A stretch of 64,000 nt of DNA. Source: Antedon mediterranea (taxonomy: Eukaryota; Animalia; Echinodermata). Below the pieces are notes generated by a model. It made no database searches, was not told the origin of the DNA, and saw only the letters and a list, made by a program, of their open reading frames with translations. The stretch spans positions 37,210,304 to 37,274,303 of the forward strand of contig NC_092671.1 of the NCBI RefSeq assembly GCF_964355755.1. The letters are read 5' to 3'. The position numbers and the translations under genes are program-made. Shown here piece by piece: positions 1 through 64,000 of the stretch (positions are counted from its first letter, which is position 1; every line of letters begins with the position of its first letter).

Positions 1-777
1 AAGATTTGCCATTATTATCTTCGTTTCTTCTTTCACCTTTCTGATAATTGTCTTCTCGTGAATTTCAATCGCTGTTCTGCTTAACTTCAAATTAGATTCA
101 AACTCTGATCTCGCTTTAGTAATAAAATCTAATCTCTCTTTTAGTTTTCTCTTAATTCCTTCAGCTGTCTTCATAGTTTCAGTAACAGTTGTATTAATCT
201 CATTCAGAGCTATCTTCATTGGGATCACCTCATGTTTATTTCTATAACAACGGACAATATGCTTGCAATCTTCACATGCAGGAAGTTTACATGTACGACA
301 GTAATCTTCCAGTTTTTTATTCGGGTGATTTTGGCAGTTTAGTGAATCTTCACTTTGTTCTTCTATGTCTGTATCCAGTGTGTATAGTGAATGGTTCTCC
401 AGCGTAGGGAACATCTTATGCTGTTGGATGCATTGTCGACACATATACATTTCACATTCAGAGCAATAGTCCTGAGGTTGATTTGCACATCTTGAGCATG
501 CTTCTGGTTTTTCAGATTCAATCTTCTCAACGTATTCGACAAGGTAACTGATTGTTTCATTGCACTTTAAATGTTTCAAATCACCATCTTTAAGATCGTA
601 CGTCTCACGGCATTTTGGACATCGTATCTTGCCGTGTCTTCTCATAAAATCTTGCAGGCAGTTAAGACAGTAAGTGTGAAGACAGTTAAGCGCCTTTGGA
701 TCTTTGAATCTTTGTAGACAGATTGAACATTGCAAATCTCCTTTGTCAAAAATCTTCAATACTGTTTTAGCAGACAT
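1..777 (-). CDS. TRIM-NHL family E3 ligase, copy 1 (5' part; runs off the window edge)
   Basis: ATG at 777 reads MSAKTVLKIFDKGDLQCSICLQRF..., open to position 1. C3HC4 RING, two B-boxes and the start of the coiled coil, colinear with copies 3 and 4. Confidence 0.9.
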   Translation of the reverse strand, partial: MSAKTVLKIFDKGDLQCSICLQRFKDPKALNCLHTYCLNCLQDFMRRHGKIRCPKCRETYDLKDGDLKHLKCNETISYLVEYVEKIESEKPEACSRCANQPQDYCSECEMYMCRQCIQQHKMFPTLENHSLYTLDTDIEEQSEDSLNCQNHPNKKLEDYCRTCKLPACEDCKHIVRCYRNKHEVIPMKIALNEINTTVTETMKTAEGIKRKLKERLDFITKARSEFESNLKLSRTAIEIHEKTIIRKVKEETKIIMANL

Positions 778-812
778 CTGTAAAATACAATACAGTATTT
801 TTTTCAGTTAGT
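778..812 (-). promoter_or_regulatory. Splice acceptor and branch point immediately before the ATG (also at 8164, 24099, 37132)
   Basis: Minus strand reads ACTAAC...tattgtattttacag|ATG; the branch point and ttttacag are kept in all four copies. Confidence 0.7.
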
Positions 813-1854
813 GTAAACTATAAAATGTATTCCAGAAGGAAGGACAGAGTGTGAGGATGCTAACGTAACCTTAATGTTGGCTTTGAAGAGCAACCAACAT
901 AAGGTACGGTAACGGTAACCTCTGCCAATTTACAAAAAAAAATATCTAAAACCATCACTGCTATAATAATACAAAGATGAACAAATATATACATAATGAA
1001 TGTTTCTGAGTTGAATGGGGTATTATTTTAATGATTTTAAAAATTGAGGTGGATCCAAGATGAATTCTGTCACGAATAGAACATTCGTTATTTGCTTCAT
1101 AACCGTCACAGATTGTCTAACAACTTTTATTCAATTTCATGTATTGTAAATGGTGACACCACGCAGTAGATATCAAGTCGGATTTCACAAATATAACCCA
1201 ATCTATCGTATCGAATACAATTATAAAAATGTTTACACAAAGCTAAAAATAGTGGCCTACAATAGTAGGGCCTACCTTCAATTGTTAAAATGAGAGAAAA
1301 TAATACATGGCTGGATATGATACAAAAGATATTATCCATGTGTGTTATAATACACATTGTATTTTTAACCTTATTTTGATTATAGAAAATGTTATGACTT
1401 ACTTTGAAAATGTTGTAAACTTCGAAAGACTGTAAATATTCAGACGAACCTTCTACTTGTGTTCCTGCTGTATGTTGTGTATTAGACAATGTAACTTCTG
1501 GCATTCAAATATTGTTATTGAACGTTCTTTCATCTAGCCTAGTAGACTGGAAAGGTGAACCGTATACTTCCGATCAGTTATTTCCTGATGTCCCTGTTAA
1601 GTACCAAGTACCTTGATAATATAACATTTTATTTAGAAAATCAGATTAGTGAGTTAATAAAACTTCTATGTTTGCTCTTTTGCGCAAATTTGAAGTTGAC
1701 CCGACCTTCCGGCACGGTTCCGGTGAATCGAACATCAATGTTTTGTTTTCACGACGCTCCTCGCGGCTTTGGGCCAATCGATTTTCCAGATGTGAACCTT
1801 TAGTGGTATTGCACAATGTAAGGTACCAAGTTCATTGCAATATACTTATTATAA

Positions 1855-3321
1855 TCTATATTATAAGTGAGAGAGTTTGTCTGTCTGTTTGTTTGTCTGT
1901 TTGTTCGTTATACAAAATTTTGTTACTGCACATAATCTTACATATGGGGTATCAAAATGACCGCAATTGTACCGGGAATGTTCTAAGCTATATTTCAACA
2001 TCATCCGCCACCTAGGATCCAAGTTAGGGACCAAGCTATATTTCAACATCATCCGCCACCTAGGATCCAAGTTAGGGACCAAAATGTGGTCAAACCCCCC
2101 ACTTTCGATGTTTGTTCGTTATACAAATTTCTGTTTCTGCACGTAACCATGCGTATGGGGTATCAAAATGATGGCAATTGTACCCGGAAGGTTTTAAACT
2201 ACATTTTAAAAAATTCCCCCGGCTCTTGGGGTTTTTGTCGGAGGGGTGGTGGGGGGGGGGGGGTGGTGTGGTGGTTTGTGATGTCATTTTTGCTAGGGCT
2301 CGGGGTTGTAGGCTATCGAATTGTAAAATTATACTACAAAAGTTTTACAGTATTTTAATTATCCTCAGCAAGGTGTTTGGGGAAATATAGATATAGATAT
2401 ACATATTTTATTCATTACCCAATATGACACCTATTCAATTACACATTTAGCAAAGTACTTTAACCATATCCAGCTATGTATCGGTCTCTTGGATTTTCTC
2501 ATTACAGACATCCATTCCTGTGTGAACATAAACACGTTGTTTACCGTTACTGTGTTCAACTACATCACGATGCCTCCAAGGAAAAAACTTGGGGGTTGGG
2601 AGTTGTGCTTCAGGGGATAGTGGGGGTTTTGCTTAGACCAGAATTGTGTTTGGAAAATGTTAAAGTATTTAATTATTCCTGGGAAGCGGCTGGGACTTTG
2701 GGGTGGGGATGTAGGCCTATCACAATGACCGAAACTGTATTTGGAATGTTTTAAACTACATTTGAAAACTGCCACTGAGGGATTATGGGTTGGGAGTGAT
2801 AATAACATAATTTGTACTGCAACCGGCTTCAACACATCACCCAGTGTATCTGGGGTGTGTTTGTAGGGGGAGGAGGAGCGAAAATACTAGCGTAATGAAG
2901 TAGCCTATATGATTGGATTGTACTAGGAAAAGTTACTAAATTTGAACTGTCCAGGGGAGGAGTTAAGGTTTGTTGATGGTGGCTGGGGTGGTGAAAGGAG
3001 AAAGAAGGCTGGGGACCGCAGTATTTAAATTACATATTTTAATTATCAGCAAATATGAAACCTATTTATTTACACAATTTACAACGTACTTCAACCATTA
3101 TTAGACCCATCGTAGCTATGCATACTCCTCTCAATTCGAAGCTTAGGTTGAATTGAATTTGTCCATCACTGGGAAGAATTTGTTTTTAAGAAAGAGTATG
3201 GGGTGTTATTGAAGAGGGGTGGAGGTTGGTGAGTATAGACAGATACTGGCGTCGGGTGTTATGTACTGAGAAGGCTGTAAACTAATTTTGAAACCCGCCC
3301 TGGGGCGGGTATAATTGCTAG
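1855..3321 (+). mobile_element. Non-autonomous Helitron (~1.47 kb)
   Basis: 5' a|TC start, (GTCT/GTTT)n tract, 3' hairpin ACCCGCCC-tg-GGGCGGGT (3293-3310), then CTAG|t. No TSD. Absent from the other units. Internal 48-bp direct duplication at ~1985-2080. Confidence 0.8.
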
Positions 3322-3785
3322 TATATTATAATTCATGATATTATTCCCTTTTATGTTCATTTCAATCTTGTGAGTTTAAAATATTTAAAGTTATGTTTAA
3401 GCCGAGTGTCCGGTCCTTTAAGAGATAATATGGGTGATACTGTTATGATATTAATATCAATACTTTTTTTAATTAAATGTGTGTCAATTAGACCTACTTT
3501 GAATTCATGATCATTAGGCAATAGCTATAATAACTAATAGCTAATTTTTTAATTGGGAAAATCCAGGAAACATTCTGCATTTTCCACAGCTGTTCTTGCA
3601 GAAGGCTGGGAATATAATGAAGAAGTAAACATGATATTACCAAAAGCACAAGGTAAAAGTGGTTTAGGATTTATATCAACAATTATGCTATTCATTTTCA
3701 GTCACAGAGAAATTCTAAATAGCCCTCAGTGATATTTTGGAAATGAATTCAATTATAAACGGTGATAAGAAAATCTGAAAGAAAA

Positions 3786-3847
3786 CCATTAGATTCAAAC
3801 CCGGAATCTTCTGCTTGAATGCGGACACCCTAACCATTAGATCACTG
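3786..3847 (-). pseudogene. Degenerate tRNA-derived sequence (SINE head or tRNA pseudogene), copy 1
   Basis: Homologous to 15517-15584 and 27405-27474; A-box-like and B-box-like motifs. Confidence 0.45.
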
Positions 3848-3884
3848 ATTGTATAGTATGGCAGGACGGACATAATGTCAAGTA

Positions 3885-5474
3885 GACATCGCTCGAGTTG
3901 AGTTTACACATCGCTCGCGTTATGGAGACATCGCTCGTGTTATGGAGACATCGCTCGAGTTGAGTTTAGACCGTATCGCTCGTGTTATGGAGACATCGCT
4001 CGAGTTGAGTTTAGACCGTATCGCTCGTGTTATGGAGACATCGCTCGAGTTGAGTTTAGACCGTATCGCTCGTGTTATGGAGACATCGCTCGAGTTGAGT
4101 TTAGACCGTATCGCTCGTGTTATGGAGACATCGCTCATGTCGAGTTTGTGTTAACAACGCTCGTGTTCAGTTTATACATCGCTCGTGTTATGGAGACACC
4201 ACTCGAGTTGAGTTTACACATCGCTCGTGTTATGGAGACATCGCTCGAGTTGAGTTTACACATCGCTCGTGTTATGTTGACATCGCTCGAATTGAGTTTA
4301 CACATCGCTCGTGTTATGTTGACACCGCTCGAATTGAGTTTACACATCGCTCGTGTTATGGAGACATCGCTCGAGTTGAGTTTACACATCGCTCGTGTTA
4401 TGTTGACATCGCTCGTGTTGAGTTTATACATTGCTCGTGTTATGTTGACACCACTCGAATTGAGTTTACACATCGCTCGTGTTATGGAGACATCGCTCGA
4501 GTTGAGTTTACACATCGCTCGTGTTATGTTGACATCGCTCGACGTGTTGAGTTTATACATTGCTCGTGTTATGTTGACACCGCTCGAATTGAGTTTACAC
4601 ATCGCTCGTGTTATGGAGACATTGCTCGAGTTGAGTTTACACATCGCTCGTGTTATATTGACATCGCTCGAGTTTAGTTTACACATCGCTCGTGTTATAT
4701 TGACATCGCTCGAGTTTAGTTTACACATTGCTCGTGTTATGGATACATCACTCGAGTTGAGTTTACATATCGCTCGTGTTATATTGACATCGCTCGAGTT
4801 TAGTTTAGTTTACACATCGCTCGTGTTATGGATACATCGCTCGAGTTGAGTTTACACATCGCTCGTGTTATGGTGACATCGCTCGAGTTGAGTTTACACA
4901 CATCGCTCGTGTTATGGATACATCGCTCGTGTTGAGTTTACACATCGCTCGTGTTATGGTGACATCGCTCGAGTTGAGTTTACACATCGCTCGTGTTATG
5001 GAGACACCGCTCGAGTTGAGTTTACACATCGCTCGTGTTATGGAGACATCGCTCGAGTTGAGTTTACACACATCGCTCGTGTTATGGATACATCGCTCGA
5101 GTTGAGTTTACACATCGCTCGTGTTATGGTGACATCGCTCGAGTTGAGTTTACACACATCGCTCGTGTTATGGTAACATCGCTCGTGTTGAGTTTACACA
5201 TCGCTCGTGTTATGGAGACACCGCTCGAGTTGAGTTTACACATCGCTCGTGTTATGGATACATCGCTCGAGTTGAGTTTACACATCGCTCGTGTTATGGA
5301 GACATCGCTCGAGTTGAGTTTATACATCGCTCGTGTTATGGAGACACCACTCGTGTTGAGTTTACACATTGCTCGTTTTATGTTGACATCGCTCGAGTTG
5401 AGTTTACACATCGCTCGTGTTATGGTGACATCGCTCGTTTTGAGTTTACACATATCGCTCGTGTTATGTTGACA
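3885..5474. repeat. 42-bp minisatellite, ~38 copies
   Basis: Unit CATCGCTCGTGTTATGGAGA+CATCGCTCGAGTTGAGTTTACA; 14-aa periodicity in the ORF track. Confidence 0.95.
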
Positions 5475-5998
5475 CACATTCTTTGTTTTTCTCCTATCCC
5501 AAGGTTAAGGAGTGATTTAGAAAGATGTTATGGTTAGCATACATTTTCTTTCGGCTCATTAAATTATCGTTAAAATGTAACAGGTTTTCACTGTTAGGCT
5601 TAAAGTTTATTTGTTTGTAACAAAAAACTTATCTAGGCTTCCTTCTACACATGCTTTTTATTATGTTACATCGTGTATTTTTTGTATGTGTAGAGAATTG
5701 TTAATATACGAAACGAAACGAAACTGATATAATAAGTAATTCAACAAAAGTCATTTAAGATATTTAAACTTAATTTTAATGCATTTAGTATTATTTACAT
5801 TATAAAATTGGTTCAACAGAAAGTATAAAAATACAAGGCTATTTAATTTTAATTTTTCTTACATTCCTTGGCATCTGAAACGAAGATATGTAATTAATTT
5901 TGTTGGTTTATTATATACGATGTGCATAGTGTTATGGTAGTTGGCGTGTGTGGCCGCACCGTCCCAGAATAAACATGTTTTCATGTTTTGTAGTTATT

Positions 5999-8163
5999 TT
6001 AATAATTAAATATTTTTACATTGTTTGATCTGTGGTTTTCCACTACGGCTCTCCTTGGTCTTTCTGAGATTGCAGCCATCCCACATGGAGTATCCAACCC
6101 ATCATCTTTGTTATCTATTCGTTTAATGAATTTACCATTTTGATCAAATAGTTGTAGTTTATGATTACTGGATACTATCATATTTCCACCCATATCTATG
6201 GTTATACCATGAGGACACCAGACTTTACCATCTTCTTCACCGTAGCCTACAAGAATCTTAATCAGCTTATCATTACCATCAAACATTTGTATTCTGCAAT
6301 TTCCAAATTCAGCAACAATCAAATGACCATCCTTTGTTACAGCAACATCTTCTGTTTTTTTCATTTGACCGGCTTCACTACCTTCAGAACTTATCTTACC
6401 CAGTAGACTACCATCATCAATAATGAATTTAAATACACAGTGACATTCATAATCTGCTACATATAACATCCTGCTCTTTTGGTTTACTGTTACTCCCATT
6501 GGATGTTTTAATACTCCTTTACCAAAGGTTCGGATTTCATGATATTGATTATCACACATTACAACACATTTACCTAAATAATCACTATACACCATGTGAC
6601 CATTGCCAATTTGATGCATGCAAGTGACTTTTACATTTTGTGGTATTTGTATCTTAGAAACAAAACCACCTGATTGATCAAACTTTAGTAAATCTTTACT
6701 GAAGCTTGGCACTAACATACACCCATCAGTATCTAATACTACATCTGTCACATTGTTTTCTTTATTTTTTTCTTTATACTGTGATATGTTATCTATGGTA
6801 TGTACAAGTCCAAGAGGTTGCACCTTGATACTTACAGGTGAAGCTATGACGTGTAACATAGCTCCACCAATGATATCCATGTGCCAGTCTCCTTCCAGAT
6901 TGCATCTACCTGTTACTGTGTATTCTCCCTTTCTGCGTGTTACTTCAGTGGCTGATTTCTCACCTAATGGGTTGCTTAGTGCAGCTGTTACCTTACCAAC
7001 ATTGCTCTCTGCTAGAATTGATATTCTCACACTAAATGGCTGTCCTTTTGTAACTGAAATGTTCTCATCTTCTTTATTAACCTTGTATATACCACCAACA
7101 GTGATAAGTTTACCAACACCTTCATGATTCATCAACTCAACCAGTTTTGGAGACGGAATAAACTTTGGTGTAATTCTTGTTTTAGCAAATGATTTATCCA
7201 ATTCATCTGCTGCAGCGTCATTCTCAACTACAGTGATAGTTGTCTGGTATGATGCAAGGTTTTCTGTTTCTGTTGGTTTATTCATTGTTTTCTTGATTGA
7301 TTCCATCAACGTGTTTACTTGTGTCAGCTTTGATTCAATACTTTTAACTTGACGATCAATAACTTTGCTTTGTTCTTTATAAATCTGGGTAATATTTGCC
7401 ATCATTATCTTCGTTTCTTCCTTCACCTTTCTGATAATTTTACTCTCGTGAATTTCAATCGCTGTTCTGCTTAACTTTAAATTAGATTCAAACTCTGATC
7501 TCTCTTTAGTAATAACATCTAATTTCTCTTTTAGTTGTCTCTTAATGCCTTCAGCTGTCTTCATAGTTTCAGTAACAGTTTTGTTGATGTCATTCAGAGC
7601 TGTCTCCATTGGTATCACCTTGTGTTGATTTCTATAACAACTGAGAATATGTTTGCAATCTTCACATGCAGGAAGTTTACATGTACGACAGTAATCTTCC
7701 AGTTTTTTATCCGGGTGATTTTTGCAGTTTAGTGAATCTTCACTTTGTTCTTCTATGTCTGTATCCAGTGTGTATAGTGGATGGTTCGCCAGCGTAGGGA
7801 ACATCTTATGATGTTGGATGCATTGCCTACACATATAGATTTCACATTCAGAGCAATAGTCCTGAGGTTGATTCGCACATCTTGAGCATGCTTCTGGTTT
7901 TTCGGATTCAATCTTCTCAACGTATTCAACTAGGTAACTAATTGTTTCATTGCACTTCAAATTTTCAAATCACCATCTTTAAGATCGCACGTCTCACGGC
8001 ATTTTGGACATCGTATCTTGCCGTGTCTTCTCATCAAATCTTGCAGGCAGTTAAGACAGTAAATGTGAAGACAGTTAAGCGCCTTTGGATCTGTGAATCT
8101 TTGTAGACAGATTGAACATTCCAGATCTCTTTTGTCAAAAAACTTTACTATTTTAGCAGACAT
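5999..8163 (-). pseudogene. TRIM-NHL copy 2, frameshifted just after the RING
   Basis: ORF 7957-8163 (RING only) and ORF 5999-7960 (remainder). + strand cacttcaaat-tttcaaatc versus cacttcaaatgtttcaaatc in copy 3 shows a 1-bp deletion at 7962/7963. Confidence 0.8.
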
Positions 8164-9625
8164 CTGTAAAATATAATACAGTATTTTTTTCAGTTAGTGT
8201 AAACTATAAGACGTATTCCAGAAGGAAGGACAGAGTGTGAGGATGATCAACATAACCCTAATGTTGGCTTTGGATGGATGGCTAAGAAATAAAATAAGAA
8301 AATGCTTTCTTAAATGTCTACTATTAAAAGAAGAGCAACCAACATAAAGTACGGTAACCTCTGTAAATTATTATTTACGGGAAAACAATCTAAAACCATC
8401 ATATTCTAATGCAAAGATCAACAAATTGAGTTGAATGGGATAAATTTTAATGATTTTAAAAATTGAGGCGGGGCCATGATGAATTCTGTCACGAATACAA
8501 CATTCGTTATTTGCTTCATAACCGTCACACATTGTCTAACAACTTTTTTTCAATTTCATGTATTGAAATGGCGATACCATGCAGTAGATATACAGTCAGA
8601 ATTTACAAATATAACCCAATCTATCCTATCGAATACAATTATAAAAATGTTTACACAAGCTAAAAAGCGTGGCCTACAATAGTAGGGCCTACCTTCAATC
8701 GTTAAAATGAGAGAAATATGGCTGGATACAAATATTATCCATGTGTGTTATTTACTTATTTTTATCATAGAAAAGGTTATTACTTACTTTGAAAATGTTG
8801 TAATCTTTAAAAGACTGTAAATATTCAGACGAACCTTCTACTTGTGTTCCTGTTCCTGCTGTCTGTTGTGTATTAGGGAATATACCTTCTGGCCTTCAAA
8901 TATTGTTATTTAACGTTCTTTCTAGTAGACTGGAAATGTGTACCGTACTTGTGTTCCTGTTCCTGCCGTCTATTTTGTATCAGACAATGTACCTTCTGGC
9001 CTTCAAATATTTTTATTGAACGTTCTTTCATCTAGCCTAGTAGACTGGAAATGTGAACTGTACTTGCGATCTGTTGAATGCGTGTAGATTATTAGTGCTT
9101 GATAATATAACATTTGTATTTAGAAAGGGTAGGAAGGGTAGTAAATTAATAACAAAAAAAAACTTCTTTGTTTGCTCTTTTACGTAATTGTGCAATAGAG
9201 GTAAACAAAAGTCAGTTTACATAAGATACGGTAGTGTTAACAATATATTTAATATTAACGTTATATTTTTACCCACGAAAGACCCTTTTGAGAAGTTGAC
9301 TCAAACTTTAGTGAATAGGCCTAAACTTTATATAATTTTGACATTTCTTATGCGGATTTTAATCCTAAGTTATTATTAAAAGTTAATGAGTGCCTGGTCC
9401 TCGAAAGACAATATGGGTTATAATGTTATTGTTTTAATACGTTTTAATTATTAAATACGGTTTGTCAATGTTTACACAAATTAAGTTGGAAAAAATAGGC
9501 CCTTTAATTTGAATTCATGAGCAATTTGTAACTATAATTAAAATTGGGAAAATCCAGTGTTCTGATTAGACTTGCTTTATGTATTTGTGTTTGCCAGTTA
9601 CGCTTAGCAACTAGAGACCAAAAAA

Positions 9626-9986
9626 GCACCAATAGGTTTATCATGTAACCAGGTCCCTGGATTTATTATTAACTTAGACCAATAGATTTATCACGTAACC
9701 AGGTCCATGGATTTATTATTAACTTAGACCAATAGATTTATCACGTAACCAGGTCCATGGATTTATTATTAACTTGTATAGACCAATAGATTTATCACGT
9801 AACCAGGTCCATGGATTTATTATTAACTTATATATACCAATAGATTTATCACGTAACCAGGTCTATGGATTTATTATTAACTTGTATAGACCAATAGATT
9901 TATCACGTAACCAGGTCCATGGATTTATTATTAACTTATATATACCAATAGATTTATCACGTAACCAGGTCTATGGATTTATTATT
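9626..9986. repeat. 54/49-bp minisatellite, left part (~7 copies)
   Basis: Unit TTGTATAGACCAATAGATTTATCACGTAACCAGGTCCATGGATTTATTATTAAC. Confidence 0.95.
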
Positions 9987-10058
9987 TAATTATTATTTAA
10001 ATTTTTTATTTTTTATTATTTAAATTATTTTAAAACCACCTGCATTTAGTTACTACGT

Positions 10059-13000
10059 ATGATGGCTGCTCAACGTATCTTTTCTGCTATTTGTCTCTTT
10101 TTGTGTTTTGCATCAACTATTGGTGTTATTAAACCTTGTCTATCGAATTTAAGTAGGACCTCGAACCCACAGTTTCGTTTTCAGTGCAATACCTCTATAC
10201 AAATATGTTATACTTTAGACGCAAATTTGGACCATTTGCTAGGCTCAACTTCTGCATTATGTTGCGAGTGCTCGCATGGTGTGGAGTGCACTGTAGCCCT
10301 GGATCGACTAAGGCAATGGGCTCAGTTCTGTACCTTGTTTACTAGGCCTAGGTGGTCTATTTTAGCATTTGCCTATCTAACAAAGCCTAAAGGTAAACGA
10401 AAACATGCTATTAAATATAGTGGAGCTAGGGTTCCTTACTATTCAAGTTATTATTGTTCATCAAGTTTTCAGCCGGAACTTTCCTTATGCGGTGATATTG
10501 AACAAAATCCAGGCCCCGCAGAGGAAAACAAGGACAGGGCTAGTGATAACACAAACACAAGTAACAACAGTAATAATCCAACATTTTATTACCAAAATAT
10601 AAGAAGTCTTAAAAACAAGATGGACACATATCATTCTGAACTGAATGTGCACCTCATTAATAACACGTTCGACTTTGTTGCATTTACCGAGACTTGGCTA
10701 AATTCAACGGTTCTTGACTCCGAACTTTACTGTGATGGTTTTACAATTCATAGAAGGGACAGGAACGATGGCAGAAGAGGTGGTGGTGTTCTTTTCCTAG
10801 CTTCTAATCAGTATAAGTCTCGACGTCTGGAGCACCTTGAGAAACCAAATATTGAAATCCTCTGGGTTGAAATTAAGCTAACCAAGACAAAACGAGTGCT
10901 GGTTGCTGTTATTTACAGGCCACCCAACAGCGGAAGAGATGTCATGTTGCAACTAGCGCAATCAGTTGAAGATGCATCAGCCATGTATTCAAGGCATCAT
11001 ATTGTTCTTATTGGAGATCTGAATCTTTCTGAAATCACGTGGACCAATGATGGATCTGGAACTGCACCTGCTAACTCATTGGGTGAACTTTTTATTGACT
11101 GTTTTATTAATGGACATAATTTGTTTCAGTGCAATGTCAATCCAACGTGCAATAATAATGTTTTAGATTTAATTTTGTGTAATAATTCAATTGATTTAAT
11201 CTCGGATATTTCTGCTGGTCAGAATATTTTTGAATCTGATCATTCTTCAATTTCATTTATTCTTAAAATCTCAATTCAAAAACACTTTTCTAGGGATTCA
11301 AGACAACTATATTGTTTCAAGGCTGTAAATAATGATGATCTTTTAAATGCTTTTAATGTTATACCTTTTGATTTAATCCATATGTGCAATGATATTAACG
11401 ATAGTGTTTCTCTTTTTTATGATTTAGTTGATGCTGCTCTCCGTGACCTTGTGCCTATTGTTAGACCTAAAAGAAAAATGCCGCCATGGTTTGATAATGA
11501 AGTTAGAGTCGCTCTTAAAAACAAAGAGAAATGTTTTCGTATCTCTAAACGACTTAATACACATGAATCAAAACATGCTTTTTCCGTTGCCAGAAAAGAA
11601 TTTAAAGTCCTTATGAAACTTAAATATAAAAGTTATATGCAATCCCTTTCTGGGAATCTTAAGGCAAATCCCAAACGCTTCTGGTCGTGGATAAAGACCA
11701 AAACTAAATCGTCTTCTTATCCGTCGGTTATGTCGCATGGGCACTAGGTCGCGGAGACAACAAATGATAAGGCTGCTTTATTTAACAGTTATTTTCATTC
11801 AGTTTTTAGATCTGGACCTTCTGTGACTGATGAACACCAATGTCTGCCTGAGGCTTCTGTCGGCATTCTCAATGCTCCAATTATTCAATCTGAAATTGTT
11901 AACTCGTTACTGTCATCCATTCAGACTCATAAGGCATCTGGATGTGATAATCTCAGTAACCATGTTCTTAAAGTTTGTTCTCGTCCTCTTTCTATTCCTA
12001 TTTCTTTCCTCTTTAATAAATCTCTTCAAACCGGTAAATTTCCTTCTGTTTGGAAACGTTCCAATATTGTTCCTATTCATAAGGGGGGGACCAAGAAATT
12101 GATTTCTAACTATAGACCTATCTCTCTGTTGCCTACCATTTCTAAATTGTTTGAAAAAATTGTTTTTAACCATATCTCGACTCATGTTTCTCCTGCCATT
12201 GCTTCCTGTCAGCATGGCTTTGTAGCTGGTAGGTCATGTGAAACAAACCTTGCCACCCTGTTGACCACAGTTTACGAAGCCATTGATGACAGGAAGCAAT
12301 GTGATATTATTTACACAGACTTTTCTAAGGCGTTTGATCTTGTTCCTCATAATTTACTCTTATTAAAATTACAACGTTTTGGTTTTCATTATGATTTTAT
12401 CTCCTGGTTTCGTAGTTATCTTAATGGTAGGTTCCAGAGAGTGGTCATTGAGGGTATATCCTCTGAATGGCTTCCTATTCATTCCGGTGTCCCTCAGGGA
12501 TCGATTCTTGGTCCTCTCCTTTTCAATCTTTTTGTCAATGATATCCCAAAACTCTTCACCCACTCCAGATGTCTTATGTTTGCTGATGATGTTAAGCTAT
12601 ACAAAATTATTGGTAGTGTTGAGGATGCTGACAGGCTTCAGGTGGACTTGGACAAGCTATGTTCTTGGGCAGCTTTATGGGGTATGTCCCTCAATCCAGT
12701 AAAGTGCAATATTTTAACTATTACTTTGAAAAAGAACATTTTATTTTATAATTATTTAATTAATGACAATCCCATTAATAGGGTGCAATCGCAAAAAGAT
12801 CTTGGTGTTTTTATTGATAGTTCCCTTTGTTTTTCTTTTCATATTGATTATCTTGTTGGCAAGTGCAATAGACTGCTTGGGCTGATGTGGCGTAATTGTA
12901 AACATTTTGACAGGCAAACCAAAATCCACCTTTATTATTCAATTATCCATCCTATTCTCAACTTCAGTTCTGTTATTTTTAATTCTATTTCGAAAACTCA

Positions 13001-13373
13001 GTCTACGCGCATTCAGCGTCTGCATAACCGTTTTTTACGCTACATCAGCCACAACCAGAATCCTGACTTTCATTTCCATGTCCGATCTCCTGAGTCTCGT
13101 AGAACCTTTTTTGATCTTGTTTTTTTGTATAAATGTATTAATTCTTTATTTGACTGTAATTTAGTTAGTAATTTTTATCTTAGAGTCCCTAGTCGTCGTC
13201 TTAGAAGAAATACTACTTTTCATATTCCTTTTAGTAGAGTAAATGTTTTAAAAAATGGTTTTATTAGTAGATTAAGTCAAACTTATAATTCTTTTACTTT
13301 AAGAAATCCTGAGTTAGATATCTTTAGTAATAATTTCCGTAAGTTTCGTAACATTGTTAGTAGTTTAGTTTAA
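10059..13373 (+). pseudogene. LINE polyprotein (leader-2A-APE endonuclease-reverse transcriptase), ~1104 codons with one in-frame TAG at 11745-11747
   Basis: APE motifs YQNIRSL, FTETWL, IYRPP, IGDLN, SDH. RT motifs DFSKAFD, GVPQGSILGP, FADD. ORFs 10059-11747 and 11823-13373 are in the same frame. Confidence 0.9.
10491..10517 (+). other. 2A-like StopGo motif GDIEQNPGP
   Basis: Exact match to D(V/I)ExNPG|P at codons 145-153, just before the endonuclease domain. Confidence 0.85.
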
Positions 13374-13481
13374 TGTTTGTTATTGTATATGTTCGTGTTT
13401 GTCTGTGTTCCCTCCTGTAAGTGGTGAACCATGAGCTCACTGTTGGTTGGGAAATGAATAAATAAAATAAAATAAAATAAA

Positions 13482-14546
13482 CTTGTATAGACCAATAGAT
13501 TTATCACGTAACCAGGTCCATGGATTTATTATTAACTTATATATACCAATAGATTTATCACGTAACCAGGTCCATGGATTTATTATTAACTTATATATAC
13601 CAATAGATTTATCACGTAACCAGGTCCATGGATTTATTATTAACTTATATATACCAATAGATTTATCACGTAACCAGGTCCATGGATTTATTATTAACTT
13701 ATATATACCAATAGATTTATCACGTAACCAGGTCCATGGATTTATTATTAACTTATATATACCAATAGATCTATCACGTAACCAGGTCCATGGATTTATT
13801 ATTAATTTAGACCAATAGATTTATCACGTAACCAGGTCCATGGATTTATTATTAACTTAGACCAATAGATTTATCACGTAACCAGGTGCATGGATTTATT
13901 ATTAACTTATATATACCAATAGATTTATCACGTAACCAGGTCCATGGATATATTATTAACTTGTATAGACCAATAGATTTATCACGTCACCAGGTCCATG
14001 GATTTATTATTAACTTGTATAGACCAATAGATTTATCACGTAACCAGGTCCATGGATTTATTATTAACTTGTATAGACCAATAGATTTATCACGTAACCA
14101 GGTCCATGGATTTATTATTAACTTGTATAGACCAATAGATTTATCACGTAACCAGGTCCATGGATTTATTATTAACTTGTATAGACCAATAGATTTATCA
14201 CGTAACCTGGTCCATGGATTTATTATTAACTTGTATAAACCAATAGATTTATCATGTAACCAGGTGCATGGATTTATTATTAACTTGTATAGACCAATAG
14301 ATTTATCACGTAACCAGGTCCATGGATTTATTATTAACTTAGACCAATAGATTTATCACGTAACCAGGTGCATGGATTTATTATTAACTTAGACCAATAG
14401 ATTTATCACGTAACCAGGTCCATGGATTTATTATTAACTTGTATAGACCAATAGATTTATCACGTCACCAGGTCCATGGATTTATTATTAACTTAGACCA
14501 ATAGATTTATCACGTAACCTGGTCCATGGATTTATTATTAACTTGT
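13482..14546. repeat. 54/49-bp minisatellite, right part (~20 copies)
   Basis: Same unit as 9626-9986; 18-aa periodicity in the ORF track. Confidence 0.95.
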
Positions 14547-15516
14547 TATTTGTATTTCAATCAACTAAAGTTAACTAAATGAAGTATAGTAAGCCAATGT
14601 TGCATACAACAAGAATAAGGCTCTTGAATGAATGAATGTTTGGTTCAAACTATGTCCTTTGAACAATGATGTTTCTTCCTACTGGGTGCATGTTTTATTA
14701 CAGTATTTTTTGTGCACTTTTTTTCAATCGTAAAACCAATATTTCAATTTACACAAACAATTAACTCGTTGAATGAGGTGAATGTTCGTGATATGTTTTA
14801 TAACACACCTAAACTAAGGTAAATTCAAATTCATTGTAAATGGTGAGCATGCGCAGTCATATACAGCGGAATCACGCATTACCAACAATCACTTATTTTG
14901 AATTGAATTGAAAATTAAAAAACTAAAACTTCAATCGTTAAAATAATACATCATGAGCGATACAGCATCAACCAATCAAATGACAAAGACATGCATGGAT
15001 GTACCCTGTAGGCCTAATACAACAAATTGTATAAAACCTCATTTTTACAACACCTAATAATTGTAGAGAAAGTATTACTAACATTGAAAATGTCGCAGAC
15101 GTCTTTCTTTTTAAATGTTGACTGAAATTATTCAGGCGAACTTGTGTTCCCGTCTGATGTGTGTTAGCCAAATATACCTTTGGTCCCCTTTAACTATTTT
15201 TATTCAACGTTATTTTCTATATAGGTGTATATCTTCTGCGATCGGTTGAATATGTGAAGGATATTTTCTGAATACGTCTGTTAAATGGTGTATTGCACAA
15301 TTTAAGGTACCAAGTTCACTCTAATGTACACACATATATATAACAACGATATATTTAGATAACCAGGGTAGTAGTATACTGTAGTATTAAGAACTTTGTT
15401 GTTTTGCGAACATTTTAATTTATTAAGTAATTAGACAAGCGGGTTTAACTACACATCCAACTTTGTAACAAAAAATAGTCTGATAGTGTAGACAGAGCTT
15501 TAGACTGAGAGAAAGC

Positions 15517-15584
15517 TACCACCTAGATTCAAACCCGGAATCTTCTGCTTGTATGCGGACACCCTAACAATTAGACCACTGGAC
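15517..15584 (-). pseudogene. Degenerate tRNA-derived sequence, copy 2
   Basis: Homologous to 27405-27474. Confidence 0.45.
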
Positions 15585-16353
15585 TTTCATGGTATGGTTC
15601 AAATGTGATTGTATTGTATAGCGACATTTTAACACCCTTGACGTGGTACGGTAAAACAACACTGGTCCTCAATTGTACACATGCGCAACAGAGATAAAAA
15701 TTGATACGCCGCTCATCTTCCAGTTCATATAAGAACTTCAGGTGAAGATTAGCAAGATATTAGTTTGTTCAAGAAATTGTTGGTAAGACTTTGAGAAACA
15801 TTATGTTGGCTTATTCATATTGTTTAACCATTATACGATAAAAGTGATAACATTAATAAAGATAAGGTGGACAGTAGAATATTGAATCTGGCAGGCTATT
15901 AAACCTGACATTTAAAAAGGTAACAACATAATTATATCACGTTTTCATCATCTTATAGTTACTAAGTGAATAATCTAAAAGTTGCATTGTACATGAAATT
16001 AATAATTCTCTTCGTTACGAATTTATATGTCATCGTAGTTGTACGACACAGTTTGGTATGCCGTCTGTTATGCAAATGGACTTATGCAGGTGCATTGGGA
16101 AAGGGAGTATTCTTAGTCATTCGCGGTCAACACGTCACACTGTTAAGTTTTTGTTAATCTTGTTAATATTAGAAGTTGCCCAGTATTGTATTATTTTTCT
16201 GCCATACCACATTTTACAGTATAGGTTGCTACACACTACACATTGTTTGAGCGAAATACCCGTTTCATGCACGGTATGCATGGTAAAATGTTATGTATTA
16301 TTTTCAGTCGCTCTCGACCTTCTTGGAGCTTTTCAATGTTATTCAACGTACTG

Positions 16354-16831
16354 GGTTCAGGGACGGTTCGGCCCTGAGACGATTCGGCCCACTTTTGGTG
16401 AGACGATTCGGCCCACTTTTCATTTTTTTTTGTATTTATCCAGTTTTTAAAGGCGTTTAACAATCCCTATTTATTGATATTGACAATCTTGATATAATAT
16501 ATATAATAAATTACTAAAAAAACGTAATTTTATATTCAATTTATTACTTCGAAAACTTTGTTTATTTCGTGCATTCGCCAAGCGGCCAACAGAGGGCGTA
16601 ACTTGTTTACATCGTTCGCGTGACTAAAAAATGATCATTTTCGACAATGTTTTCAAAATGTTTGCTTTATTGCATCTTTATCCCTAGTAGTACTACCCCA
16701 TAGTCTCTCTGAAAATAAAGTTTGGGAAAAAAGCTTATTTTATGCTCATAAATGCATATCAAAGCCGATATATTTAACGCGCGTATATTTAAGTGTGCCG
16801 AATCGTCTCAGGGCCGAATCGTCCCGTTACC
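16354..16831. mobile_element. MITE, Mutator-like (478 bp)
   Basis: TIRs GGTtcaGGGACGGTTCGGCCCTGAGACGATTCGGC and GCCGAATCGTCTCAGGGCCGAATCGTCCCgttACC. 9-bp TSD AACGTACTG at 16345-16353 and 16832-16840. Confidence 0.85.
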
Positions 16832-17790
16832 AACGTACTGTGTGCTCGGTCGCCACCGGCCGGATAGGAATTTTCAGAGATTTTTCTCCGATTCAATCAT
16901 TTCCGGGGTTTTCGCGCCGCGGCTCTAGCCAGCTATGTCCCAGGAGGACACATTCATTAATAAGCTGTTTCATAGCGGTAGCTTTAGTATCTAAGGCTGA
17001 CAGTTTTGTGAATTTGGAAACTCGACTATAATTTATAGGGAGCTGCTGGACCCAAAAAACGTCTGGGAGAAGAGAGTCTCTATGAAAGCCTTTGCTGATA
17101 ATACAGTATTATTGAGATGTAGACGGAAATCTGTAAAATCTTGTTCAATAAATAATAACTTCGTTTTTGCTGTCAACCAGGCCGGTATTATAATAAGTCA
17201 CTGTCAAATAATCATTCGATAATGGTCAAAACTTTATTTTGGCTCTGTCAACATAAAGGGAGGTATTTACAATGACTTTCTTTTGACTGTCAATCTAGGC
17301 CAATGTTATAATAATACGCCGTCAGATATTAAATCATTGAAACAGTCCTGGTAAATTTTTTTTGGTTATCAGATGCCGTGGGGGGTCCAATAAATTATCG
17401 TCAGAAGGTGAACAATCAGTCTAGGTAGCAGCAGCAGATTATTAGGAACGCCTGCTCCATTAATTAATCCAGAAAAAGGTTTGTACATTATCTATTTGTT
17501 TATTAGCCTTCTCCTAACACAATTATATTTTCTTTAAAAAAAGGTTTTATAAGTGGTTTCAACATTTATGATAGTAATGTCACAGTTCTGTGTCTGGACG
17601 CAAGTTCATAGACCTACTAGTTATATTATTCATATTAACTGATACTTACTCTTCATTTACCGTAAAGTTCAGTTTTAATGAAATATATAATATAAATTGG
17701 CTTCGTAACAATTAGTGTTGAAAAGGTTAGTTTTTTGGTGATAAGTGAAAATGACATGTAACTTCGTAATCAATTTATTTTTTTTGTATA

Positions 17791-18378
17791 AAGGCCCAAT
17801 TACACTATGACGATAACGACGGACGATAAATATATAGCATGCATTTTTTTTACATAAACCAAAAGTAATTAGAAAGGTTTTCGTTCTAGACCTATAGGAT
17901 AATCATTTATGCTGTCTTTGATAAAAATAATGTTTTTCAAATTCCAATCAAATGACGTCATGATAAATAAAAACAATAAAATCGCTGTATTGTCACGATA
18001 TTATTGGTCTTACTAATCATGACGTCATTTGATTGGACGTGTGAAAATATAATTTTCATCAAGGGAATTGTTTATATTTCTTTTGGTTTATGTATTAAAA
18101 ATGCACATTTGTCTATTTATCGTCGATCGTTATCAAGTCAAGTCAAGTATCATTTATTATCATTTGTTTTAGGAAAAACATAGAAATTCTGTTTGCTCTG
18201 TTGGCGGAGCACAATATCCAACGGACACAACACGAACTCAAAAAACAAGAACATTACAAAAAAAAGTCTACATCATATTTAAGGCTCTAATAGATCCTGG
18301 AAAGAAACTATTTGTAAATCGTGCCTTATTGGCCTTAATAGAACGAAATTGCCGACCGCGTCCTAGTGTATGGGCCTT
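17791..18378. mobile_element. Palindromic MITE interrupted by a LINE fragment
   Basis: Ends AAGGCCCAATTACACTATGACGATAACGA and TCGTTATC[insert]GTCCTAGTGTATGGGCCTT. Inner inverted pair TCCAATCAAATGACGTCATGAT / ATCATGACGTCATTTGATTGGA. Confidence 0.7.
18135..18359 (-). mobile_element. 5'-truncated LINE 3' end (Rex1/Babar- or L2-like)
   Basis: Minus strand encodes RQFRSIKANKARFTNSFFPGSIRALNMM*, a typical ORF2 C-terminus, followed by AATAAA and a (GACTT)n tail. Confidence 0.7.
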
Positions 18379-18712
18379 ATGCTGTAAATGTTCAATTAAT
18401 TGATCATTCCGATTTTATTAGTTGGACTATTGCACAGTTGCTGTCTAATCGTTGTTGTGTAATATCATTTCGAACCATATTAAAATCATAAAGAGATTCA
18501 TATTCCTTAACATGTGGCTGTGCATGGAAGTCCGGTCTACAAAAACTCGGGCCCGGGATCATTGTTATTGGACCTGAAAGTGTTGGTGAATTCATAATTA
18601 TACTTAATATTATATTTATATATATTAATATATATATATAATTATATATATATATATATAATTATATTATTATACAATTGAAAGCAAAACCCGTTGAATC
18701 TCAAATCATTAG

Positions 18713-19760
18713 GACTAGAAATTTGGCTTATCAATCAAATAAATACTTTCGTTCAAAATGAAACTCCAACCTCTAATCAAAAGATTGAACTCGAAAACGG
18801 ACCGTTTTTTTTAATTATGGTATTGATCAGTGGCTATAGAGGCGTAAAAACCCTCGGTCAATATCATGTAAAATGCACTGTGGAAGGGTCATTATTAAGA
18901 CTGCAAAATTGGGCTTATCAACAAATAAATACTTTCGTTCAAAATGTAAAATCAAGGCTGAAAAATTGGGCTTATCAACAACAAAATATTTTATTATTAG
19001 ACGCGATAACATCAAGGATAATCAGTATAATTATTAATATAGCCACTGTTACTAGTTTTATTCTACATGCTAAAGTAAATAAAAATCCACTAAAAAACAA
19101 GCAAGTCTGAATGTTATGCTTATTAGCCATGTTATGTTTGTTACTGTAGGCCTATGATTGTTTGCAATGTCCACATATTATTTCCGTGGGCATATCCATA
19201 GTGTATCACTCACAAAAAAGACGTGTGAGGTTCTTTCTTTAGATTTTGAAGAATGATTTGTGTTACAGGTTGACACAAGAGTCAAATGCTCAAGATATCG
19301 GCTAACGCCATGGGACCCTTGGCTTATCAATGAATAATAAATACAGTACTACTTTCGTTCAATTGAAATCGGAATCTGACCGTTTCATTAAATTGGGTGT
19401 GATTAGGCCTAAACATATAATAATTTATTAAAAAGGTACAATAAAAACAAATGCATCAGAGGCGTAAAGAACCCACGGTCAATATCATGTAAAATGTATA
19501 TGGTATAAGCACTGTGGAAGGGGTCATTATTATTAAACTGGAAAATTCGGCTTATCAACAAATAAATACTTTCGTTTAAAATGTAAAATAAGACTGCAAA
19601 ATTGGGCTTATCAACAAATAAATACTTTCGTTCAAAATGTAAAATAAGACTGTACAATTGGGCTTATCAACAAATAAAATCCTTTTTTTTTCAAAATGTA
19701 AAATTAAGACTGGAAAATTTGGCTTATAAACAAATAAATACTTTTTTTCAAAATGTAAGA
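18713..19760. repeat. Degenerate ~56-bp repeat, dispersed and tandem (about 4 tandem copies at 19540-19760)
   Basis: Recurrent AAATTGGGCTTATCAACAAATAAATACTTTCGTTCAAAATGTAAAA. Confidence 0.75.
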
Positions 19761-19786
19761 AAACATTTTTTAAATATAATCCTTAT

Positions 19787-19935
19787 GCTCTGTCTATACT
19801 ATCAAACTAAATATGATGTGCCCATATTAAATAGACATGACGATGTCATATCACTACGATATTCGGGCATATCACTATCATATTTGGGCACATCACACTT
19901 TTTTTGTTAACTAGTTGGGACAGTGTAGACACAGA
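19787..19935. mobile_element. Short MITE, same family as 27250-27387
   Basis: GCTCTGTCTATACTATCAAACTA ... TAGTTGGGACAGTGTAGACACAG, with a shared interior. Confidence 0.6.
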
Positions 19936-21929
19936 ACTATGTGATCGAAACATAAGTCGGAATTGGACTGACGCGATTGATTTAATTGGGTATTTTTATT
20001 AATGTAATGATTCATTAAAAACTATAATACCGATACGCGTTTGGTATTGATCAATGGTGCAAAAACCCTGAGAAATAATGTTATAACGCGATTTGGTGAT
20101 AGCTTAGCAATAATACAACCCATATACTATTATAAATACCTATTACAAATCCATTCATATAACTTTTCATCGCGAACCGAATGTATAAATGTTATTTTAC
20201 AGACAGTAATTATATATTCAAAAGCCATATTATTATTACTGTATTATCAATACCTAAATGCGATAGTAATAACCACATAAACATACATTATTCCCAATAC
20301 AAGTTTGTGCGTTTAATTCTAGAAAGAAACGACTGTGCTGACAGGCCAATGACATAAATCACAAGTAAAGTCCCAATTGTTCACTTGCGTTTTGATTGGC
20401 CGACCTATTATATTAGATTAATGAAGACTGTTCTTACAACTGTCCAGTCAAAAAGTTACGCGGCGTTTTTTGTAAGAAATATTTCTTGTTTATTCTTTGT
20501 TTTTCGCCTATCCCAAGGTTAAGAGTGATTTAGAAAGATGTTATAGTTAGCATACGTTTTCTTTCGGCTCATTAAATTATGTAACATGTAACAGGTTTTC
20601 ACTGATAAAATAATTAATTCAACAAAAGTCACTTAGGATATTTTAACTTAATTTTAAATGCATATAGTATTATTTACATTATAAAATTGGTTCAACAGAA
20701 AGTATAAAAATACAAGGCTATTTAATTTTAATTTTGCTTACATTCCTTGGCATCTGAAACGAAGATATGTAATTAATTTTGTTGGTTTGTTATTTATACG
20801 ATGTGCATAGGGTTATGGTAGTTGGCGTGTGTGGCCGCACCGTCCCAGAATAAACATGTTTTAAACAGATAGTTTGTTTTTGTTGGTTCTTGTATGGGGT
20901 TAACGGGGACTGAGATTATAATCCATATAATAATAATACAAATCCGTTTTTCCATTTTTAAAAAATATAATTTATTTAACTTAAATATAGCATTGTTAAT
21001 TTTATTTACAGTAATATAATAATTATTATGAGACCTATAAAAGTTTTTATTTCTGTTACCAGCGCGATTCACAGACAAAATAAACATGAATGTAGATTGT
21101 CAACACCATGTCTTCTTCGGTAGATTTTATAATAATAAGTAAAATAATTATAATCTTATTATTGGAGTAACATGTATATATGACAATTATACTTGTGTCA
21201 ATATTAATATTATTATGTAACTTCTTATTATAGAGAACCCTTGGGGACACCTTAAAGAACCAACAAGCGTTCTTATTATAGAGAACCCTTGGGGACACCT
21301 TAAAGAACCAACAAGCGTTCTCTTTTAAAGAGGTGTCCTCTGAATAGTATTAAAATAGTAAACATATTATTACCCAATCGGTCGTTTTGCGGTAAAGTGT
21401 CTCCTTAATAGGGGGTCCTGTTTAGGGGGTCTCAAATGAGGGGTTGTACTGTAATTAAGAAACCTGTGTAAATTAAACAACAAATTCCACAGATCACAAA
21501 GTTACTGTATCGTGTTATCTGTATAACCTTTTATAATGTATTCCCAAACCCCTCCCCTCCACCCTCACATTAGAATACACAGTACGTAATAAAAGATATT
21601 AATTTGTACACTAAAATAAAAAAAAAATTTAAAGTAGAAATATTAAATATTAAACATCCAATTTTTATACACTATATTAAAATAAGGTCATGTGATTGTG
21701 TCTTACGTAGTTAAATGTAAAAACATACTTTTAATTAATTTTATAATTAAACAAAAATTAATATTTCAAAATATTAAGATAACAACAAAACATAAATACA
21801 CAACTTAAACAATTAAGACATAAATGGTAATAATTTAGTTCGTGTACACTTGCTTTAATAATGTGATTGTTCCTGATCTGTTCTGATTACGAACATTTAA
21901 CATAAATGTTTTCATGTTTTGTAATTATT

Positions 21930-24098
21930 TTAATAATTAAATATTTTTACATTGTTTGATCTGTGGTTTGCCACTACAGCTCTCCTTGGTCTTTCTGAGA
22001 TTGCAGCAATCCCTGCTGGAACATCCAACCCATCATCTTTGTTATCTATTCGTTTAATGAATTTACCATTTTGATCAAATAGTTGTAGTTTATGATTACT
22101 GGATACTATCATATTCCCATCCATATCTATTGTTATACCATGAGGACCCCACACTTTACCATCTTCTTTACTATAGCCTACAAGGATCTTTATCAGCTTA
22201 TCATTACCATCAAACATTTGTATTCTGCTATTTCCAAAATCAACAACAATCAAATGATCATCCTTTGTTACAGCAACATCTTCTGGTTTTTTCATTTGAC
22301 CGGCTTCACTACCTTCAGAACTTATCTTTCCCAGTAGAGTACCATCATCAATATTGAATTTAAACACACAGTGACATTCACGGTCTGCTACATATAACAT
22401 CCTGGTCTTTTGGTTTACTGTTACGCCCATTGGATCTTTTAATACTCCTTTACCAAAGGTTCGGATTTCATGATATTGATTATCACACATTACAACACAT
22501 TTACCTAAATAGTCACTATACACCATGTGACCATTGCCTATTTGATGCATTTTAATGACTTGTACATTTTGTGGTATTTGTATCTTAGAAACAAAACCAC
22601 CTGATTGATCAAACTTTATTAAATCTTTACTTCCGCTTGACACTAGCATACATCCATCAGTATTAAATACTACATCTGTCACTTTTTCTGTTTTATGATT
22701 TTCTTTATACTCTGATATGTTATCTATGGTATGTACAAGTCCAACTGGTTCCACCTTGATACTCACTGGTGAACCTATGACGTGCGACATATCTCCATCA
22801 GTGATATCCATGTGCCAGTCTCCTTCCAAATCACATCTACCTGTTACTGTGTACTCTCCCTTTCTGCGTGTTACTTCAGTGGCTGATTTCGCACCTAATG
22901 AGTTGCTTAGTGTGGCTGTTAATTTACCAACATCACTCTCTGCTAGACTTGATATTCTCACACTAAATGGCTGTCCTTTTGTGACTGAAATGTTCTCATC
23001 TTCTTTATTAACATTGTATATACCACCAACAGTGATAAGTTTACCAACACCTTCATGATTCATCAACTCAACCAGCTTTGGAGATGGAATAAACTTTGGT
23101 GTAATTCTTGTTTTAGCAAATGATTTATCCAATTCATCTGCTGCAGCGTCATTCCCAACTACAGTGATAGTTGTCTGGTATGATGCAAGGTTTTCTGTTT
23201 CTGTTGGTTTATTCATTGTTGTCTTGATTGATTCCATCAACGTGTTTACTTGTGTCAGTTTTGATTCAATACTTTTAACTTGACTATCAATCACTTTGCT
23301 TTGGTCTTTATAAATCTGTGTAAGATTTGCCATCATTATCTTCGTTTCTTCCTTCACCTTTCTGATAATTGTCTTCTCGTGAATCTCAATCGCTGTTCTG
23401 CTTAACTTCAAATTAGATTCAAACTCAGATCTGTCTTTAGTGATAACATCTAATCTCTCTTTTAGTTTTCTCTTAATTCCTTCAGCTGTCTTCATAGTTT
23501 CAGTAAAAGTTGTATTAATCTCATTCAGAGCTATCTTCATTGGGATCACCTCATGTTTATTTCTATAACAACGGACAATATGCTTGCAATCTTCACATGC
23601 AGGAAGTTTACATGTACGACAGTAATCTTCCAGTTTTTTATCAGGGTGATTTTGGCAGTTTTGTGAATCTTCACTTTGTTCTTCTATGTCTGTATCCAGT
23701 GTGTATAGTGAATGGTTCTCCAGCGTAGGGAACATCTTATGCTGTTGGATGCATTGTCGACACATATACATTTCACATTCAGAACAATAGTGCTGAGGTT
23801 GATTCGAACATCTTGAGCATGCTTCTGGTTTTTCATATTCAATCTTCTCAACGTATTCAACTAGGTAACTGATTGTTTCATTGCACTTCAAATGTTTCAA
23901 ATCACCATCTTTAAGATCGTACGTCTGACGGCATTTTGGACATTGTATCTTGCCGTGTCTTCTCATCAAGTCTTGCAGGCAGTTAAGACAGTAAGTGTGA
24001 AGACAGTTAAGCGCCTTTGGATCTGTGAATCTTTGTAGACAGATTGAACATTCCAGATCTCTTTTGTCAAAAAACTTCAATACTGTTTTAGCAGACAT
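21930..24098 (-). CDS. TRIM-NHL family E3 ligase, copy 3 (722 aa; TRIM2/3/71-like architecture)
   Basis: C3HC4 RING (CSIC...CLHTYCLNC...CPKC), B-box1, B-box2, coiled coil, filamin-like segment (GEYTVT...HVIGSP) and NHL repeats (PMGVTV, PEDVAV, PHGITID, DFGNSRIQMFD). Confidence 0.95.
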   Translation of the reverse strand: MSAKTVLKFFDKRDLECSICLQRFTDPKALNCLHTYCLNCLQDLMRRHGKIQCPKCRQTYDLKDGDLKHLKCNETISYLVEYVEKIEYEKPEACSRCSNQPQHYCSECEMYMCRQCIQQHKMFPTLENHSLYTLDTDIEEQSEDSQNCQNHPDKKLEDYCRTCKLPACEDCKHIVRCYRNKHEVIPMKIALNEINTTFTETMKTAEGIKRKLKERLDVITKDRSEFESNLKLSRTAIEIHEKTIIRKVKEETKIMMANLTQIYKDQSKVIDSQVKSIESKLTQVNTLMESIKTTMNKPTETENLASYQTTITVVGNDAAADELDKSFAKTRITPKFIPSPKLVELMNHEGVGKLITVGGIYNVNKEDENISVTKGQPFSVRISSLAESDVGKLTATLSNSLGAKSATEVTRRKGEYTVTGRCDLEGDWHMDITDGDMSHVIGSPVSIKVEPVGLVHTIDNISEYKENHKTEKVTDVVFNTDGCMLVSSGSKDLIKFDQSGGFVSKIQIPQNVQVIKMHQIGNGHMVYSDYLGKCVVMCDNQYHEIRTFGKGVLKDPMGVTVNQKTRMLYVADRECHCVFKFNIDDGTLLGKISSEGSEAGQMKKPEDVAVTKDDHLIVVDFGNSRIQMFDGNDKLIKILVGYSKEDGKVWGPHGITIDMDGNMIVSSNHKLQLFDQNGKFIKRIDNKDDGLDVPAGIAAISERPRRAVVANHRSNNVKIFNY

Positions 24099-26370
24099 CT
24101 GTAAAATACAATATTTTTTTCAGTTAGTGTATACTATAAGATGTATTCCAGAAGGAAGGTAAGGGTGTGAGGATGATCAACATAACCCTATTGTCGGCTT
24201 TGAATGGATGGTTTAGGAAATAAAATAGGAAAATGGTTTCCTAAAAATTTCTACTATTAAAAAGAAGAGCAACCAACATAAAGTACGGTAACGGTATCCT
24301 CTGTCAATTTACGAAAACAAAAATTTAAAACCATCATCGCTATAATAATACAAAGATCAACAAATATATAATAATCAATGTTTATGAGTTAAATTGGGTA
24401 ATTTTTAATGATTTTAAAAATTGAGGCGGAGCCAAGATGATTCTGTCACGAATACAACATTCGTTATTTGCTTTATAGCCGTCACACATTGTTTGACAAC
24501 TTTTATTCAATTTCATGTATTGTAAATGGCGACACCACGCAGTAGATATCAAGTCGGATGTCACAAATATAACCCAACCTATCGTATCGAATACAACAAT
24601 CGTATAAAAATGTTTACATATAGCTAAGAATAGTGGCCTACAATAGTAGGGCCTACCTTCAATCGTTAAAATGAGAAAAAATAATACATGGCTGGATACA
24701 AATTATATTCCATATAGGTTTTAATACAAATTGTATATAGAACCTTATTTTTATTATAGAAAAAGTTATTCCTTACTTTGAAAGTGTTGTAAACTATAAA
24801 TATTCAGACGGACCTTCTACTTGTGTTCCTGTTGTCTGTTGTGTATTAGCCAATGTACCTTCTGGCCTTCAAATATTGTTATTGAACGTTCTTTCATCTA
24901 GTAGACTGGAGATGTGAACCGTCTACTTGTGTTCAGTTGAATGTGTGTAGGCGTAGGTTATTCTCTGCTGTTAAGGGTGTATTGCACAATTCAAGGTACC
25001 AAGTTCACTGAAAAGTACACATATCTTGATAATATAACATTTGTATTTAGAAAATCAGGGTAGTAAATTAATAAAAAGCAAACTTCTTTGTTTGCTCTTT
25101 TACGTAATTGTGCAATAGAGGTAAACAAAAGTCCGTTTACATAAGATAGTGTTAACAATAATTATTTAATATTAACGTTATATTTTTACACACGAAAGAC
25201 CATTTTGAGAAGTTGACTCAAACTTAATGAATAGGCCTATACTTTATATAATTTCTTATGCGGATTTTAATCCTAAGTTATTAATAAAAGTTAATGAGTG
25301 CCTGGTCCTCGAAAGACAATATGGGTTATAATGTTATTGTTTTAATACGTTTTAATTATTAAATACGGTTTGTCAATGTTTACACAAATTAACTTGGAAA
25401 AAATAGGCCCTTTAATTTGAATTCATGAGCAATTTGTAACTATAATTAAAATTGGGAAAATCCAGTGTTCTGGTTAGACTTGCTTTATGTATTTGTGTTT
25501 GCCAGTTACGCTTAGCAACTAGATAAAAAAAGCACCGTCATCAAAATGTGTTATCAAAGTGTATTGATTAAATTGTGTAGGCCAATATATTTATCATGTA
25601 CCCAGGTCATGGATTTATTAATAACTTTTTATTTGTATTTCAATCAAAAAAAGTTAACTAAATGAAGTATAGTAAGCCTATGTTGCATAAAACAAGAATA
25701 AGGCTATTGAATCAATGAATGTTTGGTTCAAACTATGTCCTTGGAACAATGATATTTCTTGCTACTGGTTGCATGATTTATTACAGTATTTTTTCTGCAC
25801 TTTTTTTCAATTGTAAAACCAATCTTTCAATTTACACAAACAATTAACTCGTTGAATGAGGTTAACGTTCATGATATGTTTTATAACAGTACACCTAAAC
25901 TAAAGTAAATTCAAATTCATTGCAAATGGCGAGCATGCGCGGAATCACGCATTACCAACAATCATTTATTTTGAATGAAGTGAAAATTGAAAAAGCTAAA
26001 ACTTCAATCTGGTTTTCTAACACACCTAAACAAAGTTTAAATTCAAATTTATGTCAATGGCGAGCATGCACAGTAATATACAGCGCAATCACGCATTACC
26101 AACAATCACTTATTTTGAATTGAAAAAGCTAAAACTTTAATCATTAAAATAATACATACAGTAGTAGTAGTACATATGAACGATACAACATCAACCAATC
26201 AAATGACAGACATGCATAGGTGTGCCCTGTAGGCATAATACAACAAATTGTATAAAACCTCATTTTTACAACATAATAATTGTAGAGAAAGTATACTAAT
26301 ACATTGAAAATGTCGCAGACGTCTTTCTTTTTTAATGTTGACTGAAAATATTCAGGCAAACCTTCTACGT

Positions 26371-26421
26371 GTGTTCCCGTCTGATGTGTGTTCCCGTCTG
26401 ATGTGTGTTCCCGTCTGATGT
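26371..26421. repeat. 17-bp tandem repeat x3
   Basis: GTGTTCCCGTCTGATGT x3; single copy at the homologous site ~15144. Confidence 0.85.
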
Positions 26422-27249
26422 GTGTTAGCCAAATATACTGTACCTTGGTCTCCTTCAACTATTTTTATTCAACGTTGCTATATAGGTGTATATCTTCTGC
26501 GATCAGTTGAATATGTGAAGGATATTTTCTGATAATACGTCTGTTAAAAGGTGTATTGCACAATGTAAGGTACCAAGTTCACTGCAATGTACATATATAT
26601 ATAACAACGTTGTATTTGGATAACCAGGGTAGTAGGATACTGTAGTATTAAGAACTTTGTACTTTTGAGTAAATTTTAATTTAATAAGTAAATATAGGTA
26701 GACAAGCCGGTTGAACGTTGTGTTAGATAGTATTAACCATTTTGATATAAAATTGGCATTTTTACACAAGAGTATTCCCAATATTAAAAGTTGACTCGAA
26801 CTTTTTTAACACACTTATATATTATAATTTATGATATTATTCCCTTTTATGTTCATTTCAATCTTGAGTTTAAAATATTCAAACTTGTGTACTCTTAAGC
26901 AGAGTTTAATGAGTGTCTCGTCCTCAAGAGATAATATGGGTGATACCGTTATGATATTAATATAAATATTTTTTTTAATTAAATGTGTGTCAGTTGGGCC
27001 TACTTTGAATTCATGATCATTAGGCAATAGCAATAACTAATTTTTTAATTGGGAAAATTCAGGGAACTTTCTGCAATTTTCTACAGCTGTTCTTGCTGAA
27101 GGCAAAGAATATAATGAAGAAGTGGTATTACCAAAAGCACAAGGTAAGTGGTTTAGGATTATATCAACAATTATGGGATTCATTTTCAGTCACAGAGAAA
27201 TTATAAATAGCCCCCCGTAATATTTTGGAAATGAATGAAAATCTGTAAT

Positions 27250-27387
27250 GCTCTCTGTCTACACTATCAATTTATGTGACAAAAAAAATGTGAAGTGCAC
27301 GTTATATGGACATGATGTCATATCACTACCATGTTTGGGCACATCACACTTTTTTTTGTCAAGCTAGTTTGATAGTGTAGACAGAGC
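27250..27387. mobile_element. Short MITE (~140 bp)
   Basis: TIR CTCTGTCTACACTATCAA / TTGATAGTGTAGACAGAG. Confidence 0.7.
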
Positions 27388-27404
27388 TTTGGAGTAAGAG
27401 AAAA

Positions 27405-27474
27405 CCACCACTTAGATTCAAACCCGGAATCTTCTGCTTGTATGCGGACACCCTAACCATTAGACCACTGGACT
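27405..27474 (-). pseudogene. Degenerate tRNA(Val-TAC-like)-derived sequence, copy 3
   Basis: Minus strand TCCAGTGGTCTAATGGTTAGGGTGTCCGCATACAAGCAGAAGATTCCGGGTTTGAATCTAAGTGG has an A-box TGGTCTAATGG and a degenerate B-box GGTTTGAATC; the stems are imperfect. Confidence 0.5.
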
Positions 27475-27546
27475 TTCATGTTGTGGTTCAAATTTGATTG
27501 CATAGAGTATGGCGATGGCACGTCAGGACGGACATAATGTCAAGTA

Positions 27547-30500
27547 GACTTCGCTCGAGTTAACTTTACACATCGCTCTGACATCGCTCGAATTGAGTTT
27601 ATACATCGCTCGTGTTATGTTGACATCGATCGAGTTGAGTTTATACATCGCTCGTGTTATGGTGACATTGGTCGAGTTGAGTTTATACATCGCTCGTGTT
27701 ATGTTGACATTGGTCGAGTTGAGTTTACACATCGCTCGTGTTATGTTGACATCGATCGAGTTGAGTATGCACATCGCTCGTGTTATGGTGACATTGGTCG
27801 AGTTGAGTTTACACATCGCTCGTGTTATGTTGACATCGATCGAGTTGAGTATGCACATCGCTCGTGTTATGGAGACATCGCTCGAGTTAACTTTACACAT
27901 CGCTCGTGTTATGGAGACATCGCTCGAGTTAACTTTACACATCGCTCGTGTTATGGCGACATCGCTCGAGTTGAGTTTATACATCGCTCGTGTTATGTTC
28001 ACATCGCTCGAGTTAAATTTACACATCGCTCGTGTTATGTTGACATCGCTCGAGTTAACTTTACACATCGCTCGTGTTATGTTGACATCGCTCGTGTTGA
28101 GTTTACACATCGCTCGTGTTATGTTGACATCGATCGAGTTAAGTATACACATCGCTCGTCTTATGTTGACATCGTTCGAGTTGAATTTACATCGCTCGTG
28201 TTATGGAGACATCGCTCGAGTTGAGTTTACACATCGCTCGTGTTATGTTGACATCGCTCGAGTTGAGTTTATACACATCGCTCGTGTTATGGTGACATCG
28301 CTCGTGTGAGTTTACACATCGCTCTTGATATGGTGACACCGCTCGAGTTGAGTTTACACATCGCTCGTGTTATGGAGACATCGCTCGAATTGAGTTTATA
28401 CATCGCTCGTGTTATGTTCACATCGCTCGAGTTGAGTTTACACATCGCTCGTGTTATGGTAACATCGCTCGAGTTGAGTATACACATCGCTCGTGTTATG
28501 TTGACATCGCTCGAGTTGAGTTTACACATCGCTCGTGTTATGTTGACATCGATCGAGTTGAGTATACACATCGCTCGTGTTATGGAGGCATCGCTCGAGT
28601 TGAGTTTACACATCGCTCGTGTTATGTTGACATCGATCGAGTTGAGTTTACACATCGCTCGTGTTATGTTGACATCGCTCGAGTTGAGTTTACACATCGC
28701 TTGTGTTATGTTGAAATAGCTCGTGTTGAGTTTACACATCGCTCGTGTTATGTTGACATCGATCGAGTTAAGTATACACATCGCTCGTGTTATGTTGACA
28801 TCGTTCGAGTTGAATTTACATCGCTCGTGTTATGGAGACATCGCTCGAGTTGAGTTTACACATCGCTCGTGTTATGGTGACATCGCTCAAGTTGAGTTTA
28901 TACACATCGCTCGTGTTATGGTGACATCGCTCGTGTGAGTTTACACATCGCTCGTGTTATGGTGACATCGCTCGAGTTGAGTTTACACATCGCTCTTGAT
29001 ATGGTGACACCGCTCGAGTTGAGTTTACACATCGCTCGTGTTATGGAGACATCGCTCGAGTTGAGTTTATACATCGCTCGTGTTATGTTGACATCGCTCG
29101 TGTTGAGTTTACACATCGCTCGTGTTATGGAGACATCGCTCGAGTTGAGTTTATACATCGCTCGTGTTATGTTCACATCGCTCGAGTTGAGTATACACAT
29201 CGCTCGTGTTATGTTGACATCGATCGAGTTGAGTATACACATCGCTCGTGTTATGGAGGCATCGCTCGAGTTAACTTTACACATCGCTTGTGTTATGTTG
29301 AAATAGCTCGTGTTGAGTTTACACATCGCTCGTGTTATGTTCACATCGATCGAGTTAAGTATACACATCGCTCGTGTTATGTTGACATCGCTCGAGTTGA
29401 ATTTACACATCGCTCGTGTTATGGAGACATCGCTCGAGTTGAGTTTACACATCGCTCGTGTTATGTTGACATCGCTCGAGTTGAATTTACACATCGCTCG
29501 TGTTATGGAGACATCGCTCGTGTTGAGTATACACATCGCTCGTGTTATGGAGACATCGCTCGAGTTAACTTTACACATCGCTCGTGTTATGGTGACATCG
29601 CTCGAGTTGAGTATACACATCGCTCGTGTTATGTTGACATCGATCGAGTATACACATCGCTCGTGTTATGTTGACATCGCTCGAGTTGAATTTACACATC
29701 GTTCATGTTATGGTAACATCGCTCGAGTTGAGTTTATACACATCGCTCGTGTTATGGTGACATCGCTCGAGTTGAATTTACACATCGCTCATGTTATGGT
29801 AACATCGCTCGAGTTGAGTTTATACACATCGCTCGTGTTATGGTGACATCGCTCGAGTTGAGTTTACACATCGCTCGTGTTATGGTGACATCGCTCAAGT
29901 TGAGTTTATACACATCGCTCGTGTTATGGTGACATCGCTCGTGTGAGTTTACACATCGCTCGTGTTATGGTGACATCGCTCGAGTTGAGTTTACACATCG
30001 CTCTTGATATGGTGACACCGCTCGAGTTGAGTTTACACATCGCTCGTGTTATGGAGACATCGCTCGAGTTGAGTTTATACATCGCTCGTGTTATGTTGAC
30101 ATCGCTCGTGTTGAGTTTACACATCGCTCGTGTTATGGAGACATCGCTCGAGTTGAGTTTATACATCGCTCGTGTTATGTTCACATCGCTCGAGTTGAGT
30201 ATACACATCGCTCGTGTTATGTTGACATCGATCGAGTTGAGTATACACATCGCTCGTGTTATGGAGGCATCGCTCGAGTTAACTTTACACATCGCTTGTG
30301 TTATGTTGAAATAGCTCGTGTTGAGTTTACACATCGCTCGTGTTATGTTCACATCGATCGAGTTAAGTATACACATCGCTCGTGTTATGTTGACATCGCT
30401 CGAGTTGAATTTACACATCGCTCGTGTTATGGAGACATCGCTCGAGTTGAGTTTACACATCGCTCGTGTTATGTTGACATCGCTCGAGTTGAATTTACAC

Positions 30501-33248
30501 ATCGCTCGTGTTATGGAGACATCGCTCGTGTTGAGTATACACATCGCTCGTGTTATGGAGACATCGCTCGAGTTAACTTTACACATCGCTCGTGTTATGG
30601 TGACATCGCTCGAGTTGAGTATACACATCGCTCGTGTTATGTTGACATCGATCGAGTATACACATCGCTCGTGTTATGTTGACATCGCTCGAGTTGAATT
30701 TACACATCGTTCATGTTATGGTAACATCGCTCGAGTTGAGTTTATACACATCGCTCGTGTTATGGTGACATCGCTCGAGTTGAATTTACACATCGCTCAT
30801 GTTATGGTAACATCGCTCGAGTTGAGTTTATACACATCGCTCGTGTTATGGTGACATCGCTTGAGTTGAGTTTACACATCGCTCGTGTTATGGTGACATC
30901 GCTCGAGTTGAGTATACACATCGCTCGTGTTATGTTGACATCGCTCGTGTGAGTTTACACATCGCTCTTGCTATGTTGACATCGCTCGAGTTGAGTATAC
31001 ACATCGCTCGTGTTATGTTGACATCGATCGAGTATACACATCGCTCGTGTTATGTTGACATCGCTCGAGTTGACTTTACACATCGCTCGTGTTATGGTAA
31101 CATCGCTCGAGTTGAGTTTACACATCGCTCGTGTTATGGTAACATCACTCGAGTTGAGTATACACATCGCTCGTGTTATGTTGACATCGATCGAGTTGAG
31201 TATACACATCGCTCGTGTTATGTTGACATCGATCGAGTATACACATCGCTCGTGTTATGTTGACATCGCTCGAGTTGACTTTACACATCGCTCGTGTTAT
31301 GGTAACATCGCTCGAGTTGAGTTTACACATCGCTCGTGTTATGGTAACATCACTCGAGTTGAGTATACACATCGCTCGTGTTATGTTGACATCGATCGAG
31401 TTGAGTATACACATCGCTCGTGTTATGGAGACATCGCTCGAGTTAACTTTACACATCGCTTGTGTTATGTTGAAATCGCTCGTGTTGAGTTTACACATCG
31501 CTCGTGTTATGTTCACATCGATCGAGTTAAGTATACACATCGCTCGTGTTATGTTGACATCGCTCGAGTTGAATTTACACATCGCTCGTGTTATGTTGAC
31601 ATCGATCGAGTTGAGTATACACATCGCTCGTGTTATGGAGACATCGCTCGAGTTAACTTTACACATCGCTCGTGTTATGGTGACATCGCTCGAGTTGAGT
31701 ATACACATCGCTCGTGTTATGTTGACATCGATCGAGTATACACATCGCTCGTGTTATGTTGACATCGCTCGAGTTGAATTTACACATCGCTCATGTTATG
31801 GTAACATCGCTCGAGTTGAGTTTATACACATCGCTCGTGTTATGGTGACATCGCTCGAGTTGAGTTTATACACATCGCTCGTGTTATGGTGACATCGCTC
31901 GTGTGAGTTTACACATCGCTCTTGCTATGTTGACATCGCTCGAGTTGAGTATACACATCGCTCGTGTTATGTTGACATCGATCGAGTATACACATCGCTC
32001 GTGTTATGTTGACATCGCTCGAGTTGACTTTACACATCGCTCGTGTTATGGTAACATCGCTCGAGTTGAGTTTAATACACATCGCTCGTGTTATGGTGAC
32101 ATCGCTCGTGTGAGTTTACACATCGCTCTTGCTATGTTGACATCGCTCGAGTTGAATTTATACATCTCTCGTGTTATGTTGACATCACTCGTGTTGAGTT
32201 TACACATCGCTCGTGTTATGGTGACACCGCTCGAGTTGAGTTTATACATCGCTCGTGTTATGGTGACACCGCTCGAGTTGAGTTTATACATCGCTCGTGT
32301 TATGGAGACACCGCTCGAGTTGAGTTTACACATCGCTCGTGTTATGGAGACATCGCTTGTGTTGAGTTTATACATCGCTCGTGTTATGTTGACATCGCTC
32401 GTGTTGAGTTTACACATCGCTCGTGTTATGGAGACACCGCTCGAGTTGAGTTTATACATCGCTCGTGTTATGGTGACACCGCTCGAGTTGAGTTTACACA
32501 TCGCTCGTGTTATGGAGACACCGCTCGAGTTGAGTTTACACATCGCTCGTGTTATGGTGACACCGCTCGAGTTGAGTTTACACATCGCTCGTGTTATGGA
32601 GACACCGCTCGAGTTGAGTTTACACATCGCTCGTGTTATGGTGACACCGCTCGAGTTGAGTTTATACACATCGCTCTTGCTATGTTGACACCGCTCGTGT
32701 TGAGTTTATACATCGCTCGTGTTATGGTGACACCGCTCGAGTTGAGTTTACACATCGCTCGTGTTATGGAGACACCGCTCGAGTTGAGTTTACACATCGC
32801 TCGTGTTATGGTGACACCGCTCGAGTTGAGTTTACACATCGCTCGTGTTATGGAGACACCGCTCGAGTTGAGTTTACACATCGCTCGTGTTATGGTGACA
32901 CCGCTCGAGTTGAGTTTATACACATCGCTCTTGCTACGTTGACACCGCTCGTGTTGAGTTTATACATCGCTCGTGTTATGGAGACACCGCTCGAGTTGAG
33001 TTTACACATCGCTCGTGTTATGGTGACACCGCTCGAGTTGAGTTTATACACATCGCTCTTGCTATGTTGACACCGCTCGTGTTGAGTTTATACATCGCTC
33101 GTGTTATGGTGACACCGCTCGAGTTGAGTTTATACATCGCTCGTGTTATGGTGACACCGCTCGAGTTGAGTTTATACACGTCGCTCGTGTTATGGAGACA
33201 TCGCTCGAGTTGAGTTAACATAATATTATCACTCGTATTATGGTGACA
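27547..33248. repeat. 42-bp minisatellite, ~135 copies, with higher-order duplications
   Basis: Same unit as 3885-5474; identical ORF translations offset by 1008 bp. Confidence 0.95.
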
Positions 33249-34962
33249 CACATGCGCAACAGAGATAAACATTGATAAACGCCCTCATCTTCCAGTATAT
33301 TAGGCAAGAAGAAGAAAAAACAATTTAGATAAAAGGCACGTTCATTAATTTATTTTTTTTTTTTAATTTTAATCGTTTTAACAGTATATTACAGAGCCTA
33401 TGACGTTTTTGTAATCTGCATTTTTAATTATTTTTTAACAGTATTTTAACATAGGCCTATAAATAGTATTTTAACATTGCCTTTTGCAATTTGATGTATT
33501 TTTCTTGGTTGTCTTAATTATGCCAAGCAAAACGAATTTCCATTTTAAAGTCCACCAATCAAATTTCTTGAATCTTTTATTTTTAGCAATTAAACAAGAT
33601 GTACCACTTCCAAGTGAACAACAAATCATTCAGCTTACAGATTTTGTGTCCTTTCTTGAAAATTAAAAAAACTTTTATTTTTTAATGAAAATCAGAAAAA
33701 TTGTTTTATATCGGTGAAAACATTCACGAAAACATTTTGTTGAAGATTAGCAAGATATTAGTTTGTTCAAGAAATTGTTGGTAAGACGGTGAAAAACATT
33801 TTGTTGGAATATTCATATTGTTTAATCAGTGTACGATGAAAGTGATAACATTAATAAAGATAAGGTGGACAGTAGAATACTGAATCTTGCAGGCCATTAA
33901 ACCTGACATTTAAAAAGGTAACAACAAAATTATATTATGTTTTCATCATCTTATAGTTACTAAGTCAATAATCTAAAAGTTGCATTGTACATGAAATAGC
34001 TCTTTACTTCTAACAATTGCTATAATCCATATAATAATATAAATCCCTTTTACTATTTTTTAAAATATCCTTTATTATACTTAAATACAGTATTGTTAAT
34101 TTTATTTACAGTAATATAATAATATTATTATGAGACCTATACAAGTTTTTATTTCTGTTACCAGCGCGATTCACAGACAAAATAAACACCAATGTAGATT
34201 GTCAACACCATGCCTCTTCTGTAAAGATTTTATAAAAATACATAAAATAATTATAATCTTATTATTGGAGTAACATGTATATAAGGCAATTATACTAGTG
34301 TCAATATTAATATTATTATGTAACTTCTTATTATAGGGAACCCTTGGGGACACCTTAAAGAACCAACAAGCGTTCCCTTTTAAAGAGGTGTCCTCTGACT
34401 AGTATTAAAATAGTAAACATATTATTACCCAATCGGTCGTTTCAAGGGAAAGTGTCCCCTTAATAGGGGGTCCTGTTTAGGGGGTCACAAATGAGGGGTT
34501 GCACTGAAAGAAACCTGTGTAAATTAAACAACAATGCCAAGTTACAGATCTTAAAGTTACTGTATCATGTTATCTGTATAACCTTTGATAATGTATTCCC
34601 CCCCCCCCCCACATTAGAATACACAGTACGTAATAAAAGATATTAATGTGTACATTAAAATAAAAAATTGAAAGTAGAAATATTAAACATTAAACATCAA
34701 ATTTTTATATACTATATTAAAGTAAGGTCATGTGATTGTGTCGTGCGTAGTTCAATGAAAAAAAAAATGTTTTTAATTTTAAACTAAACCAAAATATTAA
34801 GATAACAACAGAACATTTAAACACACAACTTAAACAATTAAGACATAAATGGTAATAATTTAGTTTGTGTACACTAATTGCTTTAATAATGTGATTGTTC
34901 CTGATCTGTTCTAATTACGAACATTTAACAGAAATTTATCAATTATCTGGATGCATGTTATT

Positions 34963-37131
34963 TTAATAATTAAATATTTTTACATTGTTTGCTCTGTTGT
35001 TTGCCAATGCCACTCTTCTTGGTCTTTGTGAGATTACAGCAATCCCACATGGAAGACCCAACCCATCATCTTCGTTATCTATTCGTTTAATGAATTTACC
35101 ATTTTGATCAAATAGTTGTAGTTTATGATTACTGGATACTATCATATTCCCATCCATATCTATGGTTATACCATGAGGACCCCAGACTTTACCATCTTCT
35201 TTACTATAGCCTACAAGAATCTTTATCAGCTTATCATTACCATCAAACATTTGTATTCTGTCATTTCCAAAATCAACAACAATCAAATGACCATCCTTTG
35301 TTACAGCAACATCATATGGTTCTTTCATTTGACCTGCTTTACTACCTTCAGAACCTATCTTACCCAGTAGACTACCATCATCAATATTGAATTTAAACAC
35401 ACAGTGACATTCACGATCTGCTACATATAACATCCTGGTCTTTTGGTTTACTGTTACTCCCATTGGATATTTTAATACTCCTTTACCAAAGGTTCGGATT
35501 TCATGATATTGATTATCACACATTACAACACATTTACCTAAATAGTCACTATACACCATGTGACCATTGCCTATTTGATGCATTTTAATGACTTGTACAT
35601 TTTGTGGTATTTGTATCTTAGAAACAAAACCACCTGATTGATCAAACTTTATTAAATCTTTACTGTAGCTGGACACTAACATATATCCATCAGTATTAAA
35701 TACTACATCTGTCACTTTGTTTGTTTTATGATCTTCTTTATACTCTGATATGTTATCTATGGTATGTACAAGTCCAACTGGTTCCACCTTGATACTCACT
35801 GGTGAACCTATGACGTGCGACATATCTCCATCAGTAATATCCATGTGCCAGTCTCCTTCCAAATCACATCTACCTGTTACTGTGTACTCTCCCTTTCTGC
35901 GTGTTACTTCAGTGGTTGATTTCTCACCTGATGAGTTGCTTAGTGTGGCTGTTAATTGACCAACATCACTCTCTGCTAGAATTGATACTTTCACACTAAA
36001 TGGCTGTCCTTTTGTAACTGAAATGTTCTCATCTTCTTTATTAACATTGTGTACACCACCAACAGTGATAAGTTTACCAACACCTTCATGATTCATCAAC
36101 TCAACCAGTTTTGGAGACGGAATAAACTTTGGTGTAATTCTTGTTTTAGCAAATGATTTATCCAATTCATCTGCTGCAGCGTCATTCCCAACTACAGTGA
36201 TAGTTGTCTGGTATGATGCAAGGTTTTCTGTTTCTGTTGGTTTATTCATTGTTTTCTTGATTGATTCCATCAACGTGTTTACTTGTGTCAGCTTGGATTC
36301 AATACTTTTAACTTGACGATCAATCACTTTGCTTTGTTCTTTATAAATCTGTGTAAGATTTGCCATCATTATCTTTGTTTCTTCCTTCACCTTTCTGATA
36401 ATTGTCTTCTCATGAATTTCAATCGCTGTTCTGCTTAACTTCAAATTGGATTCAAACTCTGATCTCTCTTTAGTGATAACATCTAATCTCTCTTTTAGTT
36501 TTCTCTTAATTCCTTCAGCTGTCTTCATCGTTTCAGTAACAGTTGTATTAATCTCATTCAGAGCTATCTTCATTGGGATCACCTCATGTTTATTTCTATA
36601 ACAACGGACAATATGCTTGCAATCTTCACATGCAGGAAGTTTACATGTACGACAGTAATCTTCCAGTTTTTTATCCGGGTGATTTTGGCAGTTTAGTGAA
36701 TCTTCACTTTGTTCTTCTATGTCTGCATCCAGTGTGTATAGTGGATGGTTCTCTAGCGCAGGGAACATCTTATGATGTTGGATGCATTGTCGACACATAT
36801 ACATTTCACATTCAGAGCAATAGTCCTGAGGTTGATTCGCACATCTTGAGCATGCTTCTGGTTTTTCAGATTCAATCTTCTCAACGTATTCAACTAGGTA
36901 ACTGATTGTTTCATTGCACTTCAGATGTTTCAAATCACCATCTTTAAGATCGTAAGTCTCACGGCATTTTGGACATCGTATCTTGCCGTGTCTTCTCATC
37001 AAATCTTGCAGACAGTTAAGACAGTAAGTGTGAAGACAATTAAGCGCCTTTGGATCTGTGAATCTTTGTAGACAGATTGAACATTCCAGATCTCTTTTGT
37101 CAAAAAACTTCAATACTGTTTTAGCAGACAT
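34963..37131 (-). CDS. TRIM-NHL family E3 ligase, copy 4 (722 aa)
   Basis: Same architecture and length as copy 3; intact ORF. Confidence 0.95.
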   Translation of the reverse strand: MSAKTVLKFFDKRDLECSICLQRFTDPKALNCLHTYCLNCLQDLMRRHGKIRCPKCRETYDLKDGDLKHLKCNETISYLVEYVEKIESEKPEACSRCANQPQDYCSECEMYMCRQCIQHHKMFPALENHPLYTLDADIEEQSEDSLNCQNHPDKKLEDYCRTCKLPACEDCKHIVRCYRNKHEVIPMKIALNEINTTVTETMKTAEGIKRKLKERLDVITKERSEFESNLKLSRTAIEIHEKTIIRKVKEETKIMMANLTQIYKEQSKVIDRQVKSIESKLTQVNTLMESIKKTMNKPTETENLASYQTTITVVGNDAAADELDKSFAKTRITPKFIPSPKLVELMNHEGVGKLITVGGVHNVNKEDENISVTKGQPFSVKVSILAESDVGQLTATLSNSSGEKSTTEVTRRKGEYTVTGRCDLEGDWHMDITDGDMSHVIGSPVSIKVEPVGLVHTIDNISEYKEDHKTNKVTDVVFNTDGYMLVSSYSKDLIKFDQSGGFVSKIQIPQNVQVIKMHQIGNGHMVYSDYLGKCVVMCDNQYHEIRTFGKGVLKYPMGVTVNQKTRMLYVADRECHCVFKFNIDDGSLLGKIGSEGSKAGQMKEPYDVAVTKDGHLIVVDFGNDRIQMFDGNDKLIKILVGYSKEDGKVWGPHGITIDMDGNMIVSSNHKLQLFDQNGKFIKRIDNEDDGLGLPCGIAVISQRPRRVALANNRANNVKIFNY

Positions 37132-37680
37132 CTGTAAAATACAATACAGTATTTTTTTCAGTTAGTGTAAACTAAGATGTATTCCAGAAGGAATGACAGA
37201 GTGTGAGGATGCTCAACATAACCTTAATGTTGGCTTTGGATGGATGGCTAAGAAAGAATATAAGAAAATGGTTTCTAAAAATGTCTACAATTAAAAAGAA
37301 AAGCAACCAACATAAACTACGGTAACGGTAACCTCTGTAAGTTTACAAAAAAAAATCCCATCATCGCTACTGTATAATACAAAGGTCAACAAATATACAT
37401 AATGAATGTTTATGAGTTGAATGGGGTTAATTTTAATGATTATAAAAATTGAGGCTGTCACAAATACAACATTCGTTATTTGCTTCATAACCGTCACACA
37501 TTGTGTAACAACTTTTATTCAATTTCATGTATTGTAAATGGCGACACCACGCAGTAGATATCAAGTCGGCTTTCACAAATATAACCCAACCTATCGTATC
37601 GAATACCATTATAAAACTGTTTACACAAAGCTAAGAAGAGTGGCCTACAATAATATAGGGCCTACCTTCAATCGTTAAAA

Positions 37681-38460
37681 GGAGATTTACACACACCACA
37701 AATAGGTTAAGCTTCCAAGTTTATTCAGATTATACATATTTAACAATACATAATATTTATTTCTACTGATACTGTACAAGCAATGCTAAAAACTACTAAA
37801 GCTTAATAATAAACTACATTTGGCCTCTTGGGGGCTACCACTCATTTGACATCGCTGTATGAAAGGTCCAGTGTGTTGTCACAGGAGCCAGATCAAATGG
37901 TTGTTATTAAGTATATCGGTAAGGATGTAATAAGTGACATCCGTTAGGTAAATTGTGGAATTTGGGGGCAAAATAATTCCCCAGAATTATACCAGCCAAA
38001 TTAGCGAATAACCTGAGTAACATATGAGTAGCACCTGTGTTGAGTTAGGTGTTGGATGATGCCGGGGGATGGCTGGGTGGGAAAGATTGAAAAGTTTGTA
38101 CAACTATCGAACGGCTAATTTAACAATGAAGTGTGCTAGTATGCATCTTAGTAAACAACTGAAAACACACTGAATTCCCATTGGTTGCCAATTAGAAATT
38201 AGCCTATCCTACATTTTTGTGGTTCCACTATTAGATATACCCGTTGGTCTATAGAAATACATTGTCAATTACTGTGGTTGGAACTTTGATAAAGTGTCTC
38301 CCTTGACTAACATTCCGTTTTAATTACCTGTAAAAACAATATACCATTCATCCTAACACTTCTATTACTCTGAAATCTACCCACATTTATATACCACATC
38401 CTTAGTTAAAAGAAAGTACTTGTGCCGTGTATAAACTATAATTTATTACTTTAAATTTCC
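37681..38460. mobile_element. Unclassified ~780-bp insertion
   Basis: Interrupts gttaaaa|tga...aaataatacatggctgg as seen in the other units. Short inverted ends GGAGATTTA / TAAATTTCC. Confidence 0.45.
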
Positions 38461-38490
38461 TGAAAATAATACATGGCTGGATACAAAAGA

Positions 38491-41400
38491 TATGGCAAGC
38501 CTCAGCTGTCTGAAGTATTCAAAATATTATATTATTATATCATTTTTTTATTATATTATATATTGTATTGTAATGAATTATACATTTTGCATTATATTAC
38601 TTGGTTTTAGCATTATATTATATCTATTTCTAATATATTATGTGAAAAATGTAACAAATTATTGACTTTTTGTATTATATTATTTGGTTTTAGCATTATA
38701 TTATGAACATTTAATATTATATTATTAATAAAATACATTATATTAAAATATAATTGTATTATATTAAACGCATTTACTTTACTTTATAACATACAACATT
38801 ATTATATTATACGGATTCGTTAGTTATATTATTATGTTGTACGATGTTTATTATACGTCACGGCTTATTTCAGTTCTTCTAACTCTTTCTCTCCCTCCCC
38901 CTGTTCACTAGCAATCAGCGGCCGGCAGAATCTGAATTGTGACTGTTGAAGAATAACTACGTACTAGGCCTAGCCTAGGCCTACTAGGGGATCTAGACAA
39001 GTGACCAAGGATCACCGGACAGCTACAACTAATACTACAATACAATAATACTACTACAATAACTACTACTGCTACTACCTAGGCCTAGCTAGTGAGTAGT
39101 AGGTAGCTACTACTAGGCTCTAGGGCGTATGTATGATGTTAACTACTAGGTAGGGCTAGGCCTAACTAGAGGCCTACTAGTACTAGGCTAGGCCTAGACT
39201 TAAGTTGTAGTAGGCTAGGGCCGGGCCTGCTGCCTTAGGCTAGGCTACTACTACTACTAATACTACTAGGCAGCCCATGATGGGTACGAGTAAGCCAAAA
39301 TTTTGGATATATGTAAACCAAAATTTGGGTACGAGCGTGTTGGCATGGCATGCGTACGGGTTAACCTGTATCCTTCTAGCTAATCGTACTATGCCTAGGC
39401 CTCAAGTAAGTCTACGCTACCCAGTCCGGCTACAATATGGTCTATTTTGTTTTATAGCTTTATTGATAGCTGGGTTCAAATCTGGGTTGGGACGGCTTTT
39501 TCTCATTCTAAAACAGATTTCCTTATAATAAAATAATATATGAATTTATTTGTAATATTGTAATGTATACATAATATAAGTAATTGCCATTGCCTTTATT
39601 ACTATTAATTATGTATTAATAATTATACGGTTACCCCTTAATTATACTATATTATAATTTCATTGTTATATTTTACAATATTTTCTTCCTAATTCTACAA
39701 TTTTGTCTTTCACAGCACAAATTTATCATACTGAATCATCACACACCAAGTCTCATAAATCTCTACTGTATTTGTCCAAGCTACTCCAGCTACATGGTAT
39801 TGCCTTGAGGCTAAATTACACGGTATACTGGCACTACCATCATTCCTGGCTCGTCAACCTGTACCACATAAGCACAGTTTCAGTTTCAGTTTATTTACCA
39901 TTTCAATTTCTGAACATAAGAGATGAACAACTTATATGGATGGATAACCGTAAGAGCGAAGCTCGTTTACCGGTCACCCGTTAGTGCAGTGACATTACAG
40001 ACAACATAAAGACAGGACAAAGGTGCAATACTTAACAAGACATGTGAACACTTGTGTTTGCAACCCCTTGGATAAAATAATATATTTATATAATGGAGAA
40101 AGTTAGATATTATAATATTTCTTTTTGATCATACAATGATAATTTTTAAATTACTTCTTAAGAAGTCATACTACTGATTCAAAATAGTGACTTACACCCT
40201 GTGGTCAAGGCTTTCTTTGCTCTTAGGCTTATTTCCTCCAACATACAGAGTACATAGGACTTTTTTTATTCATAACTGTTGAATTGTTTCCCAATACATA
40301 GTACCTATTGGTATTATATCTAAAAATACAAAGGCGGCTAACACAGATAGTTCCATATATACAGTACTCTTTTATAAATAAATGTATCTCTCCAAACTAC
40401 TCCCAACTACCTAATCTAATAATAGTACTATTAGCATACTACTATACACTTTGTAGACAAGAAATAAGTTGTATACACTAGAGGACTTATGGTAGTACAG
40501 TCGATCGCCCTCTAACTGGCCCGGTCAACATAATCTATACCTAGATTATTACAGTAATTAAAGTACATTATTACAGAGTTTTTTTTTTTTTGCAGAAATC
40601 AAAGTTATGTGTATAGAAAGCAGTACTCGTATTAAAAACTAAGCAGGTTTTTGAACGCAAACTGGCAGGATATTTTGAATATTTTTTGTTGTTGAAACGA
40701 TGGAATCCTAACTTCAATTTCCACGAACCCTTTTATTTAAATTTATTTGAATAGACCTCCATGTAAACTCATTAAAGGCTACATGATTGTTTTATATTTT
40801 AATATGTGATAGTAGAAAATCATTGTGTATAATGAGGACTATGAATCTGATATTTACTTGCATTCTCATCTTTTTAAATTATTATTTATAATGCCGGTAA
40901 TGAGTTTAAAATTTAATTATATTGACTATTTTTGATAATCATCATGTCCTTATAAATTCATTTATATTTCTTTTGTGTAATATAGTTCATATATTATGTA
41001 TTAAGTAAATTGGTAAGGCCCTATACTGTTACTATTTAAGGAAAGTTTATATACACTATTATTTTATGCCTACCAATATTAGTATTAATTGTTTATGTAA
41101 ATATTTTGTCTAATTGCCTTGATTTTTTGTATAGGCCAATGGCATCAATGTTTTTCTCAAAGCAAATTAGCCTAATAATGCCACATTTAGACACATGATT
41201 CATTGATTTCTGATATTCTGTACTTGTGTATGCATTACTAAAATAGTAGTTAATATATTTCATTTATAATGTATGTATAAACATATATTCATATTTTTTT
41301 AAACATTTTTAAATTTAAAAATTATTACAATACCTATCTACCTTTCTGATATTGTTACTATTATATATTATTTTTTGAGGCAGCAATAAAAAAAAAATTA

Positions 41401-44400
41401 GAACAATTAATTTGAGTTATACTGTACTATGTTAGTTCAGGAGATGAAGTGTGTGTGGGCAGAAACTAGTGTGTTGGAGGTTGGTGGTGTGAGGTGTATA
41501 GTTGTCACTTTAAGATCTAAATTAGATGTTTTCTGAAGAAAAGAAGTAAGCGCATACGCTTTCAAACAACTCCAAGAAGATTCACACAAAAATAATTACT
41601 TTCCAATAAAGTAGTATAACAGTGTATATTACAGTACATTGAATAAACTCGAGCGGAATAATAACGCACATAAAAAAACATTCATTTTCTTTTCGAAAAG
41701 TGCCCTCTCTAGTTTTCTATTAATTTATTAATAATTATTATTAATTAATGAGTAATATGAACATATTTTTAACATTCAATGCTGGAAGCTGGTTCTACTC
41801 CTAACAAAGTTTCATATCTCCAAATTTCATCAACGTATTCAAAGCACTTCAATATTAAATATCACATTTAACATAAAAATTCGGGTTTTGGATAGAATTT
41901 TGCTTAAAAACATATACAAAAAACATCGATAAAAAATACTTTTCGTATTCAAAAACATTTGATACTTGGTATAAATGTTCACTATAGGTTGCTCTATTCA
42001 CAGAAAAAAAATTGCATTCATGAACGTTTTTTGTTGGTTGTTTTTTCAAAATAGTTATTAGCTTGAAAAAAACGAGTTGGAATTGTATGGTCTTTCATAA
42101 GTGTACATTTTGTAAAAACGTAAATTTAAAAAATCAGTGATATGGCTTGATAGTTATTTTTGGTTTGCAATATGGATGGAGCAACCTATATTGAACATTT
42201 ATACCAAGTATAAAATGTTTTTGAATACGAAAAGTATTTTTTATCGATGTTTTTTGTATATGTTTTTAAGCAAAATTATATCCAAAACCTGAATTTGTAA
42301 TGTTAAATGTAATTTATTTAAGTGCTTTGAATACGTTGATGAAATTTGGAGATATGAAACTTTGTTAGGAGTAGATACAGTTTCCAGCATTAAATTTTAA
42401 AAATATGTTCATATTACTCATTAATTGATAATAATTATTAATAAATTAATAGAAAACTAGAGAGGGCACTTTTCGACAAGAAAATGAATGTTTTTTTATG
42501 TGTGTTATTATTCCGCTCGAGTTTATTCAATGTACTGTAATATACACTGTTATACTATTTTATTGGAAAGTAAATATTTTTGTGTGAATCTTCTTGGAGT
42601 TGTTTGAAAGCGTATCCGCTTACTTCTTTTCTTCAGAAAACATCTAATTTAGGTCTTAAAGTGACAACTATACACCTCACACCATCAACCTCCAACACAC
42701 TAGTTTCTGCTCACACACACTTCATCTCCTGAACTAACATAGTACAGTATAAGTCAAATAAATTTTTTAATTTTTTTTTATTGCTGCCTCCAAAAATATT
42801 ATATAATAGTAACAATATCAGAAAGGTAGATAGGTATTGTAATAATTTTTAAATTTAAAAATGTTAAAAAAAATATGAATATATGTTTATACATACATTA
42901 TAAATGAAATATATTAACTACTATTTTAGTAATGCATACACAAGTACAGAATATCAGAAATCAATGAATCATGTGTCTAAATGTGGCATTATTAGGCTAA
43001 TTTGCTTTGAGAAAAACATTGATGCCATTGGCCTATACAAAAATCAAGGCAATTAGACAAAATATTTACATAAACAATTAATACTAATATTGGTAGGCAT
43101 AAAATAATAGTGTATATAAACTTTCCTTAAATAATAACAGTATAGGGCCTTACCAATTTATTTAATACATAATATATGAACTATATTACACAAAAAAAGT
43201 ATAAATGAATTTATAAGGACATGATGATTATCAAAAATAGTCAATATAATTAAATTTTAAACTCATTACCGGCATTATAAATAATATTTTAAAAAGATAA
43301 GAATGCAAGTAAATATCAGATTCATAGTCCTCATTATACACAATGATTTCCTACTATCACATATTAAAATATAAAACAATCATGTAGCCTTTAATTTCTT
43401 TACATGGAGGTCTATTCAAATAAATTTAAATAAAAGGGTCATAATATGTCTTCGTCTCCAGTTCGTGGAAATTGAAGTTAGGATTCCATCATTTCAACAA
43501 CAAAAAATATTCAAAATATCCTGCCAGTTTGCATTCAAGACCTGCAACCTGCTTAGTTTTTAATACGAGTACTGCTTTCTATACACATAACTTTGATTTC
43601 TGCAAAAAAAAAAAAAAACTCTGTAATAATGTACTTTAAATACTGTAATAATCTAGGTATAGATTATGTTGACCGGGCCAGTTAGAGGGCGTTCGACTGT
43701 ACTACCATAAGTCCTGTAGGTGTATACAACTTATTTCTTGTGTATAGTAGTATGCTAATGGTACTATTATTAGATTAGGTAGTTGGGAGTAGTTTGGAGA
43801 GATACATCTATCTATAAAAGAGTACTGTATATATGGAACTATCTGTGTTAGCCGCCTTTGTATTTTTAGATATAATACCAATAGGTACTATGTATTGGGA
43901 AACAATTCAACAGTTATGAATAAAAAAAGTCCTATGTACTCTGTATGTTGGAGGAAATACGCATAAGAGCAAATAAAGCCTTGACCACAGGGTGTAAGTC
44001 ACTATTTTGAATCAGTAGTATGACTTCTTAAGAAGTAATTTAAAAATTATCATTGTATGATCAAAAAGAAATATTATAATATCTAACTTTCTCCTTTATA
44101 TAATAAATATATTATTTTATCCAAGGGGTGGCAAACACAAGTGTTCACATGTCTTGTTAAGTATTGCACCTTTGTCCTGTCTTTATGTTTTCTGTAATGT
44201 CACTGCACTAACGGGTGACCGGTAAACGAGCTCCGCTCTTACGGTTATCCATCCATATAAGTTGTTCATCTCTTATGTTCAGAAATTGAAATGGTAAATA
44301 AACTGAAACTGTGCTTATGTGGTACAGGTTGACGAGCCAGGAATGATGGTAGTGCCAGTATACCGTGTAGTTTAGCCTCAAGGCAATACCATGTAGCTGG

Positions 44401-45693
44401 AGTAGCTTGGACAAATACAGTAGAGATTTATGAGACTTGGTGTGTGATGATTCAGTATGATAAATTTGTGCTGTGAAAGACAAAATTGTAGAATTAGGAA
44501 GAAAATATTGTAAAATATAACAAGGAAATTATACTATAGTATAATTAAGGAGTAACCGTATAATACATAATTAATAGTAATAAAGGCAATGGCAATTACT
44601 TATATTATGTATACATTACAATAATATTACAAATAAATTCATATATTATTTTATTATGATAAGGAAATCTGTTTTAGAATGAGAAAAAGTCGTCCCAACC
44701 CAGATTTGAACCCAGCTATCAATAAAGCTATAAAACAAAATAGACCATATTGTAGCCGGACTGGGTAGCGTAGACTTACTTGAGGCCTAGGCATAGTACG
44801 ATTAGCTAGAAGGATACAGGTCAACCCGTACGCATGCCATGCCAACACGCTCGTACCCAAATTTTGGTTTACATATATCCAAAATTTTGGCTTACTCGTA
44901 CCCATCATGGGCTGCCTAGTAGTAGTAGTAGTAGTAGTAGCCTAGCCTAAGGCAGCAGGCCCGGCCCTAGCCTACTACAACTTAAGTCTAGGCCTAGCCT
45001 AGTACTAGTAGGCCTCTAGGCCTAGCCTAGGCCCTAGTAGTTAACATCATACATACGCCCTAGAGCCTAGTATATTCCTACCTACTACTCACTAGCTAGG
45101 CCTAGGTAGTAGCAGTAGTAGTTATTGTAGTAGTATTATTGTATTGTAGTATTAGTTGTAGCTGTCCGGTGATCCTTGGTCACTTGTCTAGATCCCCTAG
45201 TAGGCCTAGGCTAGGCCTAGTACGTAGTTATTCTTCAACAGTCACAATTCAGATTCTGCCGGCCGCTGATTGCTAGTGAACAGGGGGAGGGAGAGAAAGA
45301 GTTAGAAGAACTGAAATAAGCCGTGACGTATAATAAACATCATACAAAATAATAATATAACTAACGAATCCGTATAATATAATAATGTTGTATGTTATAA
45401 AGTAAAGTAAATGCGTTTAATATAATACAATTATATTATAATATAATGTATTTTATTAATAATATAATATTAAATGTTCATAATATAATGCTAAAACCAA
45501 ATAATATAATACAAAAAGTCAATAATTTGTTACATTTTTCACATAATATATTAGAAATAGATATAATATAATGCTAAAACCAAGTAATATAATGCAAAAC
45601 GTATAATTCATTACAATACAATATATAATATAATAAAAAAATGATATAATAATATAATATTTTGAATACTTCAGACAGCTGAGGCTTGCCATA
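38491..45693 (+). mobile_element. Giant foldback DNA element A (non-autonomous, IS3EU-like termini)
   Basis: Inverted arms 38491-41994 and 42179-45693, spacer 41995-42178. Ends TATGGCAAGCC...GGCTTGCCATA. TSD AAAAGA at 38485-38490 and 45694-45699. Confidence 0.9.
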
Positions 45694-45764
45694 AAAAGAT
45701 ATTATCCATGTGTGTTATAATACACATTGTATATAGAACCTTATTTTTTTTTTTTATCTTATAT

Positions 45765-48700
45765 TATGGCAAGCCTCAGCTGTCTGAAGTATTCAAAATA
45801 TTATATTATTATATCATTTTCTATTATATTATATATTGTATTGTAATGAATTATACGTTTTGCATTATATTACTTGGTTTTAGCATTATATTATATCTAT
45901 TTCTAATATATTATGTGAAAAATGTAACAAATTATTGACTTTTTGTATTATATTATTTGGTTTTAGCATTATATTATGAACATTTAATATTATATTAGTA
46001 ATAAAATACATTATATTATAATATAATTGTATTATATTAAACGCATTTACTTTACTTTATAACATACAACATTATTATATTATACGGATTCGTTAGTTAT
46101 ATTATTATTTTGTATGATGTTTATTATACGTCACGGCTTATTTCAGTTCTTCTAACTCTTTCTCTCCCTCCCCCTGTTCACTAGCAATCAGCGGCCGGCA
46201 GAATCTGAATTGTGTGACTGTTGAAGAATAACTACGTACTAGGCCTAGCCTAGGCCTACTAGGGGATCTAGACAAGTGACCAAGGATCACCGGACAGCTA
46301 CAACTAATACTACAATACAATAATACTACTACAATAACTACTACTGCTACTACCTAGGCCTAGCTAGTGAGTAGTAGGTAGCTACTACTGGGCGTATGTA
46401 TGATGTTAACTACTAGGGCCTATCTAGGCTAGGCCTAGAGGCCTACTAGGCTAGGCCTAGACTTAAGTTGTAGTAGGCTAGGGCCGGGCCTGCTGCCTTA
46501 GGCTAGGCTACTACTACTACTACTACTAGGCAGCCCATGATGGGTACGAGTAAGCCAAAATTCTGGATATATGTAAACCAAAATTTGGGTACGAGTGTGT
46601 TGGCATGGCATGGGTACGGGTTGACCTGTATCCTTCTAATCTAGCTAATCGTACTATGCCTTGGCCTCAAGTAAGTCTACGCTACCCAGTCCGGCTACAA
46701 TATGGTCTATTTTGTTTTATAGCTTTATTGATAGCTGGGTTCAAATCTGTGTTGGGACGGCTTTTTCTCATTCTAAAACAGATTTCCTTATAATAAAATA
46801 ATATATGAATTTATTTGTAATATTGTAATGTATACATAATATAAGTAATTGCCATTGCCTTTATTACTATTAATTATGTATTATACTGTTACCCCTTAAT
46901 TATACTATAGTATAATTTCCTTGTTATATTTTACAATATTTTCTTCCTAATTCTACAATTTTGTCTTTCACAGCACAAATTTATCATACTGAATCATCAC
47001 ACACCAAGTCTCATAAATCTCTACTGTATTTGTCCAAGCTACTCCAGCTACATGGTATTGCCTTGAGGCTAAACTACACCGTATATTGGCACTACCATCA
47101 TTCCTGGCTCGTCAACCTGTACCACATAAGCACAGTTTCAGTTTCAGTTTATTTACCATTTCAATTTCTGAACATAAGAGATGAACAACTTATATGGATG
47201 GATAACCGTAAGAGCGAAGCTCGTTTACCGGTCACCCGTTAGTGCAGTGACATTACAGAAAACATAAAGACAGGACAAAGGTGCAATACTTAACAAGACA
47301 TGTGAACACTTGTGTTTGCAACCCCTTGGATAAAATAATATATTTATATAAAGGAGAAAGTTAGATATTATAATATTTCTTTTTGATCATACAATGATAT
47401 TTTTTTAATTACTTCTTAAGAAGTCATACTACTGATTCAAAATAGTGACTTACACCCTGTGGTCAAGGCTTTATTTGCTCTTATGCTTATTTCCTCCAAC
47501 ATACAGAGTACATAGGACTTTTTTTATTCATAACTGTTGAATTGTTTCCCAATACATAGTACCTATTGGTATTATATCTAAAAATACAAAGGCGACTAAC
47601 ACAGATAGTTCCATATATACAGTACTCTTTTATAGATAGATGTATCTCTCCAAACTACTCCCAACTACCTAATCTAATAATAGTACTATTAGCATACTAC
47701 TATACACTTTGTAGACAAGAAATAAGTTGTATACACCTACAGGACTTATGGTAGTACAGTCGATCGCACTCTCACTGGCCCGGTCAACATAATCTATACC
47801 TAGATTAATATTACAGTAATTAAAGTACATTATTACAGAGTTTTGTTTTTTTTTGTTATGTGTATAGAAAGCAGTACTCGTATTAAAAACTAAGCAGGTT
47901 GCAGGTCTTGAATGCAAACTGGCAGGATATTTTGAATATTTTTTGTTGTTGAAATGATGGAATCCTAACTTCAATTTCCACGAACTGGAGACGAAGACAT
48001 ATTATGACCCTTTTATTTAAATATTTGAATAGACCTCCATGTAAAGTAATTAAAGGCTACATGATTGTTTTATAGTTTAATATGTGATAGTAGGAAATCA
48101 TTGTGTATAATGAGGACTATGAATCTGATATTTACTTGCATTCTTATCTTTTTAAAATATTGTTTATAATGCCGGTAATGAGTTTAAAATTTAATTATAT
48201 TGACTATTTTTGATAAATCATCATGTCCTTATAAATTCATTTATACTTTTTTTGTGTAATATAGTTCATATATTATGTATTAAATAAATTGGTAAGGCCC
48301 TATACTGTTATTATTTAAGGAAAGTTTATATACACTATTATTTTATGCCTACCAATATTAGTATTAATTGTTTATGTAAATATTTTGTCTAATTGCCTTG
48401 ATTTTTGTATAGGCCAATGGCATCAATGTTTTTCTCAAAGCAAATTAGCCTAATAATGCCACATTTAGACACATGATTCATTGATTTCTGATATTCTGTA
48501 CTTGTGTATGCATTACTAAAATAGTAGTTAATATATTTCATTTATAATGTATGTAGGCATATAAACATATATTCATATTTTTTTTAACATTTTTAAATTT
48601 AAAAATTATTACAATACCTATCTACCTTTCTGATATTGTTACTATTATATAATATTTTTTGAGGCAGCAATAAAAAAAAATTAAAAAATTTATTTGACTT

Positions 48701-51700
48701 ATACTGTACTATGTTAGTTCAGGAGATGAAGTGTGTGTGGGCAGAAACTAGTGTGTTGAAGGTTGGTGGTGTGAGGTGTATAGTTGTCACTTTAAGACCT
48801 AAATTAGATGTTTTCTGAAGAAAAGAAGTAAGCGGATACGCTTTCAAACAACTCCAAGAAGATTCACACAAAAATAATTACTTTCCAATAAAATAGTATA
48901 ACAGTGTATATTACAGTACATTGAATAAACTCGAGCGGAATAATAACACACATAAAAAAACATTCATTTTCTGGTCGAAAAGTGCCCTCTCTAGTTTTCT
49001 ATTAATTTATTAATAATTATTATCAATTAATGAGTAATATGAACATATTCTTAAAATTTAATGCTGGAAACTGTATCTACTCCTAACAAAGTTTCATATC
49101 TCCAAATTTCATCAACGTATTCAAAGCACTTAAATAAATTACATTTAACATTACAAATTCAGGTTTTGGATATAATTTTGCTTAAAAACACATACAAAAA
49201 ACATCGATAAAAAATACTTTTCGTATTCAAAAACATTTGATACTTGGTATAATTGTTCAATATAGGTTGCTCCATCCATATTGCAAACAAAAAATAACTA
49301 TCAAGCCATATCACTGATTTTTTAAATTTACGTTTTTACAAAATGTACACTTATGAAAGACCATATAATTCCAACTCATTTTTTTCAAGCTAATAACTAT
49401 TTTGAAAAAACAACCAACAAAAAACGTCCATGAATGCAATTTTTTTCTGTGAATAGAGCAACCTATAGTGAACATTTATACCAAGTATCAAATGTTTTTG
49501 AATACGAAAAGTATTTTTTATCGATGTTTTTTGTATATGTTTTTAAGCAAAATTCTATCCAAAACCCGAATTTTTATGTTAAATGTGATATTTAATATTG
49601 AAGTGCTTTGAATATGTTGATGAAATTTGGAGATATGAAACTTTGTTAGGAGTAGAACCAGCTTCCAGCATTGAATGTTAAAAATATGTTCATATTACTC
49701 ATTAATTAATAATAATTATTAATAAATTAATAGAAAACTAGAGAGGGCACTTTTCGAAAAGAAAATGAATGTTTTTTATGTGCGTTATTATTCCGCTCGA
49801 GTTTATTCAATGTACTGTAATATACACTGTTATACTACTTTATTGGAAAGTAATTATTTTTGTGTGAATCTTCTTGGAGTTGTTTGAAAGCGTATGCGCT
49901 TACTTCTTTTCTTCAGAAAACATCTAATTTAGGTCTTAAAGTGACAACTATACACCTCACACCACCAACCTCCAACACACACTTCATCTCCTGAACTAAC
50001 ATAGTACAGTATAACTCAAATTAATTGTTCTAATTTTTTTTTTATTGCTGCCTCAAAGAATATTATATAATAGTAACAATATCAGAAAGGTAGATAGGTA
50101 TTGTAATAATTTTTAAATTTAAAAATGTTAAAAAAAATATGAATATATGTTTATACATACATTATAAATGAAATATATTAACTACTATTTTAGTAATGCA
50201 TACACATGTACAGAATATCAGAAATCAATGAATCATGTGTCTAAATGTGGCATTATTATTAGGCTAATTTGCTTTGAGAAAAACATTGATGCCATTGGCC
50301 TATACAAAAAATCAAGGCAATTAGACAAAATATTTACATAAACAATTAATACTAATATTGGTAGGCATAAAATAATAGTGTATATAAACTTTCCTTAAAT
50401 AGTAACAGTATAGGGCCTTACCAATTTACTTAATACATAATATATGAACTATATTACACAAAAGAAATATAAATGAATTTATAAGGACATGATGATTATA
50501 AAAAATAGTCAATATAATTAAATTTTAAACTCATTACCGGCATTATAAATAATAATTTAAAAAGATGAGAATGCAAGTAAATATCAGATTCATAGTCCTC
50601 ATTATACACAATGATTTTCTACTATCACATATTAAAATATAAAACAATCATGTAGCCTTTAATGAGTTTACATGGAGGTCTATTCAAATAAATTTAAATA
50701 AAAGGGTTCGTGGAAATTGAAGTTAGGATTCCATCATTTCAACAACAAAAAATATTCAAAATATCCTGCCAGTTTGCGTTCAAAAACCTGCTTAGTTTTT
50801 AATACGAGTACTGCTTTCTATACACATAACTTTGATTTCTGCAAAAAAAAAAAAACTCTGTAATAATGTACTTTAATTACTGTAATAATCTAGGTATAGA
50901 TTATGTTGACCGGGCCAGTGATCGACTGTACTACCATAAGTCCTCTAGTGTATACAACTTATTTCTTGTCTACAAAGTGTATAGTAGTATGCTAATAGTA
51001 CTATTATTAGATTAGGTAGTTGGGAGTAGTTTGGAGAGATACATTTATTTATAAAAGAGTACTGTATATATGGAACTATCTGTGTTAGCCGCCTTTGTAT
51101 TTTTAGATATAATACCAATAGGTACTATGTATTGGGAAACAATTCAACAGTTGTGAATAAAAAAAGTCCTATGTACTCTGTATGTTGGAGGAAATAAGCA
51201 TAAGAGCAAAGAAAGCCTTGACCACAGGGTGTAAGTCACTATTTTGAATGAGTAGTATGACTTCTTAAGAAGTAATTTAAAAATTATCATTGTATGACCA
51301 AAAAGAAATATTATAATATCTAACTTTCTCCATTATATAAATCATGGAGTCTTTACTCCATGTATAAATATATTATTTTATCCAAGGGGTTGCAAACACA
51401 AGTGTTCACATGTCTTGTTAAGTATTGCACCTTTGTCCTGTCTTTATGTTTTCTGTAATGTCACTGCACTAACGGGTGACCGGTAAACGAGCTTCGCTCT
51501 TACGGTTATCCATCCATAAGTTGTTCATCTCTTATGTTCAGAAATTGAAATGGTAAATAAACTGAAACTGAAACTGTGCTTATGTGGTACAGGTTGACGA
51601 GCCAGGAATGATGGTAGTGCCAGTATACCGTGTAATTTAGCCTCAAGGCAATACCATGTAGCTGGAGTAGCTTGGACAAATACAGTAGAGATTTATGAGA

Positions 51701-52956
51701 CTTGGTGTGTGATGATTCAGTATGATAAATTTGTGCTGTGAAAGACAAAATTGTAGAATTAGGAAGAAAATATTGTAAAATATAACAAGGAAATTATACT
51801 ATAGTATAATTAAGGGGTAACCGTATAATACATAATTAATAGTAATAAAGGCAATGGCAATTACTTATATTATGTATACATTACAATATTACAAATAAAT
51901 TCATATATTATTTTATTATAAGGAAATCTGTTTTAGAATGAGAAAAAGCCGTCCCAACCCAGATTTGAACCCAGCTATCAATAAAGCTATAAAACAAAAT
52001 AGACCATATTGTAGCCGGACTGGGTAGCGTAGACTTACTTGAGGCCTAGGCATAGTACGATTAGCTAGAAGGATACAGGTTAACCCGTACCCATGCCATG
52101 CCAACACGCTCGTACCCAAATTTTGGTTAACATATATCCAAAATTTTGGCTTACTCGTACCCATCATGGGCTGCCTAGTAGTAGTAGTAGTAGTAGTAGC
52201 CTAGCCTAAGGCAGCAGGCCCGGCCCTAGCCTACTACAACTTAAGTCTAGGCCTAGCCTAGTACTAGTAGGCCTCTAGGCCTAGCCTAGGCCTACCTAGT
52301 AGTTAACATCATACATACGCCCTAGAGCCTAGTAGTAGCTACCTACTACTCACTAGCTAGGCCTAGGTAGTAGCAGTAGTAGTTATTGTAGTAGTATTAT
52401 TGTATTGTAGTATTAGTTGTAGCTGTCCGGTGATCCTTGGTCACTTGTCTAGATCCCCTAGTAGGCCTAGGCTAGGCCTAGTACGTAGTTATTCTTCAAC
52501 AGTCACACAATTCAGATTCTGCCGGCCGCTGATTGCTAGTGAACAGGGGGAGGGAGAGAAAGAGTTAGAAGAACTGAAATAAGCCGTGACGTATAATAAA
52601 CATCATACAAAATAATAATATAACTAACGAATCCGTATAATATAATAATGTTGTATGTTATAAAGTAAAGTAAATGCGTTTAATATAATACAATTATATT
52701 ATAATATAATGTATTTTATTAATAATATAATATTAAATGTTCATAATATAATGCTAAAACCAAATAATATAATACAAAAAGTCAATAATTTGTTACATTT
52801 TTCACACAATATATTAGAAATAGATATAATATAATGCTAAAACCAAGTAATATAATGCAAAACGTATAATTCATTACAATACAATATATAATATAATAAA
52901 AAAATGATATAATAATATAATATTTTGAATACTTCAGACAGCTGAGGCTTGCCATA
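45765..52956 (-). mobile_element. Giant foldback DNA element B (opposite orientation)
   Basis: Arms 45765-49272 and 49456-52956; spacer 49273-49455 is the reverse complement of A's. TSD TTATAT at 45759-45764 and 52957-52962. Confidence 0.9.
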
Positions 52957-52959
52957 TTA

Positions 52960-55900
52960 TATGGCAAGCCTCAGCTGTCTGAAGTATTCAAAATATTATA
53001 TTATTATATCATTTTTTTATTATATTATATATTGTATTGTAATGAATTATACGTTTTGCATTATATTACTTGGTTTTAGCATTATATTATATCTATTTCT
53101 AATATATTATGTGAAAAATGTAACAAATTATTGACTTTTTGTATTATATTATTTGGTTTTAGCATTATATTATGAACATTTAATATTATATTATTAATAA
53201 AATACATTATATTATAATATAATTGTATTATATTAAACGCATTTACTTTACTTTATAACATACAACATTATTATATTATACGGATTCGTTAGTTATATTA
53301 TTATGTTGTATGATGTTTATTATACGTCACGGCTTATTTCAGTTCTTCTAACTCTTTCTCTCCCTCCCCCTGTTCACTAGCAATCAGCGGCCGGCAGAAT
53401 CTGAATTGTGTGACTGTTGAAGAATAACTACGTACTAGGCCTAGCCTAGGCCTACTAGGGGATCTAGACAAGTGACCAAGGATCACCGGACAGCTACAAC
53501 TAATACTACAATACAATAATACTACTACAATAACTACTACTGCCACTACCTAGGCCTAGCTAGTGAGTAGTAGGTAGCTACTACTAGGCTCTATGGCGTC
53601 TGTATGATGTTAACTACTAGGTAGGGCCTAGCTAGGCTAGGCCTAACTAGAGGCCTACTAGTACTAGGCTAGGCCTAGACTTAAGTTGTAGTAGGCTAGG
53701 GCCGGGCCTGCTGCCTTAGGCTAGGCTACTACTACTACTACTACTACTAGGCAGCCCATGATGGGTACGAGTAAGCCAAAATTTTGGATATATGTAAACC
53801 AAAATTTGGGTACGAGCGTGTTGGCATGGCATGCATGGGTACGGGTTAACCTGTATCCTTCTAGCTAATCGTACTATGCCTAGGCCTCAAGTAAGTCTAC
53901 GCTACCCAGTCCGGCTACAATATGGTCTATTTTGTTTTATAGCTTTATTGATAGCTGGGTTCAAATCTGGGTTGGGACGGCTTTTTCTCATTCTAAAACA
54001 GATTTCCTTATAATAAAATAATATATGAATTTATTTGTAATATTGTAATGTATACATAATATAAGTAATTGCCATTGCCTTTATTACTATTAATTATGTA
54101 TTATACGGTTACCCCTTAATTATACTATAGTATAATTTCCTTGTTATATTTTACAATATTTTCTTCCTAATTCTACAATTTTGTCTTTCACAGCACAAAT
54201 TTATCATACTGAATCATCACACACCAAGTCTCATAAAACTCTACTGTATTTGTCCAAGCTACTCCAGCTACATGGTATTGCCTTGAGGCTAAATTACACG
54301 GTATACTGGCACTACCATCATTCCTGGCTCGTCAACCTGTACCACATAAGCACAGTTTCAGTTTCAGTTTATTTACCATTTCAATTTCTGAACATAAAAG
54401 ATGAACAACTTATATGGATGGATAACCGTAAGAGCGAAGCTCGTTTACCGGTCACCCGTTAGTGCAGTGACATTACAGACAACATAAAGACAGGACAAAG
54501 GTGCAATACTTAACAAGACATGTGAACACTTGTGTTTGCAACCCCTTGGATAAAATAATATATTTATATAATGGAGAAAGTTAGATATTATAATATTTCT
54601 TTTTGATCATACAATGATAATTTTTAAATTACTTAAGAAGTCATACTACTGATTCAAAATTCTGACTTACACCCTGTGGTCAAGGCTTTCTTTGCTCTTA
54701 TGCTTATTTCCTCCAACATACAGAGTACACAGGACTTTTTTTATTCATAACTGTTGAATTGTTTCCCAATACATAGTACCTATTGGTATTATATCTAAAA
54801 ATACAAAGGCGGCTAACACAGATAGTTCCATATATACAGTACTCTTTTATAAATAAATGTATCTCTCCAAACTACTCCCAACTACCTAATCTAATAATAG
54901 TACTATTAGCATACTACTATACACTTTGTAGACAAGAAATAAGTTGTATACACTAGAGGACTTATGGTAGTACAGTCGATCGCCCTCTCACTGGCCCGGT
55001 CAACATAATCTATACCTAGATTATTACAGTAATTAAAGTACATTATTACAGAGTTTTTTTTTTTTTTGCAGAAATCAAAGTTATGTGTATAGAAAGCAGT
55101 ACTCGTATTAAAAACTAAGCAGGTTTTTGAACGCAAACTGGCAGGATATTTTGAATATTTTTTGTTGTTGAAATGACGGAATCCTAACTTCAATTTCCAC
55201 GAACCCTTTTATTTAAATTTATTTGAATAGACCTCCATGTAAACTCATTAAAGGCTACATGATTGTTTTATATTTTAATATGTGATAGTAGAAAATCATT
55301 GTGTATAATGAGGACTATGAATCTGATATTTACTTGCATTCTCATCTTTTTAAATTATTATTTATAATGCCGGTAATGAGTTTAAAATTTAATTATATTG
55401 ACTATTTTTGATAATCATCATGTCCTTATAAATTCATTTATATTTCTTTTGTGTAATATAGTTCATATGATATTTATTAAGTAAATTGGTAAGGCCCTAT
55501 ACTGTTACTATTTAAGGAAAGTTTATATACACTATTATTTTATGCCTACCAATATTAGTATTAATTGTTTATGTAAATATTTTGTCTAATTTCCTTGATT
55601 TTTTGTATAGGCCAATGGCATCAATGTTTTTCTCAAAGCAAATTAGCCTAATAATGCCACATTTAGACACATGATTCATTGATTTCTGATATTCTGTACT
55701 TGTGTATGCATTACTAAAATAGTAGTTAATATATTTCATTTATAATGTATGTATAAACATATATTCATATTTTTTTAAACATTTTTAAATTTAAAAATTA
55801 TTACAATACCTATCTACCTTTCTGATATTGTTACTATTATATAATATTTTTTGAGGCAGCAATAAAAAAAAATTAGAACAATTAATTTGAGTTATACTGT

Positions 55901-58900
55901 ACTATGTTAGTTCAGGAGATGAAGTGTGTGTGGGCAGAAACTAGTGTGTTGGAGGTTGGTGGTGTGAGGTGTATAGTTGTCACTTTAAGATCTAAATTAG
56001 ATGTTTTCTGAAGAAAAGAAGTAAGCGCATACGCTTTCAAACAACTCCAAGAAGATTCACACAAAAATAATTACTTTCCAATAAAGTAGTATAACAGTGT
56101 ATATTACAGTACATTGAATAAACTCGAGCGGAATAATAACGCACATAAAAAAACATTCATTTTCTTTTCGAAAAGTGCCCTCTCTAGTTTTCTATTAATT
56201 TATTAATAATTATTATTAATTAATGAGTAATATGGACATATTTTTAACATTCAATGCTGGAAGCTGGTTCTACTCCTAACAAAGTTTCATATCTCCAAAT
56301 TTCATCAACGTATTCAAAGCACTTCAATATTAAATATCACATTTAACATAAAAATTCTGGTTTTGGATAGAATTTTGCTTAAAAACATATACAAAAAACA
56401 TCGATAAAAAATACTTTTCGTATTCAAAAACATTTGATACTTGGTATAAATGTTCACTATAGGTTGCTCTATTCACAGAAAAAAATTGCATTCATGAACG
56501 TTTTTTGTTGGTTGTTTTTTCAAAATAGTTATTAGCTTGAAAAAAATGAGTTGGAATTTTATGGTCTTTCATAAGTGTATATTTTGTAAAAACGTAAATT
56601 TAAAAAATCAGTGATATGGCTTGATAGTTATTTTTGGTTTGCAATATGGATGGAGCAACCTATATTGAACATTTATACCAAGTATCAAATGTTTTTGAAT
56701 ACGAAAAGTGTTTTTTATCGATGTTTTTTGTATATGTTTTTAAGCAAAATTATATCCAAAACCTGAATTTGTAATGTTAAATGTAATTTATTTAAGTGCT
56801 TTGAATACGTTGATGAAATTTGGAGATATGAAACTTTGTTAGGAGTAGATACAGTTTCCAGCATTAAATTTTAAAAATATGTTCATATTACTCATTAATT
56901 GATAATAATTATTAATAAATTAATAGAAAACTAGAGAGGGCACTTTTCGACAAGAAAATGAATGTTTTTTTATGTGTGTTATTATTCCGCTCGAGTTTAT
57001 TCAATGTACTGTAATATACACTGTTATACTATTTTATTGGAAAGTAATTATTTTTGTGTGAATCTTCTTGGAGTTGTTTGAAAGCGTATCCGCTTACTTC
57101 TTTTCTTCAGAAAACATCTATACACCTCACACCACCAACCTCCAACACACTAGTTTCTGCCCACACACACTTCATCTCCTGAACTAACATAGTACAGTAT
57201 AAGTCAAATAAATTTTTAATTTTTTTTTTATTGCTGCCTCAAAAAATATTATATAATAGTAACAATATCAGAAAGGTAGATAGGTATTGTAATAATTTTT
57301 AAATTTAAAAATGTTAAAAAAAATATGAATATATGTTTATACATACATTATAAATGAAATATATTAACTACTATTTTAGTAATGCATACACAAGTACAGA
57401 ATATCAGAAATCAATGAATCATGTGTCTAAATGTGGCATTATTAGGCTAATTTGCTTTGAGAAAAACATTGATGCCATTGGCCTATACAAAAATCAAGGC
57501 AATTAGACAAAATATTTACATAAACAATTAATACTAATATTGGTAGGCATAAAATAATAGTGTATATAAACTTTCCTTAAATAATAACAGTATAGGGCCT
57601 TACAAATTTATTTAATACATAATATATGAACTATATTACACAAAAAAAGTATAAATGAATTTATAAGGACATGATGATTATCAAAAATAGTCAATATAAT
57701 TAAATTTTAAACTCATTACCGGCATTATAAATAATATTTTAAAAAGATAAGAATGCAAGTAAATATCAGATTCATAGTCCTCATTATACACAATGATTTC
57801 CTACTATCACATATTAAAATATAAAACAATCATGTAGCCTTTATTGACTTTACATGGAGGTCTATTCAAATAAATTTAAATAAAAGGGTCATAATATGTC
57901 TTCGTCTCCAGTTCGTGGAAATTGAAGTTAGGATTCCATCATTTCAACAACAAAAAATATTCAAAATATCCTGCCAGTTTGCATTCAAGACCTGCAACCT
58001 GCTTAGTTTTTAATACGAGTACTGCTTTCTATACACATAACTTTGATTTCTGCAAAAAAAACAAAACTCTGTAATAATGTACTTTAAATACTGTAATAAT
58101 CTAGGTATAGATTATGTTGACCGGGCCAGTGAGAGGGCGTTCGACTGTACTACCATAAGTCCTCTAGTGTATACAACTTATTTCTTGTCTACAAAGTGTA
58201 TAGTAGTATGCTAATAGTACTATTATTAGATTAGGTAGTTGGGAGTAGTTTGGAGAGATACATCTATCTATAAAAGAGTACTGTATATATGGAACTATCT
58301 GTGTTAGCCGCCTTTGTATTTTTAGATATAATACCAATAGGTACTATGTATTGGGAAACAATTCAACAGTTATGAATAAAAAAAGTCCTATGTACTCTGT
58401 ATGTTGGAGGAAATACGCATAAGAGCAAATAAAGCCTTGACCACAGGGTGTAAGTCACTATTTTGAATCAGTAGTATGACTCCTTAAGAAGTAATTTAAA
58501 AATTATCATTGTATGATCAAAAAGAAATATTATAATATCTAACTTTCTCCTTTATATAATAAATATATTATTTTATCCAAGGGGTTGCAAACACAAGTGT
58601 TCACATGTCTTGTTAAGTATTGCACCTTTGTCCTGTCTTTATGTTTTCTGTAATGTCACTGCACTAACGGGTGACCGGTAAACGAGCTCCGCTCTTACGG
58701 TTATCCATCCATATAAGTTGTTCATCTCTTATGTTCAGAAATTGAAATGGTAAATAAACTGAAACTGAAACTGTGCTTATGTGGTACAGGTTGACGAGCC
58801 AGGAATGATGGTAGTGCCAGTATACCGTGTAGTTTAGCCTCAAGGCAATACCATGTAGCTGGAGTAGCTTGGACAAATACAGTAGAGATTTATGAGACTT

Positions 58901-60161
58901 GGTGTGTGATGATTCAGTATGATAAATTTGTGCTGTGAAAGACAAAATTGTAGAATTAGGAAGAAAATATTGTAAAATATAACAAGGAAATTATACTATA
59001 GTATAATTAAGGAGTAACCGTATAATACATAATTAATAGTAATAAAGGCAATGGCAATTACTTATATTATGTATACATTACAATAATATTACAAATAAAT
59101 TCATATATTATTTTATTATGATAAGGAAATCTGTTTTAGAATGAGAAAAAGCCGTCCCAACCCAGATTTGAACCCAGCTATCAATAAAGCTATAAAACAA
59201 AATAGACCATATTGTAGCCGGACTGGGTAGCGTAGACTTACTTGAGGCCTAGGCATAGTACGATTAGCTAGAAGGATACAGGTCAACCTGTACCCATGCC
59301 ATGCCAACACGCTCGTACCCAAATTTTGGTTTACATATATCCAAAATTTTGGCTTACTCGTACCCATCATGGGCTGCCTAGTAGTAGTAGTAGTAGTAGT
59401 AGTAGTAGCCTAGCCTAAGGCAGCAGGCCCGGCCCTAGCCTACTACAACTTAAGTCTAGGCCTAGCCTAGTACTAGTAGGCCTCTAGGCCTAGCCTAGGC
59501 CCTAGTAGTTAACATCATACATACGCCCTAGAGCCTAGTATATTCCTACCTACTACTCACTAGCTAGGCCTAGGTAGTAGCAGTAGTAGTTATTGTAGTA
59601 GTATTATTGTATTGTAGTATTAGTTGTAGCTGTCCGGTGATCCTTGGTCACTTTTCTAGATCCCCTAGTAGGCCTAGGCTAGGCCTAGTACGTAGTTATT
59701 CTTCAACAGTCACAATTCAGATTCTGCCGGCCGCGGATTGCTAGTGAACAGGGGGAGGGAGAGAAAGAGTTAGAAGAACTGAAATAAGCCGTGACGTATA
59801 ATAAACATCATACAAAATAATAATATAACTAACGAATCCGTATAATATAATAATGTTGTATGTTATAAAGTAAAGTAAATGCGTTTAATATAATACAATT
59901 ATATTATAATATAATGTATTTTATTAATAATATAATATTAAATGTTCATAATATAATGCTAAAACCAAATAATATAATACAAAAAGTCAATAATTTGTTA
60001 CATTTTCCACATAATATATTAGAAATAGATATAATATAATGCTAAAACCAAGTAATATAATGCAAAACGTATAATTCATTCCAATATAATATATAATATA
60101 ATAAAAAAATGATATAATAATATAATATTTTGAATACTTCAGACAGCTGAGGCTTGCCATA
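52960..60161 (+). mobile_element. Giant foldback DNA element C
   Basis: Arms 52960-56469 and 56653-60161, spacer 56470-56652. TSD ATCTTA at 45756-45761 and 60162-60167, the left copy displaced by B. Confidence 0.88.
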
Positions 60162-61470
60162 ATCTTATGTGGGTTCATCCCACTTTTATTTCCAAACCAC
60201 TGTTCTCTTTACATATATTTTTCACTATACACTATACATATCATTATATTTACAATGTTTGTTTAATCATCTGTATACATATACTTATTTATTCATTTGT
60301 TTACATATTATCACATTGATTAAACATATTATCTGTAACACATTTTCATTAACAAGCTTTTTTTTTTCTTACGTAGTTGTTTTTGATTTTTTCATCTACC
60401 ACATTTTCATTTAACAATGCATATTCTCTGTTATACTCATTACTTACTACATGTTTACTGTTAACATAATATTGTTCTCATCCTTTAACATTAATATTAA
60501 TATTTTTGTTCTTTAATGTTTACAAAACCAGCAGATCCTTTTTTGCATCTATAACTTCTTAAATTTTCATTTAACTTTTTTAATTTCTTCTCTTATGTGG
60601 ATTCATTCCACTTTTTTTTTTTTTACTTATTTTCTTTAAAAAAAAAACTATTTCCATATATTATTTTGTTTATACATACATTATCATTTAACCACATTGA
60701 TTACATAGTTTCCTCTTTTTATACATATTATCTATAACACATTTTCATTAACAAAGCTTATTTTTTCTTACATAGTTGTTTTTGTTTTTTTTTTTCATCT
60801 ACATGCATATTTATTTCATACAATTATAATACGTTTATGTTTAATAAATCCATCCCATGGGTTTGTCCCATTTTATTTTTCTTTGGATTTATCTATGCAA
60901 ACATATTTTCATTTAAACAATGCATATTCTCTGTTATACTAATTACTTACAAACTTTTTACTGTTAACATTATATTTTCCTCATCCTTTAACATTGATTT
61001 TTTTGATCTTTAAATGTTTACAAAATTTATTTCCAACAGATTATCCTTTTTTGCATCTACAGTATAACCCATCAAAGTTTCATTTAACTTTTTTTTTTCC
61101 TATGTGGGTTCATTCAATTATTTTTTTTTACTTATTATTTATTCTATTATTTTTTTATACATACATTATCATTTAACAAAATTTGTGTTTAATGATCCAT
61201 TAAAAAAATTAGACATTCTTTTTTTTCTTTTTAACCATTTTATCATTTCAAAATTCCACATGCAGTAAGAATGTGCAAATTACATATATACGGTATATAC
61301 CTATAATATGAAAGCTTTGATGAAAACACTTCCCCACTTAAACCTAAACCTTCTTATCCTTCATCATTTTTTTTTTATCATCAATCTATAAAAAGCTTTT
61401 CACATTTTGTCTTTTTGTTTTCAAATCATCAAGGTATACATGTTTACAAAACATACAGTATAGTAGCAAG

Positions 61471-61503
<33 letters not shown>

Positions 61504-61620
61504 AAACATAATAGATTCATCATTCATGGTATCTCATTTACATATTTTCTTCCTTAATCTGGTTGAGCATATACAGTATACCTGCAGATTTACATATTTC
61601 TTATATTTTTTTCAGATTTA
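60162..61620. mobile_element. AT-rich ~1.5-kb insertion that hosts B and C (its other end is at 45749-45761)
   Basis: Flanked by a 12-bp duplication AACCTTATTTTT at 45737-45748 and 61621-61632, with a T-run at its left end. Degenerate internal ~450-bp repeats and an A-tract at 61471-61502. Confidence 0.55.
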
Positions 61621-61865
61621 AACCTTATTTTTATTATAGAAAAAGTTATTACTTACTTTGAAAATGTTGTAAACTTCAAAAGACTGTAAATATTCAGACG
61701 AACCTTCTACTTGTGTTCCTGCTGTCTGTTGTGTATTAGCCAATGTACCTTCTGGCCTTCAAATTGAACGTTCTTTTATCTAGCCTAGTAGACTGGAAAT
61801 GTGAACAGTCTACTTCCGATCAGTTATTTCCTGATGTTAAGGGATTCCCCTGTTAAGTACCAATT

Positions 61866-62260
61866 AGTTCGAGTTGAGTTTACATATCTCGTGTTATGTT
61901 GACAACGCTCGAGTTGAGTTTACACATCGCTCGTGTTATGTTGACATCGCTCGACTTGAGTTTACACATCGCTCGTGTTATGTAAGGATAGGATAAATTT
62001 ATTGAACGAACGCTTTTGTATCAGCGGCACACGTTTATAAGGCAATGTAAAAACAAAAAGAAAAGTATCAAAAAATAACATTTAAGTCTTAACTAAGAAG
62101 CGAATTATACAAGTAAAATGAAATTAGTAAAAACAAGGTAATCTTACATATCGAACAATACTTAACCTATATGATGGAGTTAATGTTATTATCTATTTAT
62201 TATCAGTATTATTAATATTTTCAAGTTTTAAGCGAATATATTATCATTATTATATTACTA

Positions 62261-62295
<35 letters not shown>

Positions 62296-62382
62296 GCTAA
62301 TTGATTTATTATACTGTTATTATTAAAATAAATGTTGACATCGCTCGAGTTGAGTATACATATCGCTCGTATTATGTTGACA
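61866..62382. repeat. Short 42-bp minisatellite remnant (~4 units) interrupted by a ~350-bp insertion (~61984-62332)
   Basis: CATCGCTCG units on both sides. The insert starts AGGATAGGATAAATTTATT (a minus-strand AATAAA and tail-like repeat) and contains (TA)n. Confidence 0.7.
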
Positions 62383-63357
62383 CACATGCGCAACAGAGAT
62401 AAACATTGATACACGCCCTCATCTTCCAGTATATTAGGCAAGAAGAAAAAAAAAACAATTAGATAAATAAAAAAAAGGCACGTTCATTAATTTATTTTTA
62501 TTTTGAATTTTAATCGTTTTAACAGTATATTACAGAGCCTATGACGTTTTTGTAATCTGCATTTTAATTGTTTTTAACAATATTTTAACATAGGCCTAAA
62601 TAGTATTTTAAAATTGTCTTTTGCAATTTGATGTATTTTTCTTTGTTATTTTATTGTCTTAATTTATATGCCAAGCAAAACGAATTTCCATTTTAATTTT
62701 TGTTTTGTTTTGTGTCCTTTTTTTGAAAATTAAAAAAACTTTGAATGAAAAGCAGAAAATTGTTTTATATATGTGAAAACATTCACGAAAATATTTTGTT
62801 GAAGATTAGCAAGATATTAGTTTGTTCAATAAATTGTTGGTAAGACTTTGAAAAACATTTTGTTTGCTTATTCATATTGTTTAATCATTGTACCATAAAA
62901 GTGATAACATTAATAAAGATAAGGCAGACAGTAGAATACTGAATCTGGCAGTCTATTAAACCTGACATTTAAAAGGATAACAACAAAATTATATTACGTT
63001 TTCATCATCTTATAGTTACTAAGTCGATAATCTAAAAGTTGCATTGTACATGAAATAGCTCTTTACTTTTAACAATTGCTATAATCCATATAATAATACA
63101 AATCCCTTTTCTCATTTTTTATAATATCATTTATTTTACTTTAATACAGCATTGTTAATTTTATTTACAGTAATATAATAATTATTATGAGGCCTATACA
63201 AGTTTTTATTTCTGTTACCAGCGCGATTCACAGTCACCACTATGTCTTCTTCTGTCAAGATTTTATAATAATAAGTAAAATAATTATAATCTTATTATTG
63301 GAGTAACATGTATATAAGACAATTATACTAGTGTCAATATTAATATTATTATATAAC

Positions 63358-64000
63358 TTATTATAGAGAACCGTTGGGGACACCTTAAAGAACCAACAAG
63401 CGTTCTTATTATAGAGAACCATTGGGGACACCTTAAAGAACCAACAAGCGTTCTTATTATAGAGAACCATTGGGGACACCTTAAAGAACCAACAAGCGTT
63501 CTTATTATAGAGAACCATTGGGGACACCTTAAAGAACCAACAAGCGTTCTTATTATAGAGAACCATTGGGGACACCTTAAAGAACCAACAAGCGTTCTTA
63601 TTATAGAGAACCATTGGGGACACCTTAAAGAACCAACAAGCGTTCTTATTATAGAGAACCATTGGGGACACCTTAAAGAACCAACAAGCGTTCTTATTAT
63701 AGAGAACCATTGGGGACACCTTAAAGAACCAACAAGCGTTCTTATTATAGAGAACCATTGGGGACACCTTAAAGAACCAACAAGCGTTCTTATTATAGAG
63801 AACCATTGGGGACACCTTAAATAACCAACAAGCGTTCTTATTATAGAGAACCATTGGGGACACCTTAAAGAACCAACAAGCGTTCTTATTATAGAGAACC
63901 ATTGGGGACACCTTAAAGAACCAACAAGCGTTCTTATTATAGAGAACCATTGGGGACACCTTAAAGAACCAACAAGCGTTCTTATTATAGAGAACCATTG
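63358..64000. repeat. 48-bp minisatellite, at least 13 near-perfect copies, running off the window
   Basis: Unit TTATTATAGAGAACCATTGGGGACACCTTAAAGAACCAACAAGCGTTC. Confidence 0.95.

Follow-up and report, generated by a model that had tools for sequence, protein, structure and literature searches.

Foldback transposons are non-coding elements built mostly of long terminal inverted repeats (TIRs), bounded by a target-site duplication (TSD) and carrying short tandem repeats in the outer part of the TIR. They are thought to arise repeatedly, through loss of the transposase and elongation of the TIRs, and most are said to be derived from Mutator (PMC4079207). Among the giant forms is copy 112 of Galileo in D. 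willistoni, a 9,021-bp element that lacks a transposase and lies between identical TSDs, its two TIRs measuring 4,246 and 4,680 bp (PMC4168063). Extension of the Galileo TIRs by repair has been proposed (PMC3573991), and nested transposable elements are described as having been transferred to both TIRs (PMC3573991, PMC4168063).

A second point of comparison is the IS3EU/GingerRoot superfamily of DNA transposons. IS3EU families have TA..TA ends and usually a 6-bp TSD (PMC10045372), and those of rusts end in TAYGG..CCRTA (PMC12730594). TIRs of 100–150 bp are given for GingerRoot (PMC6839031) and one of 43 bp for REP9 (PMC8232023). TSDs of 6 bp are also found in Polinton, Ginger2 and some LTR elements, with Polinton termini beginning AG.. 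and those of Ginger reading TG..CA (PMC6839031). General background is available elsewhere (PMC11934779, PMC6431247, PMC11071193).

Here we analyse a 64,000-nucleotide stretch of the Antedon mediterranea genome (NC_092671.1, positions 37,210,304 to 37,274,303; hereafter the window, in which all coordinates are given) that contains three closely packed palindromic elements. On sequence comparison, we consider it probable that these are copies of one gene-less, foldback-type transposon of 7.2 kb, which transposes as a whole palindrome, duplicates 6 bp of target and is likely mobilised through cut and paste by an IS3EU/GingerRoot-type transposase supplied from another locus.

Results

A BLAST comparison of the window with itself resolved the interval 38491–60161 into three units of 7.2 kb that align with their own minus strands. 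Together with the junction sequences, it bears out the architecture described in the first-pass annotation, namely three elements with ~3.5-kb inverted arms, a 183–184-bp spacer and TATGG...CCATA ends. E1 (38491..45693, plus strand, 7,203 bp) comprises arm A (38491–41994), a spacer (41995–42178) and arm B (42179–45693). E2 (45765..52956, minus strand, 7,192 bp) reads arm B (45765–49272), spacer (49273–49455) and arm A (49456–52956), and E3 (52960..60161, plus strand, 7,202 bp) has the order of E1, with arm A at 52960–56469, the spacer at 56470–56652 and arm B at 56653–60161. The spacer of E2 is the reverse complement of those in E1 and E3, so E2 is inverted relative to both, a point missing from the first reading. 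The gaps between elements are 71 bp (E1–E2) and 3 bp (E2–E3). TATGG or CCATA is found at all six ends, and a search of the window with the terminal 30-mer, allowing up to 4 mismatches, gave six matches, precisely at these ends.

The arms make up ~97.5% of each element. Defined strictly, the spacer is 184, 183 and 183 bp long in E1, E2 and E3, respectively, or 171–172 bp if the final imperfect 6 bp on each side are assigned to the arm. Within a copy, the two arms are 97.75–97.84% identical when substitutions are counted (75–78 in ~3,460 columns, with a further 79–147 gap columns) and 93.9–95.8% identical by BLAST with gaps; the longest perfect run shared by the two arms is 190–391 bp. Long TIRs thus constitute most of a non-coding, TSD-flanked element, as in foldbacks, and an outer domain of short tandem repeats is present as well. 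A 9-bp core recurs ten times at 38526..38809 (plus strand), for the most part every 21 bp, within the first 320 bp of the element; the array is short and degenerate, and is mirrored at the other five ends. These subterminal cores are likely transposase-binding sites.

All three elements have exact 6-bp TSDs (read on the plus strand), with a joint chance of ~4 × 10⁻¹⁰ calculated from flank composition. E1 is flanked by AAAAGA at 38485..38490 and 45694..45699, and a paralogous empty site at 1296..1377 (plus strand) has the same flanks around a single AAAAGA. The TSD of E2 is TTATAT (45759..45764 and 52957..52962), its right copy overlapping the first 3 bases of E3. For E3, the right TSD is ATCTTA (60162..60167), but the six bases directly to the left of the element read ATATTA; the left ATCTTA is displaced to 45756..45761, on the far side of E2. 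The first-pass annotation had assigned each element its own 6-bp TSD. The three different, exact hexamers stand, whereas ATCTTA does not adjoin the left end of E3 and sits to the left of E2.

This arrangement follows from nesting: E2 lies 3 bp inside the left end of E3, so that the ATCTTA duplication brackets E2 and E3 together. The TTATAT target joins TTA, from the left TSD of E3, to TAT, the original first 3 bases of E3, and these copies are therefore nested rather than three free-standing insertions. The only history that accounts for every base has E3 inserting first, at ATCTTA, and E2 then entering the hexamer across the left boundary of E3; the reverse order can be discounted, as it would be expected to leave ATATTA to the right of E3. 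At the E2/E3 junction a 149-bp perfect inverted repeat surrounds 3 bases. A 9-bp TSD was also considered and rejected, since it fits E1 only and the E2 duplication cannot be extended. For E3, no empty counterpart turned up among the paralogs.

Alignment of the six arms divided them into two types, separated by 40 fixed substitutions with a tree support of 1.0. Type A comprises the left arms of E1 and E3 (E1L, E3L) and the right arm of E2 (E2R), and type B the right arms of E1 and E3 (E1R, E3R) and the left arm of E2 (E2L). Arms of the same type are 98.7–99.3% identical, compared with 97.55–98.0% for arms of opposite type. As both types are common to all three copies, the palindrome formed first and then moved whole. 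Complete copies differ by 55–80 substitutions (98.9–99.2% identity). The proposals that the family was recently active and moves as an almost complete palindrome thus hold up well.

Public sequence data covered 20 listed runs from eight studies. At least half of the sampled words were present in five runs, all from one organism and two studies, and the best of these may come from the same source as the window; contig evidence comes from 5 of the 20 runs, and the small-share runs X11–X20 were not counted. Contigs lose rare variants, and their summed depth is not equal to copy number. Two contigs from run X2 bridge arm, spacer and arm, one at 41952–42221 with 4 other letters and one at 41916–42253 with 38 other letters in 339, as does a contig from run X8, from another organism, at 41928–42245. 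Their arm overhangs are near-symmetric about the spacer (49/49, 85/81 and 73/73 bases), as would be expected where arms collapse in the assembly graph. The single centre-covering contig listed for run X10 departs from the spacer at 42071, and none of the contigs listed for run X6 bridges the centre. The loose contig ends listed yielded no flanks of further insertions.

Fixed differences between A and B arms accumulate towards the centre, with 4, 3, 12 and 21 in successive quarters from outer to inner (chi2 P = 1 × 10⁻⁴), compared with 24, 23, 21 and 19 for the other 87 variable sites (P = 0.88). Arm-to-arm divergence within E1 also rises from end to centre, at 1.4, 1.4, 2.2 and 3.6%. Two variants, at 39353 and 40514, are present on both arms of E1 and have no match in the other copies, with a chance of independent origin of ~5 × 10⁻⁴; position 39353 is ambiguous in E3L owing to a 4-bp duplication. 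At both positions, public contigs hold the other base at 98–100% of depth in all four runs examined. Variants shared by both arms within a copy were seen in one of the three copies (E1). The end-to-centre rise and the two E1 variants together point to arm-to-arm gene conversion, and indicate short conversion tracts in E1. In eight further events the A state appears on the B arm of E2, all within the outer 59% (P ~ 0.014, for a boundary chosen afterwards).

Several other features of the elements were recorded. The spacers (42001–42172 and its two counterparts) differ between copies somewhat more than the arms do, at 6 of 171 versus 93 of 6,918 columns, a weak effect (P = 0.03). A segment at 40772–41512, mirrored in all arms, is bounded by facing TTAA-AG motifs and resembles a nested TTAA-targeting MITE, possibly Kolobok-like, that is now in both arms. 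The module at 39271–39509 is common to other repeats: at least nine X2 contigs and at least three X8 contigs diverge from the element at 39509, and X8 coverage nearly vanishes over 39512–39964.

No transposase reading frame was found in the palindrome, in line with the initial view of a non-autonomous element. Pfam returned no family at cut-off in 29 of the 31 stop-to-stop frames of at least 40 aa in arm A and the centre; the two frames left out of the scan start in the flank. A 108-aa frame had no homolog among longer proteins, which is weak evidence, and five hits to a 47-aa frame were rejected, as all were tandem-repeat translations with no significant single stretch. No coding remnant emerged from these Pfam and homolog scans. 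Rfam gave no matches across the whole window, and the terminal 22-mer none in metagenome contigs.

The termini TATGG..CCATA fit the TAYGG..CCRTA of IS3EU elements at all five bases, and the TSD is 6 bp with no fixed consensus at three of three insertions, albeit three hexamers at one locus. The first-pass annotation had named TAY..RTA ends with a 6-bp TSD as the IS3EU signature, and published descriptions of the superfamily agree (PMC10045372, PMC12730594). The ends differ from the AG.. of Polinton/Maverick and the TG..CA of Ginger2, and the 6-bp TSD differs from the 8–10 bp of Mutator-derived foldbacks of the Tetris type and the 7–8 bp of Galileo and the P superfamily. With no transposase linked to the palindrome, assignment to a superfamily rests on five terminal bases and TSD length; the element likely works as a non-autonomous IS3EU transposon, and we do not file it as a proven member.

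The elements lie beside a tandem cluster of single-coding-exon TRIM-NHL genes on the minus strand, with start codons at 777, 8163, 24098 and 37131. Three long frames were identified as TRIM-NHL, their closest named relatives being Antedon mediterranea proteins (89–91% identity), followed by those of Anneissia japonica. The host gene has an open coding exon encoding RING, B-box and NHL domains (34963..37131, minus strand), and an AG acceptor immediately precedes the ATG in this and the other paralogs, four in all. A donor-like motif lies ~0.83 and ~0.76 kb upstream in two paralogs, compared with 24.6 kb in the copy beside the elements. The conserved donor and acceptor motifs make it likely that the stack sits in a predicted 5′-UTR intron of ~24.6 kb (37132..61748, minus strand).

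Further repeats and insertions surround these genes. In the copy with its ATG at 8163, the longest frame begins at 7969 without a RING hit and looks broken near its start. A LINE-type element (10050–13373, plus strand) has one frame for an endonuclease and one for a reverse transcriptase, between which an in-frame stop lies at 11745–11747. A 42-bp minisatellite recurs near the TRIM paralogs at 27579–33220 (134.6 copies), 4154–5474 (31.1) and 61869–61983 (2.8), with 54-bp arrays at 9628–9986 and 13480–14546 and a 48-bp array at 63357–64000. An insertion of ~780 bp (37686–38462) with short inverted ends, matched by many public contigs and absent from three paralogous stretches, ends ~25 bp from the E1 target. 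Another of ~1.5 kb (45737–45761 plus 60168–61632), which starts with a T-run and is bounded by a 12-bp direct repeat at 45737 and 61621, has the appearance of a minus-strand retro-insertion with a poly(A) tail; the insertion point of E3 lies immediately behind that T-run. A motif at 61841–61850, ~100 bp upstream of the predicted donor, is one that we take to be NF-kB-like, and this region is a possible TRIM promoter.

Discussion

With gaps of 71 bp and 3 bp between its near-identical copies, the stack could in principle reflect local duplication of a single insertion, through unequal exchange, rolling-circle replication or breakage-fusion-bridge, rather than three transpositions. This is highly improbable: the three exact TSDs all differ, the middle copy is inverted and the junctions can be resolved into two insertions, one after the other. 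A TSD at the junction between tandem copies is a described mark of multiple insertion (PMC5932611). We attach still less weight to a sequencing or assembly artefact, such as fold-back chimeric reads or a mis-joined repeat. Long palindromes are prone to such artefacts. However, fold-back of a read would give near-identical arms within a copy, and the opposite was seen: the many arm substitutions keep the same A/B phase in all three copies, including the reversed E2, and the longest perfect arm-to-arm runs are 190–391 bp. Contigs from two organisms bridge the centre, and the TSD logic is exact.

Two further alternatives accept the mobile palindrome. One interprets the gradient as age: the centre would be an older palindromic MITE, and the outer arms the product of one or two subsequent copying events. 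A smooth exponential gradient (log-likelihood −189.6, 2 parameters) and a two-step model with breaks near 40090 and 41665 (−187.1, 5 parameters) fit about equally well, which makes an older central palindrome with younger outer arms a live rival. Short stretches of the centre match other repeats whose flanks are unrelated, seen as loose contig ends at 41946 and 42066–42111, and the more diverged X2 contig also has a palindromic centre. A one-step model, by contrast, fits worse (−192.4), no inner TSD-bounded palindromic element was identified within the arms or centre, and the two E1 variants show that conversion occurs. We regard stepwise growth as a possible but minority explanation; it and conversion are not exclusive, and both can hold. 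The other alternative concerns the mobilising enzyme, which might belong to another 6-bp-TSD DDE group or to an undescribed one. The missing link to a transposase and the wider occurrence of 6-bp TSDs noted above (PMC6839031) leave room for this, but Polinton and Ginger ends are different, all five terminal bases match TAYGG..CCRTA, and the TSDs of Mutator-type elements and Galileo do not fit, so we think it unlikely.

If the palindrome is indeed a foldback mobilised by an IS3EU/GingerRoot-type enzyme, its ancestor would have been stripped of its coding centre by DNA repair that used one end as template for the other and lengthened the TIR until ~180 bp remained unique, along the lines proposed for Galileo (PMC3573991). 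A DDE transposase of this superfamily, acting in trans, would bind the ends and the 21-bp-spaced subterminal repeats, and arm-to-arm gene conversion, commonest near the ends, would keep the arms alike. E1 and E3 would have inserted at sites 62 bp from each other, in a TRIM intron where insertions were already abundant. E2 would then have landed 3 bp inside the end of E3, by local hopping or target preference, compare the tandem insertions of Drosophila (PMC5932611).

More speculatively, giant foldbacks may form a distinct class within IS3EU/GingerRoot: families of multi-kb palindromes of fixed length that spread in animals, target the ends of their own kind and maintain arm similarity through gene conversion that is anchored at the ends and coupled to the cycle of cutting and repair; we offer this only tentatively. 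If true, every copy would amount to a dated replicate of one experiment on arm conversion in palindromes, and the stack in the TRIM intron would give rise to three RNA hairpins of 3.5 kb. The present locus would extend the list of foldback-producing groups to a superfamily that has received little study. It also shows that a 7-kb near-palindrome can be transposed more than once without breaking up, even though inverted repeats are known to cause rearrangements (PMC10164571). Many copies with two distinguishable arms would allow a direct measure of arm conversion and its dependence on position. The stack enlarges a predicted 0.8-kb TRIM-NHL intron to 24.6 kb and, if transcribed, would yield long double-stranded RNA. 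In practice, palindromic elements of this kind may be taken for artefacts of fold-back reads, and short-read assembly collapses them.

The palindrome shares with IS3EU/GingerRoot elements a 6-bp TSD of no fixed sequence, and its 7.2 kb falls within the 3.9–12.9 kb given for GingerRoot. It differs in the absence of a DDE transposase, in inverted repeats of 3.5 kb compared with ~30–150 bp in the published families considered (over 30 bp, PMC12730594; 43 bp, PMC8232023; 100–150 bp, PMC6839031) and in its AT-rich targets, those of IS3EU/GingerRoot in Selaginella being GC-rich. A literature search, with Repbase, Dfam and most subscription journals outside its scope, revealed no IS3EU-ended foldback, no fixed-length IS3EU-ended family and no comparable crinoid element.

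Among foldbacks, Galileo copy 112 is likewise gene-less, consists almost entirely of two multi-kb inverted arms, is flanked by TSDs and holds other repeats in both arms. Given this precedent (PMC4168063) and the recurrent origin of foldbacks (PMC4079207), the suggestion of an unprecedented giant-foldback architecture was overstated. Galileo has 7–8-bp TSDs and very variable copies, with the giant form described as a single copy, whereas the three palindromes have a near-fixed length of 7,192–7,203 bp, stable arm types and 6-bp TSDs. FB4 and Tetris are also non-coding and combine long TIRs, short repeats arrayed in their outer part and a centre without genes (PMC2955051, PMC4079207), and a long-TIR foldback is reported from a sea urchin. 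FB4 copies measure 627–2,266 bp (PMC2955051) and Tetris has TIRs of up to 1,735 bp and TSDs of 8–10 bp (PMC4079207), compared with arms of 3.5 kb, mostly of non-repetitive sequence, here. The fold-back element Tc4 of C. elegans is similarly a near-complete, non-autonomous palindrome, but duplicates a 3-bp TNA at CTNAG rather than 6 bp. Its arms are reportedly ~0.8 kb, making it much smaller than the 7.2-kb palindrome. The palindrome is thus an unusually large variant of known foldback transposons, and what is unusual here is a fixed-length 7.2-kb family with IS3EU-type ends, 3-bp nesting and a measurable conversion signal.

Follow-up and report, generated by a model that had tools for sequence, protein, structure and literature searches.

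The 64,000-nucleotide stretch of Antedon mediterranea DNA analysed here, the whole of which is referred to as the window, contains an ordered transposon hotspot of a known kind, in which five inserts (X, A, Y, C and B) lie within approximately 80 ancestral bases. A, B and C are copies of a single element family, and the nesting of the inserts establishes that Y arrived before C and C before B. Two features of the locus are newly found, namely the nesting of C in Y and the apparent status of B as an outsider to the other two copies. Three separate insertions took place within 70 bp, probably, though with appreciable room for doubt, because the AT-rich site, bordered by poly(T) and likely intronic, is a tolerated target that was re-created by each 6-bp duplication.

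The window consists of animal-type DNA and carries a minus-strand tandem array of TRIM-NHL genes, a LINE-like element and minisatellites. The four TRIM-NHL paralogs are 90-96% alike (1-807, 5999-7969, 21930-24119 and 34963 to about 37131-37161), the second having a shorter frame of 656 codons that starts past the RING region. Matches to the RING, B-box and NHL families of Pfam were found in both of the paralogs scanned. The open reading frame of the fourth paralog is intact, and a splice-acceptor-like TTTTACAG stands immediately 5' of its ATG. Because the hotspot is situated about 0.6 kb upstream of this ATG and the acceptor-like sequence preceding it, we infer that the site likely falls within a 5' intron of the gene. 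Elsewhere in the window, the LINE-like element (10050-13373) retains endonuclease and reverse transcriptase frames with one in-frame stop between them, and a 54-bp tandem repeat lies on both sides of it (9628-9986, 13480-14546). Across the paralogous units, a 42-bp minisatellite (4154-5474, 27579-33220, 61869-61983) varies from about 3 to 135 copies, and 48-bp repeats (1985-2082, 21222-21321, 63357-64000) vary from 2 to more than 13. The features of the hotspot are listed in Table 1.

Table 1. Host gene, inserts and target duplications of the hotspot (positions within the window)
Feature	Position	Strand	Remarks
Host TRIM-NHL gene, fourth paralog of the tandem array	34963 to about 37131-37161	-	732-codon open frame
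Insert X, 777 bp	37686-38462	.	not present in the other three paralogs; without a clear duplication
A, left target duplication AAAAGA	38485-38490	+	single copy in paralog 1 and in a contig of run X4
Element A, 7203 bp	38491-45693	+	TATGG..CCATA ends; inverted pair of the terminal motif
Hexamer GAATTA, element position 85-90	38575-38580	+	the same hexamer of another copy adjoins two different junctions in sample S4
A, right target duplication AAAAGA	45694-45699	+	
Host DNA between inserts	45700-45736	.	conserved in paralogs
Y, left 12-bp duplication (45737-45748) running into T12 tract (45744-45755)	45737-45755	-	T12 corresponds to the poly(A) tail of Y on this strand
C, original left target duplication ATCTTA	45756-45761	+	six bases of Y immediately preceding its tail
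B, left target duplication TTATAT	45759-45764	+	three bases of C's duplication and a stranded copy of C's terminal TAT
Element B, 7192 bp	45765-52956	-	orientation opposite to that of A and C; the most diverged of the copies; starts TATGGC, ends GCCATA
B, right target duplication TTATAT	52957-52962	+	3-bp spacer TTA and C's present terminus TAT
Element C, 7202 bp	52960-60161	+	orientation as A, its closest relative; ends GCCATA
C, right target duplication ATCTTA	60162-60167	+	
Y, body and right 12-bp duplication (61621-61632)	60168-61632	-	about 1.46 kb, AT-rich

The terminal motif of the elements occurs six times in 64 kb, forming three inverted pairs, and all six ends read TATGGC inward. Each element is a foldback composed of two arms of about 3.5 kb and an unpaired centre of about 170 bp, with degenerate 21/42-bp AT-rich repeats in the outer zone of the arms. 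The arms are alike at their tips and diverge centrewards; among the 37 fixed left-right differences in an alignment of all six arms, none falls in the first 660 bp (the earliest is at or beyond position 661) and 15 fall in the last 500. Element A has, in each of its arms, a 2-bp deletion near position 450 and a change private to it at 863, a sign of arm-to-arm conversion. No transposase gene was recognised in the three copies. Element A holds 36 frames of at least 50 codons, the longest of 108, and a Pfam scan of two of the 36 returned no match; likewise, an Rfam search over 37000-64000 and a comparison of the element end motif with metagenome contigs returned none. A motif search of the window, covering 38 kb upstream and 3.8 kb downstream of the three copies, found no fourth. 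Joined across a 3-bp centre, B and C make up a 14.4-kb palindrome that is perfect over 149 bp on each side and would be expected to be unstable; in addition, composite transposons of 14-22 kb could be bounded by outer ends of the three elements.

Very long inverted arms are characteristic of foldback elements such as Drosophila FB, Galileo and sea urchin TU, which A, B and C resemble in their long arms, degenerate repeats, lack of a gene and greatest arm similarity at the tips. Foldback is a shape and not a lineage, however, and the ends and duplication length of A, B and C point to IS3EU. IS3EU and GingerRoot elements are described as having TA..TA ends (TAYGG..CCRTA in fungal families) and 6-bp duplications, with GingerRoot elements of 3.9-12.9 kb having arms of 100-150 bp and GC-rich targets (PMC10045372, PMC12730594, PMC6839031). 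The TATGG..CCATA ends, 6-bp duplications and length of about 7.2 kb seen here fit these descriptions, whereas the apparent lack of a gene for a transposase, which in IS3EU is an IS3/IS481-related DDE enzyme, the arms of about 3.5 kb and the AT-rich targets do not. Polintons (Mavericks) were also considered and rejected, as these are described with termini starting AG and with integrase and polymerase genes (PMC6839031), whereas the present ends are TAT..ATA and no gene is present. The copies are accordingly called IS3EU-like, non-autonomous foldback DNA transposons, a label kept provisional because they hold no recognisable gene.

The junctions are read directly from the sequence. Positions 45756-45764 read ATCTTATAT, with the TATGGC of B beginning at 45765, and positions 52957-52965 read TTATATGGC, directly after the terminal GCCATA of B at 52956. 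An earlier note on this DNA had read TTATAT on either side of B and C running into ATCTTA, and this agrees base for base. A 6-bp duplication accompanies all three copies, and since the boundaries are fixed by the inverted repeats and two random local hexamers would match with P of about 1.3e-3, none of the three matches is attributable to chance. The reading of AAAAGATAT, which flanks A on both sides, as a 9-bp duplication was rejected, as it requires asymmetric ends and fails for B and C. The empty A site, with one AAAAGA, is preserved in paralog 1 and also in one contig of run X4 from another sample, as an allele or a further paralog. As A ends at 45693, 68 bp from the original left tip of C, the insertions are tightly grouped; a random triple within 70 bp would have P of at most 4e-6, where copy numbers of 30-300 in 0.27-1 Gb are assumed and not measured. 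The duplication of B straddles the tip of C and automatically regenerates it, and B and C therefore both keep complete ends, as the note had claimed.

In addition to the three elements, two unrelated inserts occupy the site. X ends 22 bp from the target of A and is unique in the window; with its left boundary shifted 6 bp outward, a 9/10 inverted match between its ends appears. Y, which is absent from the paralogs, carries internal repeats of about 500 bp and, at 60185-60190 on the minus strand, an AATAAA separated from the tail by 23 nt; its duplicated 12-mer is present as a single copy in paralog 3. On these hallmarks, Y is likely a retroposed transcript end. C was inserted at the poly(A) edge of this earlier insert, a circumstance that the note had missed and that offers a plainer cause for the hotspot than the one proposed there. 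Because X and Y are unrelated to the A/B/C family and yet share the same 80 or so bases, the site evidently draws or tolerates more than that family.

The order Y, C, B follows from the nesting of the inserts, whereas A and X have no place in it because both lie in host DNA. The internal repeats of Y at 60593 and 61100 read TATGTGG, as does the DNA to the right of C, and this fixes the ancestral target and gives a history in which C came first with no change at all. The precedence of C over B proposed in the note thus holds, with no mutations required for C first and two for B first.

The note had further argued for three separate insertions rather than a tandem duplication, and this stands: the copies are diverged, B is inverted and each copy has its own 6-bp duplication. 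Aligned in matched orientation, the copies show 54 mismatches with 14 gap openings between A and C, 74 with 27 between A and B, and 81 with 28 between B and C. A three-way alignment contains 100 variable columns, of which 22 are private to A, 46 to B and 31 to C, with all three copies different in one. When the alignment of six arms was polarised with the opposite arm as outgroup (124 variable gap-free columns), 11 derived substitutions were shared by A and C, three by A and B, and none by B and C. The 2-bp deletion near position 450 is likewise common to A and C, and is lacking from B and from contigs of runs X1 and X4. By this alignment, A and C are sisters and may be a donor-daughter pair. 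Conversion of the right-type arm of B could mimic eight of the 11 states shared by A and C, but not as one tract, because fixed left-right sites in between keep the right-type state. B is not derived from C, with which it has no derived substitution in common; thus, although the last of the B/C pair, it appears to be an outsider that hopped from neither C nor A.

Other samples were represented by seven runs from three studies, all of them contig sets, of which four (X1, X4, X6 and X7) from two samples were used; X5, which matches X4 in sample and size, was left out, as were X2 and X3, whose share is below 0.1. The depth of element ends far exceeds that of single-locus contigs (825 versus 11-14 in X4, 744 versus 7.5-10 in X7 and 25000 versus 141-170 in X6), which suggests a family of tens of copies, depth itself being no copy number. 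Ten outward flanks, consisting of loose ends and one joint, were taken from 20 of 77 and 19 of 23 rows, with three low-agreement consensus rows left out, and form a small sample biased to flanks that resemble the compared stretch. Had copies elsewhere carried the same flanking hexamers, the note held, these would be part of the element. Nine of the ten flanks differ from all six flanks in the window and the tenth repeats TTATAT before continuing with other DNA, so the hexamers do not belong to the element. All 16 outward flank hexamers (six from the window and ten from other samples) contain at least four A/T, and no shared target motif emerged among them in this small, biased sample. One third of host hexamers have five or more A/T, and AT richness alone is therefore insufficient to explain the cluster. 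A hairpin in the spacer between A and B was tried as a target signal and rejected (z -0.60; 48 of 200 shuffles fold as well).

The same samples bear on whether copies of the family are commonly joined end to end. When the B|C junction (52911-53005) was compared with 101 contigs from the two samples, no end-to-end joint, indel or changed letter was listed, although contigs do not show absence; no contig bridging the junction appeared among the matches listed (27 pieces, 75 further). Head-to-head, palindromic junctions are described as liable to amplify poorly and to drop out of amplified libraries (10.1101/158386). Run X1 has no cover over 45700-45790, which is not proof of absence. Two different junctions, both from sample S4, place an element tip beside position 85-90 of another copy. 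In the first, the contig is of 55 bp and matches young sequence (a loose end of X4, record 25 of X7), and in the second, it is diverged and at single-locus depth (the joint of X6, record 17); one side of each was seen and read by hand, and such flanks, matching the compared stretch, are over-represented. These junctions may be nested insertions or duplicated tips. They suggest some degree of preference of the family for its own ends, with position 85-90 a possible self-insertion hotspot.

In the account favoured here, a transposase supplied in trans would make a two-ended, 6-bp staggered insertion each time. C would take the six bases next to the T tract that forms the poly(A) tail of Y, and its left junction would then be nearly identical to the empty site: beyond the T tract, 10 of 11 bases are as before, since the element opens with TATGG and the target had gone on with TGTGG. 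B, from another donor, would use that stretch again with its cut 3 bp farther along, so that its duplication straddles the tip of C. The preference for the site itself is what we infer here. Counting against the AT-rich site, the three other paralogs have similar upstream sequence without such inserts, and also without the longer T tract of Y. Also counted against this account is the B/C spacer of 3 bp, as opposed to the full 6-bp duplication expected of a classical double-insertion dimer.

A precedent is provided by the P element. Tandem dimers in Drosophila are reported to arise by double insertion, in the P element above all (10.1101/158386), and P is described as re-inserting at restored sites and as having a hotspot inside its own end, at bp 19-26 (PMC2577343). 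As described for P, a second independent copy is inserted at the first, in head-to-head pairs and at hotspots near the 5' ends of genes, and the hotspot inside P's own end resembles position 85-90 here. The independence of the two copies is evident in B and C from their 81 mismatches and lack of shared derived substitutions. In contrast, the P copies described are separated by the full 8-bp duplication, whereas the second cut here is shifted 3 bp into the first element and leaves 3 bp in place of 6 bp. No P-like target motif that the three terminal bases would complete was seen: by hand count in this biased sample, bases 7-9 of the 16 flanks agree with TAT in 18 of 48 positions, roughly as often as by chance.

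Local hopping, the first of two causes suggested in the note, is rather unlikely to account for the locus. By this explanation, excision after replication would be followed by reinsertion near the donor, A giving rise to C or the reverse, and B would come from a neighbour outside the window. The sister relationship of A and C, with 11 derived substitutions and the 2-bp deletion in common, is what such hopping would leave, and tandem-inverted, co-localised copies are reported for Styx of Zymoseptoria, an IS3EU-related element with a 6-bp duplication for which proximal insertion has been proposed (PMC10853768). Styx is like the present family in both its duplication length and the arrangement of its copies, but is fungal and protein-coding, and the account cited describes no tip-centred insertion. 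Moreover, 54 substitutions and 14 gap openings between A and C are many for a donor and daughter with intact junctions, no fourth copy lies in the surrounding 38 kb or 3.8 kb, and X and Y are left unexplained. Above all, B is the most diverged copy and cannot derive from C. Local hopping of B from C thus fails, whereas A and C may be related by such a hop, or a copy outside the window may have been the donor.

The other suggested cause, targeting of the element's own ends, is less likely still. Here, the transposase would bind a resident end and place the incoming end 3 bp away, in the manner of the bacterial IS911 and IS30, which insert beside their own inverted repeats, and copies would pile end to end; the broader proposition that a eukaryotic IS3EU transposase aims at the ends of its own family, at the tip centre or at subterminal position 85-90, and builds giant palindromic arrays from unrelated donors is similarly doubtful. 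A 3-bp distance is known from targeted insertion by IS911, as distinct from its circle junctions. The 6-bp cut of B is centred exactly on the tip of C, and B, though from another donor, landed on that tip. The resulting arrangement of end, 3 bp and end has the spacing of the IS911 circle junction, described as 3-4 bp (PMC2909936, PMC7780238), and the IS3EU transposase has been placed near those of IS3 and IS481 (PMC10045372), although the relation between the superfamily of IS911 and IS30 and that of IS3EU is a distant one. The two junctions beside position 85-90 are in keeping with such targeting, but this position lies inside the element, whereas the 68 bp from A to C lie outside it. End targeting by IS30 is described as a single-strand transfer yielding only left-right junctions (PMC9333248), whereas B was inserted by both ends, with a clean duplication on either side, and the B|C junction joins two left-type arms, though tips are alike for about 660 bp. 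The B|C junction is the one case of an end-short spacer-end arrangement, and the absence of a bridging contig, a joint, an indel or a changed spacer letter among the matches listed for 101 contigs weighs, if weakly, against routine end-to-end joining.

It is very improbable that a single element was duplicated in tandem or inverted form, or that fold-back reads of a long palindrome misled the assembly. Long palindromes are difficult to assemble, the data, all contig sets, include no read spanning the junction, and 60 of the 99 private changes are transversions, some of which may therefore be errors. Nevertheless, a separate 6-bp duplication accompanies every copy, the elements were not duplicated together with any host DNA, and the copies are separated by 54-81 substitutions and by indels of up to 27 bp, some of them common to copies in a tree-like pattern. 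Least credible of all is the reverse order, in which B came first and C then entered its right tip, or a B-allele and a C-allele were joined by recombination, for although ATATTA to the left of C is one base from ATCTTA and TTATAT is one base from TTATGT, two substitutions within the 6-bp duplications would be needed, and one of these would have to bring back the ancestral base that the repeats of Y show.

The mechanism of IS3EU has been described as largely unexplored (PMC11934779), and no paper on IS3EU hotspots or tip insertion was found in the open literature. At this locus, five inserts in about 80 ancestral bases have added approximately 24 kb beside a TRIM-NHL gene whose frame remains open. 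End targeting, if true, would link the eukaryotic IS3EU elements to the bacterial IS3 pathway, and would provide a way for transposons to give rise to long palindromes and arrays.
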